In this document: piece after piece, positions 1-32,272 of the stretch | Layout: every line of letters begins with the position of its first letter | Numbering within the stretch: position 1 is the stretch's first letter | IMG/VR virus record: IMGVR_UViG_2778261667_000010 | Location: 1 to 32,272 of that record | DNA length: 32,272 nucleotides | Reading direction: 5' to 3' (one strand) | Source of the DNA: a virus | Taxonomy: Duplodnaviria; Heunggongvirae; Uroviricota; Caudoviricetes | Program-made: the position numbers and the translations under genes | The notes under the pieces: generated by a model | The model's database searches: none | What the model saw: only the letters and a program-made list of their open reading frames with translations | Told to the model about the DNA's origin: nothing

Positions 1-1362
1 ATGTTTAAACCGGAACTCCTTTCCCCGGCGGGAACGCTGAAAAATATGCGTTACGCTTTCGCTTATGGCGCAGATGCTGTTTATGCGGGGCAACCGCGTT
101 ACTCCCTGCGTGTGCGCAACAACGAATTTAACCACGAAAATCTCCAGCTCGGCATCAATGAAGCCCACGCGCTGGGGAAAAAGTTTTATGTCGTGGTCAA
201 CATTGCGCCACACAATGCCAAGCTAAAAACCTTTATCCGTGATCTGAAACCGGTGGTGGAAATGGGGCCGGACGCACTGATTATGTCCGATCCGGGGCTG
301 ATTATGCTGGTGCGTGAACACTTCCCTGAAATGCCGATCCACCTTTCCGTGCAGGCCAACGCCGTAAACTGGGCGACGGTGAAATTCTGGCAGCAAATGG
401 GGTTGACCCGCGTGATCCTCTCCCGCGAGCTGTCGCTGGAAGAGATTGAAGAGATCCGCAATCAGGTTCCGGATATGGAGCTTGAAATCTTCGTTCACGG
501 CGCGCTGTGCATGGCCTACTCCGGCCGCTGCCTGCTCTCTGGCTACATCAACAAACGCGATCCAAACCAGGGCACCTGCACCAACGCCTGCCGTTGGGAG
601 TACAACGTGCAGGAAGGGAAAGAAGATGACGTTGGCAACATCGTACACAAATACGAGCCGATTCCGGTGCAAAACGTCGAGCCGACGCTGGGTATCGGTG
701 CGCCAACCGACAAAGTGTTTATGATCGAAGAAGCCCAGCGCCCGGGCGAGTATATGACCGCGTTTGAAGATGAGCACGGCACTTACATCATGAACTCGAA
801 AGATCTGCGCGCCATCGCCCACGTTGAACGCCTGACCAAAATGGGCGTGCATTCGCTGAAAATCGAAGGCCGCACTAAATCTTTCTACTATTGTGCACGT
901 ACCGCGCAGGTTTATCGTAAAGCTATCGATGACGCCGCTGCGGGCAAACCGTTCGACACCAGCCTGCTGGAAACACTGGAAGGCCTGGCGCATCGTGGTT
1001 ACACCGAAGGTTTCCTGCGTCGTCATACTCACGACGATTACCAGAACTACGAATACGGTTATTCCGTTTCTGACCGCCAGCAGTTTGTTGGAGAGTTTAC
1101 CGGTGAGCGTAAAGGCTCTCTGGCAGCCGTAGCGGTGAAAAATAAATTCTCCGTTGGCGACAGCCTGGAACTGATGACGCCACAGGGCAATATCAACTTT
1201 ACCCTTGAGCACATGGAAAACGCCAAAGGTGAAGCGATGCCGGTCGCGCCTGGCGATGGCTATACCGTGTGGCTCCCGGTTCCGCAGGATCTCGAGCTGA
1301 ATTACGCACTGCTGATGCGTAATTTCTCCGGGGAAACCACGCGTAACCCGCACGGTAAGTGA
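1..1362 (+). CDS. yegQ: U32-family peptidase-like protein YegQ (also called TrhP, tRNA hydroxylation factor); host gene
   Basis: ATG at 1, uninterrupted 453-codon ORF; translation recognised from memory as E. coli YegQ/TrhP; lies upstream of cyaR as in E. coli. Confidence 0.85.
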   Translation: MFKPELLSPAGTLKNMRYAFAYGADAVYAGQPRYSLRVRNNEFNHENLQLGINEAHALGKKFYVVVNIAPHNAKLKTFIRDLKPVVEMGPDALIMSDPGLIMLVREHFPEMPIHLSVQANAVNWATVKFWQQMGLTRVILSRELSLEEIEEIRNQVPDMELEIFVHGALCMAYSGRCLLSGYINKRDPNQGTCTNACRWEYNVQEGKEDDVGNIVHKYEPIPVQNVEPTLGIGAPTDKVFMIEEAQRPGEYMTAFEDEHGTYIMNSKDLRAIAHVERLTKMGVHSLKIEGRTKSFYYCARTAQVYRKAIDDAAAGKPFDTSLLETLEGLAHRGYTEGFLRRHTHDDYQNYEYGYSVSDRQQFVGEFTGERKGSLAAVAVKNKFSVGDSLELMTPQGNINFTLEHMENAKGEAMPVAPGDGYTVWLPVPQDLELNYALLMRNFSGETTRNPHGK

Positions 1363-1396
1363 TTCATTTCGATTATTTTTCCCGGATAGAAAATTC

Positions 1397-1439
1397 TTAG
1401 AAACCGATCACATACGGCTGCATTTATTAAGGTTATTAT
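1397..1439 (+). promoter_or_regulatory. putative cyaR promoter: CRP-like site TTAGA-N6-TCACA (1397-1412) and -10-like TATTAT (1434-1439)
   Basis: Half-site spacing fits a CRP site centred about 42 bp upstream of the CyaR 5' end; cyaR is known to be CRP-activated. Assigned by eye only. Confidence 0.4.
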
Positions 1440-1446
1440 CTGTTTC

Positions 1447-1533
1447 GCTGAAAAACATAACCCATAAAATGCTAGCTGTACCAGGAACCACCTCCTTAGC
1501 CTGTGTAATCTCCCTTACACGGGCTTATTTTTT
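1447..1533 (+). ncRNA. cyaR: CyaR (RyeE) Hfq-binding small RNA
   Basis: Sequence GCTGAAAAACATAACCCATAAAATGCTAGCTGTACCAGGAACCACCTCCTTAGCC... recognised as CyaR; ends in a 10-bp terminator stem (1497-1522) plus U-tract TTATTTTTT. Confidence 0.8.
1507..1533. other. P2 att core (27 bp, AATCTCCCTTACACGGGCTTATTTTTT), prophage-host junction overlapping the CyaR terminator
   Basis: Exact reverse complement of the recalled P2 core AAAAAATAAGCCCGTGTAAGGGAGATT; phage genes begin directly to the right. Confidence 0.7.
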
Positions 1534-1596
1534 ACGCGTAACACAATGAAATAAAAGGATTTATTTCTGGTCACGTCCACACATTGACCACATCGA

Positions 1597-1621
1597 CAAA
1601 AAAGCCCCTCGACTGAGGGGC
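1597..1621 (-). terminator. intrinsic terminator downstream of ogr
   Basis: Stem GCCCCTC/GAGGGGC (1604-1621) with loop GACT; on the minus strand it is followed by a T-run (A-run 1597-1603 on plus). Confidence 0.6.
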
Positions 1622-1634
1622 TTCCTGTTTGTAA

Positions 1635-1853
1635 TTACATCCACATAATTTGCTGCCCTGACGGCAACGGGTGCGGTCTTACGGCGTGGACTTCTCCCGG
1701 CTTCACGATGTATCGCTGTACCGACTCATAAGTGATGAATGTGGCGCTGCAATTCACGTTCTGACACTGGTGATAACGCTCTTTTGTCGTGTCAGTGATA
1801 TAGCGGCTTGTACGCGCATGTGCGGCATGCTGGCATAAAGGACAATGAAACAT
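1635..1853 (-). CDS. ogr: Ogr, zinc-finger late-gene transcription activator (72 aa)
   Basis: MFHCPLCQHAAHARTSRYITDTTKERYHQCQNVNCSATF... with C-x2-C...C-x4-C zinc finger; ATG at 1853. The ORF-track start at 1916 is an upstream extension. Confidence 0.9.
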   Translation of the reverse strand: MFHCPLCQHAAHARTSRYITDTTKERYHQCQNVNCSATFITYESVQRYIVKPGEVHAVRPHPLPSGQQIMWM

Positions 1854-1934
1854 CGCGAGCACCTCTTCCGGTTTTGTTGATGGTGCCATTTTAGTTAATT
1901 TATCCTTATAAAACAAACAGATAAATAAATTACA

Positions 1935-3098
1935 TCACTCATCATCTTCTGTTTCGTACTCCACATCAGAAAGCCTGACCTCAAGCTCTAAGGACGTCGT
2001 GAAGCCGCTATTATTCAGAAAATGTGTCACCTTAGTGATTGTCCAGTCCTGCTCGTCTATGACGCGCTTAAAGCCTGATACTTTAACCGGTGTTTCCGTG
2101 TAAATATCAGCACGACCGGTAGCCAGGCTGATGGAGAACTCCGCAACGCCCCGTTGCAGTTTATCCCACTTCGCCTGAGCGGCACGCATGGCCTGTGCTT
2201 TCGTGGCATAAACCGTGGTCAGGGCAAAAACGTTGTCAGCCTCACCGGCCATGTATTCACCTTCGCGCGCTTCCGGTACTTTTGGCGCTTTCTTCTGCGT
2301 GACCGGTTTCGCTTTGGGGTGCTCCAGTGCGCGCAGGTGTTTCTCTTTCTTTTTGCGTTTCAGTTTTACCATCTGCTTTTGCGGTTTCGGGGCTTTGGTG
2401 TGTAACCACTTTGCCGTTACACCGGTATAGGCTCCACGGTCAGCAATCGCAAAATGATGACGGTCGCCGTCGCTGCGGGTGATGGTGACCTGCGGGATTT
2501 TTTTACCGCTGGCCGTCACCCCCTGCCCCGCTTTGAGAAACAACAGTTTTCCCATTTTTACCGACACCTCACCGCCGTTGCGTTCAGCAAGACGGGTCAG
2601 GAATTTCGCATCAGACTCCTGCGACTGGTCGATGTGCGGGATTTTAATTCCGGCCAGTGGCGGAGCGACACTGGCTTCCAGCCTGTTACGGGAGGCTATC
2701 GCCTCAACAATCGCACCGAGCGTGGTGTCATGCCATGAGCCTTCCCGGCGGGAATTGAGCGTCCCGCGAAAATCTGCACTCCGGGCGCGGATGGTGACCA
2801 CATCCGGTGCGCCCCGGTGTTCAACCTCATCAACGGTAAATTTCCCTTTGCATACCAGGGCAAAACCTTTCCAGCCGATATACACCGTCAGGACAGCGCC
2901 ACGAATCGGCAGCTCGACCTGCCCGTCGGCATCGTTCAGTTCAATATCAAGCTGGTCAGCCTCAAAGCCCCGGTTATCCGTCAGGGTCATGCTCATCAGA
3001 CGGTCGCTGATATTGCCGGTAATATCCCTGCTGTCGAGCATCAGCATGTAATCCGGCGTCAGCGTACTGCCTGCATCAAATGTCAGTGCATCCAGCAT
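1935..3098 (-). CDS. D: tail protein gpD (387 aa)
   Basis: Length and synteny match P2 gpD; ATG at 3098 overlaps the U stop. Confidence 0.9.
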   Translation of the reverse strand: MLDALTFDAGSTLTPDYMLMLDSRDITGNISDRLMSMTLTDNRGFEADQLDIELNDADGQVELPIRGAVLTVYIGWKGFALVCKGKFTVDEVEHRGAPDVVTIRARSADFRGTLNSRREGSWHDTTLGAIVEAIASRNRLEASVAPPLAGIKIPHIDQSQESDAKFLTRLAERNGGEVSVKMGKLLFLKAGQGVTASGKKIPQVTITRSDGDRHHFAIADRGAYTGVTAKWLHTKAPKPQKQMVKLKRKKKEKHLRALEHPKAKPVTQKKAPKVPEAREGEYMAGEADNVFALTTVYATKAQAMRAAQAKWDKLQRGVAEFSISLATGRADIYTETPVKVSGFKRVIDEQDWTITKVTHFLNNSGFTTSLELEVRLSDVEYETEDDE

Positions 3099-3577
3099 TA
3101 TCCCGCCCCCGTCATACCCGTGAATTTAGTCGCCATACTGCCAGCCTTACCGATGAGCGACTCCGCCTGTTTACCGATATCGCCATAAAGCGCGGCCAGT
3201 GATTCATCAACGCGGGTGAGCGACAGCGTAAAATCAATTTTCCGGGGTGTGCCGTCTGCAAAGAAAATACTCCCTGTTTCACTCACCTTGCTGATGACAT
3301 ACATGCCGTAAATCATGCCAGTGCCATCCAGCAACGGCCACGCCCGGCCTTCATCTGCCATCAGCCTGAGCGTGGTCATCGTCAGCTTTCCGCCGGTCAG
3401 TTCGGGATAAAGCACACCGGCAAGCGTCATGTTTTCCTCGCCAACACCGAGAAACTGGTAGGCATCCCGTTTACCGATACGGGAATTTGACGGCCAGCGA
3501 TAATCTGATTCACGCTGCATGGTCTGGTGTGGCAGCGTCTGGCGCATAAAAACAAACATACCTAACGCGAGCATCAT
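3098..3577 (-). CDS. U: tail protein gpU (159 aa)
   Basis: Length and synteny match P2 gpU; ATG confirmed at 3575-3577. Confidence 0.9.
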   Translation of the reverse strand: MMLALGMFVFMRQTLPHQTMQRESDYRWPSNSRIGKRDAYQFLGVGEENMTLAGVLYPELTGGKLTMTTLRLMADEGRAWPLLDGTGMIYGMYVISKVSETGSIFFADGTPRKIDFTLSLTRVDESLAALYGDIGKQAESLIGKAGSMATKFTGMTGAG

Positions 3578-3591
3578 TTTTCGTCACCTCC

Positions 3592-6039
3592 TTAACCGTC
3601 ATGCATCATGCTGGCACGGGCGCGCGCACGTTTGTCCCGCTCGTATTTTTCGAGCGCATCCTGTAACTGGCGGTCGAGCTGTGTCCCCGGCGCAGTACCA
3701 CCCGTCAGGCTGATGTGATATTCGTTTTTACTCTGGTCTACATAAGAGCGGCCAGCCGGTGCCGTGACCGGCTGATAAGCCTGATAACCTGCATAAGAGC
3801 TGGTCGCCGGAATATAACCACCGCTGCCATACGTGGCGGCTTGAGTTCTGGCGGCGGTCTGGTCAAGTGTGTCTGACTCTTTGTTGATGACACCGAGTTT
3901 TTCCAGTACCCAGTCAATACCACTGCGCAGTTTGTTGAACGCATTAAGCGGCAGCATCAGCGCGTCAGCCAGTGCCTGCCCGAACATGACGCCCGTGTCA
4001 CGGCAACGGTTCAGGGTGTCCTGGGTGGCTTTGACCGGGGCAATCAGGTTTTTAAACCACTGCCACGCGGCCTGTAACTTTTCACCCAGCCAGTCAAACA
4101 CCGGCTTAAGTGGCGTGAACAGTTCCCCCACCGGCGCAAATGCCGCTTTCAGCCCTTCCACCACACCGCCAAAAAATGCGCTGACAGGCTCCCAGTATTT
4201 ACGGATAAGTAACGCCCCGGCGACAATGGCGGCCACCACGGCCACTACCGGCCAGCTAATCGCCCCGATGGCCGTCATAACGGCACTGCCAACCGTCGTG
4301 AAGATTGCCCCCATTGCGCCTGCTGCTGCGATAATGGCATTGATGCCAGTGATAACCGGCCAGGCTACAAGACCAATTGCACCGATGATGCCAATCAGCG
4401 CCAGCGCGCCACCGGCAATGATGCCAATGGTTGACGCCAGTGATTTGTTTTTCTGTATCCAGCCGTCGAGTTTTAACACATACTTTGTGGCCGTCTGTGT
4501 GAGCTTACGCAGTGCGCCTTCCTGCTGGTCAAACAGGTCTGTCCCTACCGCCTCATAAGCGGACTGAAACTCCTTAAAGTCACCGCCGAGGTTATCCTGC
4601 ATGATATTTACCAGCTCGGCGGTCTTCCCGTCTGAGGCTTTAAACGCAGCAGTCAGTTTGTCCAGCTTTCCGGTTGAGGCGGCAGTCATCAGCACGGCGG
4701 CGGCTGAGCTGGCCTCCTCCCCGAAAATAGTTTTCATGTATTCAGCCTGCTGGGCAGTACCGAGCCGGTTTTTCTCAAAACTGGCCTGCATTTCTTTCAG
4801 AATGGTAAATATTGGTCGGGTATTCCCCTTACTGTCTGAGGTTTTCACGCCAAGCTCTTTGAGTGCATCCCATGCTTTTCCCGTTGGTGCCTGCAGGCGA
4901 CTTAACACGGCACGGCTTCCCGTCCCCGCCATTGAGCCTGTGATTTTTGCATCATGCAGCGCCCCGACCATTGCGGCGGTTTCTTCAATGCTGACACCGG
5001 CATTTTTTGCCACAGGTGCGGCATAGGTCAGCGCATCGCTCATGCCGTCAAAATCGGCGGCGGTTTTGTTCATCGTCATGGAGAGAACATCCCCGATATG
5101 AGCGACCTTATCGTTTGAAAGCTGAAAGGCGGATTTCATCCCCATCAGCAGGGCGGCGTTTTCTTCCATCGTGCGGCGGTTCGCCAGCGCCATGTTCAGC
5201 GTGACCGGCGTTGCCGCCTGAATGGCATCAACATCCCCACCCGCTTTCGCGATGATTATCTGTGCACCGGCCGCATCATCCGCCGAGGCGGCGGTATTGT
5301 CGCCGAGCTGGCGCGCCTGTTTGCGTAGTGCGGTCATTTCGGCGGAGTCTTTTGCCACTCCGAGCACGGCCTGCAATTCTGAGTTTTTCTGCGCAAACTC
5401 ATAACCGGGCATCAGCAGCTTAACACCGGCCATCGTTCCCGCAGCAGCAATCCCCACACCGGCAGCGCCCACTGAGGCCATATTTCCGGCCAGCTCCTTT
5501 CCTGCCTGATAACGCTGTTTCACTGCGTTAAGTTTTGCCTGTTGCGCACTGACACGCGCCAGCGCGTCACGCTGCCGGTTAAGCTGTGCGGTGGTTTCAC
5601 TGATACGGTTTTTCAGCCCCTGCTCATCATGTGCAAGATTGCGGGTATTAATTCCCACAGCGGCCAGTTCCCGCTGCTGGCGTTTAACGGAATCCGTCAG
5701 GCGGTTATATTTCGCCTGTAAGTCCTCCGCCGCACGCTTTGCGGATTCCAGCACTTTCGCCTGAGCACGGGTCGGACGTTCAGTGTTTTTAAACTGTGTG
5801 GCAAGGGCTTCGGCCTCCTGCCGTGCCTTTTCAAGTGCATGACCAGTCACGGCGAGCTGTGCGCTGGTCTTGCGAAATCCCTCAATACGGGATGCCTGAC
5901 CGTTCAGCTCGCGCAGTGATTTTTGTGTTTCCCGGATATCCCCCGACAGCGACTTGCTCGCTGTGCGGATGGATTTAAACGGGCGGGATGCCTGGTCAAC
6001 AGCCCTGAGCAATACCTGTAATTTTACATTGTTACTCAT
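3592..6039 (-). CDS. T: tail tape measure protein gpT (815 aa)
   Basis: 815 aa, Ala/Gly-rich with hydrophobic central segment; position between E/E' and U. Confidence 0.9.
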   Translation of the reverse strand: MSNNVKLQVLLRAVDQASRPFKSIRTASKSLSGDIRETQKSLRELNGQASRIEGFRKTSAQLAVTGHALEKARQEAEALATQFKNTERPTRAQAKVLESAKRAAEDLQAKYNRLTDSVKRQQRELAAVGINTRNLAHDEQGLKNRISETTAQLNRQRDALARVSAQQAKLNAVKQRYQAGKELAGNMASVGAAGVGIAAAGTMAGVKLLMPGYEFAQKNSELQAVLGVAKDSAEMTALRKQARQLGDNTAASADDAAGAQIIIAKAGGDVDAIQAATPVTLNMALANRRTMEENAALLMGMKSAFQLSNDKVAHIGDVLSMTMNKTAADFDGMSDALTYAAPVAKNAGVSIEETAAMVGALHDAKITGSMAGTGSRAVLSRLQAPTGKAWDALKELGVKTSDSKGNTRPIFTILKEMQASFEKNRLGTAQQAEYMKTIFGEEASSAAAVLMTAASTGKLDKLTAAFKASDGKTAELVNIMQDNLGGDFKEFQSAYEAVGTDLFDQQEGALRKLTQTATKYVLKLDGWIQKNKSLASTIGIIAGGALALIGIIGAIGLVAWPVITGINAIIAAAGAMGAIFTTVGSAVMTAIGAISWPVVAVVAAIVAGALLIRKYWEPVSAFFGGVVEGLKAAFAPVGELFTPLKPVFDWLGEKLQAAWQWFKNLIAPVKATQDTLNRCRDTGVMFGQALADALMLPLNAFNKLRSGIDWVLEKLGVINKESDTLDQTAARTQAATYGSGGYIPATSSYAGYQAYQPVTAPAGRSYVDQSKNEYHISLTGGTAPGTQLDRQLQDALEKYERDKRARARASMMHDG

Positions 6040-6459
6040 TCGTGTTTCCGCTTCGCCGGAGCGCCTTTTCGCGCCATGTGATGAGTTCGGTCAGGCTCAT
6101 GGGATACAGTTCTGATGGCGGCCAGTGAAATATCACTGCCACATCCGCCATCAGGTCATCGACCGAGAGATTTTTCGGGAACGTCACTGCACCGAGTTCG
6201 GCGACAAAAAACCGACCACCTTACCGGCCAGCGCCACAAGGTCAGGCAGTTCCAGCGCGGCAACTTCCTGCTCGGTCAGCATCGGTGCCGTCATGCGCGG
6301 CAGCACCTTAATCAGTGCATCGACTTCGGAGTTCGCGACCGCAGCCAGACTGACACCGCGCAGCGTCCCGGCATTGGGCTTCATCAGCGTGACCTGTTCG
6401 ATGACCTGCTCACCACGCTTGACCGGATTGTCCAGGGTAATCACATTTTCTTTGTTCAT
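6032..6459 (-). CDS. E+E': gpE+E' chaperone made by programmed -1 ribosomal frameshift
   Basis: Slippery T TTT TTG at 6205-6211 (minus strand). Hand translation of the -1 frame from 6205 gives an open extension VAELGAVTFPKNLSVDDLMADVAVIFHWPP...NTNE ending at TAA 6034-6032, overlapping the T start. Confidence 0.8.
6184..6459 (-). CDS. E: tail assembly chaperone gpE (91 aa)
   Basis: 91-aa ORF upstream of T; ends ...GFLSPNSVQ and carries slippery heptamer TTTTTTG near its 3' end. Confidence 0.9.
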   Translation of the reverse strand: MNKENVITLDNPVKRGEQVIEQVTLMKPNAGTLRGVSLAAVANSEVDALIKVLPRMTAPMLTEQEVAALELPDLVALAGKVVGFLSPNSVQ

Positions 6460-6487
6460 GGTTTTCTCACTTCTGAATCAGGGTTAA

Positions 6488-6508
6488 CCGGTCAGCCTGG
6501 CTGACCGG
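6488..6508 (-). other. perfect 9-bp stem-loop (CCGGTCAGC-CTG-GCTGACCGG) in FII-E intergenic region
   Basis: Inverted repeat read directly; no U-tract follows on the transcribed strand, so more likely an mRNA structure than a full terminator. Confidence 0.4.
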
Positions 6509-6515
6509 ATGAAAA

Positions 6516-7034
6516 TCACAGGCCGATATTGCGGCGGTGTTGCTCCAGACGGTCGACACCGTTCACCTTCTCAATCATGTTGATGGTGTCGATTTCGACC
6601 AGCTCCTTACCGTCCATCGTCAGCCGGAAATAGGTGCAGACCACGGAGATTTTCGACTCGGTGTCTTCTCCCTGTTTACCCTCGCCGGTGTCGATTTCTT
6701 TCTGACGTCCACGCATGACCACTTCGACGGCCACCGTTTCGCCGGTATCGTCGCGCTGGTAAGAGCCTGCAAAACGAATCGGCACGGCATCCACACCGGT
6801 TGCGGCGTAAAGCTCCCAGATAACCGAATCCGGGAAGCCCCCGAGCGACCACTCCATTGACAGCGCATCGTCATCAAGGCCGAGGTCTACCGGTGCGCTG
6901 CCGTTCATCCCCGCACCGCGATAGTTTTCGAGCTTACGGGTCAGTTTTGGCAGCGTGACGGACTTTGCAACGCCCTGATAGCTGTAGCCGTTCAGAAAGA
7001 CGTTCATTAACTTGAGTTTGCGCGGCATTGCCAT
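6516..7034 (-). CDS. FII: tail tube protein gpFII (172 aa)
   Basis: Length and synteny match P2 FII; ATG at 7032-7034. Confidence 0.9.
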   Translation of the reverse strand: MAMPRKLKLMNVFLNGYSYQGVAKSVTLPKLTRKLENYRGAGMNGSAPVDLGLDDDALSMEWSLGGFPDSVIWELYAATGVDAVPIRFAGSYQRDDTGETVAVEVVMRGRQKEIDTGEGKQGEDTESKISVVCTYFRLTMDGKELVEIDTINMIEKVNGVDRLEQHRRNIGL

Positions 7035-7046
7035 CGGTCAGGCTCC

Positions 7047-8237
7047 TTAATTGCTGTTAACCGAGGTAACCAGACTTGCCAGGTATCTGGAAGTAATACG
7101 CTGGCGCAGGGTCAGGTTTTCGAGAGGAGGCACCGGGGTATAGTCGTAGTCGATATACAGTTTTCCGGCCTTGAGGGTTTCCGCATCATTGGCTTCTTCA
7201 CTGAACCAGCATGTGCCATCCACGATATAACCGTTGTTTTTCAGTTCGCGGAATTTGGCATTAATGCCATCAATGATGTCACGAATCAGCGTTGCGGTAA
7301 TTGGCTTATCAATAGCCCACATGTGCGCCTCGGCCATCGTGTCGGCCAGTACCTGCGCGGTGCGGGTGTAGCTTTCAAAGAGGAACAGCGGGTCATCCGA
7401 GCAGGTACGGTTACCCCAGAAGCGGAAGCCGTCGCGGCGAATCAGCGTAGTGATGCCTGACTCGTTAAGCAGGTCAGCATCAGTGCCGGACTTCTGCAAA
7501 TCCCAGAATACAGAGGCGCTGATGCCGGTAACACCATTTACCCCGACGTTGGACAGCGTTTTATGCCAGCCCTGCTCCTGGTCGATTTTGGCACGCAGCC
7601 CCAGCGCACGGGCGGTGGCATACGCGGTGGCAGTGGTACTGGTAACCGTATCCCATGCGAGGAAATCCGGCCAGATGACCATCAGCTCACGCTGGCTGAA
7701 ATTCTGACGGTAGGCTTTTGCCTCGGAAATGGTTTTACAGCCCCATGCGCTAATATACCCGAATGCATTCAGTTCCTGGCATACCGATGCCAGTGCGACG
7801 GCAACCTCTTTGGTGTCCAGTCCCGGTACGCCGAGAATGCGTGGTTTAACGCCGGTAACCGACTCAGCCCCCATCAGGGCTTTCAGTCCGGTGTACTGAC
7901 CGTTTTCGTCGGTGGTGCCGATGATATTGGAAACGGTCTGCGCGAGTTTCGTTTCTTCGTCGTCGCCGGTGCCGTCTTCCACGCGCACAACAACAGTCAC
8001 TGGTTTTGACTGGTCGGCGATGGCCTGCAACGATGCCGCCAGCGTGCCTTTTTTACCGGCCTTTGCAATTGCGCTCTGCACATTGGTAATCAGCACCGGT
8101 TTATTGAGGGGGAAGGTTTCCGCATCCGCATCGCTGGCCGTGCAGACCATGCCGACAATGGCGGTGGATACGGTGGAAATGACGCGGGTGCCGTCGTTAA
8201 TCTCCAGCACCTGCACACCGTGATGATAATCACTCAT
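7047..8237 (-). CDS. FI: contractile tail sheath protein gpFI (396 aa)
   Basis: Length and synteny match P2 FI; ATG at 8235-8237. Confidence 0.9.
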   Translation of the reverse strand: MSDYHHGVQVLEINDGTRVISTVSTAIVGMVCTASDADAETFPLNKPVLITNVQSAIAKAGKKGTLAASLQAIADQSKPVTVVVRVEDGTGDDEETKLAQTVSNIIGTTDENGQYTGLKALMGAESVTGVKPRILGVPGLDTKEVAVALASVCQELNAFGYISAWGCKTISEAKAYRQNFSQRELMVIWPDFLAWDTVTSTTATAYATARALGLRAKIDQEQGWHKTLSNVGVNGVTGISASVFWDLQKSGTDADLLNESGITTLIRRDGFRFWGNRTCSDDPLFLFESYTRTAQVLADTMAEAHMWAIDKPITATLIRDIIDGINAKFRELKNNGYIVDGTCWFSEEANDAETLKAGKLYIDYDYTPVPPLENLTLRQRITSRYLASLVTSVNSN

Positions 8238-8330
8238 CCGTTTAACTCCGTGGTTAATGGGTGAGTGGTATTTTCAGTTGTACAGGGCGTGAGACGCTAT
8301 TTGTCCTGACTGGTCAGGGGATGAAACAAC
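8238..8330 (-). promoter_or_regulatory. expected Ogr-dependent late promoter region (PF) upstream of FI
   Basis: Position only: the FI-FII-E-T-U-D operon starts here in P2; contains inverted repeat CTGAC-TG-GTCAG; exact -10 and activator site not resolved. Confidence 0.35.
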
Positions 8331-8361
8331 AGATAAAGAAAAGGCGGGCAATCCGCCCGCC
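8331..8361 (-). terminator. intrinsic terminator downstream of G
   Basis: Stem GGCGGGC/GCCCGCC (8343-8361) with loop AATCC; minus strand reads hairpin then TTTTCTTTAT. Confidence 0.6.
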
Positions 8362-8366
8362 TGTAT

Positions 8367-8897
8367 TTATTGTGGTAGTTCCGGCCATTCAGGATTTGCA
8401 GGATCCACACGACTGACCAGAACGCTGTAGCGTTCCCATGCCTCCAGTCGGCTGCGCTCCTCATCTGTTGCCATATTCAGCCTGACCGCACGCTCCAGCG
8501 GCTGAATCAATGCCTCAGCTTCTGCAAGCAAGGTTGACTTTCGGACTTCGGCTTGCTGCTGCCGTTCTGCATCCGTATATACACGTTTAATTACAGTGTC
8601 ATCTTTGAACATCCAGTTACCTGAAATATCAGCGCGACGGTTGGCGGTTATATTCGGTAACTCAACAACACTCAAGCCATCAGGGTTGAGCATTGACACA
8701 TCTTTCTCAATGCAACGAATAATACCGTTCTCGTCGTAGGCCATTTTTAAAGTGTCTGGCTGGAAATTCTTTTGTTCCTCATACCAGTTTTTACCATCAT
8801 CTGACCATAGCCAGACAATATTAAATCGTTTGGTTAATTCATATTGTTCAATAGTTTTTGGATTCCCTGCCTTAATATTTTTTAAATGCATCATCAT
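8367..8897 (-). CDS. G: tail fibre assembly chaperone gpG (about 175 aa)
   Basis: Conserved C-terminus ...[41 protein letters not shown]; three tandem ATG codons at 8889-8897, so the exact start is uncertain; TAATG overlap with the H stop. Confidence 0.85.
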
Positions 8898-11419
8898 TAA
8901 ATACTCCCTGCGTTATACCATGTGCCATTAATACAATACTGAACAGGTCTTGCCTGCGCGATATCAATTAATTCATCAGTATTACTATTGACAACACCAG
9001 TAAGAACATGCCCTGACCTGTCATGCCAGCCAGTACCATTCCACGTTGGAAGGGATGACAAACCACCTAAGCGAATACCTGTAATAAAACGTGAATTACA
9101 TTCCGCCTTGGTATAAGCGCCAATATCACCTGGCGATGGTTTATGAGCTGTCGTATAAATTTGCGCCCATCCAGACCATTGAGCATCATCTGTATCCCGC
9201 CTTGAACGGATATATGCTGGCGCGTAACCTCCACTGGTGCCGCTCCAGCCGATAAGTAATTCACCTTCTCCAACTGCGGACACCCCCGTAAGATGAAGCA
9301 CATTGCCATAGGCGTAAGGGTAGCCATTGTTATATGCCTCATACATCTGAATACCAGGCGTCCCCTTTGCACTCCCGCTTAATGCTGTGACGCGATTCCG
9401 GGATACCAGCGTATTAATATTTATATCGCCGGTGCCATCAAATTTGACACTATTAATATTTCGTGCCGTTTTCAGCTTTGTAGCTGTAGCAGCATTGCCG
9501 GACAGTTCGCCTGAAAGACCGGCGCTGAAGGTTTGTTTCGCCGCCCATGTCTGAGCTTCGTCGATAATTGGCACACGTCTTGTCGTGATCGTGCGGCTTC
9601 CCGGATTTCCTGAAATACGCACCATAAAAAAGCGGTAGTTCGCTTTACTTACAGTGCTGCGCCACACATGCATTGAGCGCCCCGTACCGGAATCATCACT
9701 CGGACCGACTGAGATGTTTATCAGGTTGCCATCAATGACGCCCCAGTCCATACCGTCGGGAATATTGGCCATGTTATCAAGCCGAACGGTTATCAGACTA
9801 CCCGGCACAAAGTCGTAGGTCTGCCAGTCCAGACTGGATAATTTTGCCACTGCGCCACCGATGCCCAGATTCAGGGGAAGTGAATACGAGGTGTAGACTT
9901 CCCGCCATTCGCTCCACGAACTGCCGGTATAGACGCGCTCAAACGTGCGACCTTTCGTTGTCGTTCCTGTCCCTGTAGTGGTATAGCGTTGCAATACAGC
10001 AACGTAATCAAAACGTCTGATAACCTCTAACACCCCTAGTAGTGTTGCACCAGATGAATCCAGCAATGGACCATTGGTTGCTTTACCCGTCACACTGTAA
10101 ATACCAGGGTCGGTTAGATCATTCAAATCACCGTCATAAAAGCTGCTTGCAGTCTGGCTGCCGATTCTCAGCCACGGTTCCCACTGTGGGTTTGATGCAT
10201 CCCAGTTTGCAGCAAGGCAGCGGACATACATGTTCCCACGGCGAGTGGTATAACGCTGGGTATAACTGAATCCACCACCTTTCATAACTTCAAGCACTCC
10301 CTGCGCGTAACTACCAGCTTCGGGATAGTGCAACGCAAGAGAAGCTAACGTACTGGAACTGTTTCTCCATGTACCCAGGTTATCCTCCCCGGCCAGAAAA
10401 TCGAGATCCATACTGTCATCCAGCGTTCTGGCCGTCCCCTGAACGTTACGCCATACGCTCCACGGACCATCTTTGCCGTTCCATTTAGCCGTCAGGTGGC
10501 GAATATAAGTATTTCCATTGCGAACAGTGTAACGCTGTGTTCCGTTAAAATTTCCTGCTGCAAATACTTCCAGGACACCAACGGCATTCTCTTCCGGGAA
10601 GTGTTTGGCTATCTGTGCATTAGTCGAAGTGCCTTTTGACCATGTACCCAGATAAGCTTTAACGGGACCAAATGTATTCAGATCAGCATCAACCGGCATT
10701 TCGCCGTTGTTTTTCATAAACGTCAGGCTGGTAACGCCAACATTGTCCAGAAAAGCGTCCTTATCTGGAATATCGCCACCGTTCTGGTCTTTCTGCAGAC
10801 GTTTCTCAGCATTGTCATAGGCTGCTTTTACTGCCTTTGGCGTTGCAGCCTGCTTTTCACTGGTGCTGTTTGTTGCACTGCTTAACTGAGTAAAACCTTT
10901 CTCTGTCAGCGTGGCGTCAGGATGGCGGCGGGACTGCTCATGCTCTGCGATTTTGTCATCGACGTAATCCTGCGTCGCCATCACCGTGCTGGCATCAATA
11001 CTCAGCTCAACGGACGCCACGTTGCTGAGAATAATCACCATGCAGCAGGTCTGCGCACGTCCGGAGCCTTCAGCCAGTTCTGGCTTATAGCTTTCTGCCA
11101 TGTTGGATACCGCAATCAGTGTTCCGGCATCGTCATACAAACCAAGCTCACGCATCCAGAAGCCGCCCACTTCGGGCGGTACAACCAGTTCAGCCACGAT
11201 ATAGTTTTTATTCTTGTTATCCACGCTGACTTTATTCAGAGCGTGACGCCAGACCTCATGCACCAGTTTCGTCTGACCGGCATCCGGCACCGGCAATTTG
11301 CCATTACCGTCACCCACGGCCATTGCAGACAGGTTTACTTTTTTCCCGCCGGGGACAGTGGCGGCAGCCAGCTTTGCGGCTCCGGCAGTAGTGATAACGG
11401 TTTTAAATTTCGTGCTCAT
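8897..11419 (-). CDS. H: tail fibre protein gpH, elongated mosaic variant (840 aa)
   Basis: N-terminal 200 aa P2 H-like ([25 protein letters not shown]...); central three-fold repeat and divergent C-terminal receptor-binding region; ATG at 11417-11419. Confidence 0.9.
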
Positions 11420-11429
11420 TGTTTCTCAC

Positions 11430-11960
11430 TTATCCGGGATAAACAGTAATAACATCACCATCACAGACCACACCGCCTGTATACAGATAGCCGGGAATGT
11501 CCTGGATAATGTTCAGACCGATAAGGTGGCGACTTGCGGGTTTGGCATCGGCAATCAGCCGCTCCATTTCCAGATACATCTCCTCCGTGATGCCGCTTTC
11601 CAGCACACCGATATCAAGGCGAAAGGTTCCGGGCGGGTCGTTTGTCTCCCACCATTCCTTTACGTTAATGAGATAGCCGAGCGGCTCCACCACACGCCGG
11701 ATTGCGCCTATAGTGCCTTTATGACAGTGGATGAAATAGGCATCGCGAATAACGGCGCGTTTTGTCGCTTCCGGCCACTTTTCATCCCACCTGTCGACCG
11801 AAAACGCCCACGCCAGCCACGGCAGCAGATTTGCCGGACAGGTATCCGGGTTCCACAGCTCACGAATACTGACCGGCGTTTTTTCAATTTCCGCACAGGC
11901 TTTTGCAGCGGCGACCTCAAGTGGTGATGAGCCGGTCGGCAGCAGTCGCGAATCACTCAT
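11430..11960 (-). CDS. I: baseplate assembly protein gpI (176 aa)
   Basis: Length and synteny match P2 gpI; overlaps J end. Confidence 0.9.
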   Translation of the reverse strand: MSDSRLLPTGSSPLEVAAAKACAEIEKTPVSIRELWNPDTCPANLLPWLAWAFSVDRWDEKWPEATKRAVIRDAYFIHCHKGTIGAIRRVVEPLGYLINVKEWWETNDPPGTFRLDIGVLESGITEEMYLEMERLIADAKPASRHLIGLNIIQDIPGYLYTGGVVCDGDVITVYPG

Positions 11961-12861
11961 CCGAGCCTCCGGTCACGACGCGGTATTCGGTACAGAAAGA
12001 CGCCTGCGTATTGTTGAGCACGATGTCGGCCAGCGGTGCAGCCAGTTCGACACGCTGCACGCCTTCCACATGTAAAGCGGCATAAATGGCAGACAGACGG
12101 ATGTCACGCCCCAGCCGGTGCTGTGCCGTGATATACGCTTCCAGTTTTTTCACGGCGGCAGCGCGGATGGGTTCGCTTTCGGGACCAGGGTAAAGGTAAA
12201 GCGTGGCGTTTATCTGGTATTCAACGATGGCGGCAGACTGCACGGTCACGCGGTCGGCCACCGGCCTGACGTCCTCGCCATTAAGGGCGTTACGCACCAC
12301 AGCCAGCAGGTCTTCGGATGCGACGCCGTTATTTTCACGTGACAGCACAGAGATGGTGACACAGGCCGGAGACGGACTGGTGACAGAGATATCCGCGACA
12401 CGCCCGTCCGCACTGCGACCATGATACTGATAGGCACCTACCGACCCGGCGACGCTTAAACCTTCAAACGCCTGCTGAATACGCAGACGATAATCGGTGT
12501 CAGATTCCATCACTGCCGGTGTCGGCGGGATGGTCGAATCATCTGCCGGGGTGATAATCAGGCGCGTGGTGTTGTAATTGGCACCAATCACATCAAGGTC
12601 ATTACCGGTGGCACAGGCCAGCATCACCGCCCGTGCGGCCTCATTCACACGCTGACGCCAGATAAGCTCACGATAAGCATTTTCCTCCAGCAGTTTGACG
12701 AGAGGCTCGGATTCCAGCGTCAGGGTACGGGCGACCGCCTCCTGCTGATCTTCCGGGTAAAGGGAAATCAGTGTCGCCTTGCGTTCGGCGAGAATGGTTT
12801 CAAAGTCCAGCTCCTCGACCACATCCGGTGCGGGTAGCTGGTTCAGGTCGATAATCGGCAT
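11953..12861 (-). CDS. J: baseplate assembly protein gpJ (302 aa)
   Basis: Length and synteny match P2 gpJ. Confidence 0.9.
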   Translation of the reverse strand: MPIIDLNQLPAPDVVEELDFETILAERKATLISLYPEDQQEAVARTLTLESEPLVKLLEENAYRELIWRQRVNEAARAVMLACATGNDLDVIGANYNTTRLIITPADDSTIPPTPAVMESDTDYRLRIQQAFEGLSVAGSVGAYQYHGRSADGRVADISVTSPSPACVTISVLSRENNGVASEDLLAVVRNALNGEDVRPVADRVTVQSAAIVEYQINATLYLYPGPESEPIRAAAVKKLEAYITAQHRLGRDIRLSAIYAALHVEGVQRVELAAPLADIVLNNTQASFCTEYRVVTGGSDE

Positions 12862-12865
12862 GGTT

Positions 12866-13213
12866 TCAACTCACAGGGATGGTTAACGAAAGTGGCTGAC
12901 CGGTGTCGTTGTGCTGACCGGTTAACGTGACCGTCATTCGCCCGTCAAAACTGCGCGCCGTGGTGACGGATGACAGGGTGACGCGGGGTTCCCATTTCAG
13001 CACCGCCATGTAACAGGCGACCTTAATCTGCAACTCAAGCGCCGGGGTCTGCGGCTGGTCAATCATTGACGCCAGCAACGAGCCGTAATCACGACGCATC
13101 ACCCGTGAGCCGACCGGTGTACGCAGGATATCGCCGATACTCTGGCTGATATGCTCAAGGTCAGTGACAGTCAGGCCATCACTGCGACTCATTCCGAGAT
13201 AACGCGCTGTCAT
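12866..13213 (-). CDS. W: baseplate protein gpW (115 aa)
   Basis: Length and synteny match P2 gpW; 4-nt overlap with V. Confidence 0.9.
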   Translation of the reverse strand: MTARYLGMSRSDGLTVTDLEHISQSIGDILRTPVGSRVMRRDYGSLLASMIDQPQTPALELQIKVACYMAVLKWEPRVTLSSVTTARSFDGRMTVTLTGQHNDTGQPLSLTIPVS

Positions 13214-13845
13214 AAAGGACTCCCGGTTGTGCCGCCGCTGTCGCCGGGGTGTTTATGGGTATGCAGTACCTTACCGTTTGATGAAAGTTCACCACCGGTG
13301 TGTTCAATGTTGCCGCGCATCGTCCCGCCCTTCTGCACTTCCAGCGTGCCGGTGATCAGCCTGTTTGTGCAGACCACCTCCGGCGTGTCCAGAGTGACGC
13401 GGGTTGATGCTTTCACCGTGACCACCGGCACCGTGGCAGTAACAGAATCAGAAGCCGTCACGCTGGCCGTTTTAATTCCGCTTACCGTGAGTGCACTGGT
13501 TTCAGGTTCATACTCAATCACCGCCCCGTCAGGGAAACGGATATGCAGGGCATCCGCCGACGCAGACGGCGCGGGGTTATCGCCGGAATAAATCCCCGGC
13601 AGAACGAACGCCGTGTCGAGTTCACCGCCCACGGCCAGAATCAGCACCTGTTCCCCCACGGAAGGTGCCCACCATGTGCGCGAACGTCCTGCGCGATGGG
13701 TCAGCCACTGAAGCCAGTCGGTGCACATACCGCCGGTCTGCACACGGCAGCGACCGGCGTTAAGGTCGGTTTCGACGATAATGCCGGTGCGGATCATGTT
13801 GCGCAGTGCGCGCGCGAGTTCCTGAATATTTGCGAGAGTGTTCAT
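13210..13845 (-). CDS. V: baseplate spike protein gpV (211 aa)
   Basis: Length and synteny match P2 gpV. Confidence 0.9.
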   Translation of the reverse strand: MNTLANIQELARALRNMIRTGIIVETDLNAGRCRVQTGGMCTDWLQWLTHRAGRSRTWWAPSVGEQVLILAVGGELDTAFVLPGIYSGDNPAPSASADALHIRFPDGAVIEYEPETSALTVSGIKTASVTASDSVTATVPVVTVKASTRVTLDTPEVVCTNRLITGTLEVQKGGTMRGNIEHTGGELSSNGKVLHTHKHPGDSGGTTGSPL

Positions 13846-13856
13846 AACGGGAAGGA

Positions 13857-13880
13857 TGCCGCCGGGTCATACCGGCGGCA
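13857..13880 (-). terminator. GC-rich 9-bp stem-loop between S and V, possible operon boundary before the V late promoter
   Basis: TGCCGCCGG-GTCATA-CCGGCGGCA read directly; no clean U-tract, so terminator function is uncertain. Confidence 0.3.
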
Positions 13881-13911
13881 ATGTGACGATGAGGTGTCAG
13901 GAATGGCACAA

Positions 13912-14364
13912 CTAACGGTCGAGGTGAGCAAGGATAATCTCTTCAATCATCTGCACATCCTCACCGGTAAAGCCGAGCAGAGGACGCGCCGGATAATCAA
14001 TTTTCTTACCGTCTTTCCGGTTTTCTTCCGACAGGCCGAACTGATGCACACTGGCGATTTTCGGTGACTTTCCGCCGTAAAACTCCATTGATGCCTGTTC
14101 AGGGCTGGCGCGGATATGCAAAAAACGACTGGTGATAAGTTTCGCAAACATTTTTCGCTTAACGCGACCGGTCTTTTTTCTGGCGCTCTGCTGCTGGCGT
14201 GGCGCGTAGGGTGTGCCGTCCGGAGCTTTCTGTGCCATCACCCGGCGCTGCTGACTCTGACGCAGACGTTTCGCCAGTTCGGCGCTCAGTCGCCGACGCC
14301 CTGACGGTGACAGCGATTCAATAAGTCCCGCCAGCCGGTCTTCAAAACGCTTAAACTCATTCAT
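13912..14364 (-). CDS. S: tail completion protein gpS (150 aa)
   Basis: Length and synteny match P2 gpS. Confidence 0.9.
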   Translation of the reverse strand: MNEFKRFEDRLAGLIESLSPSGRRRLSAELAKRLRQSQQRRVMAQKAPDGTPYAPRQQQSARKKTGRVKRKMFAKLITSRFLHIRASPEQASMEFYGGKSPKIASVHQFGLSEENRKDGKKIDYPARPLLGFTGEDVQMIEEIILAHLDR

Positions 14365-14824
14365 CCCACTTGCTCACCAGTTCGCCATTGATATAAAGCT
14401 CCATCGGGCGGGTGACCGGCTCCGGCGGCGGGGGTTCCGGGATATTCTTCACATGCAGTGCGCCGCCAACCTCACTGACCAGCGTGCGCTCGGTCAGCAT
14501 CAGGCTGATACTGATATCAAAGCTGCTGTCATTGTTGATGTCTGCATAAAACGTGAAGCCCTTTTTCTGGCCTTCGTCGGTGGTCATGATGTCGGGCTGA
14601 TTTTCCCGCAGCCACGCCAGCACCGGCACAATGAGCAGGTCAAAATCACCGGTAAAGTCGGTCACAATCACATTGAGCGTGTAACGCTTTTCGAATGACA
14701 ACGACGCCGCCAGTGTGGAGGCAATACTCCCGTTATCCACGAAAATCCGCAGCATCTCGGGACTGGTTTTCAGCACCGTGACGGCATCAGTCAGCGCCCT
14801 GCGCAGGCTGTCGGGTTTGAGCAT
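14357..14824 (-). CDS. R: tail completion protein gpR (155 aa)
   Basis: Length and synteny match P2 gpR. Confidence 0.9.
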   Translation of the reverse strand: MLKPDSLRRALTDAVTVLKTSPEMLRIFVDNGSIASTLAASLSFEKRYTLNVIVTDFTGDFDLLIVPVLAWLRENQPDIMTTDEGQKKGFTFYADINNDSSFDISISLMLTERTLVSEVGGALHVKNIPEPPPPEPVTRPMELYINGELVSKWDE

Positions 14825-15077
14825 CGTTTTCGTCCTGACAGTGTTTAATCATTTTTACCTGGCTGGCACAGCGTGCCAGCGCGTTCTCAAGCTGCCGGAT
14901 ATCGGCACTTAAATCGCCGTTCGTCTGCGGGTCACTGCCCGGCATCGGGCAAAGGCTCACTTTCGGGCAGGCGTTGGCGACAATCACTGGCGTCAGTGCA
15001 GGCCGGACGCTGGTGCAACCGGCGCACAGCATCAGGCAGGTCAGCGCCATACCAGCGGCGAAAATCCTCGTTTTCAT
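14787..15077 (-). CDS. lysC: LysC, Rz1-like outer-membrane lipoprotein spanin (96 aa), embedded in lysB and overlapping R
   Basis: Alternate frame inside lysB; starts MKTRIFAAGMALTCLMLCAGC (lipobox LCAGC); ATG at 15075-15077. The track ORF 14787-15194 is an upstream extension. Confidence 0.75.
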   Translation of the reverse strand: MKTRIFAAGMALTCLMLCAGCTSVRPALTPVIVANACPKVSLCPMPGSDPQTNGDLSADIRQLENALARCASQVKMIKHCQDENDAQTRQPAQGAD

Positions 15078-15357
15078 TAAGTAACCTCGTGATGGTTTTC
15101 TCGCGCTGTGCTTCACGTTTCGCGGCGTTCTCCAGTTCCTGACGCAGTGCCACCTGCGCCAGCTCGTTTTTGTCTGCCCTGGTGAGGGCAACATGAAGCT
15201 GATTTTTCAGCATGGTGATGGTCGTCTGCTGTTCACTGGCGACGTTGTTCACCCTGTCCAGCGAGGCGCGCAGGCTGGCGTTTTCATGCTTCACCAGAAA
15301 CAGACCGGCCACCGCCAGCGATAACAACACGACCAGCACAATCATCAGCTTTGACAT
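14932..15357 (-). CDS. lysB: LysB, Rz-like inner-membrane spanin (141 aa)
   Basis: N-terminal transmembrane helix then coiled-coil-like region; P2 lysB length. Confidence 0.85.
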   Translation of the reverse strand: MSKLMIVLVVLLSLAVAGLFLVKHENASLRASLDRVNNVASEQQTTITMLKNQLHVALTRADKNELAQVALRQELENAAKREAQREKTITRLLNENEDFRRWYGADLPDAVRRLHQRPACTDASDCRQRLPESEPLPDAGQ

Positions 15358-15770
15358 AGTTCCCGCTCCTCAAGACGCTGACGACAGGCCGTACGTATCA
15401 GCCGGAAGAACAGCGACGCCACGAGATAAATCAGCGCGGTAAAAATCCACCCGGCAGCGACCAGCGAGATAAACGTCGCCACCATCACCACCAGACCCAC
15501 AGCCCGTCGGCACCACGTTACCGGCTGCAAAAACAGCGACGTGACAATCTTCACGGCCAGCGATTCCGGCGGCAGCTCCCGCCCGTAGCGTTCCAGTACA
15601 TACTCAGTGGCATACACGCCGACACCACCGGCAACCACACAGATAACCGTCGCCAGAATCGCCCAGGCAGCGACAAAACTGACGGCCACGCTCTGCGGGT
15701 AAATCAGGGACAGTGCCAGCATCAGCGCCAGCGACACGTTCAGCATCAGTGAAAGGGATAATTTCTTCAT
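15345..15770 (-). CDS. lysA: LysA, membrane protein of the lysis cassette (141 aa)
   Basis: Multiple hydrophobic helices; P2 lysA length and position. Confidence 0.85.
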   Translation of the reverse strand: MKKLSLSLMLNVSLALMLALSLIYPQSVAVSFVAAWAILATVICVVAGGVGVYATEYVLERYGRELPPESLAVKIVTSLFLQPVTWCRRAVGLVVMVATFISLVAAGWIFTALIYLVASLFFRLIRTACRQRLEERELCQS

Positions 15771-15784
15771 GGTGTTTACTCCGT

Positions 15785-16282
15785 TTAAGCCGGTACGCCG
15801 CCAGCGGTACGCCAGACGGTGACCAGTTTTTCCAGTGAATGCTCACGCTGACCGTAACCGGCACCCGGCAGGGACGCCCAGATATTGCGACAGCGGGAAA
15901 TGGCGCGCTCAATGCGTCCCGCCCGGATGTCATCCAGCGCACCGCGTTCGCGGATCAACTGAATGGCGAGCCTGTCCTGTGACAACGGACTGAAATCCGG
16001 CAGGGCAAGCTGTTTGCGGTAATGCGGCCAGAACAGGTAAAGCTGCTGATAGCGACCGGAGGCCGTGGATTTTTCACCGCGACGGTTAAACACCTTCGCC
16101 GGTCGGCCATGCGCGAACGGGTGGTCACTGTAGTCGGTGAAAATTTCCGGCTTTCCGTCCAGTCCGGTGACTATCACGTCATAGCCCCGGTTTTTCGTCA
16201 GCGGATGGTTCGCCGTCCCTTCGGACACGGCCAGCATGTCGAGAAAGGCGGCGATATTCTGATGCGTGTTAATTACCGGCAT
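15785..16282 (-). CDS. K: endolysin gpK (165 aa)
   Basis: Length and synteny match P2 K; ATG overlaps the Y stop. Confidence 0.9.
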   Translation of the reverse strand: MPVINTHQNIAAFLDMLAVSEGTANHPLTKNRGYDVIVTGLDGKPEIFTDYSDHPFAHGRPAKVFNRRGEKSTASGRYQQLYLFWPHYRKQLALPDFSPLSQDRLAIQLIRERGALDDIRAGRIERAISRCRNIWASLPGAGYGQREHSLEKLVTVWRTAGGVPA

Positions 16283-16563
16283 TACGGTTTCCCCCTGCCC
16301 TTAAAGCGGCGCTGAATGGCAATCTCAATCACCTGATAACCGGCGATACCCAGCATGGAACCGATGCCGCACACCGCAGGCAGTGACAGGTCAGGAAACT
16401 GCACCAGAACAACACCGGCAACCATCGAGACAAAACCACCGAGCAACATGCGCCCGATAAACAGACGCGGGGTGATGGGTTCACCACCGGCAAGCACCTT
16501 GCCGACAACAATCAGCACCCCAATCATGAAAAGCGACAGGACGCTTTTTTCTTCTGCTGTCAT
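16282..16563 (-). CDS. Y: holin gpY (93 aa)
   Basis: 93 aa with hydrophobic transmembrane segments and charged C-terminus (RRFKGRGKP). Confidence 0.9.
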   Translation of the reverse strand: MTAEEKSVLSLFMIGVLIVVGKVLAGGEPITPRLFIGRMLLGGFVSMVAGVVLVQFPDLSLPAVCGIGSMLGIAGYQVIEIAIQRRFKGRGKP

Positions 16564-16566
16564 GCG

Positions 16567-16770
16567 TTACTCCCACAGATTGACAGTTTCAGCCACGGGC
16601 GCGGTCTGAACGTCGGGCAGTTCGACGGCGGTGCCGTGTGGCAGCACCGCACCCAGTTCAGCCAGTCCCGGATTTGCGGCGAGCACGGTCTCAACCACGC
16701 CCTCAGTGCGCCCGTAATACCGGACACAAATGGCGTCGAGCGTGTCGCCCTGTAGCGCAAAGGTCTTCAT
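16567..16770 (-). CDS. X: tail protein gpX (67 aa)
   Basis: MKTFALQGDTLDAICVRYYGRTEG... ; ATG at 16768-16770 overlaps the L stop. The track ORF start is an extension. Confidence 0.85.
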   Translation of the reverse strand: MKTFALQGDTLDAICVRYYGRTEGVVETVLAANPGLAELGAVLPHGTAVELPDVQTAPVAETVNLWE

Positions 16771-17279
16771 CAGATTTGACTCACGATGCAGCGCGGCTTG
16801 TCCTGGATACGCGCCACCGCCCAGCGCATATCCCGCCACAGTTCATCAATGGTGCTGTCAATGCTGTCGGCCTTCTTGTCGCCTTTCGCACTGGCATCCA
16901 CGCCGCGATAACGCTCATAAAGCGACGCGGTCGCCATCGCACACACGGCACGCTCGTAGTAAAAAACTTTGATACTTTCACCGTCGATGTCGTCCGCCGG
17001 AACGTCCGCCAGACGCGTAAAACCGGCGGCAATTTTCTGTTCGCGGTACTCGTACAGCTCCGCATTTGTTTCCGCCATGCCTGACTTGATGGCCTCACGC
17101 AGACGGGCGGGGGCGACGGTCTGCTCAAGGCGCATACGTTCCCGGACGCGCTTCGGGTCGATATCGGGAAAAAAGAACGTGTTTTTAATCACCGGCTCGT
17201 CGCCTGCCGGTTGCGGGATGACCACCGTACCCTCACCGGACACGGGAGCCTCCTTTCGCGGAATAATCAGCGTCATCAT
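16770..17279 (-). CDS. L: head completion protein gpL (169 aa)
   Basis: Starts MMTLIIPRKEAP at ATG 17277-17279; the track start at 17339 is an upstream extension. Confidence 0.85.
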   Translation of the reverse strand: MMTLIIPRKEAPVSGEGTVVIPQPAGDEPVIKNTFFFPDIDPKRVRERMRLEQTVAPARLREAIKSGMAETNAELYEYREQKIAAGFTRLADVPADDIDGESIKVFYYERAVCAMATASLYERYRGVDASAKGDKKADSIDSTIDELWRDMRWAVARIQDKPRCIVSQI

Positions 17280-17378
17280 GACTACCTCTGAAAAGTCGGG
17301 CGGTGGACGCCGGTGCAGTGTCAGGTGATTCACCCTCACTGACCGGCGTGCCGCCCTGGCGCGGGGCGCATTCGGTTG

Positions 17379-18116
17379 TTAACTGGCTTTCTTTTTCGGG
17401 CGTCCACGTTTTGCCGGTGTCGCACTCCGGGTCTTACGCGGGGCGCGGGTGGCCGCTTTTGGCTGCGGCTCCGGTTTCAGCTCCCGCTCCAGTCGTTCAA
17501 TCTCTTTTTTGACGCCTGCCTGACAGTCGAGCTGTGTCGCACGTTGCAGGTGCGCCAGCGCACCTGCGGCATCACCAGCGTCACGCAGAAACAGACCGGT
17601 GATTTTGTGCAGCTTTGCGCGCACTTCATCAGGCATGTCAGCCGTGGCGGTCAGTTCAAGGGTCTCCGTCAGCAGGCGGGTATCCACAGACTCACCGGCA
17701 GCGTGAGCGCGCATGGCCGCGAGCGCCACCTCCTCGGTGAACATGTACGGCGGGGTGCGTCGGTGTTTACCCGGCATGGTCAGACCGTACTTCAGGGCAT
17801 AACGGGCAATCTCCAGCGCACCGGCAATATCGCCGGTATCCAGACGCCACAGCATGACCGTCATCAGAATGTCATCCTGTGCACCTTTGCCCTGGTCCAG
17901 CACGCCGTTCACCCACGGCAACCAGAACGGCAGCAGTTCGCGTTTTTTCGCGGCCTTCAGCTCTTTTGAATAAATCGCTTTCAGTGTGCGCTGGTCTGCG
18001 GCCAGCTTGACCAGCATCTGCTCATAGACAGTTGCATGTCGCAGCGGGGCGGCTTCCCGCTGCGCGGTCATCGCTGCCGAGACCCGCATCATGTGGCGCT
18101 GTGCGGGACTCGTCAT
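17379..18116 (-). CDS. M: terminase small/endonuclease subunit gpM (245 aa)
   Basis: Length and synteny match P2 M; basic C-terminal tail. Confidence 0.9.
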   Translation of the reverse strand: MTSPAQRHMMRVSAAMTAQREAAPLRHATVYEQMLVKLAADQRTLKAIYSKELKAAKKRELLPFWLPWVNGVLDQGKGAQDDILMTVMLWRLDTGDIAGALEIARYALKYGLTMPGKHRRTPPYMFTEEVALAAMRAHAAGESVDTRLLTETLELTATADMPDEVRAKLHKITGLFLRDAGDAAGALAHLQRATQLDCQAGVKKEIERLERELKPEPQPKAATRAPRKTRSATPAKRGRPKKKAS

Positions 18117-18119
18117 CGG

Positions 18120-19193
18120 TTACGCTCCCGGCTCTGCGGTCGCTTTAGCCGGTGTGGAGAAATCACCGACCTTGATTTTTTCCACCAGACAACCGGCGGC
18201 GTAGTCTTCCACCACGTAATCAATGTTCATTGACTCGTAGTTCTCCACGCGGTCGAGTTTCGGGTTTTCCTCAATCACGCGGCGATGGCTGTCATCCATG
18301 TAGTAGATGGACAGGTTTTCCAGCTTCGTGATGAGCATCGCATCCGCCGGGAAGTACGGGACGCGTACCGCCGGCAGGTTACCGATGCGTTTCTGGCTGA
18401 TGATGACGTCAGCGGCCAGCATCTCGCTGTTATCCTGCTCCCTGTTGACGATAGGGAAATACTTGTCCGCCAGTAGCTGACGCCCCACAATCACCACAAG
18501 GTCAGGGTCTTCCTGATACCAAGGTTCAATCAGGTTGTTGGTCGCATCCATCACCAGTGCATCGAGGCTTACATAATCACCGCCCTTACCCACGCGGATG
18601 ACCTCAGAGGTGGTGCGGCCTTCCTCGTCAGTGACCTTGCTCATCACGCGCGCCGGGGCTTCATTGCGGTATTTCTGCAGCCAGCCGACCGCCACATCCT
18701 GCAGCATCGGATTGCTGCTGCGGTCAGAGGTTTCGGCACGCTTCACGCCGTTAAAACCGGCCATGATGAAATCAAGGGACTGGCGTTTGATAATGGCGTT
18801 ACGGATACGGAGCTGGAAATCCTGATAACGCGCCCACAGGTCCAGCGTTTTGTAGCGGATATAAAAATCGAAGTTAATCTGGTCGCATTCGTACTTGTTT
18901 GACGCCAGCTTCGAGAAGTCCTTCGGCTGACGCTCGGTGCCACCGGCGGTGTCGGTGGTGCTGGCGATGGAGCCGGTGACACCGATGCCAATTTTTTCCC
19001 CTTTCATTTCGCTGACCGGCACAATATTGATGCGGGTCAGAAAGTCAGAGGACTCCTGCATGGTGTTCATCAGGGTCTGGGTGACCGACGGTTCAACGGT
19101 GAATTTTTTCGACACATCACCGGCGTCGATGCCGTTCAGCTCGGCAACACGGGACAGGTAGGCATTAAATTTAAAGCGGGTTTCCTGGCGCAT
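18120..19193 (-). CDS. N: major capsid protein gpN (357 aa)
   Basis: Length and synteny match P2 N. Confidence 0.9.
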   Translation of the reverse strand: MRQETRFKFNAYLSRVAELNGIDAGDVSKKFTVEPSVTQTLMNTMQESSDFLTRINIVPVSEMKGEKIGIGVTGSIASTTDTAGGTERQPKDFSKLASNKYECDQINFDFYIRYKTLDLWARYQDFQLRIRNAIIKRQSLDFIMAGFNGVKRAETSDRSSNPMLQDVAVGWLQKYRNEAPARVMSKVTDEEGRTTSEVIRVGKGGDYVSLDALVMDATNNLIEPWYQEDPDLVVIVGRQLLADKYFPIVNREQDNSEMLAADVIISQKRIGNLPAVRVPYFPADAMLITKLENLSIYYMDDSHRRVIEENPKLDRVENYESMNIDYVVEDYAAGCLVEKIKVGDFSTPAKATAEPGA

Positions 19194-19251
19194 AGTTTTT
19201 CCTGAAATTAAGGGTTAATCGTGAAGGTTTTCCCGGACTGACTGACGCCGG

Positions 19252-20106
19252 TCAGCAGTTCGTCATCAGGGCGTCACCGCCACCACCGGTGGCCTTGCTG
19301 CGGCGCTGCTGGGTCAGACTTTCGGTGTGGTCGAGACTGTTTTTCAGGCGGGTGAATGCCTGACTGGTTTCATCCGCCCTGTCAGTCACATCCTGCTTAA
19401 GTGCGGAAAAGGCGGTTTCCATCTCAGCGAGTCGCTGCTCAGTGGCGCTCAGCTTTTCCTGCACATGTTCAGCAACAGCGGTCACCGCTTCATGCACGTC
19501 ATTCAGACGGGCGTCATCGCTGGCCTGTTTGCGGCCAAAAATGGATTTCACCTTTTCGGTCAGGGCGGTGAACACGGTTTCAGGCAGGTCTTCAAATTCC
19601 AGCTCAACAGGCGTTGCCACTGAAATCAGGTTTTCAGGGCTTAATTTGAAGCGGTTCAGGGGGTTGTGTTTTGCCGTGCGGCAGAATTCCAGGTATTCCG
19701 TGCCGAGGCTTGCCGGGTCATCGGTGACGGCCAGCCCCACCAGATAACATTTGCCGGTGTTGGCAAAGTTCGGCTGAATTTCCATTGAGGTATAGACCTT
19801 CTGCGCGGCCTTGTTCATCGCGATAAGGTCATCGGTCGGGGTGATTTTCGCAAACAGCGCCCATTTGCCTTTCAGCGCCGAATCATCGTCAATCTTTTCG
19901 GCCTTCAGTTCGGCCACATCGCCATAACGTTTAAAAATGCCGTCAGGCAGGATGCCGCGCAGATGTTCCAGGTTAATACGGCAACCATAGACTCGCGGGT
20001 CAAAGGTTTCGGCCATTTCCTGAATATCCTGCGCACTGATGACACGCCCGTCACAGGTGTCACCCTCAACGCCGATACGAAAGAATTTTGAGACTTTTTT
20101 TGCCAT
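19252..20106 (-). CDS. O: capsid scaffolding protein gpO (284 aa)
   Basis: Starts MAKKVSKFFRIGVEGDT at ATG 20104-20106; the track ORF is an extension. Confidence 0.9.
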   Translation of the reverse strand: MAKKVSKFFRIGVEGDTCDGRVISAQDIQEMAETFDPRVYGCRINLEHLRGILPDGIFKRYGDVAELKAEKIDDDSALKGKWALFAKITPTDDLIAMNKAAQKVYTSMEIQPNFANTGKCYLVGLAVTDDPASLGTEYLEFCRTAKHNPLNRFKLSPENLISVATPVELEFEDLPETVFTALTEKVKSIFGRKQASDDARLNDVHEAVTAVAEHVQEKLSATEQRLAEMETAFSALKQDVTDRADETSQAFTRLKNSLDHTESLTQQRRSKATGGGGDALMTNC

Positions 20107-20279
20107 TGTCAGGAGTCCTGAATAGTGATTAGAGGAGTCACATGTCGGCATCAGTTTCCCGACGATGCGCATCCTCCGCCATCAGTCCCGGATGGCTTAT
20201 CACTGACACAACAGCACCTTAGCGAATCGCGGGGCGCGACTCAGTAGCCTTGCCGTGTATTCATCACGGCGAGGTATTC
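20107..20279. promoter_or_regulatory. divergent late promoter region between O (minus) and P (plus)
   Basis: 173-bp intergenic region between divergently transcribed capsid and terminase operons, as in P2; individual Ogr sites not resolved. Confidence 0.45.
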
Positions 20280-22052
20280 ATGACCATCACCACAGACACC
20301 ACTCTTTTACACGACCCGCGTCGTCAGGCGGCGCTGCTGTACTGGCAGGGGTTTTCCGTGCCGCAGATTGCCGCCATGTTGCAGATGAAACGCCCGACGG
20401 TGCAGAGCTGGAAACAGCGCGACGGCTGGGACAGCGTTGCCCCCATCAGCCGTGTCGAAATGAGCCTGGAAGCGCGGCTGACCCAGCTCATCATCAAACC
20501 GCAGAAAACCGGCGGTGACTTCAAGGAAATTGACCTGCTGGGACGCCAGATTGAACGACTGGCACGGGTAAACCGCTACAGCCAGACCGGCAACGAGGCA
20601 GACCTTAATCCGAACGTCGCTAACCGCAACAAAGGCGGGCGTCGCAAACCGAAAAAGAATTTTTTCAGTGACGAAGCCATCGAAAAGCTGGAGCAGATTT
20701 TCTTTGAGCAGTCTTTCGACTATCAGTTGCACTGGTATCGCGCCGGGCTTGAGCACCGCATCCGCGATATCCTGAAATCCCGCCAGATTGGCGCGACGTT
20801 TTATTTTTCCCGCGAGGCACTGCTGCGCGCCCTGAAAACCGGTCATAACCAGATTTTTCTGTCGGCCAGTAAAACGCAGGCGTATGTGTTCCGCGAATAC
20901 ATCATCGCCTTTGCCCGTCTGGTGGACGTTGACCTTACCGGTGACCCGATTGTCCTGGGCAATAACGGCGCAAAACTGATTTTTCTCGGCACCAACTCCA
21001 ACACCGCGCAGAGCCATAACGGCGACCTGTACGTCGATGAGATTTTCTGGATCCCGAATTTTCAGGTACTGCGTAAGGTGGCATCAGGTATGGCCTCACA
21101 GAGTCACCTGCGCTCGACCTATTTCTCCACCCCGTCCACGCTGGCGCACGACGCCTACCCGTTCTGGTCAGGTGAACTGTTCAACCGGGGACGTGCCAGC
21201 GCCGCCGAACGTGTGGAAATCGACGTCAGTCATAACGCCCTTGCCAGCGGGCTTCTCTGTGCGGACGGCCAGTGGCGGCAGATTGTCACCATTGAGGACG
21301 CCCTGAAAGGCGGCTGCACACTGTTCGACATTGAGCAGCTCAAACGTGAAAACAGCGCCGACGATTTTAAAAACCTGTTCATGTGTGAATTTGTTGACGA
21401 CAAGGCGTCGGTGTTCCCGTTCGAGGAGCTGCAACGCTGCATGGTCGACACGCTGGAAGAATGGGAAGACTATGCGCCGTTTGCCGCCAATCCGTTCGGC
21501 TCACGTCCGGTATGGATTGGTTACGACCCGTCACACCGTGGCGACAGCGCCGGATGCGTGGTGCTGGCACCGCCGGTGGTGGCCGGTGGCAAATTCAGAA
21601 TACTTGAGCGTCACCAGTGGAAAGGCATGGACTTTGCCACCCAGGCGGAATCCATCCGCAAACTCACCGAAAAATACAACGTCGAATACATCGGTATTGA
21701 TGCCACCGGCCTTGGTGTCGGCGTGTTCCAGCTCGTGCGCTCGTTCTATCCCGCCGCGCGCGATATCCGCTACACGCCGGAAATGAAAACCGCAATGGTG
21801 CTCAAGGCAAAAGACGTTATCCGCCGTGGCTGTCTGGAATATGACGTCAGCGCCACCGACATCACCAGCTCGTTTATGGCTATCCGCAAGACCATGACCA
21901 GCAGCGGACGCAGCGCCACCTATGAGGCCAGCCGCAGCGAGGAAGCCAGCCACGCCGACCTCGCCTGGGCGACCATGCACGCTCTGTTAAATGAGCCACT
22001 CACCGCCGGTATCAGCACCCCGCTGACATCCACCATTCTGGAGTTTTACTGA
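20280..22052 (+). CDS. P: terminase large (ATPase) subunit gpP (590 aa)
   Basis: ATG at 20280 preceded by GAGG; MTITTDTTLLHD...; the track ORF begins at an upstream TTG. Confidence 0.9.
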   Translation: MTITTDTTLLHDPRRQAALLYWQGFSVPQIAAMLQMKRPTVQSWKQRDGWDSVAPISRVEMSLEARLTQLIIKPQKTGGDFKEIDLLGRQIERLARVNRYSQTGNEADLNPNVANRNKGGRRKPKKNFFSDEAIEKLEQIFFEQSFDYQLHWYRAGLEHRIRDILKSRQIGATFYFSREALLRALKTGHNQIFLSASKTQAYVFREYIIAFARLVDVDLTGDPIVLGNNGAKLIFLGTNSNTAQSHNGDLYVDEIFWIPNFQVLRKVASGMASQSHLRSTYFSTPSTLAHDAYPFWSGELFNRGRASAAERVEIDVSHNALASGLLCADGQWRQIVTIEDALKGGCTLFDIEQLKRENSADDFKNLFMCEFVDDKASVFPFEELQRCMVDTLEEWEDYAPFAANPFGSRPVWIGYDPSHRGDSAGCVVLAPPVVAGGKFRILERHQWKGMDFATQAESIRKLTEKYNVEYIGIDATGLGVGVFQLVRSFYPAARDIRYTPEMKTAMVLKAKDVIRRGCLEYDVSATDITSSFMAIRKTMTSSGRSATYEASRSEEASHADLAWATMHALLNEPLTAGISTPLTSTILEFY

Positions 22053-23086
22053 TGAGCAAGAAAAAAGGGAAAACACCGCAACCTGCGGCAAAAACAATGA
22101 CCGCCAGCGCCCCGAAAATGGAGGCATTCACCTTTGGCGAGCCGGTGCCGGTACTCGACCGCCGTGACATTCTGGATTACGTCGAATGCATCAGTAACGG
22201 CAGATGGTATGAGCCGCCGGTCAGCTTTACCGGTCTGGCAAAAAGTCTGCGTGCTGCCGTGCATCACAGCTCACCGATTTACGTCAAACGTAATATTCTG
22301 GCTTCAACGTTTATCCCGCACCCGTGGCTTTCCCAGCAGGATTTCAGCCGCTTTGTGCTGGATTTTCTGGTGTTCGGTAATGCGTTTCTGGAAAAGCGTT
22401 ACAGCACCACCGGTAAGGTCATCAGACTGGAAACCTCACCGGCAAAATATACCCGCCGTGGCGTGGAGGAGGATGTTTACTGGTGGGTGCCGTCCTTCAA
22501 CGAACCGACAGCCTTCACGCCCGGTTCCGTGTTTCACCTGCTGGAGCCGGATATTAATCAGGAGCTGTACGGCCTGCCGGAATATCTCAGCGCCCTTAAC
22601 TCTGCCTGGCTGAATGAGTCGGCCACGCTGTTCCGCCGCAAGTATTACGAAAACGGCGCACATGCCGGATACATCATGTACGTTACCGATGCCGTGCAGG
22701 ATCGCAACGATATCGAAATGCTTCGCGAAAACATGGTGAAGTCGAAAGGCCGCAACAACTTTAAAAATCTGTTTCTCTATGCCCCACAAGGGAAAGCCGA
22801 CGGCATTAAAATTATCCCGCTCAGTGAAGTGGCGACGAAGGACGATTTTTTTAATATCAAAAAAGCCAGTGCCGCAGACCTGCTGGACGCCCACCGCATC
22901 CCCTTTCAGTTGATGGGCGGCAAGCCGGAGAACGTCGGGTCGCTGGGTGATATTGAGAAAGTGGCAAAGGTCTTTGTCCGCAATGAGCTTATCCCGTTAC
23001 AGGACAGGATCCGAGAGATAAACGGCTGGCTCGGTCAGGAGGTCATCCGCTTTAAAAACTACTCACTGGACACTGACAACGACTGA
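22052..23086 (+). CDS. Q: portal protein gpQ (344 aa)
   Basis: ATGA overlap with P stop; length and synteny match P2 Q. Confidence 0.9.
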   Translation: MSKKKGKTPQPAAKTMTASAPKMEAFTFGEPVPVLDRRDILDYVECISNGRWYEPPVSFTGLAKSLRAAVHHSSPIYVKRNILASTFIPHPWLSQQDFSRFVLDFLVFGNAFLEKRYSTTGKVIRLETSPAKYTRRGVEEDVYWWVPSFNEPTAFTPGSVFHLLEPDINQELYGLPEYLSALNSAWLNESATLFRRKYYENGAHAGYIMYVTDAVQDRNDIEMLRENMVKSKGRNNFKNLFLYAPQGKADGIKIIPLSEVATKDDFFNIKKASAADLLDAHRIPFQLMGGKPENVGSLGDIEKVAKVFVRNELIPLQDRIREINGWLGQEVIRFKNYSLDTDND

Positions 23087-23090
23087 ACAT

Positions 23091-23113
23091 CGCCGCCTGC
23101 GGGCGGCTTTTTT
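23091..23113 (+). terminator. intrinsic terminator after Q
   Basis: Stem GCCGCC/GGCGGC with loop TGCG, followed by TTTTTT (23108-23113). Confidence 0.75.
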
Positions 23114-23255
23114 ACATCCCGTCATCACGCCCTCACACGCTCACCACCGCACAAAACACCCCTTAGACACACCAACGCCCCGACGCACAATCTAAACGCC
23201 ATCACGACGCGCTCAGACGCTGAAAAAATAAAATCAGCACCACCGCCAGCGCGCA

Positions 23256-23274
23256 GTGCTTTCCCCGCCTCGCC
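23256..23274. other. cos: cos cohesive-end sequence (19 nt)
   Basis: GTGCTTTCCCCGCCTCGCC is the reverse complement of the recalled P2/P4 cohesive end GGCGAGGCGGGGAAAGCAC. Confidence 0.75.
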
Positions 23275-23368
23275 CGCCCGCTTCATGGGGCGGTTTTGAT
23301 GCAACCTCGTATTAAAGGGGACACCATAGCCCATCAAACCTCAGACTTCGCCCCTAGCTAACGTTTAT

Positions 23369-23398
23369 GAATGCAATGTAATGCAACTTAATGCAAGT
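23369..23398 (+). repeat. three 10-bp-phased direct repeats of (T/G)AATGCAA upstream of the cargo gene
   Basis: ATGCAA at 23371-23376, 23381-23386 and 23391-23396, exactly 10 bp apart, 60-90 bp upstream of the ATG at 23458. Confidence 0.7.
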
Positions 23399-23457
23399 TA
23401 TGGTAATGATAATTCTGCGTTAACAATTAAACTAATGTACCTGTAAGAGGATAAAAA

Positions 23458-25941
23458 ATGTCTGGTTTTTTCCTTGATTTAACCAAGCTTTCGCCCAGTG
23501 TAAATAGCGACACAGCGATTCCACCGCGAGATATATTTACAGCTCTACCGAGCAAAGACACCAAATTTCAATACCCTCGAGATGTGCAATCAGAGGTCTG
23601 GGAAAAATGGTATGAAGCAAGGAGAAGCCCAACCAATGTAATAAAAATGAATACCGGAAGCGGTAAAACTTCAGTTGGGTTAATCATTCTTAAAAGCTGT
23701 ATAAATGAAGGAGAAGGTCCCGCTGTATATGTTGTTCCTGACAACTATCTAGTTGAGCAAGTGGTTTTGGAGGCTAATCAACTTGGTATACCTGTAACTC
23801 AAGATGAGAGGTCCCCCAAATTTATTGCAGGTAAAGAAATTTTAGTTACAAATATATTCAAAGTGGTTAATGGACGTTCTGCATTTGGCGTTGGAGATGA
23901 TGGACAAAAAATACCAATAGGTTCTATAATAATTGACGATGCTCACGCTTGCCTTTCTTCAATTGAAGAACAATTCTCCATTAGCATTCAAAAAAATAAC
24001 CCTGCCTATGATAAATTATTCAGAATTTTTGAAAATTCACTAATGACACAAGCTGGTGCAAAAACACTAGAGATAAAATCCGGCGATAGAAATGCTTATG
24101 TGAGAGTTCCATTTTGGAAATGGCAAGAAAGCATAAATGATATAATGACAATCTTGTTAGAAAATAAAGACCATGATGACTTGAGTTTCAAATGGCCATT
24201 AATAAAAGACAATCTAATATTATCGAAATGCGTTGTAAGTGCTTCCAAAATAGAGATATCACCTCATTGCATACCAATCCAAATGATCCCAAGCCTATCA
24301 AACGCAAGAAGAAAAATATTCATGACAGCTACTCTTGTCGATGAATCCATTCTAGCGAGCCACTTCGGAATAACGGATGAATCACTCTCTAATCCGATAA
24401 CACCAAAAACAATTGGTGATATTGGTGATAGAATGATACTAATGCCTCAGGTTATAAACCCTAGTCTTTCTGATGTAGATATCAAAGCTATGTGCAAGGA
24501 GATATCCTCCAAACATAATGTTGTTGTAATTGTACCATCCGATTACAGAACTAGATTTTGGCAAGATGTTGCAGACAGAATATTAGATAAAAATACAATT
24601 TATCAAGGTGTACAAGAATTAAGGACACAACATGTTGGCTTAGTAGTCCTAGTTAATAGATATGATGGTATTGATTTACCAAATACCGCATGTCGTCTAT
24701 TAGTAATAGATGGACTTCCTGACGTTCGTAGACTAATAGATAAAGTCTCACAAAGCTTATTGCTTGGAAGCGAAAAAACCAAAGATGAAATTATCCAGAA
24801 AATTGAACAAGGAATGGGGCGAGGAGTGAGATCAAGCGACGACTTCTGCGGAGTGATCTTACTTGGCAAAGCATTAAATGGCGCTGTTTTCCTTGGCTCC
24901 TCCTTAGAAAGGTTTTCTCCAGCAACGAAAGCACAAATTCAACTTTCACAGCAATTGGTATCGATACTGCCGGATACAACTATTGATTCAATCAAAGGTG
25001 CTCTTGATTATTGTCTGTTACGCAATTCTGACTGGGTCTCAAAAAGCAAAGGTATATTGACTGGCTTAACATTGGAAAATAAGCAGATTGACCAGCATAC
25101 TATAAACAAAAGATTGGCATATGACTTCGCATCACGAAATATGTTTCAACAAGCCGCTTTAACTCTAAAAAATGATAGTAGTACAGCTGACAAAGTTTAT
25201 AAGGGTTATCTAAAAGAACATGCTGCGGAATATGTAAACTTATATGACAAATCTGAAGCTCAGATATTGCTTCAGTCTGCATCAAACGATAACTATCGGG
25301 TATTAAAACCACTAATCGGCGTAACATATAATAGACTTAATGGTGCGGCACTTGAACAGGCCAGGGAATGTAGCTCCTATCTCAGAAGTAATTTTGAATC
25401 GGCGAATCAAGTCGTTGTGCATACTAATTCAATAATAGAAAACCTTATTTTCTCCGAGGGCACATCGAATCCCTTCGAAGATGCTATCGAAAAAGTTGCA
25501 TATTTGATCGGTTTTCGTAGCCAACGGCCAGAAAATGATACAGGTAAAGGACCTGACAATTTATGGGCAATGGGAGAAAACAATTATCTAGTAATTGAAT
25601 GCAAAAATGGAGCAACCGCAGAAAGAATAAGTAAGCATGACTGCAATCAGTTAAATGGGTCGGGTGCATGGTTCAGAAACATGTATGATCAAACTGCTAC
25701 CGCCACACCTATAATGATACATCACTCTAACATGCCTGAATATGCCGCAACACTAAACGAAGGGTCTCGAATAATGACCATAAATGATCTTGAACGTTTT
25801 AAAGCATCTATCCTCAGTTTTATCACGGCCATTTGTACAAGTGATAAACGACACGATGAGATATTTATAAGAGAACAATTGATCACATGTAAATTACGTG
25901 CATCAGACATAGTTGAAACCTATACGCGAAACCCTCGTTAA
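23458..25941 (+). CDS. cargo protein (827 aa): SF2 helicase-like ATPase with C-terminal PD-(D/E)xK-like nuclease motif; candidate anti-phage defence protein
   Basis: ATG 23458 with RBS AGAGGA 7 nt upstream; visibly AT-rich codon usage unlike flanking phage genes. Motif I NTGSGKT (23653-23670), motif II DDAH (23935-23946), motif V-like YDGIDLP, motif VI QGMGRGVR (24808-24831); C-terminal GPD (D700, 25555-25557) ... IECK (E714/K716, 25597-25605). Confidence 0.85.
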   Translation: MSGFFLDLTKLSPSVNSDTAIPPRDIFTALPSKDTKFQYPRDVQSEVWEKWYEARRSPTNVIKMNTGSGKTSVGLIILKSCINEGEGPAVYVVPDNYLVEQVVLEANQLGIPVTQDERSPKFIAGKEILVTNIFKVVNGRSAFGVGDDGQKIPIGSIIIDDAHACLSSIEEQFSISIQKNNPAYDKLFRIFENSLMTQAGAKTLEIKSGDRNAYVRVPFWKWQESINDIMTILLENKDHDDLSFKWPLIKDNLILSKCVVSASKIEISPHCIPIQMIPSLSNARRKIFMTATLVDESILASHFGITDESLSNPITPKTIGDIGDRMILMPQVINPSLSDVDIKAMCKEISSKHNVVVIVPSDYRTRFWQDVADRILDKNTIYQGVQELRTQHVGLVVLVNRYDGIDLPNTACRLLVIDGLPDVRRLIDKVSQSLLLGSEKTKDEIIQKIEQGMGRGVRSSDDFCGVILLGKALNGAVFLGSSLERFSPATKAQIQLSQQLVSILPDTTIDSIKGALDYCLLRNSDWVSKSKGILTGLTLENKQIDQHTINKRLAYDFASRNMFQQAALTLKNDSSTADKVYKGYLKEHAAEYVNLYDKSEAQILLQSASNDNYRVLKPLIGVTYNRLNGAALEQARECSSYLRSNFESANQVVVHTNSIIENLIFSEGTSNPFEDAIEKVAYLIGFRSQRPENDTGKGPDNLWAMGENNYLVIECKNGATAERISKHDCNQLNGSGAWFRNMYDQTATATPIMIHHSNMPEYAATLNEGSRIMTINDLERFKASILSFITAICTSDKRHDEIFIREQLITCKLRASDIVETYTRNPR

Positions 25942-25945
25942 ACAG

Positions 25946-25980
25946 TAAAAGACCACCTCCTAAGGAGGTGGTCCTTGTAT
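25946..25980 (+). terminator. stem-loop terminator after the cargo gene, possibly bidirectional
   Basis: Perfect 10-bp stem GACCACCTCC/GGAGGTGGTC with loop TAA (25951-25973), 9 nt after the stop; short T-runs on both strands. Confidence 0.6.
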
Positions 25981-26181
25981 AATAAAAAGAACCAGTTTTT
26001 ATTGTTAATAATACAATTCTCGAATTTCAACATAGACTTATTGTACCACCAGTAAAATCATCAATATTAATATATAGAAAAAAAAGAAATGTCGATTATT
26101 TGTACGTAGCGTAATCATATTAACATATACAGATAAACAGCAACCTTACCATTATGCAACCAATCTAAAACATTATGTTTA

Positions 26182-28461
26182 TTACTCTGAATAACCAGAA
26201 AACCCACTCCACTCATCTACACTAGGATATGAAAATTGCTTTTCATTGTAATTGACGATCGCACCGCGTACTAACGCCTCAAGCTCCCATCGCTGCGGCC
26301 TGATACCGTTTTGAGCAAGGTCAACACGGATACGGGTGATTTGCAATCGTTCAGACCGGGTCAGTCTGGCCGATGGTGCAATTTCATGTGGTTTTAACGG
26401 GCTTCCGTTTCTTTGCTGACGACTTGGCGTTCTCCGACCGTGTTTTAATGCACCCCTGAGCGCCCTCACTACCTCCGGGTCATTCCATTCGATAACACCG
26501 TCATCAACCAGATTTAGCACTGCTGCGGCGTGCTCAGAAGGTGTGGGAGCCGGTAACGAAGTATCACCACCGGTGAGCTTTCCACAGTTATTGACAGGAC
26601 TCCGAGGCGCGGCGATGCCGCTTTTTAAAGTCAAAGGCTCAACGACCGGAACTTTCGGCACAATGCGCCAGTCCGTCGTTCTGGTGATATGAATATGACG
26701 CGCGCCGAGATGCGGCGCGTAAATGCCGACCACTCTCTCGACTTCTTCCTCGTACTCGTTAACTTCATCCGACGGACTACGGGCAACCCTGACAGTCTGA
26801 CAATCGCGCGGAACATTTGCCCCACCCTGCGCGCTGATATACAACGCAAAATCACCACTGTCTGCGGCAGCGCGTGCAGCCTCGACGCGTTCGTCAAACT
26901 CATCAGCAATGCTGACGCCGCGAGGCAATTTGCGTAGTTCACGGTAAGCCCCCATTGTCGGCAGGCCAACCGTTTTAAATTGCGGAATGCGCCACGTTGA
27001 CGCCCATGCGGTAACAGCCGCGGCAGTGTCTTTCAGCGGCCTGCCGGTATCGTTATCGAGCTGACCATCCAGTGCATAGCCGTCGATATTTTTCGAAATG
27101 TATTTCGCGATATATCCCGCAGCACCGCCCCGGTTAAGGTGTTTTGCCTGAAAACGGTTTCGCGCGGCTCCTCTTTCGTCGCCATCCTCTTTGAGCGCAT
27201 AGCGACGCATGATTTCGATAATCTGGTTACGCTGGCGTGGATTACAAAAAAGCATCATATGCCAGTGCGGCGTTCCGTCGTGGTGTGGCTCGACGACTCG
27301 CAAACCGTAGACCTGTAAATCATTATCCTTGAATGCCGTGCGCATCAGGCTCCAGATACGGCAGAGATAACGCTGCGCATCCTTTGGATTAAATGCCTCA
27401 TCATTCCAGCCGTGATTAAGCTGGACGGTTTTATTTTCGCCTTTTCCAACCTGACGTGTCGGGTGATACTTTGACGGCGCGGTAAGCGTGATAAACATCC
27501 CCACATCACCCTCTGAGGCGGCGTAACGCTCAATACCGGCAATGGTGTTCATCAGCTCCATCCGGCGAATTTCAGGATTAGAAATACTGCCCATCACCTT
27601 ACTGATAAGGTCGATGCGCTCGCCGGTTTCCCTGTTTTCAAGGTCACACGATTTAAGAAATTCCAGATTTGCCTGGCGGCGCGCACGCACATCACGAATG
27701 GCATGTTTACTGGCATAAGGAGAACAGTCTTTATTCACCTCCCCGACAGCAATCAGTAACGCCTCATGCCAGCGCATACGCTGGCCTTTAAGCTGATGAG
27801 TCCACCACTCATCGTTAAACAGACGGGCAATGGCAGAATATGCCTGCCTCGTGGTCATCTGTCCTTTACGGTATTTTTTCCAGTAGAGAGGGGAAATATT
27901 GAAAGCACGTGCAGCGCCAGCAACATGACCATAGAGGTGAGCCTGCGCCTCATCCGTAAACAGCGATTCTTTCTCGCCATGCGCATCCACCCAGGCATCG
28001 CAGAGTTCCTCATACATCATGAAAAGCTGTGATGAGATACGGGCGGCAAACTTTTTCAGCTCCTTGTCATTCATCCCCGGCAGGCGCGCATACTGGTCGC
28101 GCTCTGCCAGAAACAGCAACGACGCGTCGGTGTTCATTTCATGGCGCTGATTCACGCGCTCAATGCGCGGCCATAAACGACGCTGAAAAGTGGATGTGAG
28201 GAAATAAAACCCGTGCACCGGGCTTTTATTGCGCCGGATGTAGTCATAGCGTGAAGTAAACAGCGAGCGCAAAAAGTAAGGCAGGCGGTTAATCGTGGAT
28301 AAAACACCTTGCACCTGACGCATCTCGTCACGTGTAAGGGGTCTTTCGTGCCCGACAGCCTCGCGTGGCGCGTTCCATGCATAAGCACCGGTAAACGCCT
28401 TACCGGTGCCTGCGGCAAATGCTGACGGAGGGACAAAACGCCCGGAGGCTTTAACGGCCAT
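26182..28461 (-). CDS. A: replication initiation protein gpA (rolling-circle nickase, about 759 aa)
   Basis: Near-identical to recalled P2 gpA (MAVKASGRFVPPSAF...); ATG at 28459-28461. The track start at 28503 is a TTG extension. Confidence 0.9.
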   Translation of the reverse strand: MAVKASGRFVPPSAFAAGTGKAFTGAYAWNAPREAVGHERPLTRDEMRQVQGVLSTINRLPYFLRSLFTSRYDYIRRNKSPVHGFYFLTSTFQRRLWPRIERVNQRHEMNTDASLLFLAERDQYARLPGMNDKELKKFAARISSQLFMMYEELCDAWVDAHGEKESLFTDEAQAHLYGHVAGAARAFNISPLYWKKYRKGQMTTRQAYSAIARLFNDEWWTHQLKGQRMRWHEALLIAVGEVNKDCSPYASKHAIRDVRARRQANLEFLKSCDLENRETGERIDLISKVMGSISNPEIRRMELMNTIAGIERYAASEGDVGMFITLTAPSKYHPTRQVGKGENKTVQLNHGWNDEAFNPKDAQRYLCRIWSLMRTAFKDNDLQVYGLRVVEPHHDGTPHWHMMLFCNPRQRNQIIEIMRRYALKEDGDERGAARNRFQAKHLNRGGAAGYIAKYISKNIDGYALDGQLDNDTGRPLKDTAAAVTAWASTWRIPQFKTVGLPTMGAYRELRKLPRGVSIADEFDERVEAARAAADSGDFALYISAQGGANVPRDCQTVRVARSPSDEVNEYEEEVERVVGIYAPHLGARHIHITRTTDWRIVPKVPVVEPLTLKSGIAAPRSPVNNCGKLTGGDTSLPAPTPSEHAAAVLNLVDDGVIEWNDPEVVRALRGALKHGRRTPSRQQRNGSPLKPHEIAPSARLTRSERLQITRIRVDLAQNGIRPQRWELEALVRGAIVNYNEKQFSYPSVDEWSGFSGYSE

Positions 28462-28726
28462 ATGAGCCAAAAGCCTCAGAACAACGCTTGCTGAGTTGCT
28501 CAACCTGCGCGTTTAAATCAGCAAAAGACTTTGCGCTTCCGGTCAGAATATCGTGATGCATCAGGCCGGAAACGAGCTGGCTTAATTTCGGGTAATAACC
28601 AACCACCGCCAGCCATTCCTGACCGACATTTTTACCGCTTTCCGCTCTCTTTTTCTCGTGGAGAATAAACTGAAAGCTGTCACTGGTAACGACATAACGT
28701 TCGCCAATTTCAATACGAATACTCAT
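28451..28726 (-). CDS. small early-operon protein (91 aa), orf83-like
   Basis: ATG at 28724-28726, ATGA overlap with upstream ORF; position immediately upstream of A. Confidence 0.7.
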   Translation of the reverse strand: MSIRIEIGERYVVTSDSFQFILHEKKRAESGKNVGQEWLAVVGYYPKLSQLVSGLMHHDILTGSAKSFADLNAQVEQLSKRCSEAFGSYGR

Positions 28727-28947
28727 GCCATTCTCCGGTAATGCTTGTTTTTTGCTTCAAAGACTGACTGACAGGAAACACAACGCGTGGCTGACGGGTA
28801 AGCCGCACGACGGGCAGCAGGTATTGGCGCGTCACACTCTTCGCAAACCAGCGCAGAAGCACCGCAATGTTTTACCCTTGCCGCGTTAATCTGGCGCTCC
28901 AGTAATTCAGCTTGTTGTTCCTGAATAAAATCTACGTTGTCCGGCAT
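28723..28947 (-). CDS. DksA/TraR-family C4 zinc-finger protein (74 aa)
   Basis: CEECDAPIPAARRAAYPSATRCVSC fits the DksA/TraR signature C-[DES]-x-C-x3-I-x3-R-x4-P-x4-C-x2-C; translationally coupled overlaps at both ends. Confidence 0.8.
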   Translation of the reverse strand: MPDNVDFIQEQQAELLERQINAARVKHCGASALVCEECDAPIPAARRAAYPSATRCVSCQSVFEAKNKHYRRMA

Positions 28948-29237
28948 TACCAGTTCCTTTTGTCGTTCAGTTTCTTAAATTCATCAGCGCAATAGCTGGT
29001 GACTTCTGTCGTTAATTTTGTCAGTTCATCCACGGAGGAAATTTGCTTATGAAATACAGCGCGTTTAACAAGTAAATTGACCACATCAGACAGGAGATTT
29101 AATTTATCCGCATAAATGGCTATAGTTGATTCAACCATATCCCCAGTGTTTTTATCGCGTTTAATATCAGCTAGAGACAAATCACCATTTTTCATAACTG
29201 AAATCTTCAGCCAGTTATTAAGCAATATATTTTTCAT
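28947..29237 (-). CDS. hypothetical early-operon protein (96 aa), AT-rich
   Basis: ATG at 29235-29237, ATGA overlaps both neighbours; AT-rich, Lys/Asn/Leu-rich product; no motif recognised. Confidence 0.6.
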   Translation of the reverse strand: MKNILLNNWLKISVMKNGDLSLADIKRDKNTGDMVESTIAIYADKLNLLSDVVNLLVKRAVFHKQISSVDELTKLTTEVTSYCADEFKKLNDKRNW

Positions 29238-29479
29238 TCGCTATATGCCCTCTCCGCAGAATCAATCATTTCCCGGCCATTATCGGTAATACAGAAACCT
29301 TCTCTTGATTTGGTCACAAGCCCCCATTTCCCCATTGCTATAAATGCTTTTTCCACACGACTAGGCCAGGAGCGGAAGACATCGCTTGATGGATGTAGTG
29401 GAGTCTTGTCATCTAATTTTTTAAGTAATGAAAGTTGATAATCTGTTAAGCGTTTCCTGAACCATTTTGTATTTGTCAT
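29234..29479 (-). CDS. hypothetical early-operon protein (81 aa)
   Basis: ATG at 29477-29479 (the track start is a TTG extension); overlaps the downstream ORF. Confidence 0.6.
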   Translation of the reverse strand: MTNTKWFRKRLTDYQLSLLKKLDDKTPLHPSSDVFRSWPSRVEKAFIAMGKWGLVTKSREGFCITDNGREMIDSAERAYSE

Positions 29480-29493
29480 CTCCAACTTTCCTG

Positions 29494-29706
29494 TTATTTA
29501 TTGAGTCCTAGATTATGGAATTTGGCAGACTCCTGACTGAGCAACTCGACTATCTCCACGCGGGATAACTCCGCCTTTGTGATGTGGCGAATCATGGCAT
29601 CAAGATGAGACGAAAAGCGCGTTGCTGCGTCGGCCTGTGCTTCGGTTCTGGCCTGTTGCAGCATTAATGCGTATTTACCGCACTGATTTTCAGAAACTGT
29701 ATGCAT
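29494..29706 (-). CDS. hypothetical early-operon protein (about 70 aa), orf80-like
   Basis: ATG at 29704-29706 with GGAG upstream; the track ORF starts at an upstream GTG. Confidence 0.55.
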
Positions 29707-29768
29707 GACTTTCTCCAGGCAAAAAGAAGCCCGCACGATTAAGTGCGTTAAAAACTCTGGTTAATTAC

Positions 29769-30269
29769 TTAATGCAGATATTGCTCTGGTTTTACCGATG
29801 TCAGAATTGTCGGTGCATACTCAAACAGACTGAATAATTCACGTAATGCACGGAATAAAGCATCACGCCAGTAACATGATTCTTCATTAATTCGCCAGTA
29901 CGGCTGGTTAAATTCTTTTTCTGTCAGTCGTGCGTGCATAAATAAAGTGCGACGCTGACTTACTGTTAAAAAACTAATATATGCATACTCACTTGCGCCA
30001 ACCTGACGGCGTTTTGAGAATGCCCCACGCAATTCATCAATTGCACAAACCAGCCGTTCACGTTCGACGTCGTTCATTTCTTCAAAACGCATCGTTGCGT
30101 GACGCTGTTTTAACTGCGCATGGAAGCAAACCGTTAGCCGTTCGCGTTCCATCATCTGATTATAATAATCGCATGTCTCCTGCCAGCGAGGGACGGCCAG
30201 ATGCTTACCAATTATCCGGCGCATAGCTGCTGGCTGTTTTTCAACGAGATTGAGCGTCATCACTGTCAT
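29769..30269 (-). CDS. B: replication protein gpB (166 aa)
   Basis: Length and synteny match P2 B. Confidence 0.85.
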   Translation of the reverse strand: MTVMTLNLVEKQPAAMRRIIGKHLAVPRWQETCDYYNQMMERERLTVCFHAQLKQRHATMRFEEMNDVERERLVCAIDELRGAFSKRRQVGASEYAYISFLTVSQRRTLFMHARLTEKEFNQPYWRINEESCYWRDALFRALRELFSLFEYAPTILTSVKPEQYLH

Positions 30270-30436
30270 TTCCAGACCCTCCGGCTTTTCAGAAAGGTCA
30301 GAGCCTTTTTTAACGGACTCTGTTTTTTGGTGCGGATAATGATTCCCTTACGCCCCTTACCATGGGTGATGGTGAAGTCAATCGCCCTGGGGCTTTCGTT
30401 ACGCAATAACTGAGCAATACAACAAGGCTCATTCAT
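30266..30436 (-). CDS. small early protein (56 aa), orf78-like
   Basis: ATG at 30434-30436 preceded by AAGGAG; the track ORF begins at an upstream GTG. Confidence 0.6.
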   Translation of the reverse strand: MNEPCCIAQLLRNESPRAIDFTITHGKGRKGIIIRTKKQSPLKKALTFLKSRRVWK

Positions 30437-30446
30437 ACGGTTCTCC

Positions 30447-30722
30447 TTAACGTGGTTCACCGAGACCTAACCACATCAACCAGCCGTCACGAATCTCTTT
30501 AGGACGGCTTTCATAAGCCAGTTTTAGTCCGTTATTCCATGCCGGAAGGTATACCCAATATTCACCAGCACGCCCCGATACTGACTGAGGGTCAGTAATC
30601 TCAATAACTGGTAATTTCCCTTTCTCAATCATGCCCCTTACAGCTCTTGGAGTTTTACCAATGAGTTTTGCAAACTCCTGATAAGGCACGGCATCAGTCA
30701 CGCTTACAAGCTGTCTATTCAT
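30447..30722 (-). CDS. cox: Cox, excisionase and early/lysogenic switch regulator (91 aa)
   Basis: ...DPQSVSGRAGEYWVYLPAWNNGLKLAYESRPKEIRDGWLMWLGLGEPR recognised as P2 Cox family; first gene of the early operon, divergent from C. Confidence 0.9.
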   Translation of the reverse strand: MNRQLVSVTDAVPYQEFAKLIGKTPRAVRGMIEKGKLPVIEITDPQSVSGRAGEYWVYLPAWNNGLKLAYESRPKEIRDGWLMWLGLGEPR

Positions 30723-30843
30723 CTGCTACGATTCTCCCTTAGTGCTTCTAATGGCTCCTAATGGCTAATTATTGCCTAAAAGGATAACTCCAGAAGCACA
30801 ACATTTCACACCATCAGCAAGAAATTACGCAATCGGAGTAATT
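30723..30843. promoter_or_regulatory. immunity switch region (Pe/Pc) with direct-repeat operator CTAATGGCT x2
   Basis: CTAATGGCT at 30748-30756 and 30758-30766 (10-bp register) between divergent cox and C starts; P2 C is known to bind direct repeats spanning the early promoter. Confidence 0.5.
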
Positions 30844-31143
30844 ATGTCAATAGACGTTTCGGAGAAGTTGAAGCTAATCCGTGAATCTGAAAGGTTAAAC
30901 CGTAAAGAATTCAGTGAATTAACTGGTGTAGCCTACAGCTCACTTTCGAGCTATGAGAGCCGGTCAAAAAACGCTGGAGTTGAAGCCATAATGAAGGTCT
31001 TACAACATCCTAGATTTACTAAATATACTTTGTGGTTCATGACTGATCAGGTAGCTCCAGAAGCCGGGCAAATTGCGCCCGCTCTCGCACACTTTGGGCA
31101 AAACGAAACAACGTCGCCCCACTCCGGTCAAAAGACTGGTTAA
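30844..31143 (+). CDS. C: immunity repressor C (99 aa)
   Basis: ATG at 30844; C-terminus ...FTKYTLWFMTDQVAPEAGQIAPALAHFGQNETTSPHSGQKTG is P2 C-like; the track ORF is a TTG-initiated extension. Confidence 0.85.
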   Translation: MSIDVSEKLKLIRESERLNRKEFSELTGVAYSSLSSYESRSKNAGVEAIMKVLQHPRFTKYTLWFMTDQVAPEAGQIAPALAHFGQNETTSPHSGQKTG

Positions 31144-31258
31144 CAATTTATCGTGAATATATTCATCACAAGTGCCTACTATTGGTGGCTAAATTTCAGC
31201 CACCACGAAAAAAGCGATTAGTAGTAGCAAAAAAAAGTACCACTCGGAGGGTTTTCTG

Positions 31259-32272
31259 ATGGCAATCAAAAAACTCGATGATGGTCGATATGAAGTGGAC
31301 ATCCGCCCTACTGGACGTAATGGAAAACGCATCCGTAGGAAGTTTGATAAGAAAAGCGAAGCTGTCGCTTTCGAAAAATACACGTTGTACAACCACCACA
31401 ATAAAGAATGGCTATCAAAACCAACAGACAAACGACGTCTGTCGGAACTGACACAGATCTGGTGGGATTTAAAGGGTAAACACGAAGAGCATGGGAAATC
31501 TAATCTTGGAAAAATTGAAATCTTCACAAAAATAACGAATGACCCATGCGCATTTCAAATCACGAAATCCCTTATCAGCCAGTACTGCGCCACCCGAAGA
31601 AGTCAGGGTATTAAACCTTCGAGTATCAATCGTGATTTAACATGTATTAGCGGCATGTTTACAGCCCTGATTGAAGCGGAGTTATTCTTTGGTGAGCACC
31701 CTATCAGAGGGACAAAGAGGCTTAAGGAGGAAAAACCAGAAACAGGCTATCTCACACAGGAAGAAATTGCCTTACTGCTTGCAGCACTTGACGGCGACAA
31801 TAAAAAGATTGCGATTCTTTGCCTGAGTACAGGAGCACGTTGGGGAGAAGCAGCTCGTTTGAAAGCAGAAAATATCATCCATAACCGCGTCACGTTTGTT
31901 AAAACGAAAACAAACAAACCACGCACCGTCCCGATCTCAGAGGCTGTTGCCAAAATGATCGCGGATAACAAACGAGGTTTTTTATTCCCTGATGCTGATT
32001 ACCCTCGCTTCAGACGAACAATGAAAGCAATAAAACCGGATTTGCCAACGGGGCAAGCCACACATGCACTAAGGCACAGCTTTGCCACTCATTTCATGAT
32101 TAATGGAGGAAATATTATCACGCTACAACGGATACTAGGTCACACGCGGATTGAGCAAACTATGGTTTACGCTCATTTTGCGCCAGAGTACCTTCAGGAC
32201 GCCATTTCTCTTAATCCGCTAAGAGGTGGTACTGAGGCCGAGAGTGTCCACACAGTGTCCACAGTAGAGTAA
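31259..32272 (+). CDS. int: tyrosine integrase Int (337 aa)
   Basis: 337 aa, RBS GGAGGG upstream; C-terminal catalytic region with HALRHSFATH...TLQRILGHTRIEQTMVYAHF; stop is the last codon of the window. Confidence 0.9.
   Translation: MAIKKLDDGRYEVDIRPTGRNGKRIRRKFDKKSEAVAFEKYTLYNHHNKEWLSKPTDKRRLSELTQIWWDLKGKHEEHGKSNLGKIEIFTKITNDPCAFQITKSLISQYCATRRSQGIKPSSINRDLTCISGMFTALIEAELFFGEHPIRGTKRLKEEKPETGYLTQEEIALLLAALDGDNKKIAILCLSTGARWGEAARLKAENIIHNRVTFVKTKTNKPRTVPISEAVAKMIADNKRGFLFPDADYPRFRRTMKAIKPDLPTGQATHALRHSFATHFMINGGNIITLQRILGHTRIEQTMVYAHFAPEYLQDAISLNPLRGGTEAESVHTVSTVE

Follow-up and report, generated by a model that had tools for sequence, protein, structure and literature searches.

Phages and islands are found integrated in the 3′ ends of tRNA, tmRNA and sRNA genes, among them 186 at tRNA-Ile, Fels-2 and SopEphi at ssrA, and elements at ryeB/SdsR in Salmonella. 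In such 3′-end integrators, the att core overlaps the 3′ stem and 3′ end of the RNA gene, which is made whole again by the phage copy (PMC3448106, PMC3603311). For the sRNA gene cyaR (ryeE), Table 2 of Archer et al. 2011 gives 'cyaR RNA' as the insertion site of Wphi2 (P2) in E. coli W, of ogr-D′ in K-12 and of P2*B in B (PMC3032704), and Bobay et al. 2013, citing Wassarman 2001, described ryeE in E. coli as a previously known phage target (PMC3603311). P2 integration at the 3′ end of cyaR and the ogr-D′ remnant of K-12 are already documented; for this reason the site and the remnant carry little weight as a discovery, and the locus described here is one more instance, in Escherichia marmotae. 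The cyaR case differs from the tRNA-like targets in that the sequence entered is the terminator of an Hfq-dependent sRNA and in that the core is short, its 27 bp taking in only part of the hairpin.

We analyzed a window of 32,272 nucleotides, the whole stretch of IMG/VR record IMGVR_UViG_2778261667_000010 from position 1 to position 32,272. We consider it very likely that the window holds a Peduovirus phage that was integrated by its Int at attB, the 3′ end of cyaR, in E. marmotae, the equivalent of the P2 site locI, that CyaR was left unchanged, and that the phage is most likely functional.

The left flank is host DNA. Positions 1–1362 (+ strand) are an open reading frame for yegQ/trhP, a host gene of the peptidase U32 family that is annotated thus in its E. 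coli matches, and cyaR starts 85 nt past the yegQ stop codon, which is its conserved position. The initial annotation placed cyaR at 1447, and this placement was borne out by a full-model match to the Rfam family RF00112 together with the expected terminator fold: CyaR (RyeE) occupies 1447–1533 (+ strand), 87 nt including its intrinsic terminator, and position 1447 is the G of GCUGAAAAAC. The RF00112 covariance model matched 1445–1530 (+ strand) with 100.7 bits (gathering score 47, E = 3e-19), in an alignment that spans model positions 1–85 of 85 and is not truncated; this was the sole Rfam match in the whole window. The C-rich pairing loop of CyaR, GGAACCACCUCC, lies at 1484–1495; of the 80 species-representative yegQ loci listed, a set from which most Escherichia representatives are absent, 75 have it at the equivalent position. 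The RNA from 1447 to 1533 folds with −19.8 kcal/mol (z = −3.0), and its terminator consists of an 11-bp stem (5′ arm at 1498–1508, 3′ arm at 1515–1525) with a 6-nt loop at 1509–1514. UAUUUUUU comes after the 3′ arm of this hairpin (1498–1525), with the U-tract at 1526–1533. Upstream of the gene, inspection by eye gave a candidate CRP element, TTAGA-N6-TCACA, centered near −42.5 of cyaR, and a candidate −10 element, TATTAT, at 1434–1439; a sigma-70 promoter scan of the region upstream of cyaR returned no site.

Homology to phage begins inside this terminator. Positions 1507–1533 are the attL copy of the 27-bp P2 att core, AATCTCCCTTACACGGGCTTATTTTTT, identical at 27 of 27 positions to the core of the annotated P2 attP (AF063097, 24356–24382). 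This is the only occurrence of the core in the window, where 0 chance matches are expected even if 3 mismatches are allowed. Similarity to Peduovirus genomes in megablast begins at position 1507, the first base of the core, in agreement with the initial description of CyaR as followed immediately by phage DNA. The core opens with the final 2 nt of the 5′ arm and then takes in the loop, the entire 3′ arm and the U-tract of the terminator. It had been described as coinciding with the terminator hairpin and U-tract, which is correct for the loop, the 3′ arm and the U-tract but not for most of the 5′ arm, in which 9 of 11 nt are host-only and lie outside the core.

Beyond the core, the P2 annotation has a one-to-one counterpart for the P arm, the P′ arm, the Cox boxes and the ogr terminator, and this att architecture is kept in nine other species. 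The P side is identical to P2 at 127 of 134 positions. Within it, the IHF binding region (1532–1565, mapped from the P2 annotation) retains the TGAAATAAAAGGATTTATTTC motif and carries 6 substitutions adjoining the core, and the Int arm-type sites (1569–1596), two direct repeats GTCCACA and GACCACA, are identical to the P2 'Int P arm' feature and agree with the published tgTGGaCa consensus (PMC3448106). The rho-independent terminator that P2 annotation assigns to the ogr transcript and the F operon lies at 1601–1624 on the − strand, convergent with cyaR, and a terminator scan located its hairpin at 1602–1623. Its orientation is thus the one first proposed, but its distance is 68 nt past the core, or 62 nt with the A-tract, rather than 65 bp. 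The gene for the late-gene activator Ogr follows at 1635–1853 (− strand; 72 aa, 100% amino acid identity to P2 Ogr), position 1634 being the base that precedes its stop codon.

The window ends at position 32272 with the stop codon of int, and attR therefore lies outside it. An exact-protein look-up with Int led to contig PTSF01000001.1 of assembly GCA_002965845.1 (locus L002), the first 11,014 bases of which equal window positions 21259–32272 with 0 mismatches. The second core copy that had been anticipated beyond the int end is present in this contig as an exact match at 11094–11120, equivalent to virtual window positions 32352–32378 and 80 bp past int, and host yegS comes directly after it. 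The reading of attR thus comes from a public contig in which only the right third of the window is represented, and the left flank was matched to conspecific genomes rather than to the L002 contig itself. The P′ arm, Cox boxes and core are identical to P2 at 121 of 121 positions; the Int P′ arm site, inside the 3′ end of int at 32238–32264, is identical to the P2 annotation.

We compared the occupied site with empty sites by joining window positions 1–1533 to the host flank of L002, which gave a rebuilt attB. An exact look-up with YegQ led to conspecific genomes, five of which (L091, L092, L094, L096 and L098) have cyaR and yegS adjoining and a left flank like that of the window; L093 is a sixth, more divergent empty cyaR-yegS locus, and L095 and L097 carry a P2-type prophage at the same site. 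On the left side, the rebuilt sequence matched the five empty sites without gaps and with 0–4 mismatches in 1,533 nt. On the right side it showed 2–9 mismatches in 2,800 nt against L091, L092, L094 and L096, with L098 out of register further downstream. Because the rebuilt attB matches the empty sites without gaps, the insertion was precise and only the core was duplicated. The occupied site is free of older phage debris, and the related Escherichia sp. E1V33, whose site the rebuilt attB also matches, has the same empty cyaR-yegS architecture.

The left-flank DNA also identifies the host. Its identity to 5,424 complete E. coli genomes never exceeds 94.8%, E. coli genomes being mutually 98.5–100% identical at the cyaR locus, and it is 99.7% identical to CP025979 of E. 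marmotae; CP025979.1, the source of the empty site L092, is the E. marmotae genome of PMC6650469. As judged from this flank, the host of the prophage is E. marmotae.

The prophage body, delimited by Peduovirus and P2 protein matches, runs from 1534 to 32272 and on for 79 bp to the attR core. Its core-to-core length of 30,845 bp compares with 29.2–34.8 kb for database Peduovirus records, and megablast against Peduovirus genomes gave 93–94% coverage at 95–96% identity. In a tblastn search with all 42 P2 proteins, all essential genes had full-length matches, most of them 92–100% identical. Present at full length are Q, P, O, N, M, L, X, Y, K, R, S, V, W, J and I, as well as H, G, FI, FII, E, T, U, D, ogr, int, C, cox, B and A; the same search found no match in the prophage for orf30, fun(Z), orf91, tin and old, which are non-essential cargo. 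The 19-nt P2 cohesive end, GGCGAGGCGGGGAAAGCAC, is present as an exact match in reverse orientation at 23256–23274 (− strand). The P2-type tyrosine integrase gene int occupies 31259–32272 (+ strand), and its 337-aa product has the catalytic motifs and equals P2 Int at 335 of 337 residues (99.4%). With every essential gene, cos and the sites for Int, IHF and Cox in place, the prophage looks intact at the sequence level, a heteroimmune relative of P2 with a different host-range module. The initial description of the prophage as apparently intact thus stands at the level of sequence, for essential genes, cos and att arms.

Divergence from P2 is concentrated in the immunity region and the tail fibre genes. 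The immunity region (30447–31143) is a mosaic in which C and the N-terminal half of Cox are divergent, flanked by int/att and orf78/B regions that are 98–100% P2-like. The C immunity repressor (30844–31143, + strand) is a divergent allele with an HTH_3 domain and 65% identity to P2 C. Cox, the excision directionality factor and Pc repressor (30447–30722, − strand), is 84% identical to its P2 counterpart (76 of 91 residues, 93% positives), with all 15 substitutions in residues 1–50. The tail fibre protein H (8897–11419, − strand) has 840 aa compared with 669 aa in P2, and only its N-terminal 207 residues resemble P2 H (83%); the tail fibre assembly protein G (8367–8897, − strand) is 75% identical to P2 G. 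The divergent H and G imply a receptor specificity that would be unlike that of P2. The same cox-C-int module is found in vB_EcoM-720R8, a record that is itself a cyaR prophage, and its recurrence there suggests that the module circulates. We considered vB_EcoM-720R8 as proof of viability and rejected it, the record, a 'partial genome', being a stretch of prophage that also includes yegR, yegS and gatR.

The region between cos/Q and gene A, where P2 has tin and old, contains a gene for an 827-aa DEAD/DEAH-type helicase (23458–25941, + strand) of the candidate defence family PDC-S28. The match to PADLOC model PDLC04986 is full length (E = 0, 1055 bits), and the protein has the helicase Pfam domains ResIII, DEAD and Helicase_C_2. 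Many E. coli genomes have P2-type prophages that carry this helicase gene as well; a literature search found no functional study of PDC-S28.

The closest described system is P2 itself at locI, its preferred attB in E. coli C. The two prophages have the 27-bp core in common, an identical P′ arm and Cox boxes, a near-identical P arm, Int proteins that are 99.4% identical and the same gene order from ogr to int. They differ in host (E. marmotae rather than E. coli), in length (30.8 kb versus 33.6 kb), in C (65%), Cox (84%) and the divergent H and G, and in cargo, with the PDC-S28 helicase in the window prophage instead of orf30, fun(Z), orf91, tin and old. Wphi2, P2*B and the K-12 remnant have the same insertion site and orientation as the window prophage, with ogr beside cyaR. 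The junctions of K-12 and of the window are identical across the core and into the start of the P arm, and the difference is that K-12 has a remnant and the window a complete prophage.

The P2 att system was reportedly established by Yu et al. in 1989 and by Yu and Haggard-Ljungquist in 1993. By this mechanism, Int and IHF would recombine the attP core with the simple core of attB through a crossover inside the shared 27 bp, and Cox would direct excision. At attL, the promoter, body and 5′ terminator arm of cyaR would be host DNA, the remaining terminator and the U-tract would come from the phage core, and the outcome would be an unchanged 87-nt CyaR; attR would be the second core beside yegS. 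The parts that excision would require are all present (int, cox, and both arms, P and P′, with their sites for Int, IHF and Cox), as are those for growth (replication, lysis, head and tail genes, and cos). Because both sets of parts are complete, the phage is most likely functional and heteroimmune to P2. We infer recombination activity, phage viability and normal CyaR expression from the DNA; because Cox diverges while the Cox boxes of the att site are those of P2, excision control by this particular Cox allele is assumed.

One alternative to a functional phage is a defective, domesticated prophage that is gene-complete but no longer excises or forms particles. In its favor are the 15 Cox substitutions within the first 50 residues, facing Cox boxes that are still those of P2, and a C protein that is just 65% identical to P2 C. 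P2 prophages are, moreover, naturally non-inducible, and we found no isolated virion with this cox-C-int module, the sole full match being a prophage region with host flank. We nevertheless regard a defective prophage as unlikely, since no frameshift or truncation was found in the essential genes, the cos site matches exactly, neither core is damaged, and Int retains its catalytic motifs and is nearly that of P2. The Cox substitutions, too, are mostly conservative, and the module that contains them recurs in another cyaR prophage.

With respect to the sRNA, we favor a neutral integration. The proposal that the sRNA 3′ end is regenerated from the shared core agrees with the finding that CyaR does not differ in sequence between occupied and empty sites: because both cores are identical for this prophage, the transcribed 87 nt are unchanged. 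The contrary view is that the 3′ part or flank supplied by the phage alters CyaR termination or Hfq binding. It could draw on the T-run after the hairpin, which has 6 T in attL and 7 T in a conspecific empty site because the base that follows is a phage A, a difference of 1 nt that lies just outside the core. It could also cite the convergent ogr/F terminator just 68 nt away, and the lineage of E. coli 4/1-1, in which lysogeny put U.G in place of a U-A pair in the stem of the terminator. These points are countered by the identity of the two cores here and by the empty sites of E. coli, in which the T-run itself already varies between 6 and 7 T. They are also countered by K-12, which has the same attL-type junction and expresses a functional CyaR; the functional literature on CyaR rests on this K-12 gene. 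An effect of the integration on CyaR is, in our judgment, very unlikely. Finally, that the 27-bp match is a coincidence, and the phage a remnant beside cyaR or inserted elsewhere, can be dismissed as next to impossible, because apart from the position of attR outside the window nothing speaks for it, and against it stand a 27/27 core match with 0 expected by chance, an exact direct repeat that brackets the phage, a base-accurate empty-site rebuild and a complete gene set.

Natural lysogens with unequal cores locate the crossover more closely. E. coli 4/1-1 (NZ_CP023844.1, locus L099), a cyaR lysogen, has cores at 5059–5085 and 38642–38668 that differ at core position 15, which is G in attL and A in attR. 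Empty sites with A, identical over 227 nt, were found in at least 25 complete genomes, including the siblings 4/4 and 2/0, and intact attP sequences have G at this position in 5 IMG/VR contigs and A in 0, with P2 also having G. The host therefore supplied the A and the phage the G. It follows from the unequal cores that the Int crossover lay at or left of core position 14, with position 15 on the P-arm side. This comparison shows that, from core position 15 on, at least the last 13 nt of CyaR (GGGCUUAUUUUUU) come from the phage in lysogens.

Several further observations concern variation in the core and its flanks. The E. marmotae empty site L094 (CP056165.1, ∼4520–4523) has a variant core, CTTACGCAGGC, which differs at positions 13 and 15; the same variant is found in Escherichia sp. 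E1V33 and E. albertii (loci L010 and L011). Thanks to G.U wobble, the host-only 5′ arm, AGCCUGUGUAA, pairs with either allele of the 3′ arm. Core position 13, G in the variant, may fall in the crossover region and could affect P2 integration. In four Kluyvera species (L034, L036, L043 and L052, ∼7505–7533), the exact 27-bp P2 core is part of the CyaR terminator sequence. There the 5′ arm is AGCCCGTGTAA in L034, L043 and L052, giving perfect Watson-Crick pairing with the core, and AGCCCGCGTAA in L036; one of the pairs that are perfect in Kluyvera is a U.G wobble in Escherichia.

The 'empty' attB of E. coli (L006 and L007, 4034–4085) has a decayed P arm, CTGGTCACCGTCTTCCATTGACCACATCGA, right after the core, followed by yegR. 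This decayed P arm and the phage Int arm sites (window 1561–1596) have the 15-mer CATTGACCACATCGA in common, and their local alignment scored 38, compared with a maximum of 24 in 2,000 shuffles. P-arm similarity was absent from the flanks of E. marmotae and E1V33, both of which also lack yegR. Together these features suggest that an ancient P2-like integration may have become fixed in E. coli. We also considered yegR as a phage-borne gene and found no support for this, as tblastn against a phage collection gave only two records, both with host flank (vB_EcoM-720R8 and 'Phage TP'). A broader reading is that the terminator is not a passive landing pad, that its core alleles are overwritten by phage, that host variants block P2 and the two co-evolve, and that the 'empty' attB of E. 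coli is a fossil attL; we put this forward tentatively, as a possibility that is rather unlikely.

Prophages and remnants at this site are frequent in E. coli. Of 5,426 complete E. coli genomes, 1,273 (about 23%) have the cyaR/P-arm junction and 758 have the int-P′-core segment; thus ∼14% carry an int-bearing P2-type prophage of cyaR specificity, and a further ∼9% carry remnants such as ogrK-D′ of K-12. The statement in the initial annotation that some E. coli strains retain only an ogr/D remnant is accurate, as the K-12-type locus has only ogrK and a D fragment, ending in a partial attR core. In one K-12-type locus (L008), this partial core, GAACTCTGCTACACGGGCTTATTTTTT, lies at 5136–5162, where internal D sequence runs straight into the final 18 nt of the attR core. 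This fusion indicates that the deletion behind the remnant had one end inside D and the other in the attR core. Among the 80 species-representative yegQ loci listed, 9 have the P-arm architecture right after cyaR, and only L059, L072 and L085 of these nine gave P2 protein matches; the remaining P-arm loci are probably remnants.

The sequence after cyaR in L009 and in five Enterobacter loci was considered as a mobile element and rejected, since it proved to be a conserved gene of the host, from the 2-thiouracil desulfurase family. In L009 (CP169086.1, labelled Enterobacter hormaechei B17-3; 6001–7506), the yegQ-cyaR region is 99.9% identical to that of E. coli NT1F31, yet downstream an Enterobacter-like 2-thiouracil desulfurase gene overlaps the cyaR terminator on the other strand. 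Either this record is mislabelled or the locus is chimeric or recombinant.

For the annotation of this locus, our findings mean that cyaR should not be recorded as disrupted and that the borders of the prophage are fixed to the base. The bracketing of the crossover by natural lysogens may be of use to students of sRNA terminators or of P2 Int specificity, and the P2 cargo hotspot proves to contain a candidate defence helicase.

Follow-up and report, generated by a model that had tools for sequence, protein, structure and literature searches.

Mosaic tail fibre gene H of a P2-like prophage with three predicted knob domains and a Mu S'-type tip, a probable recombinant of known prophage alleles

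Results

The window, that is the whole 32,272-nt stretch of viral DNA analysed, contains a P2-like prophage in which the genes around the tail fibre gene H were arranged in the order J-I-H-G-FI, as in P2, and the genes next to H matched Tail_P2_I, Baseplate_J and Caudo_TAP (features in Table 1). This order and an N-terminal Phage_tail_fib domain mark H as a P2 gpH-type fibre. The N-terminal domain shared 99% aa identity with every Peduovirus relative compared and the following fibre repeat segment was 60% identical to residues 111-172 of Mu S, while nucleotide divergence of H from its relatives started at codons 181-240.

Table 1. Features of the H-G locus, with positions in the window.
Feature	Residues or codons	Position	Strand	Evidence
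Tail fibre gene H	840 aa	8897..11419	minus	ORF; Pfam PF12571 and PF03406; PHROG tail fibre families
N-terminal baseplate-attachment domain (Phage_tail_fib, PF12571)	1-165	10925..11419	minus	Pfam E 3e-56
Phage_fiber_2 repeat segment, left edge of variable centre	166-235	10715..10924	minus	PF03406 E 2e-21
Knob 1 (repeat copy 1)	236-330	10430..10714	minus	Predicted six-strand beta module; knob-fold matches
Knob 2	331-420	10160..10429	minus	47% identity to knob 1, E 2e-22; same predicted fold
Knob 3 (diverged copy)	421-515	9875..10159	minus	HMM E 1.5e-4; hhalign E 3e-6 to knob 1; same predicted strand order
Recombination crossover, end of knob 3	codons 515-519	9863..9877	minus	Last PEC41 mismatch run ends at codon 515; first 5-1 mismatch at codon 519
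D4 (label used here), conserved beta-rich domain	516-620	9560..9874	minus	96-100% aa identity to PEC41, 5-1, P22H1, 569R9 and p98192 fibre
Linker with conserved 22-residue box, second exchange point	621-668	9416..9559	minus	5-1 H identity ends at residue 666
D5 (label used here), common to P1-like and other fibres	669-745	9185..9415	minus	53-71% identity to p98192 fibre; PHROG families 6722, 3299, 454
Receptor-binding tip of Mu/P1 S' type	746-840	8900..9184	minus	Similarity to Mu S', PDB 8ju3
G (tail fibre assembly protein), N-terminal fibre-binding domain, U'-like	1-120	8538..8897	minus	Caudo_TAP match
G, C-terminal helical domain, Mu U / P2 G type	121-176	8367..8537	minus	34/38 diagnostic sites U/P2-G type, 0/38 U'-type

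The preliminary description of this DNA had pointed to positions 9890-10687, which correspond to H residues 245-510, and had called H an elongated mosaic with a P2-like start. Both the length and the mosaic character were borne out: H is 171 aa longer than the 669-aa P2 H (from NC_001895), and a P2-like N-terminus, with 84% identity between residues 1-204 of the two proteins, is joined to a different centre. Protein alignment gave no match for H 205-743 anywhere in P2 H, and H 744-840 aligned with P2 H 572-669 at no more than 29% identity, so that the two proteins are not collinear over their full length. When P2 H was scanned with the knob-module profile, zero copies of the knob module of this subfamily were found. 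As P2 H lacks the module and has an unrelated centre, the centre of H is a replacement and not an insertion. The 669-aa P2 H is itself one architecture among many H architectures.

The motifs by which three internal copies had been recognised lie exactly where they had been reported, GVLEV at residues 281, 374 and 462 and QRYT at residues 295, 388 and 477, each pair being followed by tryptophans (313/320/323, 406/413/416 and 502/505), and the spacing of GVLEV, QRYT and W..W along H followed a period of 88-93 residues. The copies were all significantly similar to one another, with knob 3 distant. For knobs 1 and 2 the BLASTP identity extended over 72 aa and the hhalign E value was 3e-43. Knob 3 was far more diverged, with about 30% identity and BLASTP E values of 0.003-0.2 to the other copies; an HMM built from the knob 1 and knob 2 copies only found residues 461-508, none of 2000 shuffled knob 3 sequences reached the real HMM score, and profile-profile comparison with knob 1 (probability 88%) and with knob 2 (E 1e-4) agreed. 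The likeness was limited to the C-terminal half of the module, from GVLEV to W..W, and knob 3 is of marginal similarity at the sequence level. Self-BLASTP of the whole H returned the identity hit alone, and the repeats emerged only from segment-wise comparison. A fourth copy around residues 660-760 was considered but is not claimed, the match being limited to the final ~20 positions of the profile (E values between 4e-4 and 0.045, hhalign probabilities of 6-24%).

No tandem repeat was visible in H at the DNA level, and the duplication is therefore old. The same triplet was found collinear in H of L-413C, 569R9, P22H1 and PEC41, with three HMM matches at the same positions in each of the first three, in T6-type gp37 (the whole 280-aa triplet, 100% coverage, 55-60% identity) and in a P1-like plasmid fibre (p98192, 90% identity). 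Matches to the module profile came from 233 clusters, whose proteins hold 1-6 copies in tandem. A scan for relatives in the GTDB species-representative genomes gave just three distant loci (Rahnella, Pseudomonas and Aeromonas) and was uninformative. A recent internal tandem duplication in the present lineage, which would have lengthened a P2-type H so that the repeats are the elongation itself, would agree with the excess length over P2 H and with the regular motif period. Such an event is scarcely credible and was rejected, because identity among the copies is as low as 47% and ~30%, no DNA repeat exists, and the order R1-R2-R3 is kept in the orthologous copies of L-413C, T6-type gp37 and P1-like fibres; moreover, P2 H has no module from which to start, its centre being unrelated, and H of the closest relatives is even longer (872-919 aa). 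The knob triplet is old, widespread, conserved and not peculiar to the present phage. The suggestion that the repeats are an elongation or insertion special to this phage was not supported, since the triplet recurs collinearly in H of L-413C, P22H1 and 569R9 (911-919 aa, all longer), in T6-type gp37 and in the P1-like plasmid fibre.

Searches of Pfam, NCBIfam and PDB sequences returned nothing on H residues 236-515, while homologues with 71-99% identity are named 'pyocin knob domain-containing protein' at NCBI. In the AF2 monomer model of residues 224-530 (pLDDT 76.9), the repeat region formed three like modules of six strands each with identical strand order. The predicted modules have the properties by which knob domains were defined by Buth et al. 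2018, namely a length of ~80-90 aa and one antiparallel sheet of five or six strands with loops, and the model also resembles pyocin Knob1 and Knob2. Foldseek placed two pyocin fibres first, R1 (6cl5, E 3.5e-6) and R2 (6cl6, E 9e-6); as the domains of the model are oriented arbitrarily relative to each other, the global TM-scores were low (0.2-0.35). The recognised homologues of the pyocin knobs, which the model likewise resembles, are phi11 gp45, phage K gp144, T4 gp34 and AS12 gp42. The three repeats are very probably knob domains, folded like Knob1 and Knob2 in the fibres of R-type pyocins, within a fibre of recombinant origin. Their trimeric packing is assumed by analogy; loop residues varied more than strand residues (p 0.002), which is compatible with a trimer with exposed loops, yet is expected of any folded domain.

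Downstream of the knobs, an AF2 monomer prediction for residues 505-840 reached a pLDDT of just 38.6, too low for use. The linker box was repeated several times in the p98192 fibre, and nucleotide identity of H to P22H1 stopped at about codon 663. D5 is possibly knob-like, as its last ~20 residues, and only these, matched the knob profile (E 4e-4).

Two E. coli prophages together account for H. Compared with the prophage of strain 5-1, codons ~200-518 were near-identical and residues 1-666 were 98% identical; compared with the PEC41 prophage, the stretch from codon 516 to the end of G was identical, with 89% identity for the full-length H. A crossover is thereby placed at the end of knob 3, and a second exchange point lies at a 10-residue box at about residues 640-668. 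H appears to be a clean recombinant of alleles already known from E. coli prophages. An assembly artefact, in which reads of two different P2-like prophages from one genome or one sample were joined, would account for several observations: an exact-match scan of the GTDB species-representative genomes did not find the exact 57-nt junction, the best match of the 701-nt segment spanning it in 5,426 complete E. coli genomes was 96.9%, and several P2-like prophages are common in E. coli genomes, the best-matching ones holding up to 4 matching places per record. We consider this most improbable, as the reading frame of H is intact, the crossover lies in a highly similar stretch at a domain boundary, as real homologous recombination would give, and the rest of the prophage runs on without a break into both flanks. 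For the host flank yegQ, too, identity to E. coli does not exceed 95.7%, which indicates that the source lineage is poorly sampled in the collections searched.

The C-terminal domain was indeed distinct, being an S'-like tip of another type than that of P2 H. H 736-840 was 71% identical to residues 225-328 of Mu S' (Sv') (E 2e-47), the tip matched residues 385-488 of PDB 8ju3 (domain i-Evalue 1.3e-44), and the tips of SfMu, P1 Sv', P7 and P88 were 70-73% identical to it. A contiguous match of 75% nt identity to Mu S'-U' DNA ran across the tip and G codons 1-117. The proposed co-variation of G with the tip was confirmed, with the refinement that G itself is chimeric, having a U'-like N-domain and a U/P2-G-type C-domain. 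The U'-likeness of the N-domain is partial: 10 of its 24 diagnostic sites were U'-type, 4 were U-type and 10 unique, and its identity was 76% to U' versus 70% to U. Tfa proteins are reported to bind the fibre with the N-domain and to trimerise with the C-domain (North et al. 2019, as cited in PMC9608196). In the Mu structure it is the N-domain that contacts the tip of the fibre. An invertible segment at the H-G locus was rejected, as the locus has no invertase and no inverted fibre or chaperone ORFs, and the gap from G to FI (the sheath gene) is 129 nt.

The knobs were 64-79% identical in aa to those of close relatives while the flanks were 96-100% identical, and in otherwise near-identical alleles the nucleotide identity was 53-89% for the knobs versus 97-100% for the flanks. 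Knob 2 was the most diverged unit in comparison with PEC41 and P22H1 (64% aa, ~53% nt in its first half), and against the p98192 fibre knob 1 was 76% identical and knobs 2 and 3 were 96-99% identical. The knob cassette is a variable unit in its own right that is exchanged independently, which goes beyond what had been proposed for this locus.

Discussion

We propose that H is a trimeric P2-family fibre built of exchangeable domains, in which baseplate attachment domain, fibre repeat, knobs, conserved domain D4, linker with the 10-residue recombination box, the further domain D5 and tip would follow one another within the limits given in Table 1. An ancient duplication probably produced the three knobs, and the cassette would then have moved as one among P2-like, P1-like and T-even fibres. 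The present allele would have arisen by homologous recombination of two extant prophage alleles, one giving the N-terminus and the knobs and the other everything from codon 516 through G, with G inherited along with the tip. The tip would bind LPS core and fix the primary host range, while the beta-sheets of the knobs would form the trimer axis and serve as folding nuclei, and their variable surface loops might make an additional, weaker contact with saccharide by which the fibre is oriented.

Host-range switching by modular exchange had been suggested from the repeats together with the C-terminal domain and G. The exchange is directly demonstrable from the crossovers at codons 515-519 and at the 10-residue box; the repeats in themselves are no signature of a recent switch, the triplet being ancient and conserved.

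What the knobs do can be argued in two directions. The array may be purely structural, a length spacer with a trimerisation and folding nucleus that has no receptor role, its divergence being neutral hitch-hiking in recombination. The core motifs GVLEV, QRYT and W..W are conserved and lie in predicted strands, the cassette occurs in combination with numerous unrelated tips (Collar, gp37_C, Gp34_trimer with Peptidase_S74, Phage_tail_C_2 and Mu S'), Buth et al. have proposed that knobs have a role in folding, and host range of the P2-like phage P88 maps to the extreme C-terminus, where it is set by the last ~50 residues of H (PMC5285337). This reading is a real possibility although we doubt it, since between otherwise near-identical alleles H diverges most in the knobs, far more than in their flanks, single knobs are exchanged independently, as in p98192, and pyocin Knob2 and the K1F beta-prism have been implicated in saccharide binding (PMC12625404 among the sources). 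In the pyocin fibre, diversity is highest in Knob2, a likely binding site (Buth et al. 2018), and in Pseudomonas phages Knob 2 similarity follows host range (PMC12625404). More speculatively, and on present evidence rather unlikely, the triplet could be an independent second specificity determinant (e.g. for O-antigen or outer-core sugars) that is reassorted apart from tip and chaperone, even knob by knob. If so, a P2-like, P1-like or T-even phage would owe its host range to a combinatorial code of knob allele and tip allele, and the present H would be a natural recombinant with a pairing of knob set and tip not found in the collections searched.

H illustrates, with good documentation, a phenomenon that is already known, and its knob domains are of the ordinary kind that occurs in numerous fibres of phages and pyocins. 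Mosaicism of tail fibres, knob domains and co-inheritance of tip and chaperone are all established, and no biology new in kind is involved. Of practical use are the exact, naturally validated splice points for fibre engineering, namely the end of knob 3 and the 10-residue box. In agreement with the modular Tfa model, a Tfa chaperone that pairs U'-like fibre-binding and U/P2-G-type trimerisation domains appears to occur naturally with an S'-type tip, and the knob cassette is flagged as a variable unit distinct from the tip and a candidate determinant of host range.

Among known systems, H is closest to gpH of Yersinia phage L-413C and to P22H1, 569R9, PEC41 and 5-1, with which it shares an N-domain at 99% identity and the order fibre repeat, three knobs, D4. 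It has the L-413C-type long architecture (N-domain, fibre repeat, three knobs, D4 and ATKL box), and BLASTP was collinear over H 1-770 with L-413C H (65%) and over H 1-768 with 569R9 and P22H1 H (77-78%). The gpH of L-413C has been described as a four-part mosaic relative to P2 H (Garcia et al. 2008, as cited in PMC7460101). The knob alleles of H differ by 21-56% aa from these L-413C-type relatives, strain 5-1 excepted. The tips of L-413C, P22H1 and 569R9 are longer (~143 aa) and more P2-like, unlike the Mu S'-type tip of H, and nucleotide identity to these three from about codon 661 on was 36-58%; in 5-1 the tip is of Collar/His-x-His type with a 192-aa chaperone.

With the R1 and R2 pyocin fibres (PDB 6CL5, 6CL6 and 6CU2; CDD 'pyocin_knob'), H shares a homologous P2-type N-terminal domain beneath the fibre and tandem beta modules, ~85-90 aa long and built of five or six antiparallel strands, predicted in the case of H, and in both the knobs are the variable part. 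Unlike these pyocins, H has three knobs instead of two, with sequence identity of only 17-23%, and beyond the knobs come different domains and a tip of the Mu S' type, whereas the pyocins have an iron-containing shaft and a lectin foot. The 71% identical tip, with the solved homologue 8JU3, and the chaperone gene immediately downstream with its U'-like N-domain resemble the S' (Sv')-U' cassette of Mu and P1. In contrast to that cassette, and as compared with Mu and P88, the H locus is without invertase, inverted alternative cassette and invertible segment, the C-domain of G is of U/P2-G type, and only the last ~105 residues of S' are common to H. Finally, T6-type gp37, the large distal subunit of the long tail fibre of T-even phages, carries the complete three-knob cassette as H does, but has a gp36-attaching N-terminus, another tip and the chaperones gp38 and gp57A, and is part of a much longer two-part fibre.

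Tail fibre locus and genomic setting

The window is a P2-like (Peduovirus) prophage, whose structural genes share about 96% DNA identity with phages such as P22H1, D8 and 12W and which keeps the J-I-H-G-FI order of P2. The tail fibre gene H and G, encoding its Tfa-type assembly chaperone, are listed with their domains below; the stretch 9890-10687, on which the preliminary description had centred, corresponds to H residues 245-510.

Coordinates of the features in the window and in the H protein
Feature	Window position	Strand	H residues	Product or domain
H	8897-11419	minus		840-aa ORF
G	8367-8897	minus		176 aa, Caudo_TAP
PF12571			1-151	Pfam
PF03406			170-210	Pfam
Copy 1 (knob 1)			236-330	
Copy 2 (knob 2)			331-420	
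Copy 3 (knob 3)			421-515	
D4, domain after knob 3			516-620	
Helicase-like gene	23458-25941	plus		827 aa; ResIII, DEAD, Helicase_C_2

The G ORF starts with three Met codons in a row (MMMHLK, 8889-8897), the first overlapping the stop codon of H by one base; translation probably begins one codon after the longest-ORF start, given that homologues are annotated from the second Met (175 aa). The gap between G and the sheath gene FI is only 129 nt (8238-8366), so the cargo position that holds fun(Z) in P2 is empty here, while this site holds two small ORFs in P22H1 and an IS3 fragment with a 359-aa hypothetical protein in E. coli 5-1. Neither an invertase nor an inverted alternative cassette was found at the H-G locus, FI following directly after this gap.

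At the left end (1-1900), the host gene yegQ (Peptidase_U32) precedes the ogr side of the prophage, which occupies the yegQ/ogrK site; in K-12, a P2 remnant persists at this site. This segment matched nearly all 5,426 complete E. coli genomes, with most records in the 90-95% identity band and a best identity of 95.7% among the listed full-length (100% coverage) matches; two E. coli records outside the matches listed were counted at 99% or more. Because identity to E. coli lies mostly at 90-95%, the host is probably another Escherichia lineage and not E. coli in the strict sense. The helicase-like gene lies between portal gene Q and replication gene A, the variable cargo position of P2 (old/tin region), and its product matched the PADLOC candidate defence family PDC-S28 over the full length (score 1056); P22H1-type phages are without this segment.

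Three tandem modules with a predicted knob fold

The motifs GVLEV (H residues 281, 374 and 462) and QRYT (295, 388 and 477) were located exactly where they had been reported, and Trp residues follow each QRYT (313/320/323, 406/413/416 and 502/505). BLASTP, hhalign and HMM comparisons with shuffled controls established that the three copies resemble each other beyond chance. Copies 1 and 2 share 47% identity over 72 residues (E 2e-22; hhalign E 3e-43). Copy 3 is far more diverged (pairwise BLASTP E 0.003-0.2); an HMM trained on copies 1 and 2 alone, taken from this H and related proteins, nevertheless detected it (461-508, E 1.5e-4), a score reached by 0 of 2000 shuffled copies, and profile-profile comparison gave E 3e-6 against copy 1 and 1e-4 against copy 2. 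Tandem Repeats Finder reported no DNA-level tandem repeat in the region and a direct-repeat scan only imperfect in-register matches of 15-19 nt, so that the duplication is ancient. A 20-residue W-x-x-W match, its sole basis, marks a candidate fourth, very distant knob-like element ending near residue 758.

Pfam found nothing on H beyond the two N-terminal domains tabulated and NCBIfam gave no annotation, while homologues 71-99% identical to H are named 'pyocin knob domain-containing protein' by NCBI. The AlphaFold2 model of residues 224-530 (mean pLDDT 76.9) shows three beta modules of six strands apiece in the same order, with GVLEV, QRYT, the Y-x-R strand and the W-x-x-W strand at equivalent places in each. 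Against solved structures, Foldseek ranked the R1 and R2 pyocin fibres at the top (6cl5, E 3.5e-6; 6cl6, E 9e-6; probability 1.0), and the matches largely coincided with the set of knob homologues given by Buth et al. 2018 (PMC6116203). On this model and fold match, the repeats are read as three tandem Knob domains. In the pyocin knob, five or six antiparallel strands form a sheet that lies buried at the trimer axis, with the loops on the surface (Buth et al. 2018), and by analogy we infer trimeric packing of the H knobs. The monomer model covering residues 516-745 had a pLDDT of 38.6.

A three-copy profile searched against 1.84 billion representatives matched 233 clusters (50% identity). Among the best 148 of these, proteins carried one (40), two (64), three (38), four (4) or six (1) copies, at a modal spacing of 80-100 aa. 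Their C-terminal partners were diverse, including Phage_tail_C_2, Gp34_trimer, Peptidase_S74, gp37_C and Collar. The whole 280-aa triplet occurs in T6-type gp37 of many T-even phages (55-60% identity), in sequenced Peduoviruses (73% or less) and in a fibre of the P1-like E. coli plasmid p98192 (90%).

Exchange points of H

Mosaicism by modular exchange, as proposed earlier, was confirmed by binned nucleotide identity and mismatch maps against Peduovirus relatives. Codons 1-180 are 97-100% identical to all relatives compared, and codons ~200-518 have a nearly identical counterpart in a prophage carried by 13 complete E. coli genomes, e.g. strain 5-1. The knob region is 99.9% identical to the 5-1 prophage, with the first mismatch at codon 519, and only 53-89% identical to that of the PEC41 prophage; from codon 516 to the end of G and beyond, PEC41 differs by few isolated mismatches, a single one of them in H (codon 657). 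These two limits place a crossover at codons 515-519, on sequence grounds exactly the end of knob 3. The exact recombinant junction was not found in species-representative genomes, and the best match to a 701-nt segment across it in complete E. coli genomes was 96.9%, so this allele combination is new to the collections searched.

The 5-1 protein (872 aa, 98% identity over H residues 1-666) switches within a conserved 16-residue linker box, after which it has a Collar/His-x-His tip and a different 192-aa chaperone; identity of H to P22H1 also ends at about codon 663. Residues 181-240 (10700-10879) are 99-100% identical in DNA to P22H1 and only 77-87% to PEC41, 569R9 and L-413C, which indicates that the knob cassette is bounded on its left by a third exchange point.

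Amino acid identity of H domains to related fibres
Domain	Close Peduovirus relatives	L-413C	p98192 fibre
Knob 1	73-76%	46%	76%
Knob 2	64%	56%	99%
Knob 3	76-79%	44%	96%
D4	96-100%	70%	97%

Variation is thus concentrated in the knobs and D4 is strongly conserved, while the p98192 values indicate that single knobs are exchangeable. Variability was higher at predicted loop residues (0.33) than at strand residues (0.23; p 0.002). The fibre of the phage-plasmid p98192 (NZ_CP173593; positions 3420-6281 of its locus L009; 953 aa, annotated hypothetical) matches H residues 226-668 at 90% and then carries about seven GNAATATKL(Q/K)TAR..FDG boxes interleaved with other domains; the presumed recombination linker is strikingly concentrated in this protein.

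Tip and chaperone

H 736-840 shares 71% identity with Mu S' 225-328 and 70-73% with the S'-type tips of SfMu, P1, P7, D108 and P88, and the solved Mu(-) fibre 8JU3 was matched with a domain i-Evalue of 1.3e-44. The PEC41 prophage has an identical G, and identity to the G proteins of P2 and L-413C and to U of Mu is about 75%. Of the sites diagnostic for the Mu chaperones U and U', 10 within residues 1-120 of this G are U'-type, 4 are U-type and 10 are unique, while within residues 121-176 34 of 38 are U-type and 0 are U'-type; a contiguous 75% DNA match to Mu S'-U' covers the H tip together with codons 1-117 of G. Work on Mu Tfa assigns binding of the fibre tip to the N-domain and trimerisation to the conserved helical domain at the C-terminus (North et al. 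2019, as cited in PMC9608196). Taken with this model, the chimeric G combines an N-domain matched to the tip and a generic domain for trimerisation, and the earlier statement that G co-varies with the tip can be narrowed to its N-domain. The 5-1 and p98192 alleles have different tips and correspondingly different chaperones; tip and chaperone are inherited as a block.

Proposed function

By precedent, the fibre would be a homotrimer attached by its PF12571 domain to the gpI/gpJ baseplate wedge, and the S'-type tip, folded and capped by G, would bind the LPS core and set primary host range; the host range of P88, a P2-like phage, has been mapped to the final ~50 H residues (PMC5285337). The knobs would supply trimerisation and folding nuclei and fibre length, and the main rival reading makes them a purely structural spacer. 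Knob2 is the most variable part of the pyocin fibre and probably ligand-binding (Buth et al. 2018); on this model and Pseudomonas phage data (PMC12625404), the variable knob loops of H may also add a second contact with saccharide, of low affinity, by which the fibre is oriented.

Comparison with P2 and L-413C-type fibres

H is longer than P2 H (840 vs 669 aa), and residues 1-204 are 84% identical to P2 H 1-204. The C-terminal domain is distinct (744-840, 29% identity to P2 H 572-669), and no match was found between residues 204 and 744. HMM searches detected no knob in P2 H, Mu S or Mu S', and three copies each, at matching positions, in H of L-413C, 569R9, P22H1 and PEC41. Since P2 H lacks the module and the triplet is collinear in the relatives, the centre of H replaces that of P2 H; the preliminary description was thus right about modular exchange and wrong in taking the repeats for an elongating insertion, the nearest architectural relatives (872-919 aa) being longer than this H. 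H is chiefly of value because it maps, cleanly and from a natural case, where fibres may be spliced in engineering, and because it points to the knob cassette as a separately exchanged unit. Compared with P2 H, L-413C gpH was already known as a mosaic of four parts (Garcia et al. 2008, as cited in PMC7460101), and H is a new allele of this L-413C-type Peduovirus tail fibre, combining tandem pyocin-type knobs, as modelled, with a Mu S'-type tip and a matched chimeric Tfa.

Follow-up and report, generated by a model that had tools for sequence, protein, structure and literature searches.

Phased ATGCA repeats at a fixed distance from the cohesive end of P2-like phages and P4 satellites: a probable terminase recognition subsite of cos

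Introduction

The DNA adjacent to cos is a defence hotspot in P2-like phages (Rousset et al., PMC9122126), and a short repeat found in that position raises the question of whether it belongs to the phage or to the cargo that the phage carries. The DNA analyzed here, a stretch of 32,272 nucleotides referred to as the window (IMG/VR record IMGVR_UViG_2778261667_000010), is a P2-like prophage in which the terminase and portal genes are followed by the exact 19-nt cohesive-end sequence of P2 and then by a gene for a PDC-S28 helicase. The repeat, GAATGCAATG TAATGCAACT TAATGCAAGT (window 23369-23398, read directly), is flanked by the portal gene Q and by the variable region bounded by the replication gene A. 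Its initial annotation had offered two readings, an operator or activator array controlling the cargo gene, or a portion of the region beside cos that the terminase recognises. The analysis described here compares the repeat with the flanks of other P2- and P4-type cos sites and with the upstream regions of helicase homologues located elsewhere.

Results

A phased repeat between cos and the helicase gene

The features of the locus are collected in Table 1, and the offsets given throughout are counted from the cohesive end. The 19 nt of the cohesive end are identical to those at the right end of P2, annotated as cosR in NC_001895. Directly after them, and inside the conserved core, there is a GC hairpin followed by TTTT (23274-23293), with a terminator-like score for transcripts arriving from the side of the portal gene. 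Past cos the GC content drops from about 0.55 to 0.38. The cargo product matches over its full length the PADLOC model of the candidate defence protein PDC-S28 (E=0, 1055.7 bits; residues 6-825 aligned to positions 2-826 of the 831 in the model), contains the Pfam domains ResIII, DEAD and Helicase_C_2, and corresponds to a protein named DEAD/DEAH box helicase in RefSeq. Hence, the context originally assigned to the repeat, cos on one side and a cargo gene on the other, is correct.

Table 1. Features of the window around cos and the repeat
Feature	Position	Strand	Remarks
Small terminase gpM	17379..18116	-	candidate reader of the array
Large terminase gpP	20250..22052	+	Pfam Terminase_5/HTH_23 (residues 22-79), Terminase_6N, Terminase_6C; true start probably the ATG at 20280
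Portal gpQ	22052..23086	+	Pfam Phage_portal; ends 170 nt before cos
Terminator-like hairpin	23092-23107		after gpQ
Conserved cos core	23247..23303		the '55-bp core' common to P4; includes hairpin and proximal ATGCA
Cohesive-end sequence (cos nick region), 19 nt	23256..23274	+	GTGCTTTCCCCGCCTCGCC, reverse complement of P2 GGCGAGGCGGGGAAAGCAC
Cos-proximal ATGCA	23299-23303		+25 from cohesive end
Variable spacer, length kept (~60 nt)	23311..23366		between cos core and array
Three AATGCAA copies	23370..23396	+	ATGCA at +97, +107 and +117 from cohesive end
Putative helicase promoter region	23381..23425	+	weak
Possible -35, ATGCAA	23381-23386	+	read by eye
Possible extended -10, TGgTAATGA	23401-23409	+	read by eye
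Cargo gene, 827-aa SF2 helicase, PDC-S28	23458..25941	+	RBS AAGAGGA at 23445-23451
Replication protein gpA	26182..28503	-	Pfam Phage_GPA, E=4e-124; far boundary of the cos-proximal cargo hotspot

The AATGCAA heptamers start at 23370, 23380 and 23390, and the array that they form lies 62-88 nt upstream of the helicase ATG (23458). From the 3′ limit of the cohesive end (23274) there are 96 nt to the first heptamer and 97 nt to its ATGCA core, so that the distances previously quoted to the start codon and to the cohesive end hold. The initial description of three copies spaced by exactly 10 bp was borne out both by direct reading and by shuffling: the pattern AATGCAA-N3-AATGCAA-N3-AATGCAA, with up to two mismatches allowed, had a single match in the window, 100 dinucleotide-preserving shuffles gave none, and TRF assigned to the array a period of 10 and 2.7 copies. 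The heptamer on its own is not enriched in the window (5 copies versus 8.75 expected), which makes the phasing the unusual feature, and a second phased pair, ATGCA-N5-ATGCA, was not found elsewhere in the 32 kb. Phasing on the same face of the helix is a reasonable sign of cooperative protein binding, as far as a sequence pattern can indicate it.

A separate observation concerns the pentamer. ATGCA is rarer than expected in the window when both strands are counted (74 copies versus 103 ± 11 in shuffles, with 99 of 100 shuffles containing at least 74). Selection against spurious terminase sites, or against a restriction site, could account for this depletion.

The array is locked to the cohesive end

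Retrieval of about 120 loci by means of the cos core, followed by anchoring on the cohesive end, yielded 103 distinct P2/P4-type flanks. An exact ATGCA was located at +21..25 in 99 of these flanks, at +96..100 in 91, at +106..110 in 84 and at +116..120 in 74, while any other 5-nt bin contained it in 0-6 flanks. The first array copy is placed at +97 in 76 flanks, at +96 in 12 and at +98 in 7, and the third copy is the least conserved of the three. The 13 distinct flanks with at most one exact ATGCA still carry variant motifs at the same positions. With the motif relaxed to N[TC]GC[AG], three copies were present in 76 and two in 26 of 104 flanks (at least two in 102/104, zero in 0/104); three relaxed copies were never reached in control windows shifted by -45, +40, +80 or +120 nt.

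Information content was 1.4-1.9 bits in the core, from -30 to +30, and 0.84 at +31..+40; it was 0.16-0.55 bits in the spacer, 0.6-0.8 bits in an island at +95..+113, and about 0.1 bit beyond +130. The core of the window (+1..+36) is 72-83% identical to those of P2, P4 and 186, and the ungapped identity of the spacer among the window, P2 and P4 is 18-32%. In the middle of the spacer, at +51..+66, a GC-rich inverted repeat (CGCGCCAG..CTGGCG) is present in 186, PSP3, P4 and many IMG/VR loci (e.g. L246 and L244), and absent from the window and P2.

Among the reference phages, ATGCA is found at +25, +97, +107 and +119 in P2, at +25, +97, +107 and +120 in 186 as well as in P4, at +97, +107 and +116 in PSP3, and at +25, +96, +106 and +124 in the Ralstonia phage RSA1. 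The array is spread over phages of Escherichia, Salmonella, Yersinia, Klebsiella, Rouxiella and Ralstonia and over P4 satellites, and the sequences that flank it are unrelated. All three copies are present in each of the 14 P4-like flanks, with psu downstream; in P4 the array is placed between cos and the 3′ end of psu, the side opposite to the P4 hotspot. At the right end of phiCTX (L324) the sequence CTGC(A/G) occurs at roughly +25, +34, +95 and +105, and the right end of HP1 (L326) has a motif of its own, TTTCCGTG, at about +8, +39 and +102. From these two patterns, an architecture of near plus far sites may be general in Peduoviridae, with motifs specific to each lineage.

The array is independent of the cargo

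The comparison originally suggested was whether the repeat is conserved regardless of the cargo, as a packaging element, or travels with it, as cargo regulation. The array proved to be conserved irrespective of the cargo, P2, 186, PSP3, P4 and RSA1 included. The portal gene lies upstream in 73 of the 103 flanks, and in only 4 of those 73 is the helicase present. In 49 flanks the nearest long ORF is directed towards cos, in 29 it reads forward, and the array is found in both groups. A scan of viral contigs for ATGCAA-N4-ATGCAA-N4-ATGCAA returned mostly unrelated tandem repeats and two leads, L091 and L092. In the second, a P2-like phage, the array is again 97 nt from cos, but the cargo is a different one and consists of two genes directed towards cos; there, the array is located 44 nt beyond the stop codon of the converging gene.

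Five helicase homologues are found in a P2 context (the window, L081, L082, L332 and the Rouxiella phage L335), all of them with the array at +96/97, +106/107 and +116/117. The helicase ATG is located at +184, +181, +182, +190 and +327, respectively. Since the array remains 96-97 nt from cos while the ATG moves from +181 to +327, the array tracks cos and not the cargo. Four further homologues (77-81% identity) reside outside a P2 context, in conjugative, integrase-island, P4-primase-like and lambdoid surroundings, and none of them has an ATGCA within the 200 nt upstream. In L335 the cos-proximal site and the first array copy are both GTGCA, a single hint, at the level of sequence, that one protein may read both sites.

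A first inference from database searches had pointed in the opposite direction. BLAST of 23100-23470 matched 109 phage records and 2168 E. coli genome records, nearly all of the matches stopping at 23303. The P4-type matches in E. coli genomes cover only window 23247-23303 (90-98% identity), and past 23303 only 70 genomes match, all of them carrying the helicase. The inference drawn from this break, that the repeat travels with the cargo, was overturned by the flanks anchored on cos. BLAST is blind to the 30-nt island because an unrelated spacer of 60 nt separates it from the core; a break of homology in BLAST is no evidence of cargo specificity for a motif of 30 nt on its far side. With identities of at least 99% throughout, the E. 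coli copies are uninformative about conservation. A search with the helicase alone gave no match among genome contigs, and an alignment-based search gave only relatives of at most 56% identity (cyanobacteria, Firmicutes and others), which are too distant for upstream comparison and were left out. In the two cos-adjacent relatives L081 (90% identical) and L082 (82%) the three ATGCAA copies are kept, and every substitution in the array stretch falls outside the ATGCAA hexamers. These relatives seemed at first to agree with the cargo inference, as did homologues in a conjugative element and in a Pectobacterium island, where the copies are missing.

The cassette itself is variable and mobile. The PDC-S28 helicase (L083, L084, L329, L333, L001-L080) moves among very different mobile elements, namely P2-like phages, a Tra-type conjugative element, an integrase island, a P4-alpha-primase-like element and a lambdoid prophage, and its relatives at 40-56% identity occur in cyanobacteria, Firmicutes and others. 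In L081 two extra genes, with a SocA_Panacea domain and DUF2975, are placed between the helicase and gpA (L081:5548-6631), so that the hotspot cassette varies even among phages sharing the helicase. In E. coli 4/2-1 (L328, NZ_CP023834) the IS21-family element ISEc12 (istA/istB) is inserted between the array and the helicase, about 21 nt upstream of the helicase ATG (around window 23437). The helicase should thereby be separated from its upstream region, and the prophage enlarged. The same alignment break is seen in E. coli 219 (H140).

Discussion

A terminase subsite as the likely function of the array

The array is conserved, fixed in its position and independent of the cargo, and the element of the window is an ordinary member of a family-wide array flanking cos, of the kind formed by terminase recognition repeats beside cos. 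Given that (i) the distance to the nick site is kept within ±1 nt; (ii) the motif is shared with the +25 site, and (iii) the array is copied by satellites that depend on the P2 terminase, we consider it likely that the array is a position-locked recognition or assembly subsite for the terminase in the cos of the P2 family, in the manner of lambda cosB. Thus, of the two readings initially offered, the terminase recognition region next to cos is favoured, the array being position-locked in about 90% of the 103 flanks beside unrelated neighbours, and the cargo operator or activator finds no support as primary function.

The binding of the terminase and the role in packaging are what we infer from sequence conservation. 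In the model, P2 terminase subunits would occupy the phased copies cooperatively, all from the same side of the helix, and would also contact the ATGCA at +25 beside the nick. [quoted passage not shown] Both a cosB-like role in initiation and a cosQ-like role in termination would be compatible with the arrangement of the sites.

The array could be read by the helix-turn-helix at the N terminus of gpP, by the small subunit gpM with its AT-hook-like tail, or by both. The Pfam domains of gpP (Table 1) place the obvious sequence-reading domain of P2-type terminases on the large subunit. The predicted fold of gpM, for which a good model was obtained, is an all-helical, TPR-like solenoid followed by a basic C-terminal tail with the AT-hook-like sequence KRGRPKKK, and apart from this tail no recognisable DNA-reading domain appears in the prediction. 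Neither gpM nor gpP was found to have sequence relatives in the PDB.

In P2/P4 cosmid transduction, longer cos flanks gave 0.035 versus 1.7e-5 for short ones, a difference of about 2000-fold that is indirectly in line with the terminase reading, in a study whose supplement does not contain the cos sequences (PMC9594776). The array may also be dispensable or merely stimulatory, since the open-access papers give only the 55-bp core as the conserved packaging signal of P2 and P4.

Alternative functions of the array

A function in phage DNA that does not involve the terminase can be envisaged in three forms: a site bent by a host factor, a barrier against read-through that shields cos, or a homology anchor for the exchange of cassettes. 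In P2-like phages the variable cargo region has its inner boundary at the array, and recombination near cos has been speculated to drive cargo exchange (Rousset et al., PMC9122126); furthermore, many flanks have a terminator-like hairpin just past the array, as t95b in 186. Nevertheless, about 30 nt would be too short for an efficient homology anchor, the P4 array is on the psu side and not on the hotspot side, and both the ±1-nt distance to the nick and the shared +25 motif point to a protein complex spanning cos. We therefore regard such functions as unlikely.

Regulation of the cargo, in which the array would serve the helicase specifically as an operator, an activator site or a core promoter element recognised by a transcription factor of the host or the phage, is improbable as well. 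In favour of it are the closeness of the array to the ATG, in AT-rich DNA, and the sparing of the ATGCAA hexamers by the substitutions that distinguish the window, L081 and L082. A TGnTAAT sequence downstream of the array is kept in the helicase relatives L081, L082 and L083, one of them outside a phage. In P2 the mRNA starts of old-tin are annotated at 33424 and 33426, that is, at +151 and +149, some 30 nt beyond the array. Overlapping the third copy is a TTGAAT hexamer (+115..120), read by eye as a -35 element from those starts and not annotated as such. Against dedicated regulation, the array is found beside about 100 unrelated neighbours, among them converging genes and psu of P4, no copy of it precedes the same gene in the four non-P2 contexts, and the distance that is kept is that to cos and not that to the ATG. 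In addition, the single-gene island encodes no regulator, the phased motif has no second occurrence in the prophage, and a scan for the sigma-70 consensus over 23300-23460, array included, gave no match.

A secondary, overlapping use of the array in cargo expression is plausible. ATGCAA-N17-TAATGA with an upstream TG forms a weak pair, identified by eye only; by analogy with P2 old, the helicase transcript would be expected to start at about 23416-23425. The old-tin promoter region of P2 resembles this arrangement in its position relative to cos, the gene starting at about +195 in P2 and at +184 in the window. The resemblance is limited to forward-reading cargo, whereas 186, P4 and many others keep the array beside a converging gene or a terminator. 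By analogy with P2, the promoter of a forward-reading cargo probably abuts or overlaps the array, as a secondary matter.

Known regulatory sites were also compared by eye. Boxes of response regulators (CpxR, GTAAA-N5-GTAAA; PmrA, CTTAAT-N5-CTTAAT; the OmpR/PhoB type) match neither in motif nor in the 10-bp period, and the P2 Cox boxes and Ogr site fit neither the motif nor the period. These readings are unnecessary because the conservation is locked to cos. In unrelated viral contigs (L119:8836-8900, L108, L117, L128 and L182) three or four phased ATGCAAA(T/A)AA units immediately precede promoters close to the consensus, TTGAC(T/A)...TATAAT. Such units resemble arrays of the phased A-tract or UP-element-like kind and have no relation to the P2 cos.

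That the array arose by chance or slippage and has no function is so improbable as to be effectively refuted: although it is formally a 10-bp tandem repeat, slippage does occur at the locus and unrelated viral contigs often contain phased repeats of the ATGCAA type, none of the 100 shuffles reproduced it, and the same motif recurs at the same three offsets from cos across the phages of six genera and the P4 satellites. The evidence for slippage comes from L091:2924-2959, a viral contig otherwise identical to the window at 23370-23396, which has four copies through an extra AATGCAACTT unit; the copy number of the array thus changes by slippage. No 10-bp change in length was found among the 70 E. 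coli copies of the locus.

Comparison with known packaging sites

In lambda, cosB contains the R sites bound by gpNu1 and the IHF site I1 beside cosN, and is thought to anchor the terminase. The array of the P2 family, which in the window has three phased copies 97-122 nt from the cohesive end and one more ATGCA at +25, resembles cosB in having short repeated sites on one side of the nick, at about 50-150 bp, and separate from the nicked sequence. The two differ in that the array consists of direct, helically phased ATGCA(A) motifs of 5-7 nt together with one copy near the nick, and in that it is set off by a spacer of 60 nt, free in sequence and fixed in length. The lambda R sequences are visibly unlike ATGCA(A). 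The proteins differ too: P2 gpM is predicted to be TPR-like and not winged-helix, and the helix-turn-helix is on the large subunit. The likeness to cosB would accordingly be one of mechanism, drawn by analogy, and not of family membership.

Recognition of sites distant from the cut is also known in other terminases. In SPP1/SF6 the small terminase has phased boxes in pacL and pacR that are distant from the cut, the DNA between them being looped or wrapped (PMC7617512), and for HK97 a small-terminase site within cos is mentioned in PMC10370121 and PMC11331095. These systems differ from P2 in phage family, in motif and in terminase fold.

For P2 and P4 themselves, the description available is that of the 55-bp core of Ziermann and Calendar 1990, which in the papers that cite it (PMC9122126, PMC9594776, PMC3931495, PMC5694545) is the only sequence, and the sole homology, that P4 shares with P2. 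The core and the array belong to the same locus of the same phages. The core holds the cohesive ends and the ATGCA at +25, whereas the array is located outside it, at +93..+125. The open-access texts consulted on the P2/P4 cos speak of the 55-bp core alone; the minimal-cos mapping of Ziermann and Calendar 1990 may already include it.

Implications for P2-like phages and their satellites

We tentatively put forward a more ambitious proposal, in which the array is an undescribed second subsite of the P2-type cos. The packaging signal would then be bipartite, made of the core, a spacer of fixed length and the array, reaching to about +125; it would be read by the helix-turn-helix of the large subunit together with the TPR-like, AT-hook-bearing small subunit; the array would be the real inner boundary of the hotspot, and satellites would have to copy it to be packaged. 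The proposal as a whole is possible, though we hold it with considerable doubt.

If the signal is indeed bipartite, the 55-bp core would be only a part of it. The border between the phage backbone and the exchangeable defence cassette in P2-like prophages would be located at about +125 from cos and not at +36, which matters for annotating the hotspot systems and for cloning them with their native promoters. The array provides an explanation, open to experiment, for the better packaging of P2/P4 transduction vectors whose cos flanks are longer, and defined sites for footprinting or cryo-EM of a terminase type without a solved structure. Finally, P4 satellites would share with their helper more of the packaging signal than the 55 bp usually quoted.

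What the first reader, a model, noticed from the sequence alone, without database searches (positions are those of the whole stretch)
23458..25941. Single-gene helicase-nuclease cargo in the cos-to-A defence hotspot
In P2 the interval between cos/Q and gene A carries tin and old, and in P2-like prophages this site is a recognised hotspot for anti-phage cargo. Here it holds one 827-aa ORF that is visibly AT-rich against GC-richer phage flanks, with its own RBS and a perfect 10-bp terminator stem, which points to horizontally acquired cargo. The protein reads as an SF2 helicase core: motif I NTGSGKT (res 66-71), motif Ia-like VYVVPDNYLVEQ, motif II IIIDDAHA (res 160-163), motif V-like NRYDGIDLP and motif VI QGMGRGVR (res 451-458). 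A possible motif III (MTATL, res 290-292) lies about 130 residues after motif II, which implies an insertion in the first RecA-like domain. A roughly 230-residue helical region with no recognised motif follows, then a C-terminal PD-(D/E)xK-like signature GPD(700)-x13-IE(714)CK(716). It is not OLD-like (no ABC ATPase or Toprim pattern). The architecture resembles Hna/Nhi-type helicase-nuclease fusions or a fused Hachiman-like pair, but I cannot assign a family from sequence alone, so it may be a new variant or an undescribed system.
Basis: partly seen in the sequence, partly recalled or inferred. Interest (0 to 1): 0.85.

Follow-up and report, generated by a model that had tools for sequence, protein, structure and literature searches.

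The report
Hna defence gene in P2 prophage
The 827-residue helicase-nuclease gene between cos and gene A of this P2-like E. coli prophage belongs to Hna, a characterised single-protein abortive-infection anti-phage system, and sits in a well-known prophage defence hotspot, so it is real but ordinary.

Summary
There is one intact 827-aa ORF (23458-25941, +) inside a 2,945-bp AT-rich module (23304-26248, GC 0.37 against 0.53).

The novelty claim does not hold. The protein is an Hna family member:
- It matches S. meliloti Hna (PDB 9yhn/9ykj/10uj) at E=5e-121 (phmmer), and 2e-129 at 32% identity over 751 residues (BLASTP).
- S. meliloti Hna and this protein hit the same PADLOC model ("PDC-S28") end to end with near-equal scores (1020 and 1056 bits).
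- The AlphaFold model's best PDB match is the Hna cryo-EM monomer (E=1.7e-62, TM 0.69). XPD/DinG follow at about 1e-11.
- Every residue shown by mutagenesis to matter for catalysis in S. meliloti Hna is conserved: Q motif R41/Q44, Walker A K70/T71, Walker B D160/D161, nuclease P699/D700/E714/K716.

The likely mechanism, inferred by homology, is an ATP-bound auto-inhibited dimer that a phage SSB releases. The freed 3'-5' ssDNA exonuclease then causes abortive infection.

The gpA-gpQ hotspot was described in 2022. E. coli Hna homologues have been tested, and the identical module is in 70 of 5,426 complete E. coli genomes. Interest is low.

The parts
22052..23086 (+). Portal protein gene (P2 gpQ homologue); left conserved flank of the hotspot
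   Evidence: ORF. 97.4% DNA identity to P2 across Q and cos. RefSeq annotation 'phage portal protein' in a 99.4%-identical prophage.
23256..23274 (-). cos cohesive-end 19-mer (reverse complement of P2 cosL/cosR GGCGAGGCGGGGAAAGCAC)
   Evidence: Exact match found by script against the annotated P2 record.
23304..26248 (.). AT-rich cargo module (2,945 bp, GC 0.366) that replaces P2 orf91-tin-old and the last ~22 codons of gene A
   Evidence: P2 homology stops at 23303 and resumes at 26249. GC. Both non-coding ends of the module occur in exactly the same 70 of 5,426 E. coli genomes at >=99% identity.
23370..23396 (+). Three AATGCAA repeats in exact 10-bp phase, 62-88 bp upstream of the start codon; possible regulatory or promoter element, function unknown
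   Evidence: Read and located by script. Absent upstream of the 80%-identical Pectobacterium homologue. The promoter scan lists no sigma-70-like site on either strand anywhere in 23304-23457.
23445..23451 (+). Shine-Dalgarno sequence AAGAGGA, 6 nt before the ATG
   Evidence: Sequence.
23458..25941 (+). hna: 827-aa Hna-family helicase-like ATPase / PD-(D/E)xK nuclease (92.4 kDa)
   Evidence: ORF. PADLOC PDC-S28 1056 bits over residues 6-825. PDB Hna E=4.7e-121. BLASTP to S. meliloti Hna 32% identity over 751 aa, E=2e-129. Foldseek top hit 9yhn.
23545..23601 (+). N-terminal loop plus Q motif (residues 30-48: LPSKDTKFQYPRDVQSEVW). R41/Q44 equal S. meliloti R36/Q39 (ATP binding). The preceding loop corresponds to the S. 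meliloti dimerisation / predicted SSB-docking loop but has a different sequence.
   Evidence: Alignment, invariants. The roles of the S. meliloti residues come. The model has low pLDDT at 33-38.
23650..23670 (+). Walker A / motif I NTGSGKT (residues 65-71; K70/T71 = S. meliloti K72/T73)
23935..23946 (+). Walker B / motif II DDAH (residues 160-163; D160/D161 = S. meliloti D162/D163)
24808..24831 (+). Motif VI QGMGRGVR (residues 451-458) within the Helicase_C_2 (XPD/DinG-type) RecA2 domain
   Evidence: Pfam Helicase_C_2 at 400-471. Invariant Q451 G452 G454 R455 R458.
25438..25938 (+). [quoted passage not shown]
   Evidence: Model secondary structure H670-683, E687-689, E701-706, E709-715, H726-742, E748-754. 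Aligned to the S. meliloti NUC domain.
25552..25605 (+). Nuclease catalytic signature P699-D700 ... E714-C715-K716 (= S. meliloti P712/D713/E727/K729; the K729A mutant has no nuclease activity)
   Evidence: Mutagenesis in S. meliloti Hna is reported in PMC13381803.
25951..25973 (+). Perfect 10-bp GC-rich hairpin 10 nt after the stop codon, between the convergent genes hna and A; a likely transcription stop, but without a U-tract on the + strand
26182..28503 (-). Replication endonuclease gene (P2 gpA homologue); right conserved flank. Its last ~22 codons (26182-26248) lie inside the swapped module. The 5' coordinate is the mechanical ORF start; RefSeq annotates a shorter product.
   Evidence: ORF. 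96.6% identity to P2 A from 26249 onward. RefSeq annotation 'replication endonuclease'.

Best explanation
The gene encodes an Hna (helicase-nuclease abortive infection) protein. Hna is a single-protein anti-phage system, and here it is carried as a lysogenic-conversion 'moron' in the cos-proximal gpQ-gpA hotspot of a P2-like prophage, in the place of P2's old and tin.

Shown here: family membership, conservation of all catalytic residues, a single-gene module, and the hotspot location.

Inferred by homology from the biochemistry and cryo-EM of S. meliloti Hna (PMC13381803) and from the genetics of Sather et al. 2023: in uninfected lysogens the protein binds ATP through its XPD/DinG-like SF2 domains (Q motif R41/Q44, K70/T71, D160/D161). 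It then sits as an auto-inhibited homodimer whose C-terminal PD-(D/E)xK domain is disengaged. It does not unwind duplex DNA. [quoted passage not shown] This releases a Mg2+-dependent 3'-to-5' ssDNA exonuclease (D700/E714/K716). Uncontrolled degradation of ssDNA at replication or recombination intermediates stops phage replication and kills or arrests the cell, so no progeny are released. The lysogen population, and with it the prophage, is protected.
For: phmmer against PDB: the only strong hit is 10uj/9yhn/9ykj, E=4.7e-121, covering residues 60-792. Those entries are S. meliloti Hna.

BLASTP to pSymA Hna gives 32% identity and 52% positives over 751 aa, E=2e-129.

Both proteins match the PADLOC model PDLC04986 end to end, at 1055.7 and 1020 bits.

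AF2 model (pLDDT 81.8): Foldseek top hits are the Hna monomer (E=1.7e-62, TM 0.69, 840 columns) and the Hna dimer chains. XPD/DinG/CasDinG follow about 50 orders of magnitude weaker.

All residues functionally tested in S. meliloti Hna are invariant: R41, Q44, K70, T71, D160, D161, P699, D700, E714, K716.

There is no four-cysteine Fe-S signature, as reported for Hna.

The module holds a single gene: no other credible ORF, and it is co-inherited as a unit in 70 genomes.

The location is the hotspot between gpA and gpQ described by Rousset et al., with 1,650 arrangements in 18,150 loci. It replaces old/tin of P2.

The literature states that Hna proteins from both S. meliloti and E. coli are activated by phage SSB. 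A purified 'EcHna' is a monomer/dimer mix of 97/194 kDa. Hna is routinely called in natural E. coli isolates.
Against: No experiment was done on this protein. Identity to the biochemically characterised orthologue is only 32%.

The three S. meliloti residues mutated to break the dimer (T30/D31/P34) are not conserved. This clade has its own invariant loop (L30 P31 x K33 ... Y39 P40 R41 D42 V43 Q44). The dimer interface and the trigger could therefore differ.

A purified E. coli Hna (accession not recoverable, so possibly a different lineage) was inactive on all DNA substrates tested in one study, whereas S. meliloti Hna degrades ssDNA when ATP is absent.

I could not read Sather et al. 2023, so I cannot say whether the E. 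coli homologue tested there is this protein.

The promoter scan listed no sigma-70-like site anywhere in 23304-23457, so expression in the lysogen is assumed, not shown.
Confidence: 0.88

Rival explanations
1. It is an Hna-family protein, but this enterobacterial/cyanobacterial clade is regulated or triggered differently from S. meliloti Hna. It might sense a different phage protein, or sense DNA damage or ssDNA directly, or use a different oligomeric switch, because the N-terminal interface loop is clade-specific.
For: S. meliloti T30/D31/P34 are not conserved. The clade has its own invariant loop motif LPxK..YPRDVQ. This loop has low confidence in the model (pLDDT <50 at residues 33-38). EcHna was inactive in vitro on a DNA panel. 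The authors of the mechanism paper themselves expect orthologues to differ in how they recognise phage factors.
Against: The Q motif immediately after the loop, and every ATPase and nuclease residue, are invariant. EcHna still forms monomers and dimers. A secondary source says E. coli Hna is also SSB-activated.
Confidence: 0.2
2. It is a DinG/XPD-type DNA repair or replication helicase that the prophage uses for its own replication or recombination, not a defence gene.
For: Pfam finds only generic helicase domains. RefSeq names it 'DEAD/DEAH box helicase family protein'. XPD/DinG are the next-best structural matches.
Against: It lies in non-essential, hypervariable cargo DNA that is absent from P2 itself and from about 97% of the E. 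coli genomes that carry matching P2-like flanks (70 of 2,159). Its GC content is foreign. It lacks the Fe-S cluster cysteines. It carries a fused PD-(D/E)xK nuclease. The match to Hna is about 50 orders of magnitude better than to any DinG/XPD. Close homologues sit in unrelated integrative islands. S. meliloti Hna has no unwinding activity.
Confidence: 0.02
3. It is a fused Hachiman-like (HamA-HamB) or Nhi-like nuclease-helicase system that senses DNA damage or replication forks and uses true helicase activity to license the nuclease.
For: It shares the general logic of a helicase-like ATPase plus a PD-(D/E)xK nuclease. SSB has been reported as a trigger for Hachiman, Nhi and Hna alike.
Against: There were no PADLOC or Pfam hits to HamA/DUF1837, HamB or Nhi models at E<=1. 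The ATPase is XPD/DinG-type (Helicase_C_2), not Ski2-like (HamB) or SF1 (Nhi). The nuclease is C-terminal, not N-terminal as in Nhi.
Confidence: 0.02

Closest known systems
Hna of Sinorhizobium meliloti pSymA (845 aa; Sather et al. 2023; cryo-EM 9YHN/9YKJ/10UJ, Hooper et al. 2026, PMC13381803)
   Same: The length and domain order match: HEL1 with a reduced Arch insertion, HEL2, a helical linker, and a C-terminal PD-(D/E)xK domain. Identity is 32% over 751 aa, E=2e-129. Both match the same PADLOC profile. It is the top structural match. The Q motif, Walker A and B, motif VI and the P-D...E-x-K residues are all conserved. There is no Fe-S cluster. It is a single-gene system carried on a mobile element.
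   Different: Identity is only 32%. The N-terminal loop differs: S. meliloti has a 7-residue insertion after the Q-motif helix, and T30/D31/P34 are not conserved here. The host is a P2-like prophage of E. coli rather than a rhizobial megaplasmid. The target phages and the exact trigger are untested here.
E. coli Hna homologues already tested (Sather et al. 2023 as cited in PMC10732053; 'EcHna' in bioRxiv 10.1101/2025.07.10.664194)
   Same: Same species and same family. The reported monomer mass of 97 kDa is compatible with the 92.4 kDa calculated here plus a tag, within mass-photometry error.
   Different: The accessions could not be retrieved, so identity with this protein is unknown. Escherichia also carries a second, plasmid-borne Hna lineage less than about 36% identical to this one.
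PADLOC candidate PDC-S28 / PHROG 16128
   Same: Full-length matches (1056 bits; 1977 bits over 827/827 positions). These are catalogue entries for this same family.
   Different: Both are labelled candidate or 'unknown function'. The link to Hna was established here by showing that S. meliloti Hna hits the same PDC-S28 model.
XPD/DinG-family SF2 proteins, including CRISPR type IV CasDinG and 'ExoDinG' of S. aureus
   Same: The RecA1/Arch/RecA2 topology and the Helicase_C_2 domain. The mechanism paper describes ExoDinG proteins as 3'-5' ssDNA exonucleases, like Hna; its preprint version added that they lack helicase activity.
   Different: Sequence and structure similarity is far weaker (Foldseek ~1e-11, TM 0.3-0.4). 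There is no Fe-S cluster. From background knowledge rather than a test here, the ExoDinG nuclease is an N-terminal DEDD-type domain, not a C-terminal PD-(D/E)xK.
P2 old and tin (the cargo at this locus in phage P2)
   Same: The same genomic slot between cos/gpQ and gpA. Both are lysogenic-conversion genes that exclude other phages, and each has its own AT-rich module.
   Different: The proteins are unrelated. From background knowledge, Old is an ABC-ATPase plus Toprim nuclease; no such domains were found here.

Membership tests
Hna | Full-length sequence homology to the experimentally validated S. meliloti Hna | tested here: met
   phmmer E=4.7e-121 over residues 60-792. BLASTP 32% identity over 751 aa, E=2e-129.
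Hna | Same family profile as validated Hna, matched end to end | tested here: met
   PADLOC PDLC04986: window protein 1055.7 bits (residues 6-825), S. meliloti Hna 1020 bits (residues 1-842).
Hna | N-terminal SF2 (XPD/DinG-like) ATPase with Q motif, Walker A, Walker B and motif VI | tested here: met
   R41/Q44, K70/T71, D160/D161 and Q451-R458 are invariant. Pfam ResIII/DEAD plus Helicase_C_2.
Hna | C-terminal PD-(D/E)xK nuclease with catalytic P-D ... E-x-K (S. meliloti P712/D713/E727/K729) | tested here: met
   P699/D700/E714/K716 align and are invariant. [quoted passage not shown]
Hna | Overall fold equals the Hna cryo-EM structure | tested here: met
   Foldseek: 9yhn E=1.7e-62, TM 0.69/0.69, 840 columns; next family (XPD) 1.6e-11.
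Hna | Reduced Arch domain and no Fe-S cluster | tested here: met
   The insertion at residues ~181-284 lies between motifs II and III. No cluster of four Cys in RecA1: the cysteines are at 81, 165, 258, 271 and so on, and of those in RecA1 only C165 and C258 are invariant.
Hna | Acts as a single-gene system | tested here: met
   It is the only credible ORF in the 2,945-bp module. Distant homologues in other islands have unrelated neighbours. Functional sufficiency itself was not tested.
Hna | Dimerisation-loop residues (S. meliloti T30/D31/P34) that mediate ATP-dependent auto-inhibition and predicted SSB docking | tested here: inconclusive
   The residues are not conserved. The clade has a different invariant loop. 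EcHna nevertheless dimerises.
Hna | Phage resistance by abortive infection, triggered by phage SSB; 3'-5' ssDNA exonuclease inhibited by ATP | not testable with these tools
   These need plaque, infection-dynamics and biochemical assays. They are known only for S. meliloti Hna, and partly for an E. coli homologue.
Hachiman (HamAB) fused form | HamA/DUF1837 nuclease plus Ski2-like HamB helicase | tested here: not met
   No HamA, HamB or DUF1837 hit in PADLOC or Pfam at E<=1. The helicase is of the XPD/DinG type.
Nhi | N-terminal nuclease plus C-terminal SF1 helicase (~610 aa) | tested here: not met
   No Nhi profile hit. The domain order is reversed, and this is an SF2 protein of 827 aa.
OLD family (P2 Old) | ABC-type ATPase plus Toprim nuclease | tested here: not met
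   No such Pfam, NCBIfam or PADLOC hits.

The most novel reading that the evidence does not exclude
The P2-borne enterobacterial Hna clade has a clade-specific N-terminal interface loop (LPxK..YPRDVQ instead of the S. meliloti T30/D31/P34 loop). It may therefore recognise a different phage trigger, or use a different auto-inhibition switch, from the one worked out for S. meliloti Hna. That would make it a mechanistic sub-type of Hna rather than a simple orthologue.
Probability: 0.2. Interest if true: 0.35.

Novelty: already known. Interest (0 to 1): 0.12.

Why it matters
It matters little for discovery. The result is another example of the 'guns for hire' pattern, in which a characterised single-gene defence system (Hna) rides in a known prophage hotspot. 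Three practical points follow.
1. The generic RefSeq name 'DEAD/DEAH box helicase family protein' (WP_000012516.1 and relatives), the PADLOC label PDC-S28 and PHROG 16128 'unknown function' can all be read as Hna.
2. The exact 2,945-bp exchange unit and its junctions are defined: 29 bp beyond cos on one side, and inside the 3' end of gene A on the other.
3. The clade-specific N-terminal loop is a concrete place to look for differences in trigger specificity among Hna orthologues.

Tried and rejected
- Megablast of the gene against the phage collection found nothing. tblastn there found one 30%-identical Salmonella record. The gene is therefore not in sequenced free P2-like phages of that collection.
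- NCBIfam gave only sub-threshold N-terminal helicase hits.
- A literature search for 'PDC-S28' gave one unrelated survey.
- I could not read Sather et al. 2023. Searches for the accession WP_000012516 and for 'Hna' with 'P2-like' found nothing.
- No supplementary tables are held for the EcHna preprint or for the 2026 NAR hotspot survey. One supplement query, on Rousset et al. 2022, failed on syntax. I therefore could not establish whether the tested E. coli Hna is this protein.
- The promoter scan found no sigma-70-like site in the 154 bp upstream of the gene, so I do not name a promoter.
- The terminator reading is downgraded. The hairpin is strong but lacks a + strand U-tract.
- I considered and rejected OLD-like, Hachiman-fusion, Nhi and housekeeping DinG/XPD readings (see the membership tests).
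- I asked whether the upstream AATGCAA repeats travel with the gene. They do not: DNA homology to the Pectobacterium copy is confined to 23446-25902.
Full report
**1. Observation**

It sits in a sharp compositional trough. 500-bp windows between 23501 and 26000 have GC 0.35-0.38, against 0.52-0.60 on both sides. Computed directly, the gene is 0.374 GC, the whole foreign segment is 0.366, and the rest of the window is 0.535.

A Shine-Dalgarno sequence, AAGAGGA, lies 6 nt before the ATG. Ten nucleotides after the stop codon there is a perfect 10-bp GC-rich hairpin (25951-25973). It has dG -19.7 kcal/mol and z = -5.1 against dinucleotide shuffles. No U-tract follows it on the + strand, and the consensus scan lists it only on the - strand. 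It may stop transcription between the convergent genes, but it is not a textbook intrinsic terminator for this gene.

Apart from T290, each is invariant in alignments of 17 and 35 homologues spanning 31-98% identity. T290 is invariant only in the 35-sequence set, because S. meliloti Hna has S there.

**2. Genomic setting**

The flanks are P2. A script comparison with the annotated P2 genome gave these results:
- 97.4% identity from window 20073 to 23303. This covers the terminase gene P, the portal gene Q and the exact cos 19-mer at 23256-23274.
- 96.6% identity from 26249 to 28494, which is gene A.

The non-P2 segment is therefore 23304-26248 (2,945 bp). It replaces P2 positions 30247-33545: the end of A, orf91, tin, old and the old promoter region. 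The right-hand junction lies inside gene A, so the last ~22 codons of the replication endonuclease belong to the swapped module.

No other credible ORF lies in the module; the only others are AT-rich ORFs of 26-33 codons.

In 5,426 complete E. coli genomes, 2,159 carry matches to the flanks but only 70 carry the whole locus. The two non-coding ends of the module (23304-23457 and 25942-26248) occur in exactly those 70 genomes at >=99% identity. The module therefore behaves as one unit.

A RefSeq record that is 99.4% identical across window 23000-26500 shows the complete P2-like prophage next to cpxP. In that record the gene is named only 'DEAD/DEAH box helicase family protein', WP_000012516.1, which differs from the window protein at three residues.

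Rousset et al. 2022 described this gpA-gpQ interval as a defence hotspot with 1,650 gene arrangements in 18,150 occurrences.

**3. Identity of the protein**

Generic libraries see only helicase domains:
- Pfam: ResIII/DEAD at 40-172 and Helicase_C_2 at 400-471.
- NCBIfam: nothing above cut-off.

Specialised libraries give full-length matches to unnamed entries:
- PADLOC 'PDC-S28': 1055.7 bits over residues 6-825.
- PHROG 16128, 'unknown function': 1977 bits over 827/827 positions.

The decisive result came from the sequence search of the PDB. One strong hit, E=4.7e-121, aligned residues 60-792 to an 845-residue chain present in entries 10uj, 9yhn and 9ykj. [quoted passage not shown] The third entry, 10uj, holds the same chain. 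The chain is Hna of Sinorhizobium meliloti.

I recovered the full S. meliloti protein from pSymA and made three comparisons:
- BLASTP gives 32% identity and 52% positives over 751 residues, E=2e-129.
- S. meliloti Hna matches the same PADLOC model, PDLC04986, end to end at 1020 bits. 'PDC-S28' is therefore the Hna family under a provisional name.
- An AlphaFold2 model built from 35 homologues (mean pLDDT 81.8) finds the Hna monomer 9yhn as best PDB match, at E=1.7e-62 and TM 0.69 over 840 columns. The two chains of the Hna dimer follow. Only then come XPD, DinG and CasDinG, at about 1e-11 and TM 0.3-0.4.

**4. Residue-level check against the experimental work**

| Role in S. meliloti Hna | S. 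meliloti residues | Window protein |
|---|---|---|
| Q motif | R36/Q39 | R41/Q44 |
| Walker A | K72/T73 | K70/T71 |
| Walker B | D162/D163 | D160/D161 |
| Nuclease | P712/D713/E727/K729 | P699/D700/E714/K716 |

R36A/Q39A abolishes the ATPase, and K729A abolishes the nuclease. In the window protein every one of these residues is invariant across the family alignment.

As reported for Hna, there is no four-cysteine Fe-S signature.

The one feature that does not carry over is the N-terminal loop. Its residues T30/D31/P34 were mutated to break the S. meliloti dimer. Here, and in all closer homologues, the loop reads L30-P31-x-K33 ... Y39-P40-R41-D42-V43-Q44 and is itself invariant. It is also the least confident part of the model.

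**5. Most likely mechanism (inferred by homology, not shown here)**

According to PMC13381803:
- S. meliloti Hna does not unwind DNA.
- It is a Mg2+-dependent 3'-5' ssDNA exonuclease.
- ATP binding drives it into an auto-inhibited homodimer in which the nuclease domain is disengaged.
- A phage-encoded SSB competes at the dimer interface and releases the nuclease even when ATP is present.
- SSB escape variants no longer activate it.

Sather et al. 2023, as summarised, showed that the outcome in cells is abortive infection. A secondary source states that Hna proteins from both S. meliloti and E. coli respond to phage SSB. A purified 'EcHna' is a monomer/dimer mixture.

I therefore assign the same scheme to this prophage gene. 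It is a surveillance dimer in the lysogen, activated by the SSB of a superinfecting phage. It then degrades ssDNA and aborts the infection, which protects the lysogenic population and so the prophage.

Two caveats apply:
- The divergent interface loop means the trigger specificity, or the details of the switch, may differ.
- The EcHna preparation was inactive on all DNA substrates tested. Its accession is unknown, and Escherichia has at least one other, plasmid-borne Hna lineage less than about 36% identical to this protein.

**6. Alternatives**

- A housekeeping or phage-replication DinG/XPD helicase is very unlikely. The gene is dispensable cargo absent from P2 and from about 97% of the E. 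coli genomes with matching P2-like flanks. Its composition is foreign, it lacks the Fe-S cluster, and it carries a fused nuclease. Its homologues sit in unrelated integrative islands in Pectobacterium (80% identity) and Pseudomonas aeruginosa (54% identity).
- Fused Hachiman and Nhi fail their defining features. There are no HamA/DUF1837, HamB or Nhi profile hits, the helicase class is wrong, and the domain order is wrong.
- OLD is excluded, because there is no ABC-ATPase or Toprim domain.

**7. Distribution**

The family is very large. At least 3,954 cluster representatives reach E<=1e-5 among the 8,000 candidates scored, with many cyanobacterial, Pseudomonas and Legionella proteins at about 53% identity. 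There are plasmid-borne copies in Legionella, Agrobacterium, Enterococcus, Streptomyces and others.

The exact protein is already in public databases (for example BBQ23308.1) on at least 156 contigs. Its 90% cluster spans E. coli, E. albertii and Salmonella. DefenseFinder-based studies already list Hna in natural E. coli isolates.

DNA homology with the Pectobacterium copy is confined to 23446-25902, essentially the coding sequence. The gene has therefore been moved between mobile elements without its regulatory region.

**8. Verdict**

The feature is a member of an already characterised family in an already described hotspot.

Novelty is 'already known' and interest is low (0.12). The only residual point of interest is the clade-specific N-terminal interface loop. 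It could mean a different trigger or switch (probability about 0.2), and it deserves modest interest if true.

Noticed in passing
window 23370-23396: Three AATGCAA repeats in exact 10-bp phase (starts at 23370, 23380, 23390), 62-88 bp upstream of the hna start codon and inside the cargo module. They are absent upstream of the 80%-identical Pectobacterium homologue. The scan found no sigma-70-like promoter in this 154-bp leader. They could be a regulator-binding array or an unusual promoter.
   Followed up: partly
window 26182-26248: The right recombination junction of the cargo module lies inside gene A. The last ~22 codons of the replication endonuclease are AT-rich, non-P2 DNA that is co-inherited with hna, so the C-terminal tail of gpA is exchanged along with the defence cargo.
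   Followed up: partly
window 23545-23601 (residues 30-48): The N-terminal loop that forms the S. meliloti Hna dimer / predicted SSB-docking interface (T30/D31/P34) is replaced here by a different motif, LPxK..YPRDVQ, which is invariant within the clade. This is a candidate determinant of trigger specificity.
   Followed up: partly
window 25951-25973: The strong 10-bp hairpin after hna has no U-tract on the + strand, and the scan flags it as terminator-like only on the - strand. It lies between the convergent genes hna and A and may act on either or both.
   Followed up: partly
window 8501-9000 and about 7770-10340: A second AT-rich dip (GC 0.40). Offsetting to the annotated near-identical prophage L002 places it in the tail-fibre region, which carries a recombinase (DNA invertase) gene, alternative tail-fibre assembly genes and a truncated tail protein. 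This looks like an invertible host-range segment at the P2 Z/fun position.
   Followed up: no
window 28947-29237 (- strand): A third AT-rich dip (GC 0.376 at 29001-29500) coincides with a 96-aa ORF annotated DUF5405 in the related prophage (the P2 orf81 position). It may be another small variable gene in the early operon.
   Followed up: no
L004 5001-7490; L007 5001-7484: Hna homologues at 80% identity (Pectobacterium) and 54% identity (P. aeruginosa) sit next to integrases in non-P2 integrative islands with unrelated neighbours. The same single gene is therefore cargo of several different mobile-element types.
   Followed up: partly
L001 5434-6360: Immediately downstream of S. meliloti hna on pSymA there is a 308-aa ORF on the same strand, 79 bp after the hna stop. 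It was not examined, and it has no counterpart in the E. coli module.
   Followed up: no

Follow-up and report, generated by a model that had tools for sequence, protein, structure and literature searches.

The locus considered here raises the question of what kind of genes fill the interval between B and A in the early operon of a P2-like phage. A preliminary description of the region had picked out a TraR/DksA-type zinc-finger ORF of 74 aa and two AT-rich neighbours of 96 and 81 aa, and had seen in these two moron-like acquisitions, plausibly involved in host takeover or counter-defence. The window, i.e., the whole stretch of DNA analysed (32,272 nt), covers a P2-like (Peduovirus) prophage almost completely; the early operon is encoded on the minus strand. 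We consider it very probable that the region is the known orf80-orf83 segment of this operon, in which Orf82 is the TraR-type protein, Orf81 belongs to the backbone and the 81-aa ORF is a rare cassette for a predicted winged-helix (wHTH) protein. The coordinates and sizes first given for the three ORFs were confirmed by reading the open frames, all on the minus strand.

The gene order follows from synteny with P2 as annotated and from family scans (Pfam, PHROG), and is summarized in Table 1. A 1.6-kb query around the locus matched 75 phage records at 90–99% identity, including P2, Wphi and R18C, and the Yersinia phages vB_YpM_115 and vB_YpM_117 matched it along its full length. With P2 and these two phages the window shares both synteny and 93–98% DNA identity. 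There are indeed five small ORFs between B and A, as had been described (orf80-like, 81 aa, 96 aa, 74 aa and 91 aa), and four junctions are overlaps: ATGA from the 81-aa to the 96-aa ORF, TAATG from there to the 74-aa ORF, ATGA again between the 74- and 91-aa ORFs, and 11 nt between the latter and A. The orf80-like gene and the 81-aa ORF do not overlap and are separated by a 14-nt spacer that contains AGGA. The 81-aa frame starts with ATG, with an alternative TTG at 29485 that would give 83 aa. Between B and the orf80-like gene there is a gap of 62 nt, in which the terminator-like hairpin is located, and an Rfam scan of the region found no RNA family. The whole orf80-orf83 segment would be part of the early (Pe) operon, co-transcribed with cox, B and A once the C repressor is lifted.

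Table 1. Early region of the prophage and adjoining genes, with positions in the window.
Feature	Position	Strand	Basis or remark
int	31259-32272	+	P2 synteny/family scans
C-like repressor	30772-31143	+	P2 synteny/family scans
cox	30447-30722	-	P2 synteny/family scans
orf78-like	30266-30436	-	P2 synteny/family scans
B	29769-30269	-	P2 synteny/family scans
Terminator-like hairpin between B and orf80	29732-29747	-	P2 has a putative rho-independent terminator annotated at this site
orf80-like, DUF2732, 70 aa from ATG	29494-29706	-	91% identical to P2 Orf80
81-aa accessory gene, absent from P2	29234-29479	-	PHROG 11056, no Pfam family; predicted wHTH
orf81 allele, 96 aa, DUF5405	28947-29237	-	78% identical to P2 Orf81
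orf82, 74 aa, TraR/DksA-family C4 zinc finger	28723-28947	-	73/74 identical to P2 Orf82
orf83-like, 91 aa, DUF5405	28451-28726	-	Second, more distant DUF5405 member
A	from 28461 downwards	-	P2 synteny/family scans
Co-inherited mosaic block (last codons of orf80, 81-aa gene, N-terminal half of orf81)	29105-29505 (approximate)	-	

The 74-aa ORF is the most easily interpreted of the five. F-plasmid TraR and lambda Orf73 are TraR homologues related to P2 Orf82, and the protein encoded here is almost the same as the latter. The DksA/TraR C4 signature noticed at first was borne out by the family models (Pfam zf-dskA_traR, PF01258, E 2.9e-11, 43.6 bits with a cutoff of 24.9; TIGR02419, 78.3 bits with a cutoff of 59.7); the protein also matches PHROG 54 and, with E about 1e-9, the TraR chains of the RNA polymerase (RNAP) complexes 5w1s and 6n57. 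The finger has the form CxxC-x17-CxxC (C35/C38/C56/C59). At the N-terminus (DNVDFI) D3 and D6 of the DxxDxA motif are present, with Ile rather than Ala at position 8. The TraR reading was well founded too, given the degree of identity to a P2 protein whose biochemistry is already published. Gopalkrishnan and colleagues (PMC9239242) purified five TraR homologues of phages, P2 Orf82 among them, and found that Orf82 binds Escherichia coli RNAP at the DksA site, competes with DksA about as well as TraR does, inhibits rrnB P1 with an IC50 of 250 nM and without ppGpp, and complements a dksA-null strain. It was active but weaker than TraR, which the authors attribute partly to the missing A8 of DxxDxA, and earlier work cited there reports that its overexpression halts cell growth (PMC9239242). 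We infer that the 74-aa protein is likewise a TraR-type RNAP-binding factor. As shown for the P2 protein, its N-terminal helix would enter the RNAP secondary channel toward the active site and, without ppGpp, ribosomal promoters would be shut down and amino-acid promoters stimulated. From the 99% identity of the two proteins, the result would be a reprogramming of host transcription during lytic growth.

The 96-aa ORF had been described as lacking any recognisable motif, which does not hold. The entire protein matches Pfam DUF5405 (E 4.3e-26, 91.6 bits with a cutoff of 21.6), there is also a match to PHROG 265, and the gene sits between the orf80 and orf82 slots, as DUF5405 genes do in P2-like early operons. 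Its differences from P2 Orf81 are concentrated in the N-terminal half. Orf81 is a near-universal, conserved backbone gene of P2-like phages, and orf81-homologous DNA was found in 1564 of 5426 complete E. coli genomes. The predicted fold is β4-α2, to which no solved structure matches. PHROG and RefSeq label the family as “replication initiation protein,” a name for which we found no experimental basis. On the other side of the TraR gene lies a second DUF5405 match, the 91-aa Orf83-like protein (E 1.4e-12, 48.3 bits). We had considered the two as obvious paralogues and rejected the idea, because BLASTP aligns nothing between them and the link is the common Pfam profile alone. Still, the presence of two DUF5405 members flanking the TraR gene suggests, at the level of sequence profiles, an ancient duplication. 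Searching the literature on DUF5405, DUF2732 and orf80-83, we found no functional report beyond the Orf82 paper.

Base composition had been one sign of foreign origin for both the 96- and the 81-aa ORFs. The GC content is 0.519 for the window, 0.555 for the late genes and 0.446 for the early operon. The AT-richness is strong for the 96-aa ORF (GC 0.351, within the lowest 3% of windows of the same size) but only moderate for the 81-aa ORF (0.411, within the lowest 12%). Since the early operon as a whole reaches only 0.446, orf81 stands out strongly from its immediate neighbours and the 81-aa ORF only modestly. Moreover, orf81 is AT-rich in every P2 relative examined, and the orf81 of P2 itself has a GC of 0.373. 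The low GC would then be a long-standing property of a backbone gene and not a sign of recent acquisition. A moron-like origin of the 96-aa ORF has to be abandoned on these grounds, the gene being the conserved Orf81 of the P2 backbone with a composition that is ordinary for it.

The case of the 81-aa ORF is different. Here the alignment with P2 breaks at 29227/29506, and 278 bp in the window take the place of 45 bp in P2. Only two of the 75 matching phage records carry the gene, both of them Yersinia phages, and among 50,697 phage records its DNA or protein was found only in these same two, vB_YpM_115 and vB_YpM_117. In complete E. coli genomes it is present in 54 of 5426, that is, in 54 of the 1564 carrying orf81, in each case flanked by the DUF2732 and DUF5405 genes, and carries the annotation “hypothetical protein.” The frequency in IMG/VR is similarly low (20 loci, against 523 with a relative of B, about 4%). 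When only the 78 IMG/VR loci with a B at least 99% identical are considered, 70 have the canonical P2 arrangement and six the extra 81-aa gene. In other words, this is an in-operon cassette, a presence/absence polymorphism at a fixed site.

What is inherited appears to be larger than the gene. The allele of the orf81 N-terminal half found in the window occurs in exactly 54 E. coli genomes and adjoins the 81-aa gene wherever the two could be compared. In loci without the gene, the orf81 segment is 81–88% identical to the window while the orf80/B side is 94–96% identical, and identity to the other relatives falls upstream of about 29105-29135. From this co-occurrence and the drop in identity we conclude that the unit of inheritance is the block of ca. 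400 bp listed last in Table 1. No meaningful repeats were found flanking the cassette, and no promoter- or terminator-like sites flanking 29234-29493 on the minus strand. Without a promoter of its own, and translationally coupled to orf81, the 81-aa gene would be made only when Pe fires and is not a classical moron; within a repressor-controlled lytic operon, its expression from the prophage is not expected. The moron-like acquisition proposed for this ORF was then right as to the indel, which is real, and wrong as to the autonomy that the term implies.

We also compared the immunity and integration module (30447-32272) with that of three relatives (L007, L024 and L026) and found it to be mosaic. 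Most relatives carrying the 81-aa gene have a different cox and an integrase only 53% identical to that of the window, and in the distant L026 lineage integrase and cox are both 85% identical. This mosaicism among carriers indicates that the cassette is not linked to immunity type.

The statement that the 81-aa ORF has no recognisable motif was only partly upheld. There is no Pfam or NCBIfam family for the protein, and its best matches to Pfam wHTH models (E 0.017–0.04, 14–16 bits) stay below the cutoffs of 25–30. It does, however, fall within PHROG 11056 (E 5e-59), and a winged helix is the predicted fold. An AF2 single-sequence model (pLDDT 73.8) shows the order helix-helix-helix-β-hairpin-helix, a three-helix bundle plus wing. 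Compared with the PDB, this model gave only generic winged-helix matches, and a BFVD structure search gave nothing significant. The fold assignment rests on one single-sequence model of medium confidence, and the fold is too common to fix a function. Profile and structure searches, which had been proposed for both AT-rich proteins, were in this sense productive in part: they placed the 96-aa protein in a domain family with no structural match, and the 81-aa protein among generic wHTH folds with a single 74-aa subfamily.

The family is extremely small. A word-indexed search of 5.8 billion proteins returned five clusters, and in total the family amounts to about eight clusters at 90% identity among these proteins. 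An exhaustive HMMER search of 1.84 billion representatives found one distinct relative (P0127, 74 aa, 45% identity, E 5.5e-8), and one Lelliottia sequence of this 74-aa subtype was gained from a profile search. A further hit of 1511 aa (P0128) was discarded as spurious, being a repetitive protein in which a 16-residue motif was matched many times. The 74-aa homologue (44–45% identical) is found at the corresponding place in a P2-like lineage of the Lelliottia type, where the order is B, orf80, homologue, orf83 and A, with neither orf81 nor orf82. Wherever context was examined, the family was found in P2-like early operons, either of Escherichia or of the divergent lineage seen in Lelliottia. 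Helix 1, the beginning of the putative recognition helix and the wing hold the residues that the two subtypes have in common. The protein has a net charge of about +4, and both subfamilies retain R36, S37, S40 and K44 of the putative recognition helix.

Considering all this, the 81-aa ORF is most likely a real gene for a small protein with a predicted winged-helix fold, which would be made early, beside the replication proteins. DNA binding is the likeliest role for this protein, though a tentative one that we hold at somewhat less than even odds.

The gene has not been kept intact everywhere. In one relative (L023, 2831-3853) it is broken by an insertion of ca. 770 bp with a 9-bp duplication, which in both respects resembles an IS1-type element, and in two loci of E. 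albertii (L025, 3554-3800, and L027, 4001-4247) it carries a 1-bp insertion and is frameshifted. Frameshifted variants also appear among the proteins of the family (P0003 and P0004). The existence of disrupted copies implies that the gene is dispensable in at least some prophages.

Among the other roles that might be assigned to a small winged-helix protein, the one that survives best is that of a protein-binding host-takeover factor, contacting for example sigma70/RNAP or acting on or with Orf81. The N-terminal domain of T4 MotA contacts sigma70/RNAP. We followed a lead towards this domain, raised by three weak signals, and dropped it when the direct comparison of the profile with the PDB gave E 0.9 over 31 residues; the similarity is not significant and is confined to a generic “GLV..G..iT..G” wing motif found in many wHTH proteins. 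A partial match of the 81-aa protein to PHROG 1345 (E 0.004) was also recorded. In its favour, the gene is strictly co-inherited with a single allele of the N-terminal half of Orf81, and the Lelliottia-type homologue takes the very place of orf81 and orf82. However, recombination breakpoints suffice to explain the co-inheritance, and we regard a protein-binding role as unlikely.

It is less probable still that the 81- and 96-aa genes serve in counter-defence (against restriction or abortive infection), as had been put forward from their position and presumed early expression. Both are small early genes, one variably present and the other allelic in its N-terminal half, as happens at arms-race loci. 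Nevertheless, neither shows homology to anything characterised, PADLOC and NCBIfam scans gave nothing for the 81-, 96-, 91- and 70-aa proteins, Orf81 is near-universal, and the recognised variable locus of this prophage, with a candidate defence helicase, lies elsewhere, at 23–26 kb. Nothing that we found links these genes, or the 74-aa gene, to counter-defence.

We give just as little credit to the idea that the 81-aa ORF is a non-functional passenger decaying inside the operon: the gene is rare, has frameshifted and IS-disrupted copies, and in the window has TGG (Trp) at codon 38 (29366-29368), instead of the Cys seen in most alleles and in the 74-aa homologue (motif “FRSCPS”), but the full-length frame is intact in all but one of the 54 E. 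coli genomes, a 44% identical homologue with conserved core residues occupies the same slot in another lineage, the single-sequence fold prediction is confident enough, the ATGA coupling and the upstream AGGA are preserved, and close alleles differ by seven synonymous and five nonsynonymous substitutions, more synonymous ones than neutrality predicts, albeit in a small count.

A more far-reaching possibility, to which we would give a very low probability, is that the 81-aa protein stands for a family of early effectors not described before and confined to P2-like phages, which would work with the N-terminal domain of Orf81 and replace the Orf81-Orf82 module in the Lelliottia-type lineage. If this were true, the family would be a second, structurally unrelated route by which P2-like phages reprogramme host transcription or replication.

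Some observations concern other parts of the prophage and its relatives. Within an AT-rich block (about 23000-26180, GC 0.38) there is an 827-aa helicase-like ORF (23458-25941, plus strand) with ResIII, DEAD and Helicase_C_2 domains, which matches the PADLOC candidate defence system PDC-S28 from end to end (E 0, 1056 bits). We take its position to be the orf91/tin/old site of P2, downstream of gene A. The window starts with a host peptidase U32 gene (1-1362, plus strand) followed by the CyaR/RyeE sRNA (1445-1530, plus strand; Rfam, 100.7 bits), which means that the prophage adjoins cyaR; this vicinity is, we assume, a known attachment region for P2-like elements. In at least 14 of the 54 E. 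coli records with this prophage type (for example, NZ_CP146507, NZ_CP095856 and NZ_CP185789) the match lies ca. 1 kb from the end of the record, so that these sequences begin exactly at the start codon of P2 gene A (28461 in the window). Presumably, a start-fixing tool took gpA for the replication initiator. Finally, three of the 78 close relatives (L007, 3877-4695, plus strand; L028; L104) contain an ORF of 272 aa between orf83 and A, with no Pfam match, which truncates the C-terminus of orf83 and alters the N-terminus of A. The orf83-A junction is a second cassette slot in the early operon.

Most of this locus re-describes known phage anatomy, as the activity of Orf82 is published and Orf81 is a standard backbone gene. 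The only unusual item is the rare 81-residue gene with its predicted winged helix, belonging to a family that is extremely narrow, always in the same slot and tied to one Orf81 allele. In P2-like phages the content of the orf80-orf83 interval varies, as it accepts in-operon cassettes such as the 81-aa gene and the 272-aa ORF. Together with DUF5405, a predicted fold without a solved relative, these are modest leads for work on the uncharacterised early genes of P2.

Compared with known systems, the 74-aa protein has in common with P2 Orf82 the Pe-operon position, the C4 finger, D3 and D6 and the missing A8, and the sole difference is C-terminal (M73 here, T73 in P2). P2 Orf81 (100 aa, against 96 here) shares with its counterpart the slot upstream of orf82, the AT-richness and a nearly identical C-terminal half, whereas the N-terminal half in the window belongs to a separate allele, seen only where the 81-aa gene is also present. 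Set against the small stand-alone wHTH proteins (MarR/Rio2-N/TubR-like), the 81-aa protein has no significant membership by sequence in a curated family, and the dimerisation helices of the MarR type are predicted to be absent from it. Like the morons of phages (the accessory cassettes of lambdoid phages and P2), its gene is present or absent at a fixed site and has a GC below that of its neighbours. However, morons bring their own promoter and terminator, whereas the 81-aa gene has neither and is coupled inside a repressor-controlled lytic operon.
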